Of a DNA stretch of 64,000 nucleotides, positions 1-64,000 are shown piece after piece. A model generated the notes under the pieces. The model ran no database searches and was not told the origin of the DNA. It worked only from the letters and a program-made list of their open reading frames with translations. Location of the stretch: contig CAVZZA010000005.1 in the NCBI GenBank assembly GCA_963779615.1, positions 384,001-448,000 on the forward strand, written 5' to 3'. A program made the translations under genes and the position numbers. This stretch comes from an uncultured Nitrososphaeraceae archaeon (GTDB taxonomy: Archaea > Thermoproteota > Nitrososphaeria > Nitrososphaerales > Nitrososphaeraceae). How positions within the stretch are numbered: the stretch's first letter is position 1; the number at the start of each line of letters is the position of its first letter.

Positions 1-589
1 ATTCCAACTTCTGATGCGTTTTGTTCTCGAAACAACTCCTTATCCCTCAATCAATACAACCAATATACAGAACAGTTAATTTTGTGTTAATGTAGCATAG
101 ACTGAATTTACTTTGCTGGACATAACAACGGCTAAACCGCGTTTTATCATTTGCACTTATAATTGTTAACAATTTTTTTACAATTTGTATATTTATTGTA
201 TAAATATAAATAGTTGTTGTTGAATATTTGTATATTTTTCAAATTAAATACAATCTTTTTCATCTTAGAAAAATTAAAGCATCTGTAAAACTATGTGCTA
301 AATTGTTTCGTGACTTATATACAATTAGTCTTTTTTTGCTTGTTCATTAATTTCTTACTGTGTGATCCATCTTCTGAGTTTCTTTTGTTCTGTGTTTATC
401 TTTATCAAATTTAAAATCAACCTATGTGATTGACCAAATATTAAATGTCTGTTATCTTTGCTTTGTTGCATGATTCGAAACACAGTTAAAACTATGCTAC
501 TTTCCTGGTAATACATATTAAGTTATGACTAGTTACCCTTTGGACAATAACCAAAGCCATAACAAAAAACGATTTGCAATATTCATGCA

Positions 590-808
590 ACAAAGCACAC
601 CTAATGTATAAATTTTAACAACCATCGATCCTGCATGAATTAATCCATCAGGCTAGTGTGTGCAATGGCGCCATTTCCACCATCCCCCCTCCATCCTTTT
701 ATACCGCACATTGCGGGCATACCGTAACTGTCAAGAGCATGGTCATTCCATGGTATTTGGTTTATGCCTATTCCCGTTGGAATAATGGTGTGTTTATTGT
801 CCACCATG
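590..808 (-). pseudogene. Fragment of a conserved thaumarchaeal hypothetical protein
   Basis: Minus strand reads MVDNKHTIIPTGIGINQIPWNDHALDSYGMPAM, then changes frame into MAPLHTH; resembles a recalled IPxGIGI...PLHTH family; boundaries approximate. Confidence 0.3.
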
Positions 809-985
809 ATTTTTAAACTTGAATGTATATGTAAGTACCACAGAATTGGCTTTTCCGGATTTTATCTCATACCGGGTTGCACCATCAGCAAGTTAGATAA
901 CTGCCTTGCTGACAAAAGTATATAAGAATCAAAAGAGATTGGTTTCATTTACATTTGGATAATAATTTGTTTAATTGTCTAAAGC

Positions 986-3445
986 TTGGAGTATCGTCAA
1001 AAAATAATGTCTTCAGGAATTAGACAGCCTGCAACACCCACACATCCCCATGAGCACAAACTTGTTCGCTCACTGACTCTTTTGGACATCGTTATGATTG
1101 GAATAGCCGCCATGATTGGCGGTTCAATTTTTGTTTTGACAGGTCCGGCAATAGGCTTGGCCGGCAGTGCTGTGATTTTGGCGTTTATCATAAACGCTGC
1201 AATCACCCTTTTTACCGCAATGGGCTATGCTGAACTAGGTTCTGCAATGCCCGAAGCCGGTGGAGGCTATTTGTGGGTCAGAGAGGGCCTGCCTCGTCCA
1301 AACGCCTTCATTAGTGGATGGATGGCATGGCTTGCGCACATTATTGCCGGCAGCCTTTATTCTGTTGGATTCGGTTCCTTTTTTGTAAGCTTTTTGCACA
1401 TGACCAACGTTCTTACAGTAGACAGCCTTTTTGGTTTCATTCCAGTAGACAAGTTAATCGCCGTTGTGTCCATAGCATTGTTTACAATTGTTAACATTAG
1501 AGGAACCTCAGAAACAGGCAAAATTGGAACCGTGGTAACAGTTGTTCAACTTGTTGCCATTATTTCTGTCATAATTGCAGGATTCTGGACCATGGCAAAC
1601 AACAGCAGTAGTAACACTTGGCAATCCAACTTTGCAGACTTTATGCCTATGGGTTTGGGTGGATTAGTTTCCGCAATGGGTTTAACCTTTATTGCGTTTG
1701 AGGGATATGAAGTAATAGTTCAATCTGGGGAAGAGGTAAAAAACCCCAAAAGAAACATTCCAAGAGCAATATTCATTTCCCTTGCCCTTGTGGTCGTTAT
1801 GTATTGCCTTGTTGCCTTTGTTTCACTTGGCGCAATCTTTCCTGAAACTGGTCCATCCTGGCAGTTCATAGGTCAGAATGGTGATTTGGGAATCTCAAAG
1901 GCAGCGGAGATATTTATGCCATATGGTGGACTCATTGTGCTGGCAGGTGGAATAGTCTCCACTCTGGCTGCCTTAAACGCCACAACATTCTCTTCAGCCC
2001 GAGTTGCTTTTGCAATGGGGAGGCACTATAACTTGCCCCATAAACTAAGCGAAATACACCCCAAATTTAAGACACCTTACGTTTCCGTTTTACTGTCATC
2101 CATAATAATGGGAGTAATGGCTTATGCTCTGCCTCTTGAATCCATAGCCCAGGCTTCTGGTGTCATATTCTTGCTTTTGTTTACCCAGGTCAATGTGGCT
2201 GTAATTACCATACGCAAAATGTATGGCGATAAGCTTGATTATGGGTTCAAGACACCATTCTTTCCTATTGTTCCAATAACAGGAATAATACTAAAATTAG
2301 GACTTGCGCTTTACCTTTTAGTCACTGCCCCATTTAGCTGGGTTATTACCGCCTTATGGGTTTTGGTAGGCTTTACCATTTACAGAATATTTACCTTTAG
2401 GAAGGAAGTTGAACACTATTATCCAATAATAACAAGTGAGGGCAACCTTGTAAGAAAAGATTTTAGAATTCTGATACCGTACACCCCTGAGAACCCAGAC
2501 AGGCTACTCAAATATGCAGTACCAGTGGCCAAGGAAAAAGATGGCGAGATAAACATCATAAGAACAATAACCGTTCCCCATCAAACACCCCTGTCAGCCG
2601 GGATAGCATTTGTGGATTCCGCAAGAAAGGCATTTGAGCCTCTTGAAGACATGTTGAACAAAGAGGGCATAGTTTACCATTACCTTGTAAGGGTTTCCCA
2701 TGATTCCACAGAAGCAGTCCTATCTACAATAGCTGAGCAAAAAATTAGCTTGCTGATTATAGACTATGACACGATAAGAATAAACAAAAAACTGCAAACT
2801 TTAATCACCTGTGACTTTTTGGCAGTTCTTCCCCATAATGATGATAACATAGCCTTTGAAAGACAAGACGTGACGATGGATAAACAAGGATTAGCCAAAG
2901 AAAACAGGAAAAACATGGTAATCCTGTATGATGATGGAGACAATTCTGATGAAGTTCTAAAGATAACCAATTGGTTTGCAAATACTGGAAACTTCAACTT
3001 GAATGTTGTTTCGATAATTAGAAAAGATATTGTGGATAATTATGAAATCGACAAGACCAAATCCCATTACTCTGTAAGTGATAAAGGCTATTCTGAGTAT
3101 GTCAAAAGAAGGGAACATTTCCAACAGGCCGGGGTTGAACTCAACGAGATACATGTTTCTGAAGATATCGAAAAAGACGATATGCGGTTTGGAAAATTGA
3201 TACTAAAATCAATTGTCGCATACAGTCCGGACATAGTAATTACCGAATCAACCCTTGGAAAATACAGTCTGCTAACCAAATCAAGTTTTGCCAACCTTTT
3301 GATGTACAGGTTGAACTGCCCAATAATAATCGTAAAGGACATCTCTTTTCCACTGGTCAATATTTTAACACGCATCATAAAGCAAACTACTGGTCACCTG
3401 GGCCCATCTTACCTTGTAAAATTGATACGGAGCAATATTAAATAA
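986..3445 (+). CDS. APC-family amino acid permease with C-terminal USP-like domains
   Basis: 819 aa ORF (likely start ATG 1007); GAMIGGSIF-like TM1 motif, YAELGSAMPEAGGGY, AFEGYE..EEVKNPKRNIPRAI, ~12 TM segments; soluble C-terminus with ILIP...EINII and CPIIIVK USP-type motifs. Confidence 0.9.
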   Translation: MEYRQKIMSSGIRQPATPTHPHEHKLVRSLTLLDIVMIGIAAMIGGSIFVLTGPAIGLAGSAVILAFIINAAITLFTAMGYAELGSAMPEAGGGYLWVREGLPRPNAFISGWMAWLAHIIAGSLYSVGFGSFFVSFLHMTNVLTVDSLFGFIPVDKLIAVVSIALFTIVNIRGTSETGKIGTVVTVVQLVAIISVIIAGFWTMANNSSSNTWQSNFADFMPMGLGGLVSAMGLTFIAFEGYEVIVQSGEEVKNPKRNIPRAIFISLALVVVMYCLVAFVSLGAIFPETGPSWQFIGQNGDLGISKAAEIFMPYGGLIVLAGGIVSTLAALNATTFSSARVAFAMGRHYNLPHKLSEIHPKFKTPYVSVLLSSIIMGVMAYALPLESIAQASGVIFLLLFTQVNVAVITIRKMYGDKLDYGFKTPFFPIVPITGIILKLGLALYLLVTAPFSWVITALWVLVGFTIYRIFTFRKEVEHYYPIITSEGNLVRKDFRILIPYTPENPDRLLKYAVPVAKEKDGEINIIRTITVPHQTPLSAGIAFVDSARKAFEPLEDMLNKEGIVYHYLVRVSHDSTEAVLSTIAEQKISLLIIDYDTIRINKKLQTLITCDFLAVLPHNDDNIAFERQDVTMDKQGLAKENRKNMVILYDDGDNSDEVLKITNWFANTGNFNLNVVSIIRKDIVDNYEIDKTKSHYSVSDKGYSEYVKRREHFQQAGVELNEIHVSEDIEKDDMRFGKLILKSIVAYSPDIVITESTLGKYSLLTKSSFANLLMYRLNCPIIIVKDISFPLVNILTRIIKQTTGHLGPSYLVKLIRSNIK

Positions 3446-3665
3446 TTCATCTTTTATTGCATCTCTAAAACCACATTTTCTCATGAATCAACAAAAAATA
3501 AACTTTTTTGACAATACGTATCAAATATAAAAAAAACAAGATACTGACAAACCAGGCAAAACCAAATCCTCTATAATAAATGACCCAAAAGTAGAGCGCT
3601 GGAAAATCATCAGTCAACTTGATATTTCAGGTTGATATGAAGGGTTTTTAATCACTATTTTTGAG

Positions 3666-4253
3666 ATGCTCCATACCTTGGTTGACACCCTTGAGCGTTC
3701 AGTTGCATCATACATAAATGGGCAATACATATCATTAGACGAAACCACCAGAGTAACAAATGCGGTAAACCAAATGCACCCTAAAAAGGTTGAAACAATA
3801 ATAATAGTAATGCCAAAAGACGGAAAGCCCATAGGGTTTGTAACAGAAAGAGATGTTTTGGACAAGGTCGTAATGAACAGCATTGATCCGGCTGATTTTT
3901 CCAAATGACATTATGACATCCCCCCCATCATAACACTATCTACAAAGGCGACAGTGTGGGACGCCTTTGAAACTATGAGGTTCAAAATAATAAAACGAAT
4001 CCCATTCACTACTCCAGAAAATCAAAATGCGATAGTTGGCATTGTAACACAGGTAACAGTAGCTAATGCTGTAAGAACATCGGTTTTAAAAAGGACTTTT
4101 CGTCCATATTTGGTAATAGTAGGAGAGCGGTACAAGCCTATTGCGGGCAATATAGGATTTCTGAATCACGAATCAGATGGGGATTCTCTTGTGGAAAATA
4201 CGGAAAGAATCAAAAAATTATCACACAAGGCATACCGGGTTTTCGAGTATTAA
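3666..4253 (+). pseudogene. CBS-domain protein, frameshifted
   Basis: Consecutive ORFs 3666-3908 (GKPIGFVTERDVL) and 3954-4253 (IKRIPF..IVGIVTQ) form a CBS pair split by a frameshift near 3905. Confidence 0.7.
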
Positions 4254-4320
4254 CAAAAAACATCTGCCATTGCAAATGGTGTCTACATAATTTTAAATAA
4301 AAAATCGGGTCATTTTCCAT

Positions 4321-4971
4321 ATGTCAATATCGGTTGACGATTCCATAAAAAAGGAAAACTCAGAACCAATTCAGGAAATAAAAAGAAGAACAAGACAACC
4401 AACCTTTCCCATAAACCCCCTGCTTCTCAACAGATGGTCCCCAAGGTCAATGACGGGCGAGGAAATGGATGACGAAACCATAATGGCCCTTTTTGAGGCT
4501 GCAAGATGGGCACCCTCATCCTACAACAACCAGCCATGGAGGTTTATCTATGCGAAGAGGAACACCTCACACTGGAACAGGCTTTTTGGTTTGGTGGCAG
4601 AACCAAACAAGGTGTGGGCAAAAAACGCTGCACTGCTTGTTGTGGTTGCCTCAAACAAACAATTTGACATCAACGGAAAATACTCCATAACGCACCAGTA
4701 TGACGCTGGGGCCGCTTGGGAAAACCTGGCCTTGGAGGCATCAACAAGGGATTTGGTGGCCCATGGCATGCAGGGGTTTGACTATGAGAGGGCAAGGTCC
4801 GACTTGGCAATTCCAGACAGCTTTGACGTTATGGCCATGATTGCGATTGGGAAAAGGGGTCCGAAAGAAAACCTGCCAATGAACCTGCAGGAAAAGGAGA
4901 ACCCAAACGGCAGAAAGCCATTGATGGAAATAGCCATGGAGGGGCGCTTCATGGGAAAGAAGAACGGATGA
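4321..4971 (+). CDS. Nitroreductase family protein
   Basis: RWSPRSM, EAARWAPSSYNNQPWRF, YDAGAAWENLALEA, HGMQGFD motifs. Confidence 0.92.
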   Translation: MSISVDDSIKKENSEPIQEIKRRTRQPTFPINPLLLNRWSPRSMTGEEMDDETIMALFEAARWAPSSYNNQPWRFIYAKRNTSHWNRLFGLVAEPNKVWAKNAALLVVVASNKQFDINGKYSITHQYDAGAAWENLALEASTRDLVAHGMQGFDYERARSDLAIPDSFDVMAMIAIGKRGPKENLPMNLQEKENPNGRKPLMEIAMEGRFMGKKNG

Positions 4972-5095
4972 TTGCAAACCAAAAGTTTTTCCACATCCAT
5001 TTTTTTACTGCTTTTTGGGACACGTATTTCCAAGTAGATGGTGGGCTTTACTTGCCAACAGCAAAGTATTGAAAAGTAACACAGTGCCATTTCAA

Positions 5096-5296
5096 TCAAA
5101 ACTTTAGATTAATGCTCAAATTCGATTCTATACACAAGACAATAAAAATGGAATGAAAAAAAAGAAGACTTAACCCCAGGTGTCGTCTCACATCAACAAT
5201 TACTGCCATAGGGTTGTCTTCCAAACGGCTGATAAACTGGCTCCATTGGCGATCTGAGTGCCCTATGATAAACATTTGGGTCACAAATACATTCAA
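5096..5296 (-). pseudogene. DUF488-like N-terminal fragment
   Basis: IGHSDR...VIVDVRR matches the DUF488 N-terminus (TIGHS..LVDVR); truncated. Confidence 0.5.
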
Positions 5297-5498
5297 TCAA
5301 TTAGCATATGCCATATTTTTTATCTATTGAGGATGTCATTTAATTTACGGATATTATGCCTCCGTTAGTTTATGAAAATTTGAGGATTATTAGTCTTATT
5401 GCCAATTTAAAAATACAACAAGATTTTAAATTATGATAAAAATTTGGTGAGGTTTTGGGTTAGTCCATGGCAGAATTTTCTCATCCACCCATCAAGCA

Positions 5499-6377
5499 TC
5501 ATGTTTGCAGGTATCTGCTCAAAAAGTCCAATGTCTTTTTCCATGCGTCCGCTGTCTCTTTGGGGGCATAATTGTCGTTGGATGGATTTGCAAAAGCGTG
5601 CCCAACATTCGGATAAACATAAATCTCATTTGGTATTCCCGTGTCATTTAATGCCTTTTGGAACTGCTTGACAGATTCAACGGAAATTGACTGATCCTTG
5701 CCTCCAAATATTCCTAGCACTGGCCATGTGATATTCGAAATCGCCTGGGTGTCATTGGTTAGCCTGCCGTAGTAGATAATAGTGCCAGCAAGGGGGTCAT
5801 CCTTGCTGTTTATGGCCAATTGCAATGATTGCTGGCCTCCAAAGCACCAACCAAGAGACGCTATCTTTGTCGGGTTGACATTGTCAAGGGATCGTAGATA
5901 CTTTACAGCCGCTTTCATGTTTTCAATCGCAATGCCCGGGTTTTCCCTAATCACCCCGGTCAGTTCTCCTGAGCGGGTTTGGTTGTTTGTGATGACCTCG
6001 CCGTTAAAAAGGTCAACTGCTAATACCACATATCCGTTTTTTGCGAGAAGGTTGGCCGATTCTTTGACAGGGTCATTCAGTCCCCTGTTTTCATGAATCA
6101 TAACAACAGCTGGAAGTTTTGCCTTTTCTCCGCTTTGGTTTTGGCTCGGGTATACCAGGTAACCGGTGGTGTTTGAGCCAAAATATGCGACCGTCTTGTT
6201 TTCTGTTGGTTGGATAATAGCGGTGATGGAAGAATTTCCAGTACCAAAACTTACCATGGTCATTGCGGATAATCCAGTACTTCCTTGGGAGTAAACATTT
6301 TGCGTTGGTGCAGAAAGAAAGGAGGCTACAGCCAAAAGCGTCAGTATTGAAAAAGCAACATATTGTTTCATCAACAA
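5499..6377 (-). CDS. Secreted dienelactone hydrolase family protein
   Basis: Signal peptide; PAVVMIHE..GLN, GWCFGG nucleophile motif, YYG, GHAFAN. Confidence 0.92.
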   Translation of the reverse strand: MLMKQYVAFSILTLLAVASFLSAPTQNVYSQGSTGLSAMTMVSFGTGNSSITAIIQPTENKTVAYFGSNTTGYLVYPSQNQSGEKAKLPAVVMIHENRGLNDPVKESANLLAKNGYVVLAVDLFNGEVITNNQTRSGELTGVIRENPGIAIENMKAAVKYLRSLDNVNPTKIASLGWCFGGQQSLQLAINSKDDPLAGTIIYYGRLTNDTQAISNITWPVLGIFGGKDQSISVESVKQFQKALNDTGIPNEIYVYPNVGHAFANPSNDNYAPKETADAWKKTLDFLSRYLQT

Positions 6378-6931
6378 ACTTTAAACACTATTGTTTTTAA
6401 CCATATATCAAAGCCTTTTGACCATCTTGACTTTTGGACCAACGCAATATAAAATCATCAAAAAATTTATTCGGGTTTTGTTTGTCTACTCTTGGACAAT
6501 ACATCAGCTTACTTTGTGGATTTGTTGTATCTAGAATAGTTGCATTTGGAAGGCATGTTGATGATCTTTGCGTAAAGATGAATGGAGGCAAGAGAGGGAA
6601 GGTGAGTGGAATCCTACTTGTGTAACGTGATGGACAGGAAATTTAGATTTTTTATCGGCTCCAAGATGTCAAATATCGACATATACGGAGCATCCAAGCC
6701 TTCAACCAAGAAATGAAGAATTTCCACAATAACAAGATTCATGTTAATTACACAACCAGAGACGATTATGATTATATTAAATAATATGGACAAGTTAAAT
6801 TCTCTCCAATGAAATTAAAGTTGTATCATATTTTGTGTAATTGTATTATTAGTGTTTGATTCATTTTCCATAAATGTAAATTTTTTTATGTTAAAAGAAG
6901 AGGATGATCCACTTTCCCCTTTTGGATTCAA

Positions 6932-9010
6932 CTATATTGGCGTCTTCAATCGGGCAATATCTCTTCCAAAAAACAGATCAATAGTCCAATCAATTAGCAC
7001 TCTAAATCTGTTTTGCCTTGCGGGTATTTTTTTAAGATAAAATCCTCTCCAAATCATCCATGCAACAGTACCCAATATTTTAAATCCGAAAATTATTGCC
7101 ACACCATTTCTTTTTCCAACTGTAGCCATTGTTCCCCTTGTTTTATAATTAAATCTAGAAAATGAGTATTGTTTTTTTGTAAGATCATATTTTATAAGAG
7201 AGACCAGATTACTTCCGGCTATCTCCCCTTGTCTTATTGCATGCTGTGCAGTGGGAGGACAAGGATGACCTGTTAGGGGGTCAATTACAGTTGCACAGTC
7301 ACCTACAGCAAAAACATTATCAAACCCTTTAACTTGCAAATACTCAGTGGTAATCAAGCGGCCCTTCTTATCTTTGGCAGAAGGAATATTTTGAATCACA
7401 TTTTCAGGTGTTACCCCAGCTGTCCATATTACAGTATAGGTTGAAATACGATAACCATTGTTTAAAATTGCGGTCAAAGACGCATCATCATCTCTTCCCA
7501 TATTTATTGAAAGTATCGATCCAAGTGGACTCTTATCTGTGTTATTAAAGCTACCGCCACTATTTTGCTTATCAATAGACCGGACAATATCATTGACTCT
7601 ATTTGACAAAATTATTTGTACTCCTGATTTTCTTAATTCCTCCATAGCATATTTTCCTAATGATTCATGCATTTCAGTTAATATCCTATCACCTGAACTT
7701 ACAAGAACAACTTTGATATCATTTAAATCGATATTATGATAATATTGCTTAACACTCTCTCTAATAAATTCATTAATTTCACCAACAGTTTCAACTCCAG
7801 AAAACCCTCCACCAACAACCACATATGTTAAAAGATTTCTTTTTCTTTTATATTCATCAGGTTTGTCATTATCGAATGTATCTGCCTGCTCTAGTGTAGT
7901 TATAATGTGACTCCTAAGGGAATTGGCATCATACAAGGTCTTCATGCTAAAAGAAGACTCCATAATTTTTTGGTTGTTATAGTAGTTGGTTTCACCTCCC
8001 AAAGAGATAAATAAATAATCATACTCTATCTGGAATTGATGAACAGCGTCTTTATTGGCATAGTCATTTTTGTCCAAAAATATGCTATTTCTTAAAAACA
8101 CTTTTCTTTTTTCTATGTCGATATTTTCAACCTCAGCTTCAATAAACCTTGCCCTTTTGCAAAATGACCTTAAGGGAATTGCTATGTGGGATGTTTCAAT
8201 CATTCCTGAAATTACTTCATGAAGCATGGGTGTAAAGAGAAGAAAATTATCTTTGTTTACTAAAGTAATATCAACATCAACGTCATCCTCGAAAGCTTTT
8301 TGTAGTTTCTTTATCGCTTCAATTCCTGCAAACCCACCCCCCAAAACTACAATTTTTTTTTGGGTTAACTTTTCTTGATGAACCTTGTGAAGGTGTCTTT
8401 TTATCATGTTTACTCTTGAAAAAGAAATGCGACATTTTGGACACTGAAACCGTTTTCCGAGTTTTATAGATAAAAAGGATGAAGTTAGGCCAAGTGTGAT
8501 TCCAAATATAAGATTTCTTGCATAATTTTGCAATAATGCAATTATCAGATTTTTTTGTAGATCATTTAATATGCTTTGCTGAGATGATGACGGATGCATC
8601 AAAGCAATGGTTTTTGCAGTTTCATGGTTAAGAATCAACTGTTGTATCGGAATTGACCATAACAAAAACACAACCGTGCCTGTAAACAAGCCATAAAACA
8701 ACCCATTAAGAGGCTTGCTTATTTCCAAGATTCCTGTTTTGTATAAAAACACTCCCAATACAATTCCTATAGAAGATGCGGTTAGAAAATGAATACCAAT
8801 TCCTGCTAAAATAGTATAATGCGAATATACACCAATCACATGTCCAAAGATGACCCAAATTGCATAATAGTCACCATTTCCATAAAAAAGGTCATAAATC
8901 ATACCTGGCAGCATCATCACTATTCCGCCAAGCAGAGCGCCCAATACGACAAAAAATATTTCTCGCCTTAAAGAAAAATCGATTCTTAATTTGCCAACAT
9001 TATAACTCAT
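6932..9010 (-). CDS. Type II NADH dehydrogenase-like flavoprotein fused to an N-terminal membrane domain and C2H2 zinc finger
   Basis: GGGFAG (FAD) and GGGFSGVE (NAD) Rossmann motifs, FTPMLHEV, WTAG, FAVGDCA, PPTAQHA; N-terminal ~180 aa hydrophobic; CPKC-x12-HLHKVH linker. Confidence 0.88.
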   Translation of the reverse strand: MSYNVGKLRIDFSLRREIFFVVLGALLGGIVMMLPGMIYDLFYGNGDYYAIWVIFGHVIGVYSHYTILAGIGIHFLTASSIGIVLGVFLYKTGILEISKPLNGLFYGLFTGTVVFLLWSIPIQQLILNHETAKTIALMHPSSSQQSILNDLQKNLIIALLQNYARNLIFGITLGLTSSFLSIKLGKRFQCPKCRISFSRVNMIKRHLHKVHQEKLTQKKIVVLGGGFAGIEAIKKLQKAFEDDVDVDITLVNKDNFLLFTPMLHEVISGMIETSHIAIPLRSFCKRARFIEAEVENIDIEKRKVFLRNSIFLDKNDYANKDAVHQFQIEYDYLFISLGGETNYYNNQKIMESSFSMKTLYDANSLRSHIITTLEQADTFDNDKPDEYKRKRNLLTYVVVGGGFSGVETVGEINEFIRESVKQYYHNIDLNDIKVVLVSSGDRILTEMHESLGKYAMEELRKSGVQIILSNRVNDIVRSIDKQNSGGSFNNTDKSPLGSILSINMGRDDDASLTAILNNGYRISTYTVIWTAGVTPENVIQNIPSAKDKKGRLITTEYLQVKGFDNVFAVGDCATVIDPLTGHPCPPTAQHAIRQGEIAGSNLVSLIKYDLTKKQYSFSRFNYKTRGTMATVGKRNGVAIIFGFKILGTVAWMIWRGFYLKKIPARQNRFRVLIDWTIDLFFGRDIARLKTPI

Positions 9011-9497
9011 TTTTTTAAATTAAATAATTAAAACATATTAATTTATACAAATTGTAACAAATAAAAAAGTCTCATAATTTGTATTGTCAGTAAATTATGT
9101 TTAGCGACAAACCAATATTTCTTACAACAGTAATCACTTGATTGTCATTAAGGTTCATTTGAAAGAGGCATAAAACGATTTTTACATTCATAGACTCAGC
9201 ATTTTATTTATTGTTACAAAAAAGGTTAATCCTTGCTAGTGCAAATGACAGGAATTGTAATTATCCATTTTCTGCCCTTCATCAACATTTAGCGATAAAG
9301 CTTGTGCATTTTTAATAATCTAGAAAGGGTCCCTATTGAATATCTTTAACAAATGAAGATAGCACCAAAATTTTTATTGCAGTATTGTAAATCAATTTTG
9401 TGTGGTAAGTTGATAATTCAAATGCTAAAGACTTTCTAATGGATTGTCCCTATAGATTTCTTTATGCCCGTGTGTGTTTATAAATTATTTTGACTTT

Positions 9498-10028
9498 TTA
9501 GTGCACAATCAAAACAGGGCAATCTGACATTTCAGAAACATTTCTAGAAACACTGCCCAATGCCTTAACTTTGGATAGGCCCCCTAAACCTATGTTTCCT
9601 ATAACTATCAGATCTATGTTTTCTTTATTTGAAAATTTAATAATGTTCTCTGCAATAGAACTATTGCTACCACCAACAAGTATTTCTGTTCCTATCAGCA
9701 TCTCAGGGGATTCATATTTTTTTTTAATAGCGGAAAGCCTGTCTGCCCACTCTATCTGGATTGCTTCATTCATTTCTTTAATGTAGTCAGTTAGCGTAAT
9801 CGTTTTACCGGTTTTGATGGATTTCGTAGGTTTTTCAAATCCCAGGGGAATATGAAAATGTGGGATAACACTTAGTATTATAATTTCCTTCTTTGGGGTG
9901 CCTTTATTATCGTCGTTTTTGTCATTATCCATAGTAAGTTGTTGTTGAAGCTTTACTGCATATTCTAATGCTTTTTCTGATTGACTTGAACCGTCAATAG
10001 GAGATAATATTTTCAAAGGGAATACCAT
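9498..10028 (-). CDS. Universal stress protein
   Basis: KILSPIDGS..SEKALEYA; DLIVIGNIG..LGSVSRNV..CPVLIVH. Confidence 0.92.
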   Translation of the reverse strand: MVFPLKILSPIDGSSQSEKALEYAVKLQQQLTMDNDKNDDNKGTPKKEIIILSVIPHFHIPLGFEKPTKSIKTGKTITLTDYIKEMNEAIQIEWADRLSAIKKKYESPEMLIGTEILVGGSNSSIAENIIKFSNKENIDLIVIGNIGLGGLSKVKALGSVSRNVSEMSDCPVLIVH

Positions 10029-10440
10029 TATTCGGAATTATATATCGTATTTATTCTTTCTTTTCTCCATATGGAAAATCAATTTTATGACTCGCTGTTT
10101 ATTTGCCTAACAACTCTATTCATGTGAATTTTGGTTACGGGTCATGGCATAAATAATACATTTCATATGCGATTGTAACTCAATAGTGTAGTCGATCTAT
10201 CAACCCACTGGAAAATCAATTATTTTGACAGAGAGAAAGACGAATAAATCCTTCATTAACTTGTTAGAATGCATTTTATGCTATCGATAACACACATAGA
10301 CAAAAACAACCTATCATGTCAATAATTGGTTTAACATATTCATAGGCAAGCAACAAAAAAGTGACATATCGAGTGAGGCATCTGGAGCTATGGCCACTCT
10401 AAAACAAATTTTTATAATCCTCTTTCAACCAAATTAACAT

Positions 10441-10926
10441 ATGCCAACTACAACTACAAACCCCAGTGCGACTACCACTAGTCAAAAGACAATAATATCC
10501 AAAATATTAGTTGCAATAGATGGGTCTGACGCTTCAATGGATGCAGCAGATTATGCCATCTCCATATCTGAAAAATACAATGCAGAACTTTATGCTTTGC
10601 ACGTTATACATCCAGCTGACGTTGACTTGTTACCCGGAACGGATCAAACACCTGATTACTCTGTGGTGGTAAACACAAACAAAGAATTTCAGGATCATTT
10701 GGATAAAGTTAAACTCAAAGCAAACGAATATGCCATCACCATAAAAACAGAAACTATTGCTGCCATAAATGTGGCAGGAGGCATAGTAGATTATGCAGAA
10801 GGCAAAAGTACTGATCTTATTGTTGTTGGAACAAGAGGAAAATCCGGCATCAAGAAGGCATTGCTTGGTAGTGTTGCAGCAAATGTTGTAACTTATGCAC
10901 ATTGTCCTGTATTAGTAATAAAATAG
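10441..10926 (+). CDS. Universal stress protein
   Basis: KILVAIDGS; DLIVVGTRGKSGIKKALLGSVA..VV..AHCPVLVIK. Confidence 0.95.
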   Translation: MPTTTTNPSATTTSQKTIISKILVAIDGSDASMDAADYAISISEKYNAELYALHVIHPADVDLLPGTDQTPDYSVVVNTNKEFQDHLDKVKLKANEYAITIKTETIAAINVAGGIVDYAEGKSTDLIVVGTRGKSGIKKALLGSVAANVVTYAHCPVLVIK

Positions 10927-11237
10927 TACCTGCCTCAAATTTACAGATGACACGACGAGACAACTTGTTACCAAAAGGTTAAATGATATTGATAGTAACA
11001 ATAAGCATTTCATGGCTCATCCTTTTCGGAAGTAAATCTTATGTTTATTTCTTGTACCTTGCGGCTTTAGGGAAAGAATCAAGTCATCATAGTAATACAG
11101 TAATCAAAAGACGCACATCTTTGGCCTAATTTGGCTATGGTGACAACAGTAAATAGAACGCAAAATATAGCAAATAGACTACTGTTACTAATACCAATAA
11201 GATGATTGCATTAGAGGTTGACAGAACTACCGGCATG

Positions 11238-11700
11238 GGGAACTGTCAAGAATTTGGTTTATTGAATCAGCAGGCTTTTGTTCTTTATTTCATAATCAAC
11301 CTATCTAGATGGGATTGGCAAATTGCTTATTGGTGATATACCGGCCTTCTTGTGACAGATCCCGGTTCGACTTGGAGAGATTCTTTTTTTTGCATGGAAA
11401 GTAGTCATCAAAACTTTCAGTTCTGTCTTTGATACACTGCATAGCCCCCTCAATGACGCTTTTCTCGTAAGGGGAATGGATGTGATGCTGTAGTTTCAGG
11501 AACATGCATATGCTTGTGGACACCATGTACCTCTCCATCAGTAGAAACAGGATGCTACCCATGTTTTTCCACAATGGCGGATTGAAGAGCTCTGCTACAA
11601 ACATGTTTTGATCTATTGAAATGCTTACTGCAAGAATTTCCTTGTTTTTAGGCTCTATTGCAACCCAAAGCAGAATAAATTCTGAGCCAACTTTGACAAG
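11238..11700 (-). mobile_element. IS6-family (DDE) transposase remnant
   Basis: Minus strand KVGSEFILLWVAIEP.NKEIL..SIS...NMFVAE then HHIHSPYEKSVIE..MQCIKDRTESFDDYFPC, with frameshifts; IS6-like end ggaactgtcaag near 11239. Confidence 0.75.
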
Positions 11701-11709
11701 TGGGGTATT

Positions 11710-14191
11710 TCAAGGATTGTCATTATAACAGAAGAAGTTAAATCTGCAATTTTCCAGCAGCAACTGGTTTTCAATAGCATTGTCAAGTGTCGAAATAAAA
11801 AACTTGTTTATCGATTTATACATCTCGGATAATAATTGTGAATATCTTTTTTCATCATACCTAAAATGACTTTTGTCAATCAACTCTATGGGCAATGCTC
11901 TCTCCAAATGATTCTTGTTATAAAAGTCGGTAACAACATATTTGATTTCTTCACCTGCATGCAAAGATTTACCGTTATTGGACAATATCTTTAGGACGCA
12001 ATTTTCTATGGTGTCTCTGCTTGAGGTACTCATCAACATCTTTGGAAATCCTTTTTGTAAATGTAAGGTCAGAAAGCGATACTTTTCTAGAAAAAATAAA
12101 ATTTTGGTATCTGTTGTATATGTCGTCTAAAGCATGTATTGATTGCTTGATTTCTTCTACCCTGTTGAATCTGGAAATAGCCTGCAACAGTTCGTCTTGA
12201 AAATCAATGAATAGCTGAGGTGTATCGTGTCTTCTTGATTCTATCCCTCGCGCCTTTATTGCCCCATCTTCAAAAACACCAAAGTACCTGTTTAGTGCAG
12301 GCAATTGGGGATTTGCTTTAGAGGAATCAAACACAATCCATTTGTAAATGCCCTCAAAGGATATGGAAAACCCTGTTTGCTCCTCTATGTCTTTTTTCAA
12401 ATCCATGTAACGATTTGCAGGATCATGTGAATGACTTGAGTTATTATTAAAACCATTTTTTTCTCTTACCCAGATGGAATCAACTATTCCATGTATCACT
12501 TCAAATCCATGCTTCTCTGCTATTTTGGATGTTTTCAATAGTATGTCTCGCGCAAATGCACACACTGCGATGTGAGCGTCTATCCTTCCAAACTTTGAGT
12601 TGCTAAACCCAAGATAACCAAAGGAAGTAACCAGGATCCATTTCAATGCGGTTTGCCTGTTGTCATAACGGTTTTTCAACTGTTCATTTTTGCCTAGTGA
12701 GTTAGTGAAGCTGTTTTTTCTTTTTTTGTATTCCAGTCGTCTGGTCAGAACGGTTTTTAAGGACAATGGCACTATACCCATCCTTTCTTTGCACAAATGA
12801 TACAGGTGTTCAAGATCTGGAACTTTATTGTCCGATTCTGATTTGCAGCAATCACAATTGATTGTATCTGAGGAAATGTTTTTCTTTAGCATAATGTTTG
12901 GATAAAGGGACACAAAATCAAATTCTGCAATGTTGTCATATGCTCCGGGTTTTGATTCAAAAACAAATCCTCCTCTGTCTGCCTTTAGCAGATCAGAAAA
13001 CGATTTGAATATCTCGCATACTATAGGTTTCCAAGGTATGAGAATATCTTTTTTTTGTGCATTGTAAAAATACAAACTGCTAAGGCATTTACCGATAGTG
13101 GATCTTGATGCAAGTTGCAGCGGTATTCTGCAAACTCTGGACAATTCTGCTAATCCATCTAGCCCATTATCCTTGTAAATAAAGGAACTGTTGATGTCTA
13201 TGTGAATCCGGCCGTATAAAAAAAACGGTTTTGGTTTGAAATGCACTTTTCCATAGGAGACATAAGAAGATGCTGAATACAAATCGGGGTTCGGGTCTGT
13301 AGATGTGGATGTTACGTTTTGCCCTATTAGCGGCAAGTTTTTTTTTATTAAATACTCCATGTTTGATTCCCGGTTTAGATTTACCAATAACTGGGTTTCA
13401 ATCTTATTGGCTTTGGCTCTGTGAAACAAATGGGGAAATAGAAACTGATCTCCTCCCGTGGTCAGGATTATGTCCGGGTTTATCCTGTTGATCTCATAAG
13501 CAAATTCTAGTATTGTCTCAAGCTCGGTATCCTCCAATATGGAAAACTTTTCGTTGACGTCATTGTCTTTGTCAAATGACACAACCTTTATCTTTAAAAT
13601 TTTATCATTGAAATCATTGGCAATTGTTTTTTTCTCCGAGATTATGTCGAAAGACAAAAACCTGAAATTTGGAAGGATGTAATCAAATGAATCCATGCTA
13701 TCGCTTTTATCGTTGATTAGGCGATGTAAAGCCAGTCCATTTCTTGCTTGGGGTTTTTCTTCTATGTTGTATAAGCCAAGTGGGTAGATATCCTTTTCAT
13801 ACAAAAATGATTGTTCAGTGGATACATCCACATTGTATAGCCTGTAATGTCCAAACCTTTTGCAAAGCTTCTCAATGCTTTTTGCTAATGCGATTATTTG
13901 AGACGAGTCATTTACAGTTAACTTTAAAACCTCTTTCTTGCCTTGTTCATGTGGATACTCATACTTTTCTTTGAATTCAAATTCTTTGACAAAAGACGAA
14001 ATTTGGCTGTTTTTTATTAGGGATACTAATTCAGACTTTGTGTCGGATGCAGCATATATGTATGGAGACCAAGGATACTCCAGTCTTTTTACACCCTCTT
14101 TTTTTTCCTTTATCCATAAAACTGTCCTGTCTTTTAGGTGATAGATGTCAAATAGCCAACCGTTACTAATCATTGTCAAGCTTTTCACCAA
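11710..14191 (-). CDS. polB2: Family B DNA polymerase, PolB2 subgroup (frameshift near 12025)
   Basis: DRGG, DFVSLYP (motif A), RQTALKWILVTSFGYLG (motif B), degenerate motif C HGIVDS typical of PolB2; C-terminus continues in ORF 11710-12039 after an extra C in GAG TAC C TCA AGC. Confidence 0.85.
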
Positions 14192-14196
14192 AGGAT

Positions 14197-14316
14197 TTAA
14201 GGCATCAGGTTGATCGGGAAACTTTTGATTTGCTTATCTAGACATTCCCTAAAGTGCATCCAATTTAATCTTTCTGCATCTGTTAACATTCTAAAAGAAG
14301 GAATGATGCTAACCAT
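14197..14316 (-). pseudogene. Truncated PolB2-associated small protein (arCOG07300-like)
   Basis: 39-aa ORF MVSIIPSFRMLTDAERLNWMHFRECLDKQ directly upstream of polB2; resembles the recalled MGRTIPSFR..E...W..FR..LDK N-terminus. Confidence 0.6.
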
Positions 14317-14815
14317 TAGACTACACTTGCGTCAGTTGAAAAACATTTGTTGAATTGTTAATTTTGCCAATGTGGGATGATATGTAGTTATTAAGATTGT
14401 TTAATGCAGTTTTTATTGACAATTTTATTTCCTGTTTTTTTTTATTCATGTCATTTAGTTAGAGGATATGTTAATATGTGTTACGCAGTGTAAACTTACC
14501 TTATACGATGTAAATGCCTAAATAATAATTTTATACATTGTCATGCGGTCTTATCATTTATGCATTTGATCTAAACTGTTGAGCTAGTTACACCACAAGT
14601 AAATATTGTCAACATTCATCTTCTTTAAGGAGTCTTCCAAAGTGCCTGTCGATATGCTGGGCACAAGCGCCCTGTTCTTAAACCGCAGGCTCCATTCAAT
14701 GAACATATCTACCTGCTTTGCCATATAACAAAAAGAATGCCATATCGTTCAAAAACCCCTTTTCGAAATTTAACGCGTAATTGTCCGTATTAAAGCATGT
14801 TATTCATTACTTGAC

Positions 14816-15388
14816 ATGTCTAAATCAAATCCCAAAGACATTATGACAAAAAAATTCATTTTGGAGTTAAATGAAGCCCTTGCTTTCGAGAACGCAGGCA
14901 TGGAATGGCTTCAAACTCGAATTGGAGAAATCAGCATACCAGAGGCCAAACAACAAATGCAACACCATTTGCAAGAAAGTCTAGAGCACCAAAAAAGGCT
15001 GCAAAATCTAATAACTTCCATGGGGGGAGAGCCCACCCAACTCAAGGTGGGGTTGCCATTGCCATCATATCCAGACACCATAAGGAAAATGATGGATAAT
15101 TCAATGACAGCACATGAGTGGGAGCTAAAAAAGACAGAGCATGACCTGATCATAGAAAATGCAGAAGTCTCATGTTACCTTATGCTGATAGAGAAAGCGC
15201 AAATGACAAAAGGAGAATTTCCAAATGCAGCAGAGCCACTATTGCTGAATTTAAAAGATGAGCAGAACATGGTTGAATGGATAAAGACCAATTCTCCCGA
15301 AATGCTGTCAAAGTTGTGGCCAAAGATACAGTCAGCAATAGAAACCACAGATGTCGATTCCGATTCTTCACCAGCATCATCAGCATAA
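14816..15388 (+). CDS. Ferritin-like (DUF892/YciF-like) protein
   Basis: ELNEALAFEN, HHLQESLEHQKRL, ENAEVSCY, DEQNM di-iron-type helical pattern. Confidence 0.75.
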   Translation: MSKSNPKDIMTKKFILELNEALAFENAGMEWLQTRIGEISIPEAKQQMQHHLQESLEHQKRLQNLITSMGGEPTQLKVGLPLPSYPDTIRKMMDNSMTAHEWELKKTEHDLIIENAEVSCYLMLIEKAQMTKGEFPNAAEPLLLNLKDEQNMVEWIKTNSPEMLSKLWPKIQSAIETTDVDSDSSPASSA

Positions 15389-15815
15389 AATGCACAGAAT
15401 CTTCTCAATTAATAAAAATCCAATAAATGGCCTCCAGAGATTCCAAGGCTCCGCCTTTATTAAATACCAAAGTCTATTGGTAATTAAGGCATGCCTTCAC
15501 GATACAAACTGAGTATATGTTCAAATAACTTGCCTTTCTGCAATTGGACTCTAGACATGAATGCTTCGGAGCAAATTGATGCACTGCCGTATTAAGGAGG
15601 TTGATATTACACAATTTTCTCTTGAGGGATTGGTTGAATCCTTTCTGTAGGTTTTCAACAACAAAAATTTTTATTTTTTACCAAACATTATAGGAAAAAT
15701 AATGAAAACATCTTGACACAATTAAATCCATACGTCACTATTTTTCTTTGGATGACTAACTAAATTTATGGAGAAAATAAATCTGTTTATCGCTAAAAAG
15801 AAATGGCGATAAAAG

Positions 15816-16280
15816 GTGGAGAATAAAGATTTAATCGAATTAGAAATCAAGGAAATTGTAAATAGAGAAACCCAAGCATGGAGTAATAAGGATGTAGAGA
15901 ATCTATTGAGTGTATTCCATCCAGACACGGTGTGGCCATGGCCCAGAACATCCGAATCACATGACCCTACGGATTGGATTTTTGGAATGGGACGGTTTAA
16001 CCATCAATGATGGAAAAAGGGTTATAGTGAATTGTTTGGATCTCACAAATTAATTCACAATGTTCGAGAAATCCGGAAAATAGTTATTTCAGATGAAGGT
16101 GATGGAGCCTTTGCAGTCGTTGATGTAGATACCTTGTGGAAGAACATAAAGACAAAAGAAGATTTTCATTGGAAAGGCAAAGCATGCATGCAAAATCCAC
16201 ACAAGGATGGCAATAGATGGCAAATGGAAAACGATTGCACATACTGGTTTACTTGACTATGGAAAAAAAGAATATGAGCT
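15816..16280 (+). pseudogene. NTF2/SnoaL-like protein, interrupted
   Basis: ETQAW..DVENLLSVFHPDTVWPWP..HDP.DW; in-frame TGA at 16008; continues GAFAVVDVDTLW..FHWKGKAC, then frameshift at a gcat duplication; end approximate. Confidence 0.7.
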
Positions 16281-16619
16281 AACTAATACACACTCAATTA
16301 ATTAATAAAATCAAAATAACCGCAGGTTTTCATCAAAAGGTTCAAATTTTAATTCCATGTTTTGATGTTCTTCTTTACTGTATCTAAACTAAGTATATCT
16401 TGCATATATTACACACAATGGCTAATGGCCAAGTTAATAAACAAAAATATTGGAAAAACACCATAGTAACCGTAGTATCGTCGCAATACTGAATAAAGTT
16501 TTGATTTGGATAAACCAAAAGATAATGATTATTCCCTAAGAGTACAGATAGACTACCACAATACGACTAAATTATCGATATAGTTCCGGATTTTATTATC
16601 TTTATGACCCTTTCACGAT

Positions 16620-16990
16620 TTTTGGCATTATACTCACACGATTTCAACTCCTTTTTCCTTCAGCGTGGGCGACAATTCATTGAGTTTCCTTGACAGCGAG
16701 TTTGGGGCGGGTGGCCATAACTTGTTATTAGAAAAACCAGACCCATTATCTATTGGTGTCAATATTTGAGAGTTCTGAAGCTGTTCCTTCCCAACTATCC
16801 ATATCCTCTAAAAACTGAAGCAGAATTTTGCCACCATGGATGACTCCATTACCTCCTCGTTTTGGATCATGTTTTCAAAGTATGCCTCGACAAACTCATT
16901 TTCTGCATAACCAATGCACCTTGACACTATCACCGGATTCGGCAAAGTCTGCCATCCTCGGGTATTCACTTGGTTTGATTTTCTCAGGGT
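16620..16990 (-). pseudogene. Remnant of an integrative-element replication ATPase/primase C-terminus
   Basis: Minus-strand pieces YPRMADFAESG, ILLQFLEDMDSWEGTASEL, NKLWPPAP/SLSRKLNELSPTLKEKGVEI in shifting frames. Confidence 0.55.
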
Positions 16991-17179
16991 TTTCCTTCCA
17001 AGCCTATAAAATCAAAAAATTTCTCCATCCTTTTTTTTGTATTTCTCTCTGGTCAATGGCGACCTTAGAGCAAACAAATACAGTTTCCAGATACCAATCT
17101 CCTCATTATTTTTGAGTTCTGGCACCTTTTTCTTTACACCTTTAATTCGTAGAACCCACTTAAAAAAACGTTACGGGTA

Positions 17180-17253
17180 TGGACCGAGTGGGATTCGAAC
17201 CCACGACCTCGGCAATGCCAATGCCGTATCCTACCAGGCTAGACGATCGGCCC
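17180..17253 (-). tRNA. tRNA-Ala(GGC)
   Basis: Cloverleaf: GGGCCGA/TCGGTCC acceptor with G3.U70, anticodon arm CGGCA-TTGGCAT-TGCCG, T-arm GTGGG-TTCGAAT-CCCAC. Confidence 0.97.
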
Positions 17254-17470
17254 CCTTTACAGATTATTTTTTATTAGTTTACACATTAATATTTGTTACA
17301 CGTATCCATGAATAATGTAGTTTTTTTGACAAAAATTAAAATTTTATCCTTAATCTAATTAATTTTTGTGCACGTGTTGTTTTATTGTCTGTCAATCTAT
17401 TTGTCAACATTAAGATTAACAATGTTAATTTTTTCTTCCCATAGTTTTGCCAAATTGGAAACTGTAATTT

Positions 17471-17720
17471 TTATGTAAAGGCGGTAATATGCAAGCAGCA
17501 GCAGAAACCTGTTTTTAGCATCCAGTTTGAAATGCCTGCCTGATGCACCCATGGATCATTCCCTGCTGTCTTTTCTATTGGATAGCCGCCTGATCTCATG
17601 CCTGCCGTGTCTTTTGCCATCTCCCTATCATAAATGTCATCAAACTCCCTTACCGTCAGGCTGGTGAATGACTTGAAAAGCAATGGTTTTTTGGTCAACC
17701 CCTCATAAGAGAGCAAAGAA
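17471..17720 (-). mobile_element. IS5/ISL2-like transposase N-terminal remnant
   Basis: LSYEGLTKKPLLFKSFTSLTVREFDDIY matches a recalled Nitrososphaera transposase N-terminus; frameshifted and truncated. Confidence 0.65.
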
Positions 17721-17841
17721 AGGACAGTGAATTGATGAATCAATAACCACAAGATGTTTAGTTGCATTTACGCAAGAGATACAACATATCTATACACTCG
17801 TCCAGCATCTATAGATATACTTTGTTTCCAAATAATTAATC

Positions 17842-19032
17842 ATGAGTGAGGAAGATGATAAAAACTCTTCATACCGTTATGTTTGTTTATCATCACAGAT
17901 ACCTAGGGGAAAATCAAAGAGATTTTTCATTAAGAATGAAGAAGAAGAAAATTTAGCAATAGCAGTTTTTAATGTCAATGGAATGTTTTACGCTATTTCT
18001 GATTCTTGTATACACAAAGGAGGGCCCCTTAGTGATGGATTCATTGATGGAGATATAGTTACTTGCCCATGGCATGGATGGAAGTATTCAGTGAAAAACG
18101 GTGAATCCCCCCATGAGGGAGGAGATAGTGTTAGTTCTTTTGAGGTTAAAGTAACAGGAAGTAAGTTGTATGTAAACTGTGTTCCATCGTCAGTTGGTAA
18201 ACGAATATTCAGGCCACATGAGTCATATTTGAAACTGGAAGAATCCGTAAATAACCATTTAATGCATAAGTCAAATGATGAAATAATTCCAATAGACGAC
18301 AAAAAAATAAGAATTCTTGGAATATCTACCACAAACACAAATGACAAAATAGCGCCCCGGAAGAGCACATCAGAGGATGCATTACATTTTGCTCTAGAGT
18401 TTGCGAGAAAAGAACTAGAAGCTGAGACAGTCATGATTAAGCTTCGAGATTTAGAATTCAGTCACTGTGAGGGTTATTATTCAAAGAATGCCAAAGCATG
18501 CATTTTTCCTTGTTCCATTTCAGAAAGAGACAAGGAGGACCAGATGATTCAAATTTACGAAAAGGTAATTCTGTGGGCAGACGTAGTGTTAATCGCCACC
18601 CCTATACGGTGGGGAAGCGCTAGTTCTCTGTACTATAAAATGATTCAAAGGATGAATTGTGTTCAAAATCAGTCCATCACACATAACCGACATTTAATAA
18701 GAGACAAGACAGCTGCTTTTATTATTACAGGGGGACAGGATAATGTTCAGCATGTTGCGGGAGAACTCCTGTCTTTCTGGTCAGAATTAGGTTTTGTATT
18801 TGGCAAATTTCCATTTGTTGGTTGGACAAGAGGCTGGTATGCTGAAGATACGGAGAATAATTATGATGCAATGATGTCGAGTTTGAATAACGATACCAGT
18901 GTTGATACAGGGTTAGAGAAAAATTCAAAAATGTACAATGACATAATCAAAACAATTCGGGGGGCATTCGAAATGGCATTACTTGTAAAAAGAAACAGGT
19001 ATGACCAATCCGTTTTGCATAAAGGGGCGTAA
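17842..19032 (+). CDS. Rieske [2Fe-2S] domain fused to flavodoxin-like/NADPH-dependent FMN reductase domain
   Basis: CIHKGGPL...CPWHGW Rieske ligands; ADVVLIATPIRWGSASS and AFIITGG flavodoxin-fold motifs. Confidence 0.88.
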   Translation: MSEEDDKNSSYRYVCLSSQIPRGKSKRFFIKNEEEENLAIAVFNVNGMFYAISDSCIHKGGPLSDGFIDGDIVTCPWHGWKYSVKNGESPHEGGDSVSSFEVKVTGSKLYVNCVPSSVGKRIFRPHESYLKLEESVNNHLMHKSNDEIIPIDDKKIRILGISTTNTNDKIAPRKSTSEDALHFALEFARKELEAETVMIKLRDLEFSHCEGYYSKNAKACIFPCSISERDKEDQMIQIYEKVILWADVVLIATPIRWGSASSLYYKMIQRMNCVQNQSITHNRHLIRDKTAAFIITGGQDNVQHVAGELLSFWSELGFVFGKFPFVGWTRGWYAEDTENNYDAMMSSLNNDTSVDTGLEKNSKMYNDIIKTIRGAFEMALLVKRNRYDQSVLHKGA

Positions 19033-19406
19033 ATCAGTGCGGGATATTACAAAAACTAGCTGTTCATTTAACAGGTCTTTACATTAATAGCAACAAATCA
19101 AACCCACAAACAAATCAGGGACAAAATGTCATGATATGTTTTATCTATTTGCTTAAAGGAATATCCTAACTATTAATTAGTATTGGTAATTCATAACATT
19201 TCTTTATTTTGTATACATTAGATATTAAAAACCTTAAAAATTCACTTCATACTATTTGCAGGACAGGTAAGTTGTAAGTTATAAATATTTACTATAGTGC
19301 TCTTGTGTCATAATCTCGTCATTATTTTTTCAGAGAACTGAAAAAAATCATCTTGATGGTCTCAAGCCGTCTTCTCCGACTGCTCCCTGATTTTCTGGTT
19401 TCTCTT

Positions 19407-19883
19407 TCAATTTAACTTTGTTATTGTTGTGACTACCTCTAGGATGTCTTGAATGCCTCGTTCCCCCTTTATTGAAAGGATGTCCACCCCTTCATTTCTG
19501 TCCCCTAACCAGTCAATAAATCCATTTAGGCTATTTTGATTACCAAGGTATTCATCTAGCCGTCTCCAGATTTTGGGCCATATCGGTTTTATTGTGGCAG
19601 GGTCAGCATGCGTGTTGACCATAACACCTGCTTCTGTTGAGTCTGCTGGCCAGTAACCAAGATTATTTTGCTTCGCGTGCGCCAAAGCATTGTTAAATTC
19701 CTCTCTTGATGAAGCAAACAAAGTATTATGATATAGCGGACATGCAAATCCGTCCTTCATTTGCTTATAATTAACAGATTCTTTGAGTCTTTGATCATCA
19801 AGAAAGACAACATATTTTATCACAGGTAGCCACCATAACAATGACCCTGGTGTTGTATGATGAATGCGCAACACAAGAAACAC
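19407..19883 (-). pseudogene. Possible thermonuclease-like protein, C-terminal fragment
   Basis: GFACPLYHNTL...AKQNNLGYW resembles the SNase C-terminal helix; N-terminus missing. Confidence 0.35.
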
Positions 19884-19987
19884 ACTGACAGGTCATAACT
19901 TGCATACAGATAATTTTATAGGCTTGGCAGTTTTAAAACCCGCTGTATTGGGTATGCCTTTGCAATATTCGAGTGTAAATATACAAA

Positions 19988-21277
19988 ATGGATGAACATA
20001 ATGAACATACAGGAATCAACAACAATAAATATTATCCATCAAGAATAGACAAAAAATTCCTTGACAGACTGTTCGAATTTATACAATCAGTTGAATCCGA
20101 AATGGACATAATGTTGCCTGGAATCGCATCCTTGCAATTCTTGTCATATTACAAGATTATTGATTATGTAATATCACAGAAGCTGGCCAAGAATATCATT
20201 ATCAGATTGTTATGCCCTTTTGACGAGGACAGCACGCGGCTAACCAAACATCTAGTCCCATTTATCGGATACAGATCAATAAAGCCATCATTACCCAAGA
20301 CCCCATCAAATTCCTTGTTATTCATTAGAGACAAACAGGACATTTTCTCTTTTTCAATCAATATGCAAGTACAACCGCACCAGCATGATAATCAAGCCAG
20401 CGATACTATTTTTTCCCTCGATAGTTGGTCATATTCTAAAGACATCTCCATAGTGGGAAATACTGTTTATTGCTTTGATCTCATATGGGAGGAAAAAGAA
20501 AATCACGATAAAACCATAAAGGAAAAAACGCACTCTGAACTTTTGTTTGATTTGATCTCACATGATATAGGAAACTATCATCAGGCGATACAAAATAGCT
20601 TGGGCATTGTAGACTCCATTGTAAAAAGAAACAACAATGACACAAGCGCCCTCGCCCAGAACAACGAAAGAATTTTTTCATTTCTCACAACCGCAAAAAA
20701 AGCACTGAATAAAAGTCAATCACTTGTAAACAACATACGCAGGTTAGAACGACTGTACGCACAAAAGGATCTGGAGCTAATATTGAAGAACCTTCCACAT
20801 GTTATCAATAATGCATACATTACAATGCAGCAAACACTATATGACAATAATCCACAGGGCAAAAGAATTAGATTCTCATTAAATGTAGTGGACGATCACA
20901 ATGATCCCACTGACATAAATGTAATCGCAGAGGATCTGCTCGAGGAAATTTTTGTTAATTTGTTTTCCAACAGCATAAAATACACAGAATCGTCAGAGGT
21001 TAAAATTGATGTTCTTATAAGGGAGCATTTTATTGGCGAGGTAAAATATTGGATGGTAACTGTATCTGATTATGGTAAAGGAATTCCGGACCCGATGAAA
21101 AAGGAGCTGTTCAAGCGATTTTATTCCAAAGCTAAGGGAAGCGGATTAGGCTTATCCATAGTAAGGACATTGGTCGAAAGGTACAAAGGCAAAATTTGGG
21201 TAGGAGACAGAGTATATGAGGACTGCACGCAGGGAACATCATTTGGAATGATTTTTCCTGCAGCGCAGGAGCAATAG
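19988..21277 (+). CDS. Cytoplasmic sensor histidine kinase
   Basis: H-box SHDIGNY, N-box EIFVNLFSNSIKY, G1 DYGKGI, F-box LFKRF, G2 GSGLGL; no TM segment. Confidence 0.92.
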   Translation: MDEHNEHTGINNNKYYPSRIDKKFLDRLFEFIQSVESEMDIMLPGIASLQFLSYYKIIDYVISQKLAKNIIIRLLCPFDEDSTRLTKHLVPFIGYRSIKPSLPKTPSNSLLFIRDKQDIFSFSINMQVQPHQHDNQASDTIFSLDSWSYSKDISIVGNTVYCFDLIWEEKENHDKTIKEKTHSELLFDLISHDIGNYHQAIQNSLGIVDSIVKRNNNDTSALAQNNERIFSFLTTAKKALNKSQSLVNNIRRLERLYAQKDLELILKNLPHVINNAYITMQQTLYDNNPQGKRIRFSLNVVDDHNDPTDINVIAEDLLEEIFVNLFSNSIKYTESSEVKIDVLIREHFIGEVKYWMVTVSDYGKGIPDPMKKELFKRFYSKAKGSGLGLSIVRTLVERYKGKIWVGDRVYEDCTQGTSFGMIFPAAQEQ

Positions 21278-21376
21278 TATATTTTGCGATGTCAAAGTTG
21301 AAGTTTTTAGCTTTACTTCAGTTGACAACCCACTGTTGACAGTTTTCTATTATCTAGCCATTAACCATTCAATCAT

Positions 21377-21925
21377 TCAGCAACCTTCCATCCAGACAGT
21401 ATCATGGCATTGCTGCAGTTGCCTTAATTGCTCCAATGTAACATTATTGTCGATATCTTTGGAATCATATGCACATATTCCAATAACAGGAAAGTTAAAT
21501 CTTTGTTCCAAACATGATTCATACTCAAGCAATTCTTTTGTAAACCCACTTTTGAAAAATGCGCTCATATCCCCAAATACTCGCATTCCTCTCTTTCCTT
21601 TGCTAAGACAGTTTTCCACTAACGTAGACCATAATGCAATTGTTCGCTGAATATTGGGCACCCCATCAGGAAAATATGCTTCTTCAGTGGTACTGATGAT
21701 AATGTCTCCTCTGTATTCAAGTTCAGCAACATTCAATTGCCATTCATTTTCCATCCTGGCACGGATCTCATCTTTTGGCAGATCTGTGGTTGTAATAACA
21801 GCAACCTCATTTCTTTCAAGACCACCTTTTAGAAAGGCAAAGGCTTCATTGAATTTTTCATCTTTGCTAGGATAGACTGCAATTATATGATTTCCTTGCT
21901 CGATAGTCTGTAGCCGCTGTGCCAA
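21377..21925 (-). CDS. MEDS-domain protein
   Basis: GNHIIAVY..AFAFLKGGL, GMRVFGDM, LLEYE, ICAYD pattern. Confidence 0.85.
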   Translation of the reverse strand: MAQRLQTIEQGNHIIAVYPSKDEKFNEAFAFLKGGLERNEVAVITTTDLPKDEIRARMENEWQLNVAELEYRGDIIISTTEEAYFPDGVPNIQRTIALWSTLVENCLSKGKRGMRVFGDMSAFFKSGFTKELLEYESCLEQRFNFPVIGICAYDSKDIDNNVTLEQLRQLQQCHDTVWMEGC

Positions 21926-22501
21926 TAGTTATACTACAGAGTGACTTAAAATATAAGAATTGTGCCTCAAGTGAACAGAGCCTTTTTTTCTATAACTTTT
22001 TTATATAAATAGTAGACAACATGTCCAACCAAGTGTAGATGATGTGTTTATTGACATGGAACTTGTTGCAATAAAAGTCCAATAATGCATTCAAGTGTAA
22101 CCTTTTTTTCTTATATCGTATAAAAGCAAGTTAATCGGATATGCTTTTTTGTCCGTTAAATTTGATTTATTGATACTTTTGGCATTCGGAAATATGATTT
22201 TGGAATTGTATTATTTTCCTTTTGATTTTTTATATTAATTTATGCAATAATTTGGAATAATAGGCTTTGAGTGATGGTATAAAAAGAGCATAGGCTGGAT
22301 GATTCTTGTAATTTAATGATATTGGGAATATTGCATTATCATCATTATGACTATGAGAATGTAACGTGGTCGATTTATTGTGTTTGCGCACCCCCCCCCA
22401 ACAGTATATATTGGTATGCAACTTTTTATTTTAAGGATAAAGTCCATAGAAACAATATTATATTTATTGTACTGCTAACAACCTTATTGGGATAGAGAAG
22501 A

Positions 22502-22927
22502 GTGACGATAGAGCTATCAGTAGGTGCAATCATAAGATATCAAACCGAAGAGCAAAATAAGGACCATGCGGATTTCCTTCTTCTTCGGAACAAGCGCGGG
22601 TTTTGGGGTTTTCCTCAAGGACACAAAGAAAAAGGGGAAAATGAAATCCAAACGTTGCAAAGAGAGGTTCAGGAAGAAACAGGAATAACTGATTTAGAAA
22701 TTCACCAATATGTCGGCAAAATCCAATACAAATACTTTAGGGCCGACGGAGTACGCTCAGAAAAGGAAGTCAAGTTTTATTTTGCCACCACACCCACAAG
22801 GGAGGTCGTAATATCCAATGAGCACGAAGATTTCAAATGGACCAACTATCTGGACGCTTTATCCATACTTGACCATCGCCAGTTAAAGTCAATCATTCTC
22901 AAGGGAAGAAGAAAAGGCCTCTATTAG
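22502..22927 (+). CDS. NUDIX hydrolase (Ap4A hydrolase-like)
   Basis: WGFPQGHKEKGENEIQTLQREVQEETGI Nudix box; ISNEH..FKW. Confidence 0.92.
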   Translation: MTIELSVGAIIRYQTEEQNKDHADFLLLRNKRGFWGFPQGHKEKGENEIQTLQREVQEETGITDLEIHQYVGKIQYKYFRADGVRSEKEVKFYFATTPTREVVISNEHEDFKWTNYLDALSILDHRQLKSIILKGRRKGLY

Positions 22928-23020
22928 GCTAATTTTTGGCACCTGTCACTGTTTTACTAAACCAGAACATCAAAACAACTTTGCCTATTTTTTAAAACTT
23001 TCCATTTTTTATTTTGGTAC

Positions 23021-23644
23021 ATGCTTATGAAAAACATATCTTCCCCATTACAGCATATATCAAGGATGCCAATCGCAGTATTTGAGGGTACTAATATCAC
23101 TCTGAAAAACACAATAATTGACCAACTTGTGCAAAAATATCCAGAGAAAATAAAGACGTTTACCTTTCCCACCGCAAAATACCAAGAGCTGTTGTCACCA
23201 GATGTAGCAGGTAATCCAGAAAAACTAGTTTTTAACCACTCGTTAATTGAAAGCGATTTTATAGAAAACAAATCAGAGATCTACAAGGAATCCAGAAAAT
23301 TCCTAGTCATTTTAAATCAGTATTATTTGTCAAACACAGTATATTTTGAATACGCATCAAAAAAACTAGACGAGAGAGTTAAGCAGTATACAAATGTTTT
23401 ACGAAATATAAAGCACATTACCCCTGATCTTTTTATATTGTTATGGACTGTGGAGATAAATGAAAAACAACATAACCTGTTTGATAATGACGAGTTATCC
23501 CAAATTCACGACATTTATTTTAAGGAGGTAAGGGAGCTGAGAGAATTGGGCAAGATAAAGCTGTTTGAGTATATCGAGACACTCAGAGCTGACACATACC
23601 ACAAAGTCGAAAAAATTTTAAAGGAAAAAGGGTTGCTAAAATAA
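23021..23644 (+). CDS. Thymidylate-kinase-fold protein with degenerate P-loop
   Basis: IAVFEGTNITLKNT, ILNQYYLSNTVY and PDLFILL mirror the dTMP kinase VFEGxDGxGKTT, DRY..S.AY and PDL motifs. Confidence 0.55.
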   Translation: MLMKNISSPLQHISRMPIAVFEGTNITLKNTIIDQLVQKYPEKIKTFTFPTAKYQELLSPDVAGNPEKLVFNHSLIESDFIENKSEIYKESRKFLVILNQYYLSNTVYFEYASKKLDERVKQYTNVLRNIKHITPDLFILLWTVEINEKQHNLFDNDELSQIHDIYFKEVRELRELGKIKLFEYIETLRADTYHKVEKILKEKGLLK

Positions 23645-23974
23645 GGTAATTTATGGCATTCCGAAGGTGGATAGCTTAACCAGAGAATCAGGTACCGTTA
23701 CCAATAAGGTATACAGTATACGGTAGAGTTCAAATAATCCCAGACTCTGCTCGTAAAACAACGTTACAACAAACGCAATACAAAACAAAGAATGAAGGAA
23801 AAAAACAAAGCCTCTCCAGGGTTATCCTGTTTTATTTTTTTCAACCCTTTTTTGCCTGGTTTCACATCCATAAAACACTTCTAAATGGATATTCGCTTAT
23901 CCTTAATTTCCGTTAACAACTCATCAGGCATTGAGTAGAACCACAAAACAGCGAAATAGAAAACCCCTCAAATA

Positions 23975-24856
23975 TCAATCATTGTTTAATAGATTTTTCA
24001 CATACGCAATGTTATCGAGATCGTTTCTCACATCATCAATGGGCGTCTCCATTATGAAAGGGATGTGATGCAACTTTTTTGTATTCAGTAAAAATTTAAA
24101 ACCATCTTTGCCAATTTTTCCAACTCCAACATGGTAATGCCTATCAAGGTTTGCTCCCAGGTCGCCTTTTGAATCGTTTAAATGAACTACGTTTAGCCTG
24201 TCAATTCCAATGCTATTTGATATTAGGTCCAACAATTGGGTTACGCCTTTTTCGGATGACAAATCATATCCTGAGGCAAAAGCATGACATGTATCCAAGC
24301 ACAACCCAAAGTTACTGGAATTTAACCTGTCAAAAATTTCAGCTATTTCCTCAACAGAGCTACCGATACTGTTTTTCTGCCCAGAGCTATTTTCCAGCAA
24401 CACCTTCACACCATCTTTAGTTGAGTGCAGATCAGAACAATTGTTCATGGCTGTTTTGCATGCCTTTACCAGTTGAGAGATACCGCTTTTAGAGCCCTTA
24501 CCCAAATGACTGCCCAAATGAACCACAAGAAAAGGGATGTGAAGGAGGCTACAACGTTTCATCTCGTCTTCCAATGCCTTTAGGGATTTCTGGTACATTT
24601 CGCCTTCAGGGGCAGAGAGATTAGGCAAATAGGGCATATGAGCAATCACAGAATCATTGCTTATCGGGCTTTCCCTTAGTTTGTCTATAAAAAGCGTGGC
24701 CTCCCCTAAGGAAATATCCTTTGTTTTCCACTGCCTGGGACTGCGAGTAAAAATCTGAAAAGCCGAACAACCTATACCCAACGCATTGTCTATTGATTTT
24801 GGCAAACCACCACTGATGGAAACATGAACACCCAATTTAATAGCCATTTCAGACAA
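23975..24856 (-). CDS. nfo: Endonuclease IV
   Basis: GVHVSISGG, FQIFTRSPRQW, HMPYLPNL, VHLGSH, LLENSSG, CLDTCHAFASGYD, HLNDSK, DRHYHVG, METP. Confidence 0.96.
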   Translation of the reverse strand: MSEMAIKLGVHVSISGGLPKSIDNALGIGCSAFQIFTRSPRQWKTKDISLGEATLFIDKLRESPISNDSVIAHMPYLPNLSAPEGEMYQKSLKALEDEMKRCSLLHIPFLVVHLGSHLGKGSKSGISQLVKACKTAMNNCSDLHSTKDGVKVLLENSSGQKNSIGSSVEEIAEIFDRLNSSNFGLCLDTCHAFASGYDLSSEKGVTQLLDLISNSIGIDRLNVVHLNDSKGDLGANLDRHYHVGVGKIGKDGFKFLLNTKKLHHIPFIMETPIDDVRNDLDNIAYVKNLLNND

Positions 24857-25725
24857 ATTAATAAGTCGGAAAGTTATAAATTGATGATATAAAAATTACA
24901 AATGAAAACAAAAATAATTAAATAGTATACCATACATACAAAATAATCAAGAGTTATAATAAAGGAATATAATTTTACTTAAAAAAATTCAAAATAAATT
25001 AACATTATTTGTTTTCAAACTGCTTATATCATATGTTTGAATCCTATCAATAGGAATAAAAGATGAACGATGGTGATTTAAACATTATTTGGGTTTGTAC
25101 CCAATGTAATCAGAATTTTCTGTTCTATTCAGATATTCAAGACCATAAATCTGGGACAGGGCATTCAAAGATATACAAGTTTGACTTGTTGTCGGGAAAA
25201 ATGATAGACAGGATTGAGATGAGGTAAAAATGCACCTGGACATGTAACACAAAAATAATGCAGATAATAGTAATGTTTCTTGCAAGGATCACATCTAAAC
25301 ACCCCTCAAGTCAAGTGGTGTTCAATTAATTCGTAATAGTGCTGTGTGTTCCCGCATAGGATGACGTTATAATGTGAATCAATCAATGCTTCACGTGCAA
25401 AATTGTTTGGTGTTCTTAACAAATGTATCATAGTTTTCCCGTTCATTGCGAAGTGGTTGTTTTTTGCAGTCTTTCCTTATTTCTTACACCCGTATGTTGG
25501 TTAGCCTTGTTTTAATAACAATACAAAAAATGCCAATGCTGAAACAGGGCAACAGGCACAAAATATAGGGATCCCGTTCCTTAAATTCCACGAAAGTGGG
25601 TTTGTTTGCTTTTAAACCGGTTGGAAAAATAAAATTTGTGATCGGAATCCCCGGTTCGATTAAAATGCAAAATAAAAATTAATATATGATAGACATAAAG
25701 AAGTCGATTAGTCGGTCAACGACAT

Positions 25726-25826
25726 GCCGGGGTCGCCTAGCCTGGTAGGGCGCAAGCCTGGAATTAAAAGCAACATAAAGCTTGTGGCCCGTGAGGGCCT
25801 CGAGGGTTCGAATCCCTCTCCCGGCG
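25726..25826 (+). tRNA. tRNA-Ser(GGA) with 15-nt intron (25764-25778) at position 37/38
   Basis: Acceptor GCCGGGG/TCCCGGC, discriminator G, anticodon stem CAAGC/GCTTG with CT-GGA-A, long variable arm GGCCCGTGAGGGCC, T-arm GAGGG-TTCGAAT-CCCTC. Confidence 0.93.
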
Positions 25827-25828
25827 CT

Positions 25829-26270
25829 GATTTTCTTTTTTAATAACAATATTACTGGTTTTAGTAGGTTTTGGAGGCATGAACAGGATACTTGGGAGAT
25901 GTGCTTCGAACCCTCGAGGCCCTCACGGGCCACAAGCTTTTGTTGGTCGGGCATGTGATTATCGCCCTCAAAATCGGGAATTGTGGCAACTGTGAACCTT
26001 TTTCTTACCGATTTTGGTAAGATCGATTAAGGATTTTTCATGGTTGACCTTACTGAATTTGGTAAGATTTTTCTGTCCCTCATTGTTTATTTTACTGCTG
26101 ATTATAGCAAGATCGGAGTCAGGAAACAACTTTAGCAACAATGGCAGCTCTTTTTCCAAGAGAATGGAAAGTTTCCTTTTGATAACGGACTTTAGTTTGT
26201 ATTCATAGGATTTTGCAATGTCCTTTTGGCCTTGGAGAAACTGGATTTCGGACCTGGAGAGAAGTGACAT
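25829..26270 (-). pseudogene. N-terminal half (intN) of an SSV-type split integrase
   Basis: ORF 25968-26270 points toward att; the same frame resumes after stops as MPPKPTKTSNIVIKKENQRRERDS across the att core, the frame that enters the integrase at 38305. Confidence 0.7.
25905..25940 (-). repeat. Perfect 36-bp inverted copy of tRNA-Ser 25777-25812
   Basis: ttcgaaccctcgaggccctcacgggccacaagcttt is the exact reverse complement of aaagcttgtggcccgtgagggcctcgagggttcgaa. Confidence 0.98.
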
Positions 26271-26610
26271 ATTCTAGAAAGATAGACAACAAAAAGCATT
26301 AAAAAGTTTAAGAAATAATCTGATTTTTAAATTGTCTTCCTTGCTGGAATTTACTTCTTTCCAATACACAGTAAAAAATGGATTAAATCACATATTTGCA
26401 AATGCAAACAAATCGCTTTCGAAATAGATTTATTTTTATTATTGATTAGGCATAGGGAGTAGAGGCAGTAATCGAATGTCTCTAATGTTTCTTAATACAA
26501 CTAACATAGAATTAGACTCCATGAGGTTAATAGGCCTTTTTTTTATAGCTAAATAAATTCTAAATGAAGGTTAATTTTGTATTAAAAAAGAGTTCTAGCG
26601 TCAATGGGAT

Positions 26611-26714
26611 CTATCTGACCTGTCTGACTACCATGGATTCAATATTTTTTAATTTTCTTTTACACTTGTTTTTTTATTGTTGGATATGTCATATGTGTCA
26701 GATATGTCAGATAG
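26611..26714. repeat. 18-bp imperfect inverted repeat around a T-rich spacer
   Basis: ctatctgacctgtctgac (26611-26628) vs gtcagatatgtcagatag (26697-26714), 16/18 complementary. Confidence 0.8.
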
Positions 26715-26718
26715 AGGC

Positions 26719-26946
26719 CTACATGTAGATTGCATAGCCTACCAGCTGGATTATGAATCCTGTAATCAGCAGCATTGCGCCCAGTCTAGCCAACTGTGTT
26801 TCTAGTTTCCTATGCCTTATTTCATGCTCACTGTATTTTGACATTTGCTCGATTGTTTCTGTTGACCTAAAAATCTTGCCGTAATACATAAGGAATGCCG
26901 CAATCACGTCGATAACCAATCCAGCCATTATTACAATGAATAACAC
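26719..26946 (-). CDS. Small two-TM membrane protein
   Basis: 75 aa, two hydrophobic helices joined by a charged linker. Confidence 0.6.
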   Translation of the reverse strand: MLFIVIMAGLVIDVIAAFLMYYGKIFRSTETIEQMSKYSEHEIRHRKLETQLARLGAMLLITGFIIQLVGYAIYM

Positions 26947-27036
26947 CGTGCAAAATACTTGAAGAGAATATAAATACCAATTTGCCGATTTCTGAAGTCA
27001 TTTCGCATAGCTGGATGCCAGAACAACAGCAATTAC

Positions 27037-27460
27037 ATGGACAAAACATTGGACCATATGGGGAAAGAGAGAAAGAGAGAGGACAGCAATGAAAGACGCA
27101 GACAGGTTACACTTCACTCATTCAGGAGATTTGTGAAAACCACCATTTCTGATATTGGGTATGCAGACTATTCGGAGTATTTCATTGGGCATTTCGGCTC
27201 CACGTATTGGAGAAAAAAGGAATCAGAAAATGCCGAATTATTCAGGGAAATAGAGCCTTATCTCACGTTTTTAAACATACCCCAATTGGAAAGACAGGGT
27301 GCCTGATATCCTGAGCAAGGTAACTGAGTTGGAGGAGGTGAACCAGTCCCTGAGAGAGCGGGACAAAAGCAAGGACGACGCCATAGCAATGATCTCAGAC
27401 CAGCTTTTAACAGTAACAGAGAGACTGAATGAACTGGAAAGGAAGCAACAATTCGGATAA
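27037..27460 (+). pseudogene. XerC-type tyrosine recombinase C-terminal fragment
   Basis: TLHSFRRFVKT (HxxR), YFIGH..STYW (H, Y); coiled-coil tail continues after a frameshift near 27303; N-terminus absent. Confidence 0.8.
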
Positions 27461-27782
27461 AATAAAAAATCCTGTTATGCTGTTTTCTTTGTTAAATCAA
27501 GCATTATAGGCTTTATACCCGTATAATTATTTCCCTGTTTTTTATCTATCATTGTATCATTTGTTTCATTATATGCTAGTTATCGTAGTATCTTTTGTTG
27601 CTATTGATAGTCATGTATGAAAAACATTGATAAATCATATTGTAAAGATCTGATAAACATTCTCCATAAATTTATAGTATAAAGATTATGCTTACTTTTT
27701 CTGGTTAACAGACTCCAATAAAATGTCAGGTAACAACAGTCCTACTTCTAATTATACCAAAAAATGTATGTGAGTTTTAACT

Positions 27783-28384
27783 ATGAACAACACAAAAAAC
27801 ATTTTGCTTATGGCAGCGATAACGTCATTACTAATAATGGGAACAAGCATAGTCCCAATGCAGTCATATGCAGACAGGGACAATGACAACGACAAAAAAA
27901 CCAATGACTTTAAACCCTCAATAAGCGCAAGCTATGAATCAGACAAAAAAAGCGCAAGCCAACACCAGGACCAGGACAACTTCTGCTACAGGGGCGACAA
28001 CGAATGTGAACAAGCCAACCAAGGACAACAGATAGCCGGCAAGGACAATGAAGTAACCGGGTTCACTGACCAAAGCGAGAATATCCAGCAGTCATTAATC
28101 CCAATACAACCTGGAACAGGAACAGGAAATGGGACAACGCCAACGCCAACGCCAAAAACCTGTGTAGAATGCATTACAACTCTTCTTACAACACCAGAGA
28201 TAAATGAAGCCAAGAGAATTCTTTTTGTACAGGTTCACATACAGATGAACAATTATGTAATTTATTGGGCTCCTTATCCGCAGGGGAAGTTATAAACCTT
28301 TTAGAGGGATCAGGAGTTGACCCAACAATAGTTACTAAAGTGATAGAGTGCTTAAGATCTGTCGGAACAATATCTGGACCATAA
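27783..28384 (+). CDS. Secreted Q/N-rich protein with Cys-containing helical C-terminus (frameshift near 28225)
   Basis: Signal peptide ending QSYA; SQHQDQDNFCYRGDNECEQAN core; alternative frame gives DEQLCNLL...IECLRSVG to TAA at 28384; paralog at 44964. Confidence 0.7.
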
Positions 28385-28560
28385 CCATATTACTATCCAT
28401 TGACAAAAAGAATCGCCAAATAGCGACAAAAAGACACCTAAAACCATACAAACCTGACCATTCAATAGGATAGGCAGGCAACACTCCTCCTTTTTATTTT
28501 TATCAAGGTTCTTCTTATGCATGAAAAAGAATTTGTTTTTACTATGGATTTTAGAATTGC

Positions 28561-29397
28561 CTAATCGTCAAATAGTTCCTTTAGTCTTTTAATGCTTTCC
28601 AAATGGTCTTCAGAAATTCCATTATCGTATTTATAGTTCAATTGGGCTTGCATTGTTTCAGTAACTTTATCATCTACCTGCTTGTGTTTACTGGGTGATT
28701 CGAAGTTATTATCTTCAAGTGAATTATCTTCTTTTGCATTGTCTTTGATACCATTAAAATCAAAAGGATTATTAGAGTTTTCAGGTTTGTCAATACTTTG
28801 TCTTTCGACTGGGTTCCTATCAGTGTCTCGATCATTCTTATTTGGGTCTGTTCCCTTTGAGTGTAAAGAATCGGCATAACTTGAATCAAGCATGTCCTTA
28901 TCATAGAATTTTGATAAATTAGTTACAAAGGGCAAATCTTTTATCAAAAGGGTGTATGTCTTTGAAAGGCTGTGGAGTTCTTTTGTTGCGAGAATCTTTG
29001 TTTCTTTTGTTGTGTTTGTGTCCATCATTATTTTCCACATCTCCTTTTTTAGGTGCTCTATCTCGTCTATGCATTTTCTGTATGCCCCAACATATGCAAA
29101 ATGGTCCTTGGCCATATGATAATACCATTCCCTGTTTTCCTGCTCCTCTGCCTTCTTTAGGTATTCCATACAGGACCACTCTATCCATATCTTGGTCTTG
29201 GAGGCTATATACTGTTGTATACCCTTTAGGGTAAAGCCCTTTATGATTGCCTCCTTGTAGTTAAGCCTTACCAATTCTTTTTCTGTTCTTCTTAGTTGCT
29301 TCAATGACTTTACTCTCTTTAGTATTATTATCCTGTTGCCAAATATGTCTTCGTCTATTTCATTATAATGTTTAGAATTTTTTTCTGAAAATGCCAA
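28561..29397 (-). CDS. Hypothetical helical protein of the integrated element
   Basis: 278 aa intact ORF; its C-terminus EDHLESIKRLKELFDD recurs as a remnant near 45700-45760. Confidence 0.7.
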   Translation of the reverse strand: MAFSEKNSKHYNEIDEDIFGNRIIILKRVKSLKQLRRTEKELVRLNYKEAIIKGFTLKGIQQYIASKTKIWIEWSCMEYLKKAEEQENREWYYHMAKDHFAYVGAYRKCIDEIEHLKKEMWKIMMDTNTTKETKILATKELHSLSKTYTLLIKDLPFVTNLSKFYDKDMLDSSYADSLHSKGTDPNKNDRDTDRNPVERQSIDKPENSNNPFDFNGIKDNAKEDNSLEDNNFESPSKHKQVDDKVTETMQAQLNYKYDNGISEDHLESIKRLKELFDD

Positions 29398-29587
29398 GAT
29401 TATATTTATAAATATGTTGCAATAGAATATAGCCTTTTTGATTATTGCAATTATTTTTTATAACATGGTTAATATTATGTTACCATAGCAAATATCTTTT
29501 ATCTTTGGTTTAGTTACGAAGTATGAATTTTACCTTTTGGAATTTTTCCATATGATCACAACAATGCAAAAAGAGGATAGGATATAT

Positions 29588-29956
29588 TCATTTTATTTTT
29601 TGAAAATAATAAAATGAGTTCACACCACTGGCAAATGAAGATTCTTTGCCTTCGTCAATAGCCATCAGGCTATATCCTTCTTTTGTCAGGTCCTCAAATG
29701 CTATAATAAATTCAACCTGAGTTCCATATTTTCTTTGAAGAATTGCTATATACTCACTTTTGAACTGTATGACTCCGTCTTTGTCCCAATACTGCTTATA
29801 TGATCCAACTCTTTTTAGTAAAGCAGAATACCGATCTTTTTTAATTTGGTTAGAATCCTCATTATTGTTTTGCAGTTTATTGGTGGAACTGCCACAAAAA
29901 GAACAGAATTTTAAATTTTCAGCTATTTCCTTACCGCAAGTGGCACAAAAAGCCAT
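29588..29956 (-). CDS. Zinc-ribbon domain protein
   Basis: MAFCATCG-x8-FCSFCG N-terminus. Confidence 0.75.
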   Translation of the reverse strand: MAFCATCGKEIAENLKFCSFCGSSTNKLQNNNEDSNQIKKDRYSALLKRVGSYKQYWDKDGVIQFKSEYIAILQRKYGTQVEFIIAFEDLTKEGYSLMAIDEGKESSFASGVNSFYYFQKIK

Positions 29957-30822
29957 ATAGAACCGATATATTACAAATATAAAAATTCAACGATAAATTG
30001 ATTAATTCACCTATCGATACTAGTCACCCAAGTTATACGTTAGAGTAAAATGAATTTAAAACAGTTTAAAAGCACTCTTGCAAAACAATTCAAATCAATT
30101 AATAGATTTCTATATGTTGAATTTAGAAGAATCTATAGTTAGCAGGCAAATTCTCCATTAAAGAAATGGAGTTAAAGAGAAGATATAGAGAAATCAACCC
30201 TCCATGTTTCCTTTAGGTTATAAAATAAAGAAAAAATATTTGGTTAAGAATGCATATGTCTTCATTTACCGGATAGTATTGTCATTTATCAAGAAATGGA
30301 GAAAATTTACTCAGGCCAGCTCTTGCGGGTATTGTAATTATAATTATTTCTACTTTTTTCTTTGCAGCACAGAGCAACCCAAAACTTAAACCTTATTGGC
30401 CCTCTAATTTTTTGAATCCAGATACCTCAACAATTGTCAAATATGCGATACAAATAACATGAAGAATCACACTTGGAAGGTCAAAAATATGATTGAGAAT
30501 GATTATAAAAAAGAACGTTTGAGTTAATAAAGAATGGTAATTATAAAACAGTGTCTTTATTTGATACTTCTTAATTGTATTGGATAATCAATTGAATTTT
30601 GGATTTTATTTACATTTTTTAGTTGCTTTAGTTGCGTTTTAAAAAACCTTTGCGTTATTTGATTCTTCGGTTATGCTATTCTCTTCAAAATTTATTTCGT
30701 ATGGTTTTTTAACCAAAGTATGTTTGGTTGAATTGTTAAAACTCATTGCTTTTATTTTATAAATATTTGGAATTTTGTAAGGTGACTTCTTATATGCATT
30801 TATACAAAGTATTGTAACATAA

Positions 30823-32034
30823 ATGAGTAATTTAATTTACAAATGCAGTTTCTTTAACTTTAATATAACTGTGTTTGTTCTAATTGTTTTTTCAATATTG
30901 GCGATTGCTAATCCACTCCATTTCCCTAATGCATTGGCTCAATACCCATTAATCGATGTTTTGAATTTGATTAGTAAGGGTCATGACCTATATTATTTAA
31001 GTAATTATACTGAAGCCATAAAATCCTTTGACAAAGCCTTGCAACTAGATTCCTACTAATACAGATGCTTTGATTATGAAAGTTTACACTCTGGGTGATC
31101 AAGGGCAATTACTCTGAAGCCACAAAACTTTTAGATAAAGTGTTGAGTATTGATTCTGGTAATGAAGATGCATTATCCATAAAAGAATTAGCCATGTATA
31201 GTTTAGATGGTCATAATGAATCAATAGGATCTTATGATAAAATATTGGCTGTAGATCCTAATGATAGGGATGCTTTGTATGATAAAGGTATTGAGTTAAG
31301 AAGTTTTGGCAACTACACTGGAGCTTATAGAATACTTGGATAGAGTATTGGCTTTTGACCCAACAAATCCACAGGTCTTGAATAACAAAGGCGACACTCT
31401 AAATAAGTTGGGCAACCTCACAGGGGACTGATAAAATATTATGACAAAGTCTTAAAGATATACCCGAAAGAAGATAGAGCCTTGATTAGCAAAGGTGACG
31501 CCCTATATAATTTGGGCAACTACACTGGAGCAATAGAATGCTATGACAAAGCATTGTTGCAGGGCAAATCCTAAGAATAGAGAGGCTTCAGAACACAAAG
31601 CCTATGTCTTGTCTGTCATGGGTAACCAAACTGGATCGATAAAATCCTATGATAGAATCTTGAGTCTTTATCCAAATTATACAGATGCTTTGAAAAACAA
31701 AGGCCTTGGTCTATTAAACCTGCATAATTATACTGAAGCCATAAAATCCTTTGACAAAGCCTTGTTGGCAGATCCAGAGGATACTAGTGCCTTAAAACCC
31801 AAAGCATATGCATTATTTGCCATGGGCAACTACACTGGAGCTATAGAATACTATGACAAAACATTGGACATAAACCCCAAAGATACCATAACCTTGATTA
31901 GCAAAGGTGACGCCCTATCAAAGTTAGGCGTTTATGATGGATCTATTGCATACTATGACAAAGCCCTGACTATAGATCCTGAAAATCCGGTTGCGTTGAA
32001 GTTCAAAGGCGAAGCATTGAAAATGCTAAAATAG
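30823..32034 (+). pseudogene. Secreted TPR-repeat protein, fragmented
   Basis: Signal peptide then repeated NYTEAI..FDKAL..DP units over ORFs 30823-31059, 31095-31343 and 31543-32034, broken by frameshifts. Confidence 0.85.
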
Positions 32035-32342
32035 GATTGAAAATGATAAATTCTGGTTTTTCGGTAGGAAAATATCATAATGCAATTTATACAGTAATTC
32101 ACTATTTTGATACTGCAAACATTTTCACAACTTTAACACAGTCGGCTGCCATGACGAATAGTTATAGAAGAATGTTATATAACCATTGTCAAACGCAACT
32201 AGTTGCGAATTGAAAGTTACTCATTTTATTGAATATGCAAATGTTTAACAAATCTAATGTGTGAAAGGCACGTTAGAATCCATATTAATTTTTAACATTG
32301 ATTTTTGACGGTTGTTTTTAAACTGTCAGTATAAAAAAAGTT

Positions 32343-33454
32343 TTACTTTGATATATAATTATAAATCTCAGGAATCTCCTTTTTCAGTTTATCTTTGCCT
32401 ATAGGCAAGAAACCTTTATCGTTTCGCAGATTTTCTTTTATTTTTTGATATGGGTTAAAATCCAGTTTTTTACAAATATCACATTCATAAAGCCATTTTA
32501 GCAGTATCAAAGTAATTTCTTCATTATTCAATTTTTTGATATTTTTTAGATATGGTATTAATATCCTCCACAAACAAAACTTTCTATGATCTTTCAAAGG
32601 AGTTTTCAGCAGCTTTCTATCCAATCAATTCTGCTCTTTGTTTGGCCATGGCAATAAGAATAATTATTCGTTTTTGCTCTTTCTTCCTCCTCTATTTTTT
32701 TTGATAACAAATACGCATAGAAACTGCCAATCAGGTTGAGCATAGTGGTCCTGTTTCCACTCCATTTTTGCAATGCTTTGACTTGGGATTTTTCTGGACT
32801 TAACCCTTTGGCAAGACATTTTGAATTAAAAGAGCCAGGAACCCTTGCAAGGCAGGACTTTAATGAGGGGTTATTGCACTTGTCAGCATAGCCACTAGAC
32901 AAAAATTCCTTTGTGAACCTCAAAAACCTGTTGCTTGGGTTTTCAACAAAGTTAAAATCCTGTATGTTTTCCAATCTTAAACTGTCAATTGGCTGGTATA
33001 CATGATATCCATTACCGGTATGCAAAACAGTTGGGTTTGAGCAATCGAGTTTTTCCTTAATGTTTTTTAGTGTTTTGTCTAATGCTGTTTCTGCATTCAC
33101 ATAATCATTTTTATCAATATCTATGAAAATGAAGTCCGGCAGTGGATTATCAATTGAAGGAAATGCGTTTATCTTGCAATCTATATAATTGGCTTTTTTA
33201 AATTCCGATATTATGTCTTCTAAGTTATAAACATTGATCTGTTTTCCTTTTGTTCTAAAAGTGGATATAGTTCTGGGAAATAACGGGGTCTGAAAGTGAC
33301 CCAAAATGAATTTAGTGTTTTCAGCAATGCCTTGAAAGTAGTGGCAAGGGTTGTTTTTTCTTACAGCAGTAGTAGCAGCATTAGCAGCAAGATACTGATC
33401 AAAAGTTGCTGAAAGAAATTTTCCCCCTACTATTATATTTTTTAAATCTCCCAT
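32343..33454 (-). CDS. AEP primase fused to a PriX-like domain (frameshift near 32615)
   Basis: FIDID (motif I), HTGNGYHVY (motif II), GYAD..NNPS.KSCLARVPGSFN; ATA GAA AGC lacks one A to join WIEKLLKTPLKDHRKFCLWRILIPYL (PriX-like). Confidence 0.8.
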
Positions 33455-33494
33455 TTCTTTCCCTTAGGTTTTAAGTTGTATTTCTCCAAGTCTA

Positions 33495-35328
33495 TCAATC
33501 CCGGATATGCAATTTTGTTTGGGTGTTTGGAGAATCATTATGTTTTTCATATTCTTTAGGTTTATCGAAGAAATCAAAATCATTACAGTAATAGCATTCA
33601 AATGATTCTTTTTCTTGTTCTATTTCTTCTTCTTGATCATGTGTGTTTTGGTTGCCAAAATCATACAGTGTGTTAGGGGGGTATTTTTCTTGCAGCACTA
33701 TTGGGGATTCCTTTTTATCGTCAATCTCCACATCGGGTGTGAAACCGTCCCTTAAATCTTGAAACTCTTTGCTTAAAAACCATGAGAATTTCGGCTTTAA
33801 CTGTATTGTCTTTTCAGAGTTTTCATTCTCACATTCCAACAAGTCCACAATTCCAAGTCCCTTGAATTCAACCATGGTTCTTTTTGCTGTGGGTTTTGAT
33901 ATGTTCAATGAAAATTCAATTTGAGAAGAGGACAACTTGCCCTCTGCATTCAGTAGCAAATCAAGTATCCTCACCCTTTCAATTGACGCGGTTGAGAGGA
34001 CCACCTTAATGATTAGTGGAATGTCCTCAATGGTGATATAGTTTCTTCCTTGGTTGAGTGCAGATCCCCTTGCAAGGTTTCTGAGTCTGGTTATTGCCCT
34101 GTCCGGCTCCTCGATGATTGGAAGAGAAAAAGCATATTCCGTTCCCTGAGTCTCTTTGGTCTCCCATGTCTGAAGAATGCCCCTTAATGGCGACAATAGG
34201 TTTGCCAGTTTGATTATTATTCTTATGGCTTTTTCCTCGTCTTTGGTTTCTTCCCATATAATTTTTAATGGAAGCCCTTCTTTACCAACTTCTACATTAT
34301 TGTTTTCCCCATTGTTTGAATCAATCTCTTTTATAGGACATTTGTTAAACCATTCAAGATATTCTTCCAACTTGTTTTGCATTTCTCTGACTTTTTCCTG
34401 AAACTGTTTGCCCATTATCTGATCAGATAGTATTGGTCTTCTGATTTCTCTGTGATTTTGGGATTCTAAAAAAATACAGTTTTGGTCCAAGGGTGGAAAG
34501 ATACTTGTGCACCTTTCTTGATATTTCCACTGCGGCACCTATCCACACGAACATATACTCACCACTATACCCCCTGTGGCCTTGCGCTCCAGTATCGCTT
34601 TCATAGCCCTTGCCGTCCAAAATCCTAATGAGAATCCCAAGCAGTTCAATCAACTCTTCGTCTTTCTTGGCAAAGGTGGGTGACAACTCGGGCGTGAGGA
34701 ACAGTTTGTTTTTGATTTTGGGAAGCAAATCTATTTGGGGCAGGTTTTCCCTTTTTACTGCAGTGCTGTGAGTAACAAAGGATTTGGCACTAAAGTTGTC
34801 AGAATAAAAAGTGTGTTTTGTGTTTCTGAATAGTTCTATACCCAGTGTCTTCATTGAACTTGGCAATCCCAACACTATTCCGGCAAACGGCAGGGTGCAA
34901 TTATCAATATGCAAAATGTTTTTGACAGCAAGTTCAAACTCCAAAGACTCCCAGAGGTTTGGAAAGTTTTTTTCTGCTATTTCTTTTAGTTCATGGTAGT
35001 GTTGAATCAAAGTGGTTTTCCATTCTTCAAAAGTTACGTTTTCTTCACATGCTTTCTCAGGGGATTTATTGATATCTCTTTCCAATCCATAAAGTTGATA
35101 TAGGTTTTTTGAAATGGCGAAAATCAACTCTTCCTTTATTTTGTTATCTTTTGTAAAGTTGTCAAGGTTGTTTCTAATGTTATCAATTGTAGTCATAAAG
35201 TCAGCACTCATTTTTGTCTTTATGGTGTTAGCATTTATCTCAATAGCAATTTCATTATCCTTTAAAAAAAAGTTTGTAACTCCCTTGTTCTTTAATGATT
35301 CTGAGAGTGGAAAATCCTTAATAGTCAT
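33495..35328 (-). CDS. MCM-like AAA+ ATPase/helicase with wHTH and terminal zinc finger (frameshifted near 34430)
   Basis: GLPSSMKT Walker A variant, LFLTPEL Walker B, ILDGKGY, EEPDRAITRLRNLARG sensor-2 helix, wHTH, FECYYC; split over ORFs 34423-35328 and 33495-34538. Confidence 0.65.
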
Positions 35329-35506
35329 ATTGAACCCTTGACAATATTCTTAAAATATCGGACTGTTTATCCTCTATTCTCCGTATTACCTTGAATAATT
35401 CAGTGATTATAGGTCCAATAGTATCTATCTGGTTTATTGAAAGTGGTCCTTGAGAAGATTCAAAAGGTTTATAACCTTTTTTGTCAGTGTTGTTTATGTA
35501 ACCCAT
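35318..35506 (-). CDS. Small coiled-coil hypothetical protein
   Basis: 62 aa ORF between the AbrB-like gene and the ATPase, overlapping the ATPase start. Confidence 0.5.
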   Translation of the reverse strand: MGYINNTDKKGYKPFESSQGPLSINQIDTIGPIITELFKVIRRIEDKQSDILRILSRVQYDY

Positions 35507-35524
35507 TTTATACCACTTTTTTGT

Positions 35525-35725
35525 TTATGCTTTTTCTACAATGATTTGGTTAGAGTTTTGCCTTACTTTAACAAAGTCTCCTTTACCAATTCCTATGTTC
35601 AAAGCATATAGTTTGGGAAGAACAATTGAAAAAGAATGCTCACCCATTATTCCCTGAACTTTTCTATACTGATATTCCATTGATTGATTTTCTTTTGAAT
35701 TTTTGAAATTTTCGTTATTTACCAT
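35525..35725 (-). CDS. AbrB/MazE/SpoVT-family DNA-binding protein
   Basis: RKVQGIMGEHSFSIVLPK.YA.NIGIGKGDFVKV.....IIVEK; first gene of the replication operon. Confidence 0.85.
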   Translation of the reverse strand: MVNNENFKNSKENQSMEYQYRKVQGIMGEHSFSIVLPKLYALNIGIGKGDFVKVRQNSNQIIVEKA

Positions 35726-35936
35726 AACTTGGTCATATACATAAATAAAGAAAAAGAGGTAAAGATTATTGGGGGGCTACCTATTCTAACACAAAAAAAA
35801 GGATATCTGACATGCTCAAAAAACAATTGCAACAGAAGAGGATTTATAGCAAAACGTTTTCGTAAAACCCGAGTTCAAATCCCTAGTAAAAAAAATATTG
35901 ATACAATAGTTAAAGTCTCTAGACTATAACTCAAAG

Positions 35937-37101
35937 TTGTTTTACAGACTATATGAATTTTTAACATACCTGCCTTTTGATAAGAAGCTTGAGGATAAAT
36001 ACAATATTGCCAAATATCAAAGATTTGTCCCCTTTTCGCCTCACACTATAGAAGAAACTATAAGTTTTGAAGACAGATTCAAAAAAATTCTTTCAAAAAA
36101 ATTTGAAAAATACAATAAAAAAAATTCAAATAGTTTGGAAGATAATAAGATAATAACTCCCGCAAAATAATATCGATAACAAAACTCTATACAAACTAAA
36201 TAGAACCATAGACAAAGAGACCGAAAAGAATGTCCTTAGATCGTCCATAGCCTGCCTTTATTATTCCATATCATTTGCTGCATTGAGAGATTTGTATGCT
36301 GAAATGGAGATAACCGGTTTTCAAACACCTTGCTCTCAAGAACTTAAAACTAAAATAGACGAAATTAATAGAATAATCCCAAAATGTCTCTTACTTGTTA
36401 GTTTATCTGGTGAATATCTGGTAGATAAAAGATATCATATTCAGGTGAATAAAATACGGAAATTAATGATAGATTCTTGGGAATTTGGATATAATGCGGC
36501 GTCGACAATAAATTCTTCTGAGTGGTTAATTTGTGAAAAATGCTTAAAGAAGGGACGCAAATCACATTTTGAAAAAGAAGAATGTGCTGTTTGCAAAAAT
36601 TCCAGGAAGAAAATATCAAAGATAAACCCTAAATCAATTCGAACAATGAAATTCAACATTATTAATGATATAAGGCATTACATTTTTTATTATTGTCGTT
36701 TTTTAGATTTTATGAGCAGACTTACAGAACAAATTAAAAACAATGAGCATATTAGAAAGGAATATTTATCGTATTTTAAAGGACATGAGGAACAAATACT
36801 CAAGTCAGAGCATTCTTATCTAAAACAGCCTAGTTATTATATGTGCCATTACGATACGGCAAATCCCTCAAAAAGAAAAACATGTTCATTAACCAAAAAT
36901 GACATTTTGAATGTAAAAATAAACGATAATGAATATAATAAATTAATTATGGACGCTGTTGAAAAAAAACCCATTGATAAAGGTCCTGAAAGGCTAATGG
37001 CAATTCTAGATAAATACAGGTATCCAAAAGAATTCGCTTTAGAAAAAACTTTTATAGATTTTATGAAAATTTCATTAAAAAAATCTGACAATAAAAAGTA
37101 A
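35937..37101 (+). pseudogene. Hypothetical protein with CxxC pairs, probably fragmented
   Basis: ORFs 35937-36170 and 36283-37101 on the same strand; CEKC...CAVC. Confidence 0.45.
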
Positions 37102-37453
37102 TATTATTTCTATTATAAAAAAAGAAGCAATTGGTCTAATTATCAAAGTATCAAAATAAAAGGCTGTCACTATTTTCCAATTTATTTATTTTTTAAGTTA
37201 ATGTTATAAGTTGACCATAGTCATTGACAATAAAATCATTTTTTTTACCTTTTAACGGTTTAGTAATAAATTAATATAAGATAACTATCTACTAAGCATA
37301 ATAATTTAATATAGCAACCAAAGTTAAAGGGTCTTTTAATCTAATCAATATAGCAATATTATTGTTCGTTAGTTACAAAAAATGTATTTTTTTAAGATTA
37401 ATACATTTTAAATATCTATTCATGATGGATTAAATTATAGTATAGAATCACCA

Positions 37454-38305
37454 TTAATCAACAGTCAATAATTCTTTAAACAATGAATCCAAAACTGGTT
37501 TTACCTTGTTTGTGATTATCGCATTCACGTCTGGCCTATAGTAATGATTTACAAATATGGAGGAGGGTGTTCTTCCTTGCAGCAAATCGATTATCTCACG
37601 CTCTATACCGTTATTCCTTAAATATGTTGCAAAGACCTTACGACAGTAATACATGTTCGTTTTTAATCCACCTTTTTTGAATATTTTTCTAAAAGAGGTA
37701 TAGTTTAAAGCTCCGACAGTATTTTGTGCCGTCTCCAAAATTTCCTCATTGATTATGCTTAAATACGCTTTTTTTGATATCCTTAGAAAAACATTTGGAA
37801 ATCTATAGTGCAGCAACAACATGCGTTTCTTATCTATATACTCACAGGGTTTATTTTTTATCAGATTAATGGCATTGTAGGATTCATCAGGCCGCAGGCC
37901 AGTCAGTGTGTTAAACAACACAAGGTTCCCGTATTCTTTTGGCAGTCTATGTATGGAATCCCTTATCCATTTAACCATGGAAGAGTAGTTTTGGTCCTCA
38001 TTGCTAAAGATCTTTTCAAAAACGTCATAACCGCTCTTTTTGGGCCACTTTAACTGGTACCTTTTGATTAAATCCAGCCATTTGTCATAAACTCCCAGGT
38101 ATTTTGACAAGGACGACAGAGACTTCATTGCGTGTTGCCTTGTCTCCACAGACAGGTTTAACAGGCATTGGGCGTCTTCCTTTTCCAGAACACCATAAAA
38201 TTTCTTGACATATTGGAGTTTGTTCCTTATGGTATGCGGGCTTTGCTTTTGGGCCATAAGATAGTCTTTAAAGTTGCTCCACAAGTCATTGTCATACACA
38301 GTCAT
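37454..38305 (-). CDS. SSV-type tyrosine integrase, C-terminal half (intC)
   Basis: TGLRPDE (R), SKKAY (K), YYCRKVFATYL, IDLLQGR, NHYY (Y); frame stays open upstream through the att core (RRERDSCNSIAKSM). Confidence 0.92.
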   Translation of the reverse strand: MTVYDNDLWSNFKDYLMAQKQSPHTIRNKLQYVKKFYGVLEKEDAQCLLNLSVETRQHAMKSLSSLSKYLGVYDKWLDLIKRYQLKWPKKSGYDVFEKIFSNEDQNYSSMVKWIRDSIHRLPKEYGNLVLFNTLTGLRPDESYNAINLIKNKPCEYIDKKRMLLLHYRFPNVFLRISKKAYLSIINEEILETAQNTVGALNYTSFRKIFKKGGLKTNMYYCRKVFATYLRNNGIEREIIDLLQGRTPSSIFVNHYYRPDVNAIITNKVKPVLDSLFKELLTVD

Positions 38306-38327
38306 TGATTTTGCAATGCTGTTGCAA

Positions 38328-38346
38328 GAATCCCTCTCCCGGCGCT
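38328..38346 (+). repeat. att site 2 (tRNA-Ser 3' end copy)
   Basis: Exact match to 25810-25828. Confidence 0.95.
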
Positions 38347-38705
38347 ATACTCCAGGAGACAAGCAATTGTATTATATATTAATAAATTCACAATGTCAAT
38401 AGTTGAGTCACAGCGGTAAAGAGCCAAAACCTTCATTAAATCATTCAAACCACACCATCAATCCACTACAAAGCAATATAATAGATGATAACCGCAATAT
38501 TAAAAATAATCAAGAGATTTGTTTTCATTGATTGGCTTAACCGTCATAATATCTAGAGTTTAGTAATGAGTATTAGATTACCTAAATTTTTAAAAGATAT
38601 CTTATACAAAAATCACACTTAAAATCGTTGACATGGTCCGGGTTGGGTGAAAATCATGAGGATTTCCACAGTGGTCCGATGGAATATTAAAATTCAAAAT
38701 GAATA

Positions 38706-39503
38706 TTGTTCTTTTGTTTGAGTTTGAGTCTTCCGTATATTTTCATGGTCGGCAAACATCTCATCGACATTCTTATATGCTTTCCAACGGAGTGGAGAAT
38801 GATGAAAATCATCCTAATTTTTGTGTCGATTATTACAATAACGCTATTGATAACTACACATAGCAGTGACAAAGAGCTCGATCAACTGCAAGCATTAGCC
38901 CAACTGATCAATACAGAATCTAACAACAACAATTCTTCCGCCATTTCTGAAAAGATATCCAATCTCTCTGCTGCTTCTCCTGGCCAGACTATATTTTACA
39001 GGGGGATAGAGGCATCCAAAGAGCCTGTACATGTGAATTTCTCACAACAAGGCGAACAGCATCAGACATTAAACATATTGCCACACCGAGATGACGGTGC
39101 ATCATATAGAGGGATTCTGACGTTTACAGCAACAGAGCCTGTGGATGTAGGAATTGGACATAGAGTGCCCTGGGGTAATTCCTCTTTTTCAAAAATTGAA
39201 TCAGAAGAAATAAGCGAATTGTTTAAGGTTACACACAATGACAAAGGAGAATTAGGAGTGCCTGGTATCGTAAGCGCTCCCTCTAGGATTACACCTGACT
39301 ATGGAATTAACCCGCCCTATTTCTCCGCCTCAATTCCGTTTGTTGGCAGTTCTCTATTCCTAAGCACAATGTCTGGTGAGTATGAGCCGTTCGTTGCTGT
39401 TTACGACGTTTCTGCTGATATCATACAGCCTACGGAATTTGTGGACCTCGATGGTCTCCATATTGGTAATAGTACAAACACAAGTACCACAGCCTTACCA
39501 TAA
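38706..39503 (+). CDS. Secreted hypothetical protein (probable start near 38799)
   Basis: MMKIILIFVSIITITLL signal; LPHRDDGASYRGILTFTATEPV...SASIPFVG motif. Confidence 0.7.
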   Translation: MFFCLSLSLPYIFMVGKHLIDILICFPTEWRMMKIILIFVSIITITLLITTHSSDKELDQLQALAQLINTESNNNNSSAISEKISNLSAASPGQTIFYRGIEASKEPVHVNFSQQGEQHQTLNILPHRDDGASYRGILTFTATEPVDVGIGHRVPWGNSSFSKIESEEISELFKVTHNDKGELGVPGIVSAPSRITPDYGINPPYFSASIPFVGSSLFLSTMSGEYEPFVAVYDVSADIIQPTEFVDLDGLHIGNSTNTSTTALP

Positions 39504-39922
39504 TTTATTCTTTACTTTCCAATTATTGCTAGATAGAATTTACCGAAAATCCAGATTCCTTGCAAGACGAAGGTTTTTTGGTCTTCTAATAGTCAATACA
39601 CGAGTAAAATCAGTTGATGATTTCAAGTTCTTGAGACGGGTTTTGTTTGTTATATTCCATATCTTGGGAATTGAAAATGAGTAAAACCCCGAATTTTCTC
39701 TTGAGTAGTAATTGATAAGGAAATAAGGATCATAATTGTCTTGGAATAAAAGAACAAGAGCCTTATCCTCAGGTCTACAATTCTGAAAAGAGAATAATCT
39801 CGTTTATTGTAACAGCTCAACTCGCAACCGAGGGAGTTATTGTACACCCGGTGAAAGGCGACTTTCAAAATGAATAAAAAAAGGGGTAATAGGCGATTGC
39901 CTTCCCTAAAGAGGCGGCGGGC

Positions 39923-40607
39923 CTAATAGTTAGGCGTAGGGCCTAAAGAATTGGCTTCACTGGTGATGCAGAAACTTAGCGCATCCTGTTGTATTTGGGT
40001 AAACCCTGGTTGGGCGGCTGCCAAGAGGCTATTGACTTCGTCCAATACCAATTGTCTGTCGTATCGAGTCATATTTCCATTTTCCATTAAATTCCATACC
40101 CCCTCCATATTAGTTATTGGACCGCTACCTCCAGCTATATTTTCATTTATTGATGTTAGTTTGTTGTGCGCAGGTAGTAAGGAGAAAAAAATCTGTACAC
40201 TTTTTGTGTAATTTTGAGCATCGCCAGTGCTTACCTTCGCTTCTCCAACTGTCTTGAAACAATCCATTGTGGCATTACTGAGGCCTTTGAAATGTGAGTG
40301 TATAGGACAAGTATCCATTGTAGCGTTTGACATGAAACAATTCATTTGGGTCGTTTCCTGGGCTTTGCGCTACCACAGACGAATCTGAAACATTTCCGGG
40401 TGTTAAATGGGGATGTTTGCTCAAGCCAGATAATTGCGCTACCACAGACGAATCTGAAACATTTCCGAGGCCTTGCGCTACCACAGACGAATCTGAAAGA
40501 GAGGTTACTGCTGTGAGTCCGGCTACGGCAAAGGCCAGCACAACGAACAAAGCCACTGCTTTTCCTTTTTGGGGCATAATTGTCTCAAACATGCTAATAA
40601 TCTTCAA
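39923..40607 (-). CDS. Secreted protein with internal SDSSVVAQ repeats (frameshift near 40346)
   Basis: Signal peptide in ORF 40275-40607; removing one base joins it to ORF 39923-40345; lies directly downstream of the MCO. Confidence 0.6.
40365..40498. repeat. Three direct repeats (34, 34 and 26 bp)
   Basis: ttgcgctaccacagacgaatctgaaa(catttccg) at 40365, 40434 and 40473. Confidence 0.9.
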
Positions 40608-40620
40608 ATAACATCATCAC

Positions 40621-42079
40621 CTATTTGACGACCTCAAAGGTACCCATCATGCCAAAGTCCCCATGGAACATCAGGTGGCAGTGAAAGACGGATTTTCCCA
40701 CAAAATCATCAAATGGGATTCGGATGACCACTTCACCTTCAGTTGGAAGAATAACTGTATCTTGGTATCCGTGAGCGTCATATGGTTTTCCGTTAACTGA
40801 CATTACCTGAAAGTCATTTACATGGATATGAAATGGATGGATGTTGCCAGATGAGATTTTATCAAGGTTTACCAACTTCCACTCCTCTACAGTTCCAAGT
40901 TTAGGTTTGATGTCTATTCTGTTAGGATCAAACTTCGTGTTATTTATCGTGTATATCCAATCTCTATCGTTTGATGAGAAATTAAGGACTCGATAATTAG
41001 AGATGTTCGCATTACTCAGGTCTCTCTTTGGAATTAAGCTTGTTGGAAGGGTATCTGCAGGTTTCACATCTTTTTGGTTACCTTGTATATTTACAGTCGC
41101 AACGTGTAAATCGTACGGTGCAGTAAAGGGGTTACTAGGAGCTCCTAATGGAATAGACCCGTTCCCGTTGGCAGTCACCAGTACATCATACCGTTTTCCA
41201 GAAGGAAAGAAAAGAGTATCATTGTTCCATACCTCCCAAACCGGACTTCCATCTTCTGCTATAACATGGAATTTGTTGCCGGGGAGTTCAAGTGTGAGTT
41301 CATTCTCAGGACCGATGTTGGCAAGGCGCCATAACTGGGTCTCGCCTGATTTGATGTTGATAACTGGATTGACTTCCCCGTTAACGGTCAGGCGTTCATG
41401 GCCTGACATTGTGTTACTCAAATCATGCGTAGTAACGAATAGATTGTCAAATGGAAAATCCTTCATGGCAAAGGTCTGTGTTGTGATATTCTGTAATGGC
41501 GCTGGCAATAACTTTTCTAAACCTTCAACAATAAACAAGCCAGACAGACCTGCCGAAACTTGTCCATAAGAAAGCATATGCAAATGTGAATGATACCATA
41601 ACGTGCCTGGATCGTGATCTTTTGGAATATCGACAGAATAATGCTGTGTCTTGCCAGGCGCAACATCCAGAAATACATTATCAGAAGTATTTCCAGGAGA
41701 CACATGAATTCCATGGAAATGGAGGTTGGTAGACTCATTGAGATTGTTTACCAAATCAATCTCCACTCTGTCTCCAGGATAGACATGCAAAGTAGGTCCC
41801 ACGAGAGAACCATTGTATACCATTCCAGTGATTGTCTTGTTGTCAACTTTACCTATCTTGTAATCTGCAACGAGTGTAGTTTGCAAAACACCTTCTTTGC
41901 TGTATACGTCCTGAGACTTTGAAAAGTTCATCCCAGCCAAAGGACGAGGATTGATTTTGGGCAAGGGCGTTATGGTCTGAAGATTCAAATGCAAACACCA
42001 TCACCAAAGCAAACATCGTGATGGAAAAAGCGGATATTAAGCCACAAGTGTTAATGGAGGACCTTATTGTGTGGATCAT
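40621..42079 (-). CDS. Multicopper oxidase; signal peptide separated by a frameshift near 41940
   Basis: HFHG, WYHSH, HPFHIH and HCHLMFHGDFGM copper motifs; signal peptide in ORF 41849-42079 joins after removing one T in TCC T TTG GCT. Confidence 0.9.
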
Positions 42080-43339
42080 TTAGTTAAATCCACCTTGTTT
42101 TGGTCTTTCCAGATAATTAGTTTTATGTTCAATTCCTACATTGTTCCGTTTACGAATAAAGTAGGCTTTTCTATTATGACTCATTAGTAATGGTCACTTA
42201 TAGCAATTGCTATTTAACGCTTGTGTTATTTATTGTAATTGTTTTACTAAATTTACAAAAGATAAAAAATTCGTTATGGCTACAAGTGTAAAATGAAGAA
42301 TATGATTCTGTGTGTCCCTTGACCAATATTTTTTGGGTATTTTGGAGAAGTAACAGAATAATTTAAACCCATGGGGTAGAAAAAGAATTAAGAAAAGTTT
42401 AGTTTGGACAATTGGTGTCAGCATGTTTCTACCTAGAAGTATGGATCTTAAAACCAACAGAAGATTTGGAGTTGAGGCCTTTTCGGTTCAGAGAAAGTGA
42501 AAAAATAATATTCAATTAATATGAACACGAAGAAGTCTAGCATACCACCGATATATAAAATACAAGATAACTTCATTGTGATGTTGAACAAAATGCCAGT
42601 CCTTCAAATAGACATTTCATGAAAGAAGATATCATATTCTAAATTCTATAGTTCTAGAATTACAGAAATACTTTGAAATAGGACAATAAAAACGAACTTT
42701 CTGTCATTTACAAATAAAGAGGAACGGATGAAAAACAAAATAGATCAATCAAAAATGACATTTGAAGAAGTTAAAGAAATAATTTGCAAAAAGGAAATTT
42801 ATGACGAGCACCCCAATTATAGAACTAATAAAATTAACAGGCTATGGAATTAAAAAAGATATGAGGACAAATCAAGTTATAATAACTTAAGAAAATAACA
42901 ATGCATGATCTATTATTTTTAGATATAGCCTTTTTTATCTTAAAACCGTTATTATCATATTTCATAATTTTGATTATGTAAAAACGTTATTCTTAAAGGA
43001 CTATGAAACAATTCCTTGTTTTTCTGATCCACTGACCATGGAGAATGCTCAAAATCAAATATTGCATAATATTTCTCATTTCATCAAATTTTTTCTCCAA
43101 TACATCAAATCAGAAATTTATACTGATTGTTCATCAACTGCGGATGGATTTTTTTTCTGAATCTTATCAACTAAACCGTTGTGTTGCAAGAATCTTGAAT
43201 TTTTCAATATTATTTTTATTGGCAAACTTAACACTATCTTGCATAATGTCAAGAAAACAAATTGTATATAGAATTTTAATATTATTATAACTACTAGGCA
43301 AATTTTGTATTACATTAAATTATAAATATCTCATCACCA

Positions 43340-44204
43340 TTAATCGATAGTTATTAATTCCTTAAACAATGAATCCAAAACGGGTTTTATCATATTTGTG
43401 ATTATCTCACTAATATCTGGTCTATAATAATGATTAACAAATATCGTTGAAGGGGTCCTTCCTTGCATTAGATCGATTGTTTCAGATTCTATTCAATTGT
43501 TCCTTAAATAGGTAGCGAAAATTTTGCGGCAATAATACATATTCGTTTTTAGGCCACATGCTTTGAATTTTTTTTTAAAAGAAGTATAATTTAAAACCCG
43601 ACAGTATTTTTTGCCGTTTCCAAAATTTCCTTATTAGTTATGCTTAGGTATGCTTTTTTTGGGACCCTTAGAAAAACATTTGGAAACCTGTAATGCAGCA
43701 ATAGCATGCGTTCCTTATCTATATACTCATCGGGTTTAATTTTTACCAGTTTAATGGCATTATAAGATTCATCAGGTCGCAAACGAGTCAGTGTGTTAAA
43801 TAATACAGGATTCCCATACTCTTTTGGCAATTTATGTATTGAATCCTTTATCCATTTAACCATGAAAGGATAGCTTTTGTCTTAATTGCTAAAGATCTTC
43901 TGGAAAACTTCATAACCGCCTTTCTGGGTCCACTTTAACTGATACCTTTTGATCAAATCCTGCCGTTTATCATAAATTCCCAGGTAGTTGGATAAAGACG
44001 ACAAGGATTTCATGGCGTGTTGCCTTGTTTCTCCTGATAATGTTAAAAGCACCTCGGCATTGTTAGATTGAAGCACCCCCATAGGATCTTTTGGCATGCT
44101 GGAGTTTGTTCCTCATGGTGTGATGGCTTTGTTTTTGACCTATCAGATAGTCCTTATAATCATTCCATAATTTAGTATCATTGTTAATATTATTGTTACC
44201 AATA
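43340..44204 (-). pseudogene. Second SSV-type integrase C-half, frameshifted
   Basis: Paralog of 37454-38305 (RRERDSIG..LWNDYKDYL, TRLRPDESY, YYCRKIFATYL, IDLMQGR) broken by several indels. Confidence 0.9.
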
Positions 44205-44223
44205 GAATCCCTCTCCCGGCGCT
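44205..44223 (+). repeat. att site 3
   Basis: Exact gaatccctctcccggcgct, followed by gattttcttt as at 25829. Confidence 0.95.
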
Positions 44224-44654
44224 GATTTTCTTTGATTTTTTATGCTGAAATTATTGGTTTTAGTAGTGCTTTGAGGCATGCAGTTATTGGGAGATTGATT
44301 CGAACCCTCGAGGCCCTCACGGGCCACAAGCTTTAGCTGGTCTGACATGTCATTATCCCTCTCAAAATCGGAACTATGGCAACTGTCAACCTTTTTCTTA
44401 CCGATTTTGGCAAGGTTGGTTAAGGATTCTTTATGGTCGATCTCACTGAATTTGGTAAGATTTTTCTGATCCTCACTGTTAATTTTGCTGCTGATTGTAG
44501 CAAGTCACAATCAGGAAATAACTTTAGCAATAATGGCAGCTCTTTTTCGAAAAGAATGGAAAGTTTCTTTTTGATAAAGGACTGTATTCATAGGATTTTG
44601 CAATGTCCTTTTGGCCTTGAAGAAAATGGATTCGGACTTGGAAAGAAGCGACAC
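44224..44654 (-). pseudogene. Second intN half
   Basis: Homologous to 25829-26270; reads KIGKKKVDSCHSSDFERDNDMSDQLKLVAREGLEGSNQ... toward att3. Confidence 0.75.
44297..44335 (-). repeat. Perfect 39-bp inverted copy of tRNA-Ser 25776-25814
   Basis: gattcgaaccctcgaggccctcacgggccacaagcttta. Confidence 0.98.
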
Positions 44655-44963
44655 TTTCTGGATGGACAACAAAAAGCATTAAAATTTTTAAATTACAGTA
44701 TGATCATATGTTGGAATCAATCAAATTTTTGGATTAATATCCCCTTTTTTATCCTTGAAAAAAGGCATATTATCGTAGTATCTTTATTGCTATTGAAGGT
44801 AAGTGTAAACAAAATTGTTAAATTACTAGGCAAAGTTATGCTAAACATTCCTATTTACATTCATAGTATAAAGATCATGCTTACCTTTTCAGGTAAACAA
44901 ATTCCAATAAAATATCAGGGATCAACAATCCTATTCCAGTTATACAAAAAATGTGAATGAATT

Positions 44964-45578
44964 TTGACTATGAACAACACAAAAAACATTTTATTAGTAG
45001 CTATAATCGCAGCAACAATGGTTATGGGTACAAGCGTTATCCCGATGCAGTCATATGCAGACAGGGATGATAATGGCCACAAAAAAACCAAGGACTTTGT
45101 ATCCTCAATAACCGCAAGCGCTGAATCAGACAAAAAGAGCTCAAGCCAGCACCAGGACCAGGACAACTTCTGCTACAGGGGTGACAACGATTGTGAACAA
45201 GCAAATGAGGGACAACAATTAGCAGGAAAGGACAATGAAGCAACGGGGTTCAATGACCAAAGCGACAACCTTGACCTATCCGCAATAGGAACTGGAATAG
45301 GCAATGCAACAGGCAATGCAACAGGCAATGGAAATGGCGGAACACCTCAACAACGATGTGAACTTTGTCTACTGAATGTGGATTTAGCAGTATTCTTCTC
45401 CAATCCTGTAGTTCGTGAGTTAGGAATTGATAACAATGCAGATCTTTGTGCAGCACTCGCAGCTGGTACACTTTCAACAGTTGTATTAGGTTTATTATTG
45501 GAGGCCCTGGATATTCCTACTGAACAATGCTTGATAGCCGCAGGCATTAATCTACCAACAAGGTCTCCAGAAATATAG
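44964..45578 (+). CDS. Secreted Q/N-rich protein, paralog of 27783
   Basis: Near-identical signal and SQHQDQDNFCYRGDN core; divergent C-terminus CELC...LC...CL. Confidence 0.8.
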   Translation: MTMNNTKNILLVAIIAATMVMGTSVIPMQSYADRDDNGHKKTKDFVSSITASAESDKKSSSQHQDQDNFCYRGDNDCEQANEGQQLAGKDNEATGFNDQSDNLDLSAIGTGIGNATGNATGNGNGGTPQQRCELCLLNVDLAVFFSNPVVRELGIDNNADLCAALAAGTLSTVVLGLLLEALDIPTEQCLIAAGINLPTRSPEI

Positions 45579-46437
45579 AAAAGAATTCCTGAATGGTGAA
45601 AAAGACACCAAAATAGGTGTCAATCTTTTTTTATTTTTATTAAAGTTCTTCGCATGTACAGAAGAGAATTTGTTTTTTACTATGGATACTAAAATTGCAT
45701 AGTCTTCAAATAGTTCCTTTAGTCTTTGGATACCTTCCAAATGTTCTTTGGAAAAATGAGAGTTTTTGATTAGTTTCATCATCTTTGTTTTTATCAGGAA
45801 TGTTATTTGTCAATAACATTTGATTGTCATATTTGAATATTAAATTAAGTTGTTGTTAGATTTTTATAATAAAATAAGAATATTGATATTATTATATCTA
45901 TGGGTAAATTTAATAAGGCGTAATACCATGCTATGCATTTTTAGATAATCATTTGAAAGCATCATAAGCAGCCTGTAGGACTTCCGGTTTTGTTTCTACA
46001 TTTCCAAGACTAAAAATATTCGGAATAGATAGCCCAGCAATATCGATACTGGTCCCCTGACATTTTACCAGGTGTTTGCATTCTTCATCTTTGGAACAAG
46101 GAAACTTCATTTGATATATTATTGTTAGTTATTGACATGCTATTAAAATTGTCCCCTTTAGCAATATAAATAACAAAATTATAAATATTGATCAAAATTT
46201 TCAGAAAAAATCTTTGAAACCTATAAAAACTAAGATAAATCTTTGAAACCAACAGAACCCCTATTTACCACAAAAAATTAGTCTCTCTAAGTCCATTGAA
46301 CAGCATTGAAATGTTTAGGTAATAAAAATATTAATTTGGCAAAACACTATTAAAGTGCGATTACAACCTTTATTTGCGATAGCTAATTTTCGTTATCTCT
46401 CCTTTCATATAATGCTTAAAACAAGTACTATGGAGAT

Positions 46438-46518
46438 TTGACTCTCTTATTGACTGAATTGACCTCTAGTTTGACCGAATTGACCGGATAATTGAACGTT
46501 TTTATAAGCAAGTTGACC
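46438..46518 (+). promoter_or_regulatory. TTGAC-rich direct repeats upstream of an HTH gene
   Basis: ttgactgaattgacc and ttgaccgaattgacc 21 bp apart, plus further TTGAC/TTGAAC copies near a ttataag TATA-like box. Confidence 0.55.
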
Positions 46519-46538
46519 ACTATAATACACATGCTAAA

Positions 46539-48471
46539 GTGAGCAAACAAACACAACGAACAGGAGAATCACTAGTGATACAAAAATACTTGCAGGGCAA
46601 ATCCATGAACAAAATAGCAAATGAAACTAAAATCTCAAAAGGCAAAGTACATTATTTGATAAATGAATGGAAGGACAAAATAGGGTCATCAGACATTGAT
46701 GAAATAAAGGAATTTGTGGGCCTGGTTAAAAAATCCGGGATTTCAATTGATCAGTGTGCGAAAGGCTTCAGGACAACAAACATTTTGAAAGGTTTTGGAA
46801 TAAAAAATGAGGATACTGATGATGATGACGGCAATGGTATAACAGGCGATAATAATGACCATACAGAATTCTCCACATTTATAGAAGACGTCTACAAAAA
46901 CTGCAAAACACTAAACATTTCCCCGGCTATCATACAATCATGGATTAGGGATTGATTTTAATTCCGCTTACCTTTCCTCCTCGGATCCCAAGAAAAGCTC
47001 TTTTTCCTTGTGGGACATTGACGGCAAGGAGGATGATACTTACGATAAAGCACAGACAGCATCTGTAAAAACAGGTAAAGATACAAAAGAATTTCAAAAA
47101 AACATTACCAAAGAATCTGATTCAAATACAATTGACAACATAAAATCCAATTCACTTTTAAAAAAGATTGCACCCGACCTCAATCCCAAATCAACAGATG
47201 ACTTTTCACCAGAAACCAAGATACTATTCATTTCACAAGTATCCTTTTACATTGCCCAAAAGAATAAAGAATTAGCCAGATTAAAAAGCCAGCAAAACAC
47301 CATAGAAAGCAACATACAAAAACTTGAAGAGCAAAAAAACAGGGCAACAGAAAACCTAAACCAAATATCCCAAAGAGAAAAATTCGCGCTAGACTATATT
47401 AAATGGTTTTATGGCTTGGAAAAAGCGTTGCGGGAAAACCATTCAATCAACATAAAGGAAGACATACAGGGCTTTTCACAACTCATAAAAGATTTTGGGG
47501 AACATGGTTATGATGCTAATGAGATAATACATGAGTATCTAAGGTCACTATCCATCAAACTGGAAATAAAGACACATACAGCTGATTTACAATCACTTCA
47601 AAATCAAAAAATTGACCTAACAAAGTCACTGGCATATTTGCAATCTCAAACAAGTCAGCACAAGCAAACCATGGGCATTTATCGTGAACTTGAAGGCATG
47701 AAGTTTGGCCTTAAAGAGATAAAGCAATTATGGAATAACATTTTGGAAATAACTGAGGCTAATTGCATTTCCCATAAGGAAGCGGTTTCCAAATTTCTCA
47801 AAGACATAGAAGAACAATATGATGATAAACTTGGATTTGAAGCCAAAGTAAATGAGAAAAGGGGTGAGCTTGTTCTTGTGAATAAGGAATTAAGCAACAG
47901 TCGGCAAATTTTGTGGTTTACCCCATTGGTAGGTCCATCTTTGTCCAATCTTTTTCAAAAGGGCACAGGCGAACAAGACATCATAGGCATTAACCAACTA
48001 GTTGAAACTTGCACAGGTAATGCTAATTTCAGCAATTCAGGGACTGGTCCCCAAAAAGAAGACCGGATCAAAGATAAAGACAAAGACACAAACAATGGCA
48101 ATAAAATCACAAGCAGATCAGAATACTGGAAGCTATTGGCAGATGAACTAAAAAAATACGGAAATATCAGATTGGCAATAAAGGAGCAGCAGGAAAATCA
48201 CGATAATTTGCAAAAAGAAGTAAATCACCTAAATAATCAAAAGCAAGAGTTATCAGCTTACTTGCAAATAGCAACCTCTTTTATAAATGCATTAAATAAC
48301 CAAATTTCTTATTATAAGGGATTTATGGACCAACTCAACAGGGATCTGAACTATAGAATTAATTTATCAACCGGGTTTTCGCATCCGTTTATACTGATAG
48401 TAAGTAAAAGTACAGACAAAGACAAAGATGGTACAGGAAAACAAGATGACGAAAAAACAAGTATTGCATGA
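46539..48471 (+). pseudogene. HTH plus long coiled-coil protein, frameshifted near 46955
   Basis: YLQGKSMNKIANETKISKGKVHYLI HTH in ORF 46539-46955; coiled-coil ORF 47008-48471. Confidence 0.65.
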
Positions 48472-48680
48472 AACCGCCACCACATAAGCACAATAGTCAA
48501 CAAAACAAATAATTGGAAAAAATCAAACGTCTTTAAAGGTGCATACAGCTCATCATTTTGTTCTTTTAATGCAGAATAAACCATGTAATTATTTTGAAAT
48601 ACTACATGCTCAAAATCTAATATATATATAATCATTCGTTGGTGGTTTATAGTGGAGTTTTCATTAACTTCATTCTTTTG

Positions 48681-48744
48681 TGTTTCTCCTCGAGTGTTGC
48701 CACTGAGGTCTGATCCCTATCCCGGCGCCTTCCACTTGGAGACA
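48681..48744 (+). repeat. att site 4: degenerate tRNA-Ser 3' core flanked by inverted (TG)TTTCTCC / GGAGACA arms
   Basis: tgtttctcc-N23-atccctatcccggcgc-N9-ggagaca. Confidence 0.75.
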
Positions 48745-49179
48745 TACAGGTATATTTTATGACTAAAACAATCAAATCAAAATATCCATAGTCAAGACAA
48801 AGCGGCAATTGCCAAAATTTCAGTATGCAATCTAACGAAAATCACACATTTTAACACTAGATGGAAGCAACTTAAAAGACGACCTGATAGCAATTATGCT
48901 AAAGGAGCAGGCAGCAAAGAAACCTCAAGCGAGGGCAAGCAATGCTATTTGATGCACACATTGGTTAAACCATTTGAACGACCTTTACCTTGAAGAACAA
49001 ATTGCATTGATCAAAATGAATTTTATTGAGATTGAATAATTTGTTTGGTTACAGCCTACCGAAGCACATTTTATCAATTCAAACTACACATGCGCTTGAC
49101 GCCTGGGTGATTTGGCATAACACTTGATGAATTTATCGTACTCTTTTAATTCCTAATGCAAAACATTACCATATAGGTA

Positions 49180-50178
49180 ATGCAAAAGACTATCATACGT
49201 TATAACGAGAACCAAGTGATAGAAGGGACTGCTGCTGCCTCCAATGAGGATAAAAAAAACGGAGATAACCTTTGGATAGACCTGGTAGATCCTGAGTCGT
49301 CCGAAATCTCCAATTTGGAAAAGACATTTAATTTTGATCATAAATCAATAGAAAAGATAGAGCAGAAATCAAAAAAGCCACAGGTCATGATATTCGCCAA
49401 CCATAAATTCACGGTTTTTCTCGCCCTAAAGTTCAATACCATACAACACCTAAAGACAAGCGCCATTTACTTTTTGGTAGGAAATGACTGGTTAATAACC
49501 ATTCACTCCAGAGAGGTTGACCTTGTAACGAAAGGCAGAATAATTCTTTCAGAGGGAAAAAGGACTTTGGAGTCTTCCATTGATGCGCTGTATTACAGCA
49601 TTTTATCAAGCATGGTAGAAACATATGAACAAATTTTAACAGCAATAGAGCTTGAGGTGGTCAAAGTCGAAAAAAAGGCCCAGCAAAGGCCGTCGGGAAA
49701 TGTTCTCAAGCATCTTGACTTGCTATCCAGGCAAATAATCATCCTTCGAAGGCATTTCTGGCGCGCAAGGCATATTATAAACTACCATACCCATATGGAG
49801 GAGGATAAACAAGACATAAAGTTTCTCAAGATTGTATACGATGACATAAACCAGCTTATCGAAATGGTTCAGTCCTACCAAGACACCATAAATTCCACCA
49901 GGGACACATTTTCAAACAGCGTGTCACTGCAAACAAACGATGTGATGAGGGTGTTAACGATATTTTCCACTATAATATTGCCGCTATCACTATTGATAAG
50001 CATACTTGGTTTGCAGGGGTTCGATTTGAATAACCTGTCATCCATACCAAAATACTTTGGTTTACTGATAATAACCATGTTGACAATTACCGGCGTGTCG
50101 TTATTCTTATTTTGGAAAAAGCAGTGGATATTCTCCAAAGAAAAAATGATTATTGGCGATAACGATGCCAACACATAA
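49180..50178 (+). CDS. CorA-family divalent cation transporter (divergent signature)
   Basis: LWIDLVDP, LITIHS, NDVMRVLTIFSTI.LP, two C-terminal TMs; GMN replaced by GLQ. Confidence 0.85.
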   Translation: MQKTIIRYNENQVIEGTAAASNEDKKNGDNLWIDLVDPESSEISNLEKTFNFDHKSIEKIEQKSKKPQVMIFANHKFTVFLALKFNTIQHLKTSAIYFLVGNDWLITIHSREVDLVTKGRIILSEGKRTLESSIDALYYSILSSMVETYEQILTAIELEVVKVEKKAQQRPSGNVLKHLDLLSRQIIILRRHFWRARHIINYHTHMEEDKQDIKFLKIVYDDINQLIEMVQSYQDTINSTRDTFSNSVSLQTNDVMRVLTIFSTIILPLSLLISILGLQGFDLNNLSSIPKYFGLLIITMLTITGVSLFLFWKKQWIFSKEKMIIGDNDANT

Positions 50179-50550
50179 TAGTCATTCAATAAAGAGAACA
50201 GAGGCAAGACCCTTTGAATAAAGTGACTCTTTTTTAAGGTACATCCACATTCTTTAATCATTCTTAAACATTGGAATTCTTCTGTTTGTGGTTTTTTAGA
50301 GGACATGGTTCAATCCAGGTGAGTTTCTCCTATCAGTCGTCACACACAACACCTAAAAAAAAGATTGTCAAATACCAAAACGCCTCTTGATAACCATCCG
50401 CCTCAATAGTGGGTTTGCACTGCCACAAAAGGCATTTAATTTTGGTTATGACTTTCAAATGGTGGTAGCATGTTGCTGGTTCCAAAACCTAGAAAGGGTA
50501 AACCAAAATGGGAAAGGTAAAGGTCAAAAGCCAGCAAAGATGTCAAAACA

Positions 50551-50829
50551 GTGATGTTAATGTACTATCCGAAAGACGATAGCTTTAAGCCATTTAGGGT
50601 GGATATAGAATATTGGGACCATCGGCCTGTTTTGACAAACAACGAGCTTGGAATAACTGTTCACATTGATGAGAATGTAGTGGCTGATTTGAGCGAGAGG
50701 ATAGAGCAGGAGTTAAGGTTATCGTGGCAGAAAGTTGTACAGGAATATGATGAGTCAATTTTGATATTCAAAAGTTTAAAGAAAGTCCGTGACAATTTGT
50801 TGAATTTAAAAAAGGTGGAGGAACGATAA
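50551..50829 (+). CDS. Hypothetical protein
   Basis: 92 aa ORF with protein-like composition. Confidence 0.45.
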   Translation: MMLMYYPKDDSFKPFRVDIEYWDHRPVLTNNELGITVHIDENVVADLSERIEQELRLSWQKVVQEYDESILIFKSLKKVRDNLLNLKKVEER

Positions 50830-51342
50830 AACAGACAAAGGCAAACAGGGAAACGCAATAAGATTCGTTATTGTTTTTCCCCTACATCTGTAAAGGGTTG
50901 TTCCCTGTGCCCTCACGCACTCCAAACTTTAGCCATTTTCCGCATGGATATGCAGGCACCAGTGCAGGCAAGGACTTCCAACACTATCTATATTCTAATT
51001 TGGGGAGGTACCTTTTATTAAATCAAATGCACCTAGTTTAGCAACAAAACTATAAGGGTAGTAGAGCACATACCCATGATTATTTTACGTTGTTTTTTTT
51101 TTGAGACGACACAACACCACTAACAGGTGAATAATTTTTTATTTTTTTGTTTTGGATGATTTTCTATCTTTGACAATCCACCAGGTTACCAAAACAATTC
51201 CCAAAATAGGAAACCCTGAAATAAAAATATACGGAAACACCGCCAAGAAAGTAGAGGGTTCAAAAACATTCATATGATGCTACAGCAACAATCAAATATT
51301 TATTTTATTGTTTATTCCCCAAGGCCATGCAAAAGATGAAAA

Positions 51343-51840
51343 TCAGGACAGGTCTAGTGCCATCAAGTTAGCGTCCTCGCCATCCCTGTAATATGACTTT
51401 AGCACAGATTTTGTTTGGAAACCAAGTTTTTCATACAGAGATATCGCAGGCAGGTTACTTGTTCTGACCTCCAGGTAAATCTCATCGCCTTTTCGTGAGG
51501 CCACACCGTTGATTCCCTCAATCATCAAAGCCTTGCCAATGTTTTTCCCCCTATGTTGCTCCAAAAGAGAAATCGAAACAACGTGTCCTTTCTTTACAAA
51601 CCCTAACTTCCTAAAATTAGAGAATCCAAACTCCAGCTTGCACATGATATATCCAACAACATCACCTTCATATTCAGCCACAATGAAGGATTCAGGCATT
51701 TCACGGAGCAGAGACTCAAAGAAATACTCAGAATAGTGCTCAGGGAGAGTTTTTTCATTGATGTCGATAACAGATCCTAAATCAACTTGACTGCATCTTC
51801 TGATTGAATACCCATTAACAGTTCTTAAGGCTATTTGCAA
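51343..51840 (-). CDS. N-terminal acetyltransferase (Ard1/RimI GNAT family)
   Basis: INEKTLPEHY, VGYIMCKLE.G, KGHVVSIS, YLEVRTSN..AI.LYEKLGF, YYRDGEDA. Confidence 0.93.
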   Translation of the reverse strand: MQIALRTVNGYSIRRCSQVDLGSVIDINEKTLPEHYSEYFFESLLREMPESFIVAEYEGDVVGYIMCKLEFGFSNFRKLGFVKKGHVVSISLLEQHRGKNIGKALMIEGINGVASRKGDEIYLEVRTSNLPAISLYEKLGFQTKSVLKSYYRDGEDANLMALDLS

Positions 51841-51991
51841 ACAGTATATAGACGGTTCAACAAATTATTTAACTTTATCACAAGAGATTGAAACCAACAA
51901 AAAAAATTACACATCTCATCATCTCATGGCCAGCCATTTCCGCTTTATAAAGATGGTTTAAATTACTTACAAAACTTTATGAACACAGTGA

Positions 51992-53077
51992 ATGCATTTA
52001 CCTGAAAAAAAAGCTCTTTTGATTACCTATCCTAACCAATTTGCCATTACGGAGGCAAAGTCACTTGCCGAATCAACAGGATATTCGATTTTGGACACCA
52101 TTTGTCAAAAGCACATAACAATGTCAAGATTCGGCATCGGAAAAGGCAAAGCTGAGCTGGTGAAAGAAAAAATAATGGAATTAAAGCCCAACGTCATAAT
52201 TTTTGACGAAGTTTTAAAACCAAGTCAGCAATACAATCTTTCAAAATTATGCAACATTGAGGTAATAGACAGGGAGAAACTCATCCTGGAGATTTTTTTG
52301 AACAGAGCAGTAACAAACGAATCAAAAATTCAGGTAAAGCTGGCTCAGTTAAAATACGACATTGTCAGGGTAAAAGAAAAAGTACGCCTGTCAAAAGGGG
52401 GAGGAGAAGAGCAGCCAGGGTTTCTTGGTGTCGGCAAATATGACGCAGACATAGAAATACTAAGCATAAAAAAAAGAACGGCCGTTCTTAAAAAAAAATT
52501 ATTGGTTGAAGAGAAAAAAAGAAAGCTCCACAGGGTTCAGAGATTAAACGAAAAAACACCTTTGATATCCCTGACAGGATACACCTCTGCAGGAAAAACA
52601 TCATTATTTAACTGGATAACAAATGAAAAAAAAGAAACAAGTAAGCAGTTGTTCACTACGCTAACAACATACACAAGGTCAGCTGTCATTAAAGAAAAAA
52701 AGGTCTTGTTTACAGACACGATAGGATTCATAAGCAAATTACCACCCTATATGATAGAGGCGTTCAAGTCAACGCTATCTGAATTAAATTTTGCGGATGT
52801 TGTTTTACTTGTACTAGATTTTAGTGATGACACAATGTCCATTGAGAAAAAATTAAAGAGTTCCCTTGAGACGCTCTCCAAGCTAGAGGTTCCCAACAAC
52901 AAGCTAATCCTGGTTTTAAACAAAATGGATTTGGTAAAGCCTTCAGAGATTGAAGACAAGTTAATAGAACTGAACATTCAGCCAGACATGCACCAAATAG
53001 TATCGATTTCCTCAAAAACTGGATTCAACATTCCCTCATTGATAGAAAAAATTGACTCCATGATAACCATGAAATAG
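51992..53077 (+). CDS. hflX: GTPase HflX
   Basis: IDREKLILEIF..RA...E.K.QV.LAQL; G1 GYTSAGKTS, G2 LFTTL, G3 DTIG, G4 NKMD. Confidence 0.95.
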   Translation: MHLPEKKALLITYPNQFAITEAKSLAESTGYSILDTICQKHITMSRFGIGKGKAELVKEKIMELKPNVIIFDEVLKPSQQYNLSKLCNIEVIDREKLILEIFLNRAVTNESKIQVKLAQLKYDIVRVKEKVRLSKGGGEEQPGFLGVGKYDADIEILSIKKRTAVLKKKLLVEEKKRKLHRVQRLNEKTPLISLTGYTSAGKTSLFNWITNEKKETSKQLFTTLTTYTRSAVIKEKKVLFTDTIGFISKLPPYMIEAFKSTLSELNFADVVLLVLDFSDDTMSIEKKLKSSLETLSKLEVPNNKLILVLNKMDLVKPSEIEDKLIELNIQPDMHQIVSISSKTGFNIPSLIEKIDSMITMK

Positions 53078-53486
53078 GACATCTACAACTCAATCAAAGA
53101 TATAATGAAAAAAACAATCAAATGAAGTAAAAACCAACCAGCAAGTGGTGCTGGCAGCCATTTTACATGTTGTTTGTTCAGCAAACATGCAAATAGGTTT
53201 TGACTGACGACAACAGAGAGAAACATACAAAAACACATGCCAGGGTCAGATTAAGACAATACAAAAACACTCCTCACAAATAATTGTGAACAGTGTCACT
53301 GATGCGGATGGAGGATGCCCGAAGGGCAGGGCAGGCAGCCGCATAACCGCACAGCTGTTCTTGACCTTTGCACAAATTTTCATAAACCGAAACACATTGA
53401 AGATTTTAACATGTTCATCGCTTGATAAGGTAAGTTAATAAGAGACAACAATCTCTGTACAATTTTTATAATAAAGGTCATGAATT

Positions 53487-54473
53487 ATGCATTTAACAAA
53501 TCACATAGAAGGACTTGAAACGGTCCATAACGATAAACTATTGTGGGTCAATATCGAGAAGCCCACAAGAGACAAGATGGAGATTCTGTCCAGAAAGTTT
53601 TCCCTTCATGAGTTGAATATTGAAGACTGTTTATCAAAAAACCAACTGCCAAAAATTGACAGGTATGAGGATCATGTTTTCATAATTCTCCAATTTCCCA
53701 CCACGCAAAAAGAAAAAACACTGCAGAGGTTTAGCCAGCTGTCTTTATTTGTGGGAAAGAACTACCTCATAACCATACATCAGGGAGACCTAAAGCCCCT
53801 GATTGAGCTTTTCCAATCATGCAAATTTGATGACCACAGAATAAAGCAAAACGTGATGGGCAGTTCACCAGGCTATCTTTTGCACAGCGTTCTGGATAGC
53901 CTAGTTGATGACCTGCTCCACATTCTGATGAAAATAATTGGAAATTTAGATGACATAGAAGACGCAGTGTTTGACGACAAGGTAGCTGTTGCAAAAGAAA
54001 TAACAATCCTCAGAAGGGAAATAACCATATTGCGCAGGGTGGTATTGCCATTAAAGAGAATCATGTCAGAGATAATCTCAAGGGACGTCAAAAAGTTTTC
54101 AAACGCTGACGAAGAGGAGGATCTGATATCTTATTTTGATGACGTTAACGATCATATTTTCAAAGTCCTGGAGGCTTTAGACGAATCCAAAGAAACTATT
54201 GAGATTTATAAGGACACCGACTTTATGCTAAGCAGCGAGAAAACCAACAAAATTCTCAGTTTCTTGACGATTCTGTTTACCTTGTCAATTCCAATTACAG
54301 TTTTGGGGACATTTTACGGGATGAATATAGCGATTCCAGGTAGCATAAATTCGAGTAAAACAATAATAGACTATGTCCCCCTTGCCATAACAATATCAAT
54401 ATCAATTGGGGCCGTGGTTATTATGATAAGCCTTTTTAGGAAATTCGGTTGGATGAACAACGTCACAAAGTAA
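53487..54473 (+). CDS. corA: Magnesium transporter CorA
   Basis: LHELNIEDCLS..QLPKIDRY, TNKILSFLT, canonical YGMN signature. Confidence 0.93.
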   Translation: MHLTNHIEGLETVHNDKLLWVNIEKPTRDKMEILSRKFSLHELNIEDCLSKNQLPKIDRYEDHVFIILQFPTTQKEKTLQRFSQLSLFVGKNYLITIHQGDLKPLIELFQSCKFDDHRIKQNVMGSSPGYLLHSVLDSLVDDLLHILMKIIGNLDDIEDAVFDDKVAVAKEITILRREITILRRVVLPLKRIMSEIISRDVKKFSNADEEEDLISYFDDVNDHIFKVLEALDESKETIEIYKDTDFMLSSEKTNKILSFLTILFTLSIPITVLGTFYGMNIAIPGSINSSKTIIDYVPLAITISISIGAVVIMISLFRKFGWMNNVTK

Positions 54474-54955
54474 ATAGGGATGGCAACTGGGTTCATTTTG
54501 CTAGTTTTTTATTAATCAATATTGTAACTGCGCCACAATCAGGCCTTTAACCTTTTTAACTGATGCCATATAAACAATGGAGTCTTTTTGTCAGCAAACA
54601 CCTTTTTACCCTCTAAAGCACTGATCTCTTTCTATTTGCTACATGCCCATGAGTTTTGCACAGCAAAGCATTGTCCCCTTTTTAAAAAAAACAAAGGTAT
54701 CGTAAACGAAAACAAAATAAGAAGGCATATTTTTTCACGCCATAACGTTGAATTAGGGAATTTCACATAAACCCACTTCACGGATAATCAAGGCAAATGC
54801 GCATATTTACCAATTTAAAATGGCATGTAGAGCAATAGATAAAACATAAAGAATTGGGTTAGTGATTGATTTTAGATACCATAGACAACAATATCAACAT
54901 TATGGTACCATTTCTTTATTCCAGTATATTTTTATAATAGAATATTCTTTTTATA

Positions 54956-55222
54956 GTGATGGAAAATATAAAACTTTATAAAAAAGCAATATTTGGAGTA
55001 ATTTTTATGCTTGGTGCAATCATGTTAAATGGCGTCGCTAACAATGCAATGGCACAAACTGAAAATCAATCACAAGTATTTCCAAACGATACAGAAACTG
55101 TTGGAGATCTAGAAAACCTGACTGGATCTGACCAGGGCATAATAGCTAATGATACAACCATAAGTAACCCAAGCAACGATTTAGAGAACAGTTTGGCAAC
55201 AAATGAGAATCAAAGCAATTAA
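54956..55222 (+). CDS. Small secreted N/S/T-rich protein
   Basis: Signal peptide ending AMAQ; acidic low-complexity mature part. Confidence 0.65.
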   Translation: MMENIKLYKKAIFGVIFMLGAIMLNGVANNAMAQTENQSQVFPNDTETVGDLENLTGSDQGIIANDTTISNPSNDLENSLATNENQSN

Positions 55223-55300
55223 TTCCATTTTTTTCAACGACACAAACAGCCATAAAACCAATTAAGACAGGATTTTAAACAACTTTTCTACACAAGGCAA

Positions 55301-55852
55301 TCATCCCGAAATAAAACTCCGTATGGATTGATTTACCTTATCTGAAATTGAACCAAGTTTAGTTTTTACTAGTTCAGGATCAGTGCTGTCAAGCTCGTCC
55401 CCTATGAAATCAGAAACCCATTTGGTTTGGGTCGGGTAAGAGATTTTCTCGCCATTTTTGCACTCATAATCAAATAGTTTCCTAAATGCTATATGGGTAA
55501 AGTTTTGTTCCGGCAATGCACCGTGAAAATGCAAAGTATTAGAAGGGATTGAGACAATTTCACCAACATCCAGATAGTTTAGATCTATGTCATCAATTTC
55601 AAAGTTCGAGAGGGAGTTTTCCTTTAATTCACCCACAACACCCTTCCCGTAAACAGGAATTAAAATTTGCTCGGTTTCATGAAAATGCATTGTCGTCAGG
55701 GCCCCCTTTAAAAACTCTACAAAATAAAGCTCTTGATCCTGGGAGTTGTCTCCGTTGTACACCTCCTTGATAACCACGCTACCGTTAAAGTAATCTGATT
55801 TAACTTTTTTCTCGGAACATGTATACAAATTCCTTTTGTTCATGAAAATCAT
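55301..55852 (-). CDS. Cupin-domain protein
   Basis: YFNGSV, VEF..GA.T.MHFH..EQIL, GEIVSIP....HFHGA. Confidence 0.85.
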   Translation of the reverse strand: MIFMNKRNLYTCSEKKVKSDYFNGSVVIKEVYNGDNSQDQELYFVEFLKGALTTMHFHETEQILIPVYGKGVVGELKENSLSNFEIDDIDLNYLDVGEIVSIPSNTLHFHGALPEQNFTHIAFRKLFDYECKNGEKISYPTQTKWVSDFIGDELDSTDPELVKTKLGSISDKVNQSIRSFISG

Positions 55853-56368
55853 TTCCTTTTCTAGAATTTAATTTTATGCGAGCAAGCACAGAAAAATTTC
55901 AAAGGTATCCAAAGCGCACAAAAAAAATCAATAATAAAATTGGTTAAGGAAAATGCATGATTTGTAAAAGCGGTTAACGTATATACAAAACAAAACAACA
56001 AGAGTATAATTTTTTAGGCACCTTTTTTTTGACTGGTAACACAAAATCAACAGAGCGGAAGGAGGAGGAGAAAAAGGCAGGAGAAGCGGGTGTCTAAAAA
56101 TCAGCTTTTGGTATGCTCAAGCGGCTTGGGGCCACAACCTGTCACCCTTCGCATATCCACAGTAAAGCCTCGCAATACCAATTAGAGCAATCATCAAACT
56201 CTTGAATCCGCCTTTAACTTGTCAAATAACTCAATGGTTTTTTCCCAAATGAAGATAAAGCATGATGCCCCATATTGAGGAGAGCAATTTTTTGGCAGAG
56301 TGAAGGAAAAATCCCGTATAGAAGACTAGACAATAAAAGTCGCATAATGTTAACATAAATAATTACAA

Positions 56369-57703
56369 ATGCATACAAAGATCATGTCTTTGCAAATAGC
56401 TAGGGTCAAAGGAATACCAATTAAACTCCACTTCACATTAATCATAGTTTTTGTTCTTGTGTCCTGGACGCTAGCGTCAGGAACCATGCCACGGTATTTC
56501 CCAAACTTATATCCACCATCCTATTGGGTTATGGGAATATCCGGTGCCTTTATCTTATTTTTTTCAGTTTTACTGCATGAATTAGCTCATTCCATACTAT
56601 CTTTAAGGTATGGGATTAGAGTGCGCCAAATAATCCTGTTTATTTTTGGCGGGATATCAGACATCAAGGAAGAGACAAAAGACTATAGAAAAGAATTCAA
56701 AATAGCAGTTGTAGGGCCCATCACAAGCTTTGCATTAGCTTTTATTTTTGGTTTGGTTTGGTTGTTGTTGATTCAGCTTGGCGGTGAAACCGCTTTGCCG
56801 ATGGCACCATCAACAGTTCAGGGCAACGGAGAAACAAATGCAGAAGAGATATCAGCCCTGCAAGTGGAAACAACAAGCGAATTTCAGGCGATACCCACAA
56901 TATCCGGAATAATGATATACGCGTCAATAATCAATGCCTTGTTAGGGTTTTTTAACTTGATACCGGCTTTTCCACTGGATGGTGGAAGAATGTTACGCGC
57001 AGGGCTTGTCAAATGGAAAAAGAGCTACAATGAGGCTACAAGAATTGCCGTAAGGGTAGGAATAGGAATATCCTTTGGATTGATGGCATTTGGGTTTATA
57101 ACAATATTCACAGGCTCAACACTTGGGGGTTTTTGGTTTATAATAATTGGATGGTTTATTCAAAGCGGTGCACAAACATATTTACAGCAACTTGAAATAT
57201 CTACCGCCTTGGTTGGGGTGCGATTAAAAGACATAATGAACACAAAGTTTGTATCGGTAAAACAACACCAAACAGTAGCCGAGGTATTAAAGGACTACTT
57301 TAACATTTACAGAAAAAGCGAGTTTCCCGTATTGGACCCTGAAGGCCATCTAATCGGTGCAATTACAAGCCAGCAAGCTATGAACGTTGCAGAAAATGAT
57401 GCAGAAAATGTAAGGGTTGATGAGGTAATGATCCCAAATAGAGAATTAGTAATAATGAACGCTAGCAGTAGGGCAGATGAGGCCCTAAAGAGAATTTACC
57501 AGGAAAACAAAAATAGGATATTTGTTTGTGAAGACAAAGATTATGATGTTATTAGGGAGCAGGAGAACACACCCAAAAGGAACGAAAGACTATCTGCAGC
57601 AAACAAAGAAATAAAGATAAAGCTTTTAGGAATAATCAGCAAAACAGATTTACTGAATATCGCAAGAGAACGAGAAGAGTTTGAGCGGAATTTAAATAAA
57701 TAG
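56369..57703 (+). CDS. Site-2 protease (M50) with CBS domains
   Basis: HELAH, AVVGP, FNLIPAFPLDGG, C-terminal CBS pair. Confidence 0.95.
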   Translation: MHTKIMSLQIARVKGIPIKLHFTLIIVFVLVSWTLASGTMPRYFPNLYPPSYWVMGISGAFILFFSVLLHELAHSILSLRYGIRVRQIILFIFGGISDIKEETKDYRKEFKIAVVGPITSFALAFIFGLVWLLLIQLGGETALPMAPSTVQGNGETNAEEISALQVETTSEFQAIPTISGIMIYASIINALLGFFNLIPAFPLDGGRMLRAGLVKWKKSYNEATRIAVRVGIGISFGLMAFGFITIFTGSTLGGFWFIIIGWFIQSGAQTYLQQLEISTALVGVRLKDIMNTKFVSVKQHQTVAEVLKDYFNIYRKSEFPVLDPEGHLIGAITSQQAMNVAENDAENVRVDEVMIPNRELVIMNASSRADEALKRIYQENKNRIFVCEDKDYDVIREQENTPKRNERLSAANKEIKIKLLGIISKTDLLNIAREREEFERNLNK

Positions 57704-58116
57704 ATGACACCGATTGGGGGGTCAAGCTGATCTTCCGTTCCGTTAACATATTGCAAACAGATTAACAATATTCTAATAATTTAATTTAATTTAATTTTCA
57801 ATGGGAGCGACGCCTTGGGGTTTTCATCTACTGTCAGGATGTTGCAATTAACGACTGGTCAGGCAGTCTGATCCTTTCACTGCATCCATCTTTTTGCCAT
57901 TCACCATTTTCCACTTGATTGGACCCATGTTTCCATCATTACCAATAATAAAAAAACGGTATTTGATGGCGAGGCGAGTATAACCTCACAACTTTAATTA
58001 TCCTTCGCATATTCACTATATTACGCTTCTTTACACAAGAAAATAACCGTTAAAACATCTTGAATTATCATAATATTGAACTTCCTAACAAAATTGGTAG
58101 TTTGATTCAAAGACAA

Positions 58117-58159
58117 CCGGGAGAGGGATACGAACCCCGTGGCAATACTCGAGGAGACA
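58117..58159 (-). repeat. Inverted att-like copy homologous to 48683-48725
   Basis: Minus strand tgtctcctcgagtattgccacggggttcgtatccctctcccgg vs tttctcctcgagtgttgccactgaggtctgatccctatcccgg. Confidence 0.8.
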
Positions 58160-58555
58160 TACTACAATAACGAATATCAATTAAAATTTTAATAATCCTC
58201 ATCTATTACGGGAACAGCAACAGGCCCACTAACAATGAGCGTTAAAGAGGCCCATGCAACAATTGAAGGGACTTTCATTGTGCTTGGTTTAATCACGTGG
58301 AACGATTGTGAATGTAGTATTATTTGCGATTTACTACCTGCAATATATCGAGATATTGATATCAGATAGAATCGCCCTCTATCGAGTTCCTTCTGTAACG
58401 CCGCCATGAGATGTTGAATGAACGAGAAGAGGTTGAGTATGTATAGGGTTCTCAGTTCTCTGAACATTACTATTTTTCTAAATAGTCTCAAAAGGTATTA
58501 CTGCAACACCATAGTCATGTGAATACCCTATATAATTGGGTATTAATTTGTAAAC

Positions 58556-60095
<1,540 letters not shown>

Positions 60096-60118
60096 TCCTA
60101 GGATCATTTAACATTACA

Positions 60119-60616
60119 TCTTTTTAGGCAATTCGACCAATTTTTTTGATTGCTCTATCCCTGTTATCGGTATGTTTTTAATAATAAGACCTGTATGAAC
60201 TAAGACCAATACCTGATCCCAGTATATGTGCTCATGAGATATTTTGTTGTTTTTGAATTTTATGATCACCACATGGGGGTATCTCAACGTATTTGCTTGT
60301 GGGTGCTATTCTAGGTAACAGATAATCAATCTCTGTCACGTGTGAAACTTATTACAAGTTCATCCACAACTTGGTCTTTCCCAACCGTTCTTGATATGTT
60401 AGTAATTTTCATATCCTTTGGCATTTTGCCGATAAAATGGTTTTTGTAGAAACTATATACTTCACTGTAACCAATTCCACCAGCTAATGTAGGAACATGG
60501 TGAACATATGGATCCTCGGTCATGATGGTCATAGTAGCATCCACATCTTCCTTATCAAACTCAAATTCTATGTGTTTGTCAAACACATCACCAAGGTTAT
60601 TTGGTTCTGTATCCAT
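60119..60616 (-). pseudogene. SnoaL-like ester cyclase family protein, frameshifted
   Basis: HIEFEF..DVDATM....PYVHHVPT..GG.G..V..FY, RTVG.DQVVDE; C-terminal HEHIYWDQ in another frame. Confidence 0.8.
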
Positions 60617-60962
60617 GATAACATATTACAATTCTTCTTAATGTTGTTTTACATACTGTAAAATATCTTCTTTTATGGGGTATAACAATATTTTAGAATA
60701 ATAGTGCAAAAAACGTTGCTCTAAAATAATAGATAAAATGCCATAATATGTATTTGAGATGCCCAATAATACGGTTCTACGAAAATACCATATTACCATA
60801 CCGTCCTTTAGTGGCGAATTTAAGATCACTTATAAATTACAACAGAAATAAATTGACCTGGAATTGGTGTACAGACAGTTTGGAAAGAATTTGGAAATTT
60901 AAATCCATGCGCACATGGCTTTAAATCAGTTACTGCTCCGAAAGCAGGAGCAATTTTAGGAG

Positions 60963-61328
60963 CTACTTTTTACCAGTTAGTATAACCTCGCCACTTTGTG
61001 CTGTTCCTATTTCATGAGCGTTTACAGCTTCTTTAACAAAGATCATCCCATGTCCCTCAGATCCCGAACGTATCTTTACGAGATCATCAATGATTTGATC
61101 TGCAGATGAATCGGGTACAATCGTTTCAACCTTGGTTCTCTTTTCATGTTCTGGAGTAATTTTCCTCCCCGTCATATAGGCACGTACCACCTCATGCACT
61201 TCTTTGATTTTTGTCCGACCTCTAGCGTTTACCTCATAAAAAGCAAAACCGCCGACATTATGCTTATTTAGAATTTCAGTCACTTTAGGAAGATTGTCAG
61301 CACGAATGAAAATACTTATTTCCTTCAT
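60963..61328 (-). CDS. P-II family regulator (divergent GlnB-like)
   Basis: MKEISIFIR...L.KV..IL...VGG....V.ARGR, KVETIV.D, GHGMIFV...A..I.T..SGE. Confidence 0.85.
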   Translation of the reverse strand: MKEISIFIRADNLPKVTEILNKHNVGGFAFYEVNARGRTKIKEVHEVVRAYMTGRKITPEHEKRTKVETIVPDSSADQIIDDLVKIRSGSEGHGMIFVKEAVNAHEIGTAQSGEVILTGKK

Positions 61329-61969
61329 AGCGCCAGTTACTAAATCAAATAGATAAAGTTTTCTTTTTACATACAGGTGCGGTTAAGTTAGGCTTGTCTG
61401 CTCACAATCTAACTTCTTCCTGCATGGCCAATAATCATCAAAACCTTCAGTACCATCCTTGATATACCTAGAGCTCTTTCAATGATGCTTTTTTTGTTGT
61501 TGATGATGAAAAACCATCAAAAGACAACCTGCCACTAAATGTTTTTTGCTATCAAAAGGAGATAGTTTTGCAGGGAAAACAATATTCTTGGTATTGTTGC
61601 CCAATACTACCATCAATACCACTACTACCTGATTGCACAGTAAAACCCTGTTTTATAGCAGGAGGTGCTAGATTCGACATGGCATTGTTTTGCTGTTTCA
61701 GAACCGTGTTCTCCTTCCCATTCGTAACTTTGGGTATTGTTGTTTCTGCCTCGAAAAATCAACTATATTATATTGTAATACATCCAAAAAAAAACATATA
61801 GAAAACAACAGTACAGTGAACTGTGACATCCATGACATCCATGACGAATTTATTCATGGTAATTTAGCAACATCATTCAATTTACTGAATCTGATAATAT
61901 ATCAAGGACAGTAACATAACAAATTATGTATTCTGAAACCAAAAATGGAGAAAAAGTATAATTATTTGA

Positions 61970-63197
61970 TACCAAAACGAGACTCTAGCCATGAATGCAG
62001 GTCAGCCAAGACATATTCGGGTATGGGTCCACTTTCTGTTGTCCACTCTGTTGAAGGGTAGAAAAGGTGTCCCAGGTCTTGATATGTGATTAATGCATGA
62101 TCAGGATGATTCAGTTTAGTTAGTTTTTGTTGTAAAAGAAATGCTGTTGAACTCGACTTCCTGCATCGTTTTGTCCATGGAGCATTAGGATGCCAATAGA
62201 ATGAGAAACGTTACCTATGATGCTCAAGGTAGGTTGTAGATAAAGAAGCGATTTTAAATAAACAGGACATGGCAGTCCCGATGGGTCATCGCATTTGGAT
62301 CCTTCAAATGCTTTTTCAAATCTCTTTTCAAGAACAGGTTTAAGTTCTGCATTGATATTAATGTATACATCTTCATTGGAATTATATCCTGATTTTAAAA
62401 GTTTAGTGCCATTGGGAATAGACATATTGAGATTTGAGCTGGAATTACCACCACCAATCAAATTTTGGAATGTTTGATCTTGTGATGCTTGTTTCAACGA
62501 GAAAAGTCCATCATGATTTTTGTCTAGTACTTGTTTAGCATATTCAAGAGGGAAGTCAACCAAACCATAGTATAGCTGATCACTGGGTTTCTCAATCCTT
62601 GGAGCCAAAAGTACTATATTGCCAATCGTGGTTTTTGGATTATCAGTGGCAATCCTTGTAACAATTTCGCCTCCTTCACTATGACCAAGCAGGGTTATTC
62701 TCTTTGCATCAACTTCAGGCTGTTGTATTAGAACATCTACAGCTTTTTGGGCATCTTGCTTTAGATCATTGTATGTCATGTTTCCCCATGCATTGTTGTT
62801 AATGTTAATGACTGTGAGGTTTTCGCCTATGCCCCTCTTATCATACTTAAGAACAACAAAGCCTCTTTAAGACAGGTATTGGAATATTTGCCAAAATAGT
62901 TAAGCATTATCGCTTTTGCAGTGTAGTTCATATCAGCGGGGCCTGAACCAGGAACTAGAAGGACACTAGGAAACGGTCCTTTGCCTATTGCCGGATAAGA
63001 TAGCTGAGCCTTTGTTGGTACCCCATCCCCAAGATCCAAAGTTAGATTTCTGTATTTGACAACCTGAACGTCTGGCTGGGCAAGGGTTTCAGAAAAAGGA
63101 GATAAAGTAAGATTTAATGATGAGTATGTCGACAAGACTAAGAAAATGCCAAAAATAGAGCGAACACGATGAAAGGTGATGGCTCAAATTTAAACAT
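61970..63197 (-). pseudogene. Secreted alpha/beta hydrolase (S33-like), frameshifted
   Basis: GPFPSVLLVPGSGPAD, GHSEG nucleophile, LMLHGQND; split over ORFs 62827-63135 and 62120-62779; ends approximate. Confidence 0.8.
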
Positions 63198-63296
63198 GGA
63201 CACCAATTCTAGCAAGATTATATGGTATATGAGCAAATAGAGCTCTTTTAAATAAACATTTGGCACTATCATAATACCCTTTTATCCATTTTTCTG

Positions 63297-63563
63297 CTAA
63301 TGTGTGAATGCCATCATAATGGTAAATTTCAGGTTCTTTGTCAATAACACATAGCATATTATGGTTGCGTTTTCTGGATTTTCCTGTGCAAGGTTGTTTT
63401 GAATTTTGTTAAAGTAGGCTTTAGTGCAAGTTTTTGTTATGGAATCTATCTTTCTAAATAATGTATCATGTTCTGTTTCTTTTTGTTCTGCGTTATGTTC
63501 TTGCTCATGTGACAAACTTTTCTCAGAGAACCTGGGCTTTTCGTGCTGTTCTCTTAATATCAT
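63297..63563 (-). pseudogene. N-terminal fragment of a thaumarchaeal XerC-type integrase
   Basis: LFRKIDSIT....YFNKI...LA.ENPENATIIC resembles a recalled integrase SAM-like N-terminus; truncated. Confidence 0.55.
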
Positions 63564-63748
63564 TGCAAAGCGGTATCGGACAATCTAACGCTTTCATATC
63601 CGGTTATTTTTTTACCATTCACTATCACGCCCATCTAATTAACCCCCTCGTGTTCCCTTCATTCTTAATAATGAGAGGATAATATTTAATGGTGGATATT
63701 AACCTCATAACTTTAATTATCCTTTACAGTAGCTAAGATTTAGTAATT

Positions 63749-64000
63749 ATGAGCCTGGCAAAAACCGATTATGACGTCATCGTAGCAGGCGGAGGACTTG
63801 CAGGCATGATTGTAGCCTCATCTGCAGCATACTATTCTAATCAACGCTTGAAGGTGTTAATTGTAGACAGAAACCAAATAGAGGTTCAGGGCAGAAAAAC
63901 AATTTCTGGTTGGATTTGTGGTGATGCGGTAGGCAAAAACACTGTGGACTATATGAAGGACAGGATAAAAATTTCATGGGGATCTCCAGAAATTGAACAC
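63749..64000 (+). CDS. Geranylgeranyl reductase-family FAD oxidoreductase (5' part; runs off the window)
   Basis: MSLAKTDYDVIVAGGGLAG...LIVDRN...GWICGDAV. Confidence 0.85.
   Translation, partial: MSLAKTDYDVIVAGGGLAGMIVASSAAYYSNQRLKVLIVDRNQIEVQGRKTISGWICGDAVGKNTVDYMKDRIKISWGSPEIEH

What the first reader, a model, noticed from the sequence alone, without database searches (positions are those of the whole stretch)
25777..25940. 'tRNA mirror': the element carries a perfect inverted copy of its target tRNA inside the integrase N-half
Seen: 25905-25940 is the exact 36-bp reverse complement of tRNA-Ser 25777-25812 (3' anticodon stem, variable arm, T-arm to TTCGAA), with 92 nt between the arms that contain most of the att core. 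The mirror covers the target sequence just 5' of the core, which att copies lack, and degenerates where the core begins (gcacatctccc vs tccctctccc). It lies within the intN region (KLVAREGLEGS). Established: SSV-type attP sites hold a direct tRNA copy; I know of no description of an additional inverted one. Inference, three models: (a) a nucleic-acid guide or homology arm helping a tyrosine integrase recognise its tRNA; (b) an integration-dependent hairpin: only after insertion can the intN transcript, running antisense into the tRNA, fold into a 36-bp stem that stops or neutralises antisense RNA and reports the integrated state; (c) a cruciform or inversion substrate controlling excision.
Basis: partly seen in the sequence, partly recalled or inferred. 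Interest (0 to 1): 0.92.

Follow-up and report, generated by a model that had tools for sequence, protein, structure and literature searches.

The report
Inverted tRNA copy in integrase arm
A mobile element sitting in an archaeal tRNA-Ser gene carries a back-to-front partial copy of that tRNA next to its insertion site, and related elements show that such copies are inherited and then overwritten by the neighbouring tRNA gene, which explains the perfect match.

Summary
The 36-bp perfect inverted repeat (25777-25812 / 25905-25940) is real and far beyond chance. The left arm lies in an intron-bearing tRNA-Ser(GGA). The right arm belongs to a 12.5-kb integrated element (25829-38346) with an SSV-type tyrosine integrase.

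The mirror is element-borne: 14 tRNA-Ser sites with no Int(N) N-domain hit lack it, while 13 of 13 related element arms carry it, with 20 to 37 bases of perfect match or about 75-85 % identity. It is more conserved than its flanks.

In a uniform survey, an inverted copy of the target tRNA was significant in 14 of 21 loci where Int(N) converges on a tRNA. These cover Ser, Thr, Glu, Val and one intron-bearing tRNA, in two genera. It was significant in 0 of 20 co-directional loci.

Strict co-variation fails: three elements beside a tRNA with a different variable arm keep the old mirror. One metagenome contig is identical to one of these over 440 of 448 columns. All eight differences form a patch inside the mirror that is the exact complement of the resident tRNA. 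This indicates short-patch gene conversion.

The perfect match is therefore best read as a by-product of conversion. The reason the mirror is kept (integrase half-site, RNA hairpin or relic) remains open.

The parts
25726..25826 (+). tRNA-Ser(GGA) gene with anticodon-loop intron; the integration target (attB part of attL)
   Evidence: Rfam RF00005 43 bits; ARAGORN with introns, Ser gga i(37,15); the only GGA isoacceptor ARAGORN called in the genome
25777..25812 (+). left arm of the inverted repeat: last intron bases, 3' anticodon stem, variable arm, 5' T-stem and T-loop up to TTCGAA
   Evidence: I1, 36/36
25810..25828 (+). att core in attL (19-bp direct repeat, T-loop to one base past the tRNA 3' end)
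   Evidence: same 19 bp at 38328-38346 and 44205-44223; 0 matches in 100 shuffles
25829..25904 (.). spacer of the P' arm. It starts with T runs (a likely stop signal for the tRNA; recalled rule for archaeal polymerases). It holds one TTAC-N8-GTAR palindrome at 25852-25867. Its last 14 bases (25891-25904) are the degenerate continuation of the mirror.
   Evidence: spacer mean pairwise identity 0.53-0.61 among relatives
25905..25940 (-). the mirror: on the minus strand (integrase sense) a tRNA-sense copy of 25777-25812
   Evidence: Homologous copies in 13 of 13 related arms. Mean pairwise identity 0.78-0.82 against 0.34-0.61 for the flanks.
26005..26065 (.). two palindromes TTACC/T-N6-GGTAA (26005-26020, 26050-26065), candidate arm-type protein-binding sites inside the Int(N) coding region
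   Evidence: D1; 7 matches at 4 places in 64 kb against 0.8 expected; 3 of the 4 places are in this arm. Similar palindromes occur in relatives.
25968..26270 (-). Int(N) N-domain ORF (100 aa). The frame is broken before the mirror by a 1-nt insertion relative to the second copy and to G373.
   Evidence: Homologues in 52 of 401 genomes of the order. Model: short helix plus long helix, pLDDT 78. No Pfam or PDB sequence match.
37454..38305 (-). Int(C): catalytic part of the SSV-type tyrosine integrase, 283 aa. Its frame stays open upstream through the core (..NQRRERD..).
   Evidence: PF16795, E 3.9e-6, 27.3 bits against cut-off 27
38328..38346 (+). att core in attR. The DNA beyond resembles the empty-site flank of one relative.
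   Evidence: 38348-38407 aligns to the flank downstream of the G060 tRNA-Ser at 77 % over 60 nt, E 2.5e-7; 1 of 5 genomes tried.
43314..44691 (-). second, decayed integrase locus in unsplit (attP-like) order: broken Int(C) 43314-44156, core 44205-44223, mirror 44299-44335, N-domain remnant up to about 44691
   Evidence: stops inside; 80-84 % identity to element A

Best explanation
Anatomy (shown). The mirror is a module of the element's attachment site. It is an inverted, partial DNA copy of the target tRNA gene, including a few intron bases. It lies in the arm between the att core and the N-terminal domain of an SSV-type ('suicidal') integrase gene.

Inheritance and updating (shown and supported). 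The mirror is inherited within the element lineage. Once the element sits beside the tRNA, the two copies form an inverted repeat, and the tRNA gene overwrites stretches of the mirror by short-patch gene conversion. The 36/36 identity here is therefore a by-product of proximity and homology. It is not a designed guide, and the integrase family does not need it to find a tRNA.

Origin and function (inferred). The mirror occupies the place, relative to the N-domain and the arm palindromes, where sense-oriented relatives in the same genome carry their real 43-45-bp att core (anticodon loop to 3' end). It most likely began as such a core. The block that stays constant in nearly all copies (GAGGGTTC plus T-loop) is the tRNA half-site next to the crossover point. 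It probably still binds integrase as an accessory site.

Why it stops at the core (inferred). The sharp decay where the core begins would keep the mirror from being a full inverted att site. SSV-family integrases can invert DNA between such sites.
For: Element-borne:
- 7 of 22 tRNA-Ser(GGA) sites tested had a significant mirror.
- The 14 sites with no Int(N) N-domain hit and no significant mirror include G107 and G227, which by eye keep arm-like remnants.

Inherited and conserved:
- A homologous copy is present in 13 of 13 related arms, in two diverged subfamilies.
- Identity is 0.78-0.82 against 0.53-0.61 and 0.34-0.43 for the flanks in subfamily 1.
- It is 0.72 against 0.56 and 0.42 in subfamily 2.
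- Copies include intron-end bases, so they come from gene DNA.

Gene conversion:
- L159 and G293 are identical in 440 of 448 overlapping columns (host flank, tRNA, spacer, arm).
- All 8 differences fall in one 14-column patch of the mirror.
- In L159 that patch is the exact complement of the resident variable arm, including a 2-nt length change.
- G248's mirror carries its host's two-base variable-arm variant over 25/25 bases.
- Perfect tracts of 20, 25 and 36-37 nt end abruptly.

Not a general guide: 7 of 21 convergent loci lack any mirror.

Position equals the old core: own-genome sense-type elements at C3:368697 and C3:265728 run N-domain, palindrome, then a sense core of 45 and 43 bp.

Half-site:
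- GAGGGTTC is the least variable block of the mirror.
- A further inverted GAACCCTCA sits at a fixed -44 from the core end in 5 otherwise unrelated attP-like sequences.

Inversion by SSV-family integrases between inverted att sites: passages of PMC5495485 and PMC7253208.
Against: - Conversion cannot explain why G373, G266 and G293 share and conserve a mirror variant that matches no resident tRNA. Something else constrains the sequence.
- A codon-position test for protein-level constraint was not significant: minority counts 11, 8, 17.
- The accessory-site idea has no binding data.
- The fixed GAACCCTCA motif is absent from both copies in this window and from G015.
- In the second genus the mirrored part is the 5' half of the tRNA, far from the T-loop crossover. 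That does not fit a T-arm half-site, and it has no sense-core counterpart that I could show.
- L159 is a metagenome contig that I could not check with reads.
- Kinship among the genomes inflates all counts.
Confidence: 0.55

Rival explanations
1. Integration-dependent RNA hairpin. The Int(N) transcript runs antisense into the tRNA. The sense copy upstream pairs with that antisense stretch. This would mask it from the cell's tRNA or pre-tRNA, or shape the 3' end of the message. Selection for pairing, helped by conversion, would keep the match.
For: - Mirrors were found only where Int(N) converges on the tRNA: 14 of 21 convergent loci against 0 of 20 co-directional, with direct-copy controls at 0 of 41.
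- The mirrored part differs between lineages (3' part for Ser, 5' half in genus g5). This fits pairing better than one protein site.
- In G094 a second sense copy next to Int(C) pairs with the antisense core.
- The minus-strand RNA of 25726-25990 folds at -116.2 kcal/mol against -72.3 +/- 4.8 for shuffles, z -9.1. This follows by construction from the repeat.
Against: - No transcript data: the only RNA run found covers the tRNA alone.
- Elements with an intact Int(N) frame (G373, G015, G197) have imperfect mirrors, about 75-85 % identical.
- 7 of 21 convergent loci manage without a mirror.
- The co-directional tRNAs keep their own TATA-like upstream DNA and may not be the targets, so the contrast is weaker than the numbers suggest.
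- The association with orientation is equally expected if the mirror is an old sense-type core.
Confidence: 0.2
2. Pure relic. The mirror is a former sense-orientation att core with no present role. It is kept recognisable only by conversion from the conserved tRNA and by lying in a reading frame.
For: - Its position matches the core of sense-type relatives.
- Conversion is shown.
- It is heavily decayed in G137, and the off-site remnant is down to 33/36.
- It is absent from some convergent lineages.
Against: - It persists in 13 of 13 arms across two subfamilies whose flanks are near saturation (0.34-0.61 identity).
- Non-tRNA variants are shared and conserved in G373, G266 and G293.
- Target-matched mirrors occur at several different tRNAs in a second genus.
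Confidence: 0.15
3. Cruciform or inversion switch. The repeat lets the 92-bp spacer flip, or extrudes a cruciform, to control excision.
For: SSV-family integrases invert DNA between inverted att sites in vitro (passages of PMC5495485 and PMC7253208). The repeat exists only after integration.
Against: - The mirror lacks the crossover part of the core: 5 of 10 and 8 of 10 matches after TTCGAA in the two copies.
- A flip would cut the tRNA off from its 3' end.
- No flipped form appeared in any of the 13 arms.
Confidence: 0.04
4. Nucleic-acid guide or homology arm that helps the integrase find its tRNA.
For: Mirrors match the tRNA that each element occupies.
Against: - The mirror is inverted relative to the core.
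- It is absent in 7 of 21 convergent loci and all 20 co-directional loci.
- It is mismatched with the resident tRNA in G373, G266 and G293, which are nevertheless integrated at the same core.
- Matching arises after integration.
Confidence: 0.03

Closest known systems
SSV-type ('suicidal') archaeal integrases and their intragenic attP (SSV1, pTN3, pT26-2; one split SSV1-like integrase, NitEve-E3, noted in Thaumarchaeota)
   Same: A tyrosine recombinase of Pfam PF16795. The att core is identical to the 3' end of a tRNA gene. The integrase gene is split into Int(N) and Int(C) by integration. The att is short, as reported for Thaumarchaeota (passages of PMC8371274, PMC6563490 and PMC7253208).
   Different: None of the passages I read mentions an additional inverted tRNA copy in the arm. 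Here the integrase reads antisense to the tRNA, and the core is only 19-20 bp.
Phage lambda-type attP with arm sites (recalled textbook knowledge)
   Same: The attP extends well beyond the core, with repeated protein-binding-like motifs on the arms (TTAC-N8-GTAA palindromes).
   Different: The extra tRNA-like site resembles the core-type half-site, not a separate arm-type sequence. No arm-binding domain or accessory factor has been shown here.
Integrase-catalysed inversion between inverted att or tRNA sites in Thermococcales (pTN3, PMC5495485)
   Same: The same integrase family, and inverted tRNA-derived sites on one molecule.
   Different: There, both sites are complete and inversion occurs. 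Here the mirror lacks the crossover segment, and no inverted form was seen.
Folded single-strand att sites (CTX phage attP hairpin, integron attC; recalled)
   Same: Inverted att-like sequences close together in a mobile element.
   Different: In the free attP of this element the inverted partner of the core is only an 11-of-13 match. The long repeat forms only with host DNA after integration. There is no evidence of a single-stranded stage.
Concerted evolution of inverted repeats by gene conversion (for example plastid inverted repeats; recalled)
   Same: One arm is kept identical to the other by recombination rather than by selection on each base.
   Different: Here the donor is a host tRNA gene and the recipient a mobile-element arm. 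The tracts are only about 13-37 nt long.

Membership tests
SSV-type (suicidal) tyrosine integrase element | catalytic domain of the archaeal phage integrase family | tested here: met
   PF16795, E 3.9e-6, 27.3 bits against a curated cut-off of 27, so only just above it. Homologues beside tRNAs in the same genome.
SSV-type (suicidal) tyrosine integrase element | att core lies inside the integrase reading frame, so integration splits the gene into Int(N) and Int(C) | tested here: inconclusive
   Met in relative G015: one frame runs from the N-domain through the mirror to the core (..NQRRERD..), and the same frame runs into Int(C) at attR. In this window Int(C) is open through the core, but the N-domain, mirror and core lie in three frames. 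This is either decay or assembly indels.
SSV-type (suicidal) tyrosine integrase element | direct repeats of a tRNA 3' segment bound the element | tested here: met
   19-bp core at 25810-25828 and 38328-38346. Flank beyond attR resembles the empty site of G060.
SSV-type (suicidal) tyrosine integrase element | catalytic residues R..KxxR..Y | not tested
   No alignment to characterised integrases was made.
Lambda-like heterobivalent attP | arm-type sites distinct from the core, bound by an N-terminal arm-binding domain | tested here: inconclusive
   Palindromes are enriched (7 matches against 0.8 expected) and recur in relatives. The N-domain model is helix plus long helix with no family match. 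Binding is not testable here.
Invertible segment bounded by inverted recombination sites (FLP- or shufflon-like) | two complete recombination sites in inverted orientation | tested here: not met
   The mirror stops at TTCGAA. The next 10 bases match the core at 5 of 10 (25895-25904) and 8 of 10 (second copy).
Folded single-strand att site (CTX / attC type) | an inverted repeat within the free attP that rebuilds the duplex core | tested here: not met
   In the attP-like copy only 11 of 13 bases of the core have an inverted partner, 62 nt away. The G094 element does have a 30-bp repeat of this kind.

The most novel reading that the evidence does not exclude
Integrase elements that enter a tRNA gene 'head-on' systematically carry a sense copy of part of that tRNA. 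This copy is a functional, self-updating mimic of the target. Gene conversion from the host tRNA keeps it matched in each new host. The resulting integration-dependent palindrome then either masks the antisense-tRNA part of integrase transcripts or sets the direction of recombination. That would be a new control layer for archaeal 'suicidal' integrases, and a case of a mobile element using host-templated conversion to tune its own site.
Probability: 0.25. Interest if true: 0.8.

Novelty: new variant of a known kind. Interest (0 to 1): 0.6.

Why it matters
Attachment sites of archaeal SSV-type integrases are usually described as a single direct tRNA-derived core inside the integrase gene.

Here a second, inverted tRNA-derived module recurs across at least five target tRNAs in two genera of ammonia-oxidising archaea. 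It is conserved above its flanks. It can be caught being rewritten by the host tRNA gene in two otherwise identical sequences.

This gives three things:
- a concrete, testable attP architecture for elements that have never been studied at the bench;
- a natural example of very short-tract gene conversion in Nitrososphaeria;
- a caution that perfect element-to-target identity can arise after integration and need not mean guiding.

Three full-text searches and passages of four papers gave no description of it. Supplementary tables of those papers were not seen and may list att sequences.

Tried and rejected
- RNA evidence. The one run offered (X1, soil metatranscriptome contigs, 0.08 of the words) covers only 25703-25828. 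That is a relative's tRNA with an empty-site flank, so it says nothing about Int(N) transcripts.
- Free element. A scan of viral contigs with Int(C) found no relative. I did not repeat it with an alignment.
- N-domain. No Pfam hit at E<=1 beyond noise, and no PDB sequence hit below E 0.37. The model was not sent to a fold search.
- Protein-level constraint on the mirror peptide (..LVxREGxEGS..). By eye, third positions seemed to vary more. The count (11, 8, 17) is not significant.
- Wobble-compatible mismatches as a sign of RNA pairing. I counted them by hand on G015 and G197 only. There were too few, and I dropped it.
- Symmetry of the repeat about the palindrome at 25852-25867. It is within 1 nt here but off by about 5 nt in G373 by hand count, so I treat it as coincidence.
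- Hairpin plus U-run terminator. It fits this window, where CUUUUAAUU follows the stem. It does not fit G094, where an A-run follows.
- T-loop G/A 'tracking'. The mirror matches the resident allele in 5 genomes and not in 3, which is no better than chance.
- Sense-type Ser(GGA) elements. None was found beside the 23 tRNA-Ser loci checked.
- Gln element. No second att copy was found within 50 kb.
- Host flank. Only 1 of 5 empty sites aligns to 38348-38407.
- produced a faulty stitched alignment. It was discarded and redone.
- Rfam at gathering score did not call the intron-bearing tRNAs of L135, L137 and L140. Their identity rests on ARAGORN and on likeness to tRNAs of this genome.
- The L137 result (30/30 mirror) comes from G467, flagged unpublished. 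Without it the survey reads 13 of 20 convergent loci.
- G431, G441 and G260, also flagged unpublished, appear only as tRNA hits.

Full report
OBSERVATION

The arms are 25777-25812 and 25905-25940, 36/36 complementary and 92 nt apart. The left arm lies in a tRNA-Ser(GGA) gene at 25726-25826 that has an anticodon-loop intron (Rfam 43 bits; ARAGORN with introns). Default ARAGORN missed it. The reverse-complemented tRNA aligns to the downstream DNA with score 80, against a maximum of 26 in 200 shuffles.

ANATOMY OF THE LOCUS

A 19-bp core, running from the T-loop to one base past the tRNA end, is repeated at 25810-25828, 38328-38346 and 44205-44223.

Left of the second core, on the minus strand, lies a 283-aa ORF (37454-38305) that matches PF16795, the archaeal phage integrase family, just above its cut-off. 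Right of the first core, also on the minus strand, lies a 100-aa ORF (25968-26270). Its first ~55 residues are a domain found next to tRNA genes in 52 of 401 genomes of the order.

The element is therefore 25829-38346, of the split-integrase (SSV) kind, with Int(N) reading towards the tRNA. The rest of the element is mostly ORFs without family matches. The DNA after 38346 resembles the empty-site flank of one relative.

A second, decayed copy stands at 43314-44691 in unsplit order: Int(C) remnant, core, mirror, N-domain. It is 80-84 % identical to the first copy, yet its mirror is identical over the 36 bases and matches the tRNA at 45 of 47. A third remnant elsewhere in the genome has 33/36.

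In this window the N-domain, the mirror (..KLVAREGLEGS..) and the core lie in three different frames. A 1-nt insertion separates the first two. In G373, G015, G299 and G197 one frame runs through all of them, and in G015 it continues into Int(C). So 'inside Int(N)' is true of the family, while this copy is broken or mis-assembled at homopolymers.

The arm also holds three TTAC-N8-GTAR palindromes. The window has 7 matches at 4 places against 0.8 expected. Similar palindromes recur in relatives.

IS THE MIRROR HOST OR ELEMENT?

I tested 22 tRNA-Ser(GGA) sites from relatives.
- 7 have a significant inverted copy 68-128 nt downstream.
- The 14 sites with no N-domain hit and no significant mirror include two (G107, G227) that by eye keep arm-like remnants.
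- One site (G137) has the element and only a decayed mirror.

Counting attP-like and array copies as well, 13 of 13 related arms carry a homologous mirror. These are G000 x3, G373, G266, G293, G248, G299, G290, G015, G197, G137 and L116. It is not an assembly artefact.

IS IT CONSERVED?

In subfamily 1 the 36 columns have mean pairwise identity 0.78-0.82. The spacer has 0.53-0.61, the next 63 columns 0.34-0.43, and the N-domain region 0.55-0.63. In subfamily 2 the mirror has 0.72 against 0.56 and 0.42 for its flanks. The least variable block is GAGGGTTC. A codon-position test gave no clear sign of protein-level constraint (11, 8, 17).

DOES IT FOLLOW THE TARGET?

Across targets, partly yes. 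I ran a uniform survey of 95 non-redundant Int(N) loci, of which 41 had a tRNA called 190-750 nt downstream.
- An inverted copy of that tRNA beat all 200 shuffles by at least 5 points in 14 of 21 convergent loci and in 0 of 20 co-directional loci.
- The direct-copy control was significant in 0 of 41.
- The positives cover Ser-GGA (6 loci), Thr-CGT (3), Thr-GGT (1), Glu-CTC (1), Val-GAC (1) and an intron-bearing tRNA (2, one of them from the unpublished G467).
- Outside Ser, the mirrored part is the 5' half of the tRNA.
- The negatives are Gln x3, Arg-CCG x2, one distant Val and one Thr-GGT.
- The co-directional tRNAs keep TATA-like upstream DNA and may not be the targets, so that contrast is weaker than it looks.

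In G094 the element is bounded by a 20-nt identical core (T-loop to 3' end). It carries two sense copies: tRNA 5-45 on the Int(N) side and tRNA 30-72 on the Int(C) side.

Within Ser, tracking is mixed.
- Perfect tracts occur in G000 (36-37 nt), G248 (25 nt, including its host's two-base variable-arm variant) and G299 (20 nt).
- G290 has 22/23, G015 33/39 and G197 34/42.
- G373, G266 and G293 sit beside a tRNA with a shorter, different variable arm, yet share an older mirror variant.

HOW TRACKING HAPPENS

Metagenome contig L159 and genome G293 are identical in 440 of 448 overlapping columns, covering the host flank, tRNA, spacer and arm. All 8 differences lie in one 14-column patch of the mirror. 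In L159 that patch is the exact complement of the resident variable arm, including a 2-nt length difference. Point mutation cannot produce this. It is a recent short-patch conversion from the tRNA gene into the mirror. The shared runs between the tRNA and the unconverted mirror are about 10 nt, too short to confuse an assembler, but I could not check reads.

ORIGIN

In two sense-oriented elements of the same genome, the order is N-domain, palindrome, then the real att core of 45 and 43 bp, running from the anticodon loop to the 3' end in the integrase sense. The Ser mirror has the same orientation, the same start (intron end or anticodon loop) and, in its degenerate tail, nearly the same end. 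This suggests it is a former sense core. I could not show a matching ancestor for the 5'-half mirrors of the other genus.

FUNCTION

This is inference only.
- A conserved GAACCCTCA at a fixed -44 from the core end occurs in 5 otherwise unrelated attP-like sequences. Together with the invariant GAGGGTTC in the mirror, it points to repeated integrase half-sites. The motif is missing from both copies in this window and from G015.
- The RNA hairpin is predicted trivially (-116 kcal/mol, z -9.1) and remains untested.
- SSV-family integrases invert DNA between inverted att sites (passages of PMC5495485 and PMC7253208). This gives a reason why the mirror should lack the crossover part of the core.

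LITERATURE

Three full-text searches and passages of PMC8371274, PMC6563490, PMC7253208 and PMC5495485 mention no inverted tRNA copy in an archaeal attP. I read passages only. Supplements were closed.

VERDICT

- The perfect match is best explained by gene conversion acting on an inherited attP-arm module.
- The reason the module is kept is open.

Noticed in passing
window 43314-44691: A second integrase locus in unsplit attP-like order, with stops in Int(C) and in the N-domain. It lies about 5 kb beyond attR of the first element. How it came to lie there (old tandem array or otherwise) is unclear.
   Followed up: partly
window 25955-25990: A 1-nt insertion in a short G/C run, relative to the second copy and to G373, breaks the Int(N) frame. 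A second frame change lies between the mirror and the core. This could be decay or homopolymer assembly error.
   Followed up: partly
L147 (G094) 8113-8203: At attR of a tRNA-Thr element, a reverse-complement copy of tRNA positions about 30-72 sits 14 nt from the direct core copy. The free attP would therefore hold a 30-bp hairpin-forming repeat of the core.
   Followed up: partly
L116, L151, L153-L155, L160-L163: 44 nt before the core end: A conserved GAACCCTCA on the Int(C) side of attP-like sites, at a fixed distance, in five otherwise unrelated sequences. It is absent in this window.
   Followed up: partly
G000 C3:265728-265824; L135, L137, L140: tRNA genes with introns at unusual places (D-loop, T-loop) serve as att targets. 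ARAGORN mis-names several of them (for example Ser called Tyr in L039), and Rfam misses them at gathering score.
   Followed up: partly
window 27037-27306 (+): An 89-aa ORF whose sequence looks to me like the C-terminal piece of another tyrosine recombinase. Pfam gave no match at E 0.01.
   Followed up: no
window 31002-31964: Internal direct repeats (40 nt at 100 %; about 140 nt at 73-74 %) around a TPR-repeat gene inside the element.
   Followed up: no
window 27783-28295 and 44964-45578: Paralogous small proteins with a hydrophobic N-terminus, one in each of the two element copies (about 80 % DNA identity). No family match.
   Followed up: no
window 40621-41994 (-): A three-domain multicopper oxidase gene between the two integrase loci.
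   Followed up: no
window 26061-26270 (-) and relatives (alignment A1): The Int(N) N-domain is predicted as a short helix plus a 30-residue helix (pLDDT above 90 over the first 40 residues). It has no known family and was not compared by fold.
   Followed up: partly

What the first reader, a model, noticed from the sequence alone, without database searches (positions are those of the whole stretch)
44297..44335. Second tRNA mirror, perfect although 18 kb from the tRNA
Seen: 39/39 reverse-complement match to 25776-25814, 73 nt from att3 (76 nt in copy 1), while the flanks of the two copies differ by many substitutions and indels (e.g. gcacatctcccaagtatcctgttc vs tcaatctcccaataactgc). Inference: the mirror belongs to the element family and is kept identical to the target by selection or gene conversion, rather than being a one-off local duplication. 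This is the best internal support for the top finding.
Basis: partly seen in the sequence, partly recalled or inferred. Interest (0 to 1): 0.8.

Follow-up and report, generated by a model that had tools for sequence, protein, structure and literature searches.

The report
Inverted tRNA half inside split integrase gene
The perfect inverted copy of a serine tRNA half is real and sits inside the broken front piece of an archaeal integrase gene that splits itself on integration; it looks like a tRNA-derived relic kept matched to the neighbouring tRNA gene.

Summary
Observation confirmed: 44297-44335 is a 39/39 reverse complement of tRNA-Ser(GGA) 25776-25814. The host is a Nitrosocosmicus-like archaeon.

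The main result is a reinterpretation. The small ORF beside the mirror (25968-26270, minus strand) is the N-terminal fragment, int(N), of an SSV-type "suicidal" integrase. Its gene carries attP and is split on integration. The catalytic part, int(C), lies at 37454-38305. Rebuilt junctions in relatives give single 441-aa and 409-aa frames, and a natural unsplit 440-aa protein exists.

The mirror lies in the linker between the two parts. Intact homologues translate it as KLVAREGLEGS.

It is a family feature, found in 12 of 34 genomes of the genus. It occurs only in elements that target tRNA-Ser(GGA).

Elsewhere it is imperfect. It matches the local tRNA best in 6 of 11 cases.

Both window copies are pseudogenes, yet their mirrors have no change (joint P about 0.001; copy 2 alone about 0.06). 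A third copy far from any tRNA decays at its flank rate.

Best reading: a tRNA-gene-derived relic homogenised with the adjacent tRNA. A role as an integrase-binding site is not excluded.

The parts
25726..25826 (+). tRNA-Ser(GGA) gene with a 15-nt intron. It is the integration target (attB) and the sequence that the mirrors copy.
   Evidence: Rfam RF00005, 43 bits. ARAGORN with introns on the genome copy: tRNA-Ser (gga) i(37,15).
25810..25828 (+). att1: the 19-nt core shared with att2 (T-loop to 3' end of the tRNA). Identity with att3 runs on to 25838.
25851..25868 (.). 18-bp near-palindromic site 'a' between the att core and mirror 1. The same motif family recurs as sites b (26004-26021) and c (26049-26066). 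On the minus strand these sites encode the repeated LTKFSK/LTKIGK peptide motif.
   Evidence: Read. The motif is conserved in all family members.
25905..25940 (-). Mirror 1: 36/36 inverted copy of tRNA positions 25777-25812. Weaker homology extends over 25894-25945, into the intron and the acceptor part. Here it is out of frame and carries stops.
25968..26270 (-). int(N): the N-terminal fragment of a split SSV-type integrase gene (the 'ORF100'). It is a pseudogene in this copy: the linker between it and the att core is frameshifted around the mirror.
25829..38327 (.). Integrated element A (about 12.5 kb), bounded by att1 and att2. A native-like tRNA downstream flank follows att2.
37454..38305 (-). 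int(C): the catalytic part of the integrase (283 aa from the ATG). Its frame stays open upstream through att2 and reads the core as RRERD.
   Evidence: Pfam PF16795, 27.3 bits against a cut-off of 27. phrog_5127, integrase. Open frame of 296 aa. The reading of the core is my translation of the sequence.
38328..38346 (+). att2: a 19-nt direct repeat of the tRNA 3' end.
43333..44181 (-). Decayed second int(C) copy, 74-85% identical to 37447-38295, with stops.
   Evidence: (repeats D2, D3, D7), (2 TAA and 1 TGA inside).
44205..44233 (+). att3: a 29-nt perfect repeat of 25810-25838. It is the junction between the decayed int(C) and the decayed int(N) of the next element, an attP-like tandem junction.
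44297..44335 (-). Mirror 2 (the finding): 39/39 inverted copy of 25776-25814, or 47 nt with 2 mismatches over 44289-44335. It is in phase with the upstream linker and reads ...DQLKLVAREGLEGSN. It is out of phase with the att core.
44348..44680 (-). Second int(N) copy, with frameshifts in the N-terminal domain (1-nt and 7-nt deletions relative to copy 1).
48715..48728 (+). Possible fourth, degenerate att core (1 mismatch in 14), followed by a native-like flank.
   Evidence: Not followed further.

Best explanation
The mirror is a piece of the tRNA-Ser(GGA) gene, running from the intron to the start of the acceptor 3' strand. It lies in the sense orientation inside the linker-coding part of an SSV-type ('suicidal') integrase gene.

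In the free, circular element one long gene reads: N-terminal domain, then a linker with LTKFSK repeats, then the mirror, then one or two more repeats, then the att core (antisense to the tRNA, translated RRERD), then the catalytic domain. Integration at the 17-19-bp core splits this gene. int(N), carrying the mirror, ends up beside the tRNA. int(C) ends up at the far end of the element. The tRNA half and the mirror then form an inverted repeat about 90-130 nt apart.

I read the mirror as a relic. It is either an earlier canonical attP, or a templated inverted copy made while an ancestor sat beside the tRNA. It sits in the same slot and orientation as the attP of a tRNA-Glu-targeting relative.

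Its perfect state in this genome comes from non-reciprocal homogenisation with the selected tRNA gene, by gene conversion or quasi-palindrome template switching. It does not come from selection on a function of these two dead copies.

Status of the steps:
- Shown: the split-gene architecture, the coding context, the family distribution and the lack of decay.
- Inferred: the origin of the mirror and the conversion mechanism.
For: Split gene:
- The G001 junction rebuilt from its two att cores gives one open frame of 452 codons (441 aa from the first M). It runs from the ORF100-like N-terminus through the mirror and core into the integrase.
- The G043 element has a 59-nt repeat equal to the tRNA-Glu(CTC) 3' half in coding sense, and a 409-aa junction ORF.
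- The G128 tRNA-Val att is read in the same frame from both sides.
- A natural unsplit 440-aa protein, P0005, has PF16795 and the same N-terminus.
- Intact integrated int(N) genes read mirror, core and antisense tRNA in one frame (P0001-P0004; L095-L099, 156 aa).

Derived from gene DNA: the homology reaches into the intron in copy 1, G144, G103, G119 and G096.

Lineage-specific: relatives at tRNA-Gln and tRNA-Arg(CCG) have no mirror. Of 35 tRNAs in this genome, only Ser(GGA) has one within 1 kb (score 40, next best 13.5).

Homogenisation:
- Lineage-specific changes in 159 flank columns are 16 (copy 1), 12 (copy 2) and 13 (copy 3). In the 36 mirror columns they are 0, 0 and 3. Copy 3 has no tRNA within 26 kb.
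- Both window copies are pseudogenes.
- Apparently intact elements have less perfect mirrors, for example G001.
- The G096 mirror shares the local compensatory variable-arm pair. P0003 and P0004 do likewise at the protein level.
- In L096 against L097, 7 of 16 differences over 2481 nt fall within 44 nt around the mirror.
Against: - A central block, the 19 nt from the variable-arm loop to the T-loop, is conserved in both subfamilies as well as the palindromic sites are (0.67 against 0.72-0.77). The neighbouring linker DNA is not alignable. That pattern would also fit a selected DNA site.
- The T-stem 3' strand is mutated in every mirror, although it lies between two conserved blocks. Plain conversion would tend to restore it.
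- Tracking of the local tRNA fails for 5 of 11 mirrors and for P0001.
- Copy 2 is now 18.5 kb from the tRNA. Conversion there needs either an earlier adjacent position or exchange with copy 1.
- I could not derive a concrete series of events that produces both the sense mirror and the antisense core.
- No direct evidence of conversion tracts exists for this genome.
Confidence: 0.5

Rival explanations
1. The mirror is a working cis-element of attP. It would be an inverted copy of the attB arm that lies immediately left of the identity block. The integrase, or a partner protein bound at the flanking 18-bp palindromes, would bind it to build the recombination complex or to set directionality. It would work like an arm-type site.
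For: - The best conserved part of the mirror is exactly the tRNA segment adjoining the core identity block.
- It is flanked on both sides by conserved 18-bp palindromes.
- Block identity is 0.67, against 0.10-0.43 for the spacers.
- The half that would make it a complete second att, the T-stem 3' strand, is always destroyed. That would prevent self-recombination.
- G144, G103 and G119 keep the same block although their local tRNA differs.
Against: - Relatives of the same integrase family at tRNA-Gln and tRNA-Arg(CCG) have no such copy.
- G001, the element with a fully open 441-aa junction frame, has 3 changes in the 20-nt block.
- The most perfect mirrors are in pseudogenised copies.
- No binding data exist. 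The integrase has no recognised arm-binding domain.
Confidence: 0.22
2. Conservation reflects protein constraint on the linker peptide (KLVAREGLEGS) of the full-length integrase. The resemblance to the tRNA would be only historical.
For: - The mirror is translated in frame in intact homologues. EGLEG is present in 6 of 7 distinct intact int(N) sequences that I inspected (G124, L097, P0001-P0004; not G001).
- Changes in the REGLEGS codons fall 13, 13 and 23 at positions 1, 2 and 3.
Against: - There are 23 non-synonymous against 13 synonymous codon changes in that block.
- The motif is absent from relatives that target other tRNAs.
- The rest of the linker is free to vary and to change frame.
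- Both window copies are pseudogenes yet perfect.
- The R-to-C change in G096, P0003 and P0004 follows the local tRNA allele, not the peptide.
Confidence: 0.08
3. RNA-level role. In the integrated state the int(N) transcript would run through the core into the antisense of the tRNA. The sense mirror would pair with that antisense stretch in a 36-47-bp hairpin. This could end or mask an antisense RNA against tRNA-Ser, or report the integration state.
For: Only geometry supports this. int(N) ORFs do read into the antisense tRNA (P0001-P0004; ORF 25679-25954). A need for pairing would explain matching to the local tRNA.
Against: - There are no expression data. The runs I found hold only small parts of the stretch.
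- The variable-arm hairpin is not kept in many mirrors.
- Tracking fails in 5 of 11.
Confidence: 0.05
4. Chance. The perfect state of copy 2 would simply be a lucky stretch in a recently dead copy.
For: For copy 2 alone P is about 0.05-0.06. An equally long perfect run, 37 columns, exists elsewhere in the same alignment.
Against: The joint P with copy 1 is about 0.001. The block is conserved family-wide.
Confidence: 0.1

Closest known systems
SSV-type (type I, 'suicidal') archaeal tyrosine integrases: SSV1/SSV2, pTN3, pT26-2 (review PMC8371274, passages read; PMC7253208, section 16 and passages read)
   Same: Pfam PF16795 domain. attP lies inside the integrase reading frame. The gene is split into int(N) and int(C) on integration into a tRNA gene. 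Frames change around the att segment. There is evidence of chimeric int(N)/int(C) histories.
   Different: - The host is a mesophilic soil ammonia oxidiser.
- In the Ser lineage the working core is only 17-19 bp and antisense to the coding strand.
- A second tRNA-derived segment lies in the opposite orientation in the same gene.
- The elements stand in a tandem array, which PMC7253208 (section 16) says was not observed for suicidal integrases.
NitEve-E3 of Nitrososphaera evergladensis, which carries an SSV1-like integrase split on integration (PMC6563490, passage read)
   Same: A split SSV-like integrase in the same archaeal class.
   Different: It is a single reported case. The passages I read mention no inverted tRNA copy. 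I did not compare sequences.
Concerted evolution of closely spaced inverted repeats by gene conversion or quasi-palindrome template switching (recalled from general knowledge; no paper read here)
   Same: One arm (the tRNA) is under selection. The other arm stays identical while its flanks decay. A copy removed from the partner decays.
   Different: Not demonstrated here. Copy 2 is now 18.5 kb from the tRNA.
Arm-type sites of lambda-like attP, and the folded attP(+) of CTX phage built from two inverted dif-like sites (recalled; not read here)
   Same: Extra recombinase-related sequence near the core. For CTX, two target-like sites in inverted orientation about 90 nt apart.
   Different: No arm-binding domain was found. 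No single-stranded stage is known. The part of the mirror that could pair with the core is its least conserved part.

Membership tests
SSV-type (suicidal) integrase module | Catalytic domain of Pfam family PF16795 (Phage_integr_3) | tested here: met
   int(C) 37454-38305: E 3.9e-6, 27.3 bits against a cut-off of 27, so it passes only just. phrog_5127 integrase, E 3.9e-12. The unsplit homologue P0005 carries PF16795.
SSV-type (suicidal) integrase module | attP lies inside the integrase ORF, and integration splits the gene into int(N) and int(C) at the two ends of the element | tested here: met
   Met in relatives: G001 junction frame of 452 codons, G043 409 aa, G128 same frame on both sides, and the natural 440-aa fused protein. 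In the window the arrangement is the same: int(N) at att1, int(C) at att2, and the int(C) frame open through the core. But int(N) is frameshifted, so no intact gene could be rebuilt from it.
SSV-type (suicidal) integrase module | Target is a tRNA gene, and direct repeats of the tRNA end flank the element | tested here: met
   att1 / att2 / att3. A native-like flank follows att2.
SSV-type (suicidal) integrase module | Catalytic residues of the tyrosine recombinase (R, K, H/Y-x-x-R, Y) | not tested
   Candidate motifs are visible by eye in the translation. They were not aligned to characterised enzymes.
SSV-type (suicidal) integrase module | att identity of about 40-50 bp (PMC8371274, passage) | tested here: not met
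   In the Ser lineage the core is 19 bp at att1/att2, and 17 bp if the G001 boundary is used. The tRNA-Glu relative has 59 bp. Short att sites are reported as usual for this archaeal class (PMC6563490, passage).
Inverted repeat kept alike by gene conversion or template switching | The repeat arm has fewer changes than its flanks on the same lineage | tested here: met
   0 changes in 36 against 16 in 159 (copy 1) and 12 in 159 (copy 2). Joint P about 0.001.
Inverted repeat kept alike by gene conversion or template switching | The arm follows variants of the local partner | tested here: inconclusive
   The local tRNA is best or joint best for 6 of 11 mirrors. It is uniquely best only in G000 and G096. 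P0003 and P0004 follow it, P0001 does not.
Inverted repeat kept alike by gene conversion or template switching | A copy without a nearby partner decays at the flank rate | tested here: met
   Copy 3 (G000:C3:412948-412984): 3 changes in 36 against 13 in 159 in its flanks. The nearest tRNA genes on that contig are at 386254 and 523250. This is a single case.
Arm-type or accessory recombinase binding site | Bound by the recombinase or a partner, and needed for recombination | not testable with these tools
   Only sequence conservation is available.

The most novel reading that the evidence does not exclude
The integrase gene of this lineage deliberately carries a mimic of its own target. This would be an inverted copy of the attB arm, kept matched to the host tRNA, which the enzyme binds (or which pairs at the RNA level). 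It would control assembly, orientation or reversibility of a recombination that otherwise destroys the enzyme's own gene. That would be a new kind of attP architecture for suicidal integrases and a built-in read-out of the integrated state.
Probability: 0.2. Interest if true: 0.7.

Novelty: new variant of a known kind. Interest (0 to 1): 0.45.

Why it matters
- A large family of self-splitting integrases exists in a mesophilic soil ammonia-oxidising genus. It targets at least eight tRNA species, in both orientations. A review I read (PMC8371274, passage) describes such enzymes as a development of hyperthermophilic archaea.
- These genes carry readable traces of how they change or re-orient their target site. 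The mirror is either a fossil of such a switch or a working accessory site. Either way it gives a concrete handle on how these enzymes evolve specificity.
- For annotation, the small 'hypothetical' ORFs next to tRNA genes in these genomes are integrase N-terminal fragments.

Tried and rejected
- Public sequencing runs. No run held more than 0.19 of the sampled words. Laying four runs showed only the tRNA and short pieces, with no joints. This says nothing on expression, excision or inversion.
- Pfam and PHROGs gave no family for the small ORF alone.
- The search for related loci with the integrase found only 2 loci. I replaced it with a genus-wide search.
- Mirror as the remnant of a complete element-borne tRNA: no 5' half was found upstream of it.
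- Structured RNA: the variable-arm stem is broken in many mirrors.
- Separate short gene starting at ATG 25954 / 44348: the frames after the mirror differ between the copies. In intact homologues the stretch belongs to one long int(N) frame.
- Single-strand fold-back attP of the CTX kind: the segment that could pair with the core is the least conserved.
- Origin by recombinase-mediated inversion at the palindromic T-loop, worked through on paper: none of the products matches the observed order, so I dropped it.
- Earlier findings of this scan: none for this genome.
- Literature. Searches, and passages of PMC6563490, PMC8371274 and PMC7253208, gave no description of an inverted tRNA copy inside an integrase gene. 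Supplements were not opened and may list related elements.

Full report
**1. Check of the observation**

Window 44297-44335 is the exact reverse complement of 25776-25814.
- A 37-nt pattern from this stretch has three matches in the window: the tRNA, copy 1 with one mismatch, and copy 2 with none. None is expected from shuffles.
- The repeat finder gives 47 nt at 96% for copy 2 and 36/36 for copy 1.
- The partner is a tRNA gene at 25726-25826 (Rfam, 43 bits). ARAGORN with introns calls it tRNA-Ser(GGA) with a 15-nt intron.
- The 3' end of that tRNA is repeated directly at 38328-38346 (19 nt) and at 44205-44233 (29 nt). There is a possible degenerate fourth copy at 48715-48728.

The window is G000:C5:384001-448000 of a 3.17-Mb genome. 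Its relatives are titled Candidatus Nitrosocosmicus.

**2. What surrounds the mirror**

An integrase of Pfam family PF16795 (Phage_integr_3) lies at 37454-38305 on the minus strand. Its start is 23 nt from att2. A decayed copy lies before att3.

After att1 and after att3 come two homologous left ends. Each holds the mirror and a small minus-strand ORF (25968-26270 in copy 1; frameshifted in copy 2). The sequence after att2 resembles the native flank of unoccupied tRNA-Ser sites in two other genomes. So 25829-38327 is a discrete 12.5-kb element, and the locus is a tandem array.

**3. The small ORF is the front part of the integrase**

Frames across the mirror stay open in nearly all family members when it is read as ...REGLEGS.... 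I therefore rebuilt the circular junction of the G001 element in a script. This gave one open frame of 452 codons (441 aa from the first M). It runs from the ORF100-like N-terminus through the mirror and the att core (read as RRERD) into the integrase.

Further evidence for a split gene:
- A second element, in G043, has a 59-nt repeat equal to the 3' half of tRNA-Glu(CTC) in coding sense, and a 409-aa junction frame.
- A third, in G128, has a 96-nt repeat made of the promoter and 5' half of tRNA-Val. It is read in the same frame from both sides.
- A natural unsplit protein of 440 aa, with PF16795 and the same N-terminus, is in the protein collection (P0005).
- Intact integrated int(N) genes read mirror, core and then the antisense of the tRNA in a single frame (P0001-P0004; five metagenome loci of 156 aa).

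This is the defining architecture of SSV-type, 'suicidal' integrases (PMC8371274 and PMC7253208, passages and section 16 read). One split SSV1-like integrase has been reported in a related genus (PMC6563490, passage).

In the window both int(N) copies are pseudogenes. In copy 1 the mirror is out of frame and carries stops. In copy 2 the N-terminal domain is frameshifted, and the mirror is out of phase with the core.

**4. Distribution of the mirror**

With the tRNA half as query, 33 of 34 genomes of the genus matched. By reading the loci I found mirrors in 12 of these genomes: G000 (three copies), G144, G103, G119, G096, G162, G082, G001 (two copies), G114, G124, G151 and G152. I also found them in metagenome loci L095-L100, L141, L156 and L157. 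The mirror is always 65-125 nt from the att core, between 18-bp near-palindromic sites.

Family members with the same N-terminal domain sit beside tRNA-Gln, Arg(CCG), Arg(TCG), Val, Glu, Ala, Asp and Phe (ARAGORN calls, not checked further). Those convergent with tRNA-Gln and tRNA-Arg(CCG) have no inverted copy of their target. Among 35 tRNA genes of this genome, only Ser(GGA) has one within 1 kb (score 40; next best 13.5).

The homology reaches into the intron of the tRNA gene, so the mirror was copied from gene DNA. It ends inside the acceptor 3' strand. The T-stem 3' strand is mutated in every copy.

**5. Is it kept identical?**

Copy 1 against copy 2: 95 of 496 columns differ. A pre-specified 36-column window without any difference has a hypergeometric P of 3e-4, or 2e-3 for substitutions only. 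An equally long perfect run exists in the N-terminal coding part.

With the third copy of this genome as reference, the lineage-specific changes are as follows.

| Copy | Changes in 159 flank columns | Changes in 36 mirror columns |
|---|---|---|
| Copy 1 | 16 | 0 |
| Copy 2 | 12 | 0 |
| Copy 3 | 13 | 3 |

This gives P of about 0.02 for copy 1, about 0.06 for copy 2, and about 0.001 jointly. Copy 3 has no tRNA within 26 kb and decays at its flank rate.

Across the family the mirror is conserved but not identical. In subfamily B the block has a mean pairwise identity of 0.67. The palindromic sites have 0.72-0.77 and the spacers 0.10-0.43. The local tRNA is the best or joint-best match for 6 of 11 mirrors.

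Evidence on tracking of the local tRNA:
- G096 shares a local compensatory pair in the variable arm.
- P0003 and P0004 show the same at the protein level. P0001 does not.
- G144, G103 and G119 keep an ancestral-looking loop, unlike their local tRNA.
- In two near-identical metagenome loci, 7 of 16 differences over 2481 nt lie within 44 nt around the mirror. That looks like a patch exchange.

**6. Coding constraint**

In the seven codons REGLEGS, changes fall 13, 13 and 23 at positions 1, 2 and 3. There are 13 synonymous and 23 non-synonymous codon changes. These counts come from 14 copies that are not independent, and two of them are poorly aligned.

There is thus a weak coding signal in intact lineages. 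It cannot explain identity to the tRNA, the absence of the motif in relatives with other targets, or perfection in two pseudogenes.

**7. Reading**

The mirror occupies the same slot and orientation, in the linker and in coding sense, as the working attP of the tRNA-Glu relative. The working core of the Ser lineage is short and antisense.

I therefore read the mirror as a tRNA-derived relic. It is either an older attP or a templated inverted copy. It is tolerated because the linker is free to vary, and it is homogenised with the adjacent, selected tRNA gene.

A role as an accessory recombinase site remains possible. The sharp block conservation and the consistently disabled T-stem half favour such a role. 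I could not derive the event that produced both segments.

**8. Limits**

- There are no expression or binding data.
- Related genomes are not independent samples.
- DNA of P0001-P0004 was not available.
- Supplements of the papers were not read.
- Quasi-palindrome correction, lambda arm sites and the CTX attP are recalled from general knowledge, not from papers read here.

Noticed in passing
window 43333-44680: The att3 junction is a tandem junction: a decayed int(C), then att3, then a decayed int(N) of the next element. PMC7253208 (section 16) states that tandem integration had not been observed for suicidal integrases. A second case is in G001 (L064, a degenerate left end after the int-proximal att).
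   Followed up: partly
window 25851-25868, 26004-26021, 26049-26066; all family loci: 18-bp near-palindromes (CTTACYNNNTTNRGTAAG or ATTACTNNNTTNNGTAGC types) recur 2-4 times in the integrase linker. They encode a repeated LTKFSK/ATKFSN peptide motif. They are conserved as DNA even where the frame is lost, which suggests protein-binding sites inside the gene.
   Followed up: partly
L092 (G128:C1:462300-474500): A relative integrates at tRNA-Val(GAC) with a 96-nt repeat that covers the tRNA promoter and 5' half up to the anticodon stem. This is a 5'-side att carried inside the integrase frame.
   Followed up: partly
L096 against L097, positions 1524-1567: 7 of 16 differences between two otherwise near-identical 2481-nt metagenome loci cluster around the mirror, and most are G-to-A. 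This may be a patch exchange with a decayed copy, or an assembly chimera.
   Followed up: no
window 27037-27306 (+): An 89-aa ORF that by eye looks like the C-terminal end of another tyrosine recombinase (H-x-x-R-R ... Y). It has no Pfam or PHROG hit. It lies in a 1.2-kb stretch that is missing from copy 2.
   Followed up: no
window 38347-43332: The stretch between att2 and the decayed int(C) holds a multicopper oxidase (40621-41994, three Cu-oxidase Pfam domains) and ORFs of unknown family. It may be cargo of an older element.
   Followed up: no
G000:C1:252905-253651, C3:374838-375215, C5:223860-224303: ARAGORN calls tRNAs with 'introns' of 653, 309 and 353 nt. These are probably tRNA halves duplicated by integration events rather than real introns.
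   Followed up: no
G000:C3:265728-266795: Another integrase of this family starts just after tRNA-Gly(GCC), with its frame open for 352 aa. It is probably a further int(C) fragment.
   Followed up: no
window 48680-48728: A degenerate att core (1 mismatch in 14) is preceded by a sequence that faintly resembles a tRNA 3' half and followed by a native-like flank. It may be the old outer end of the array.
   Followed up: no
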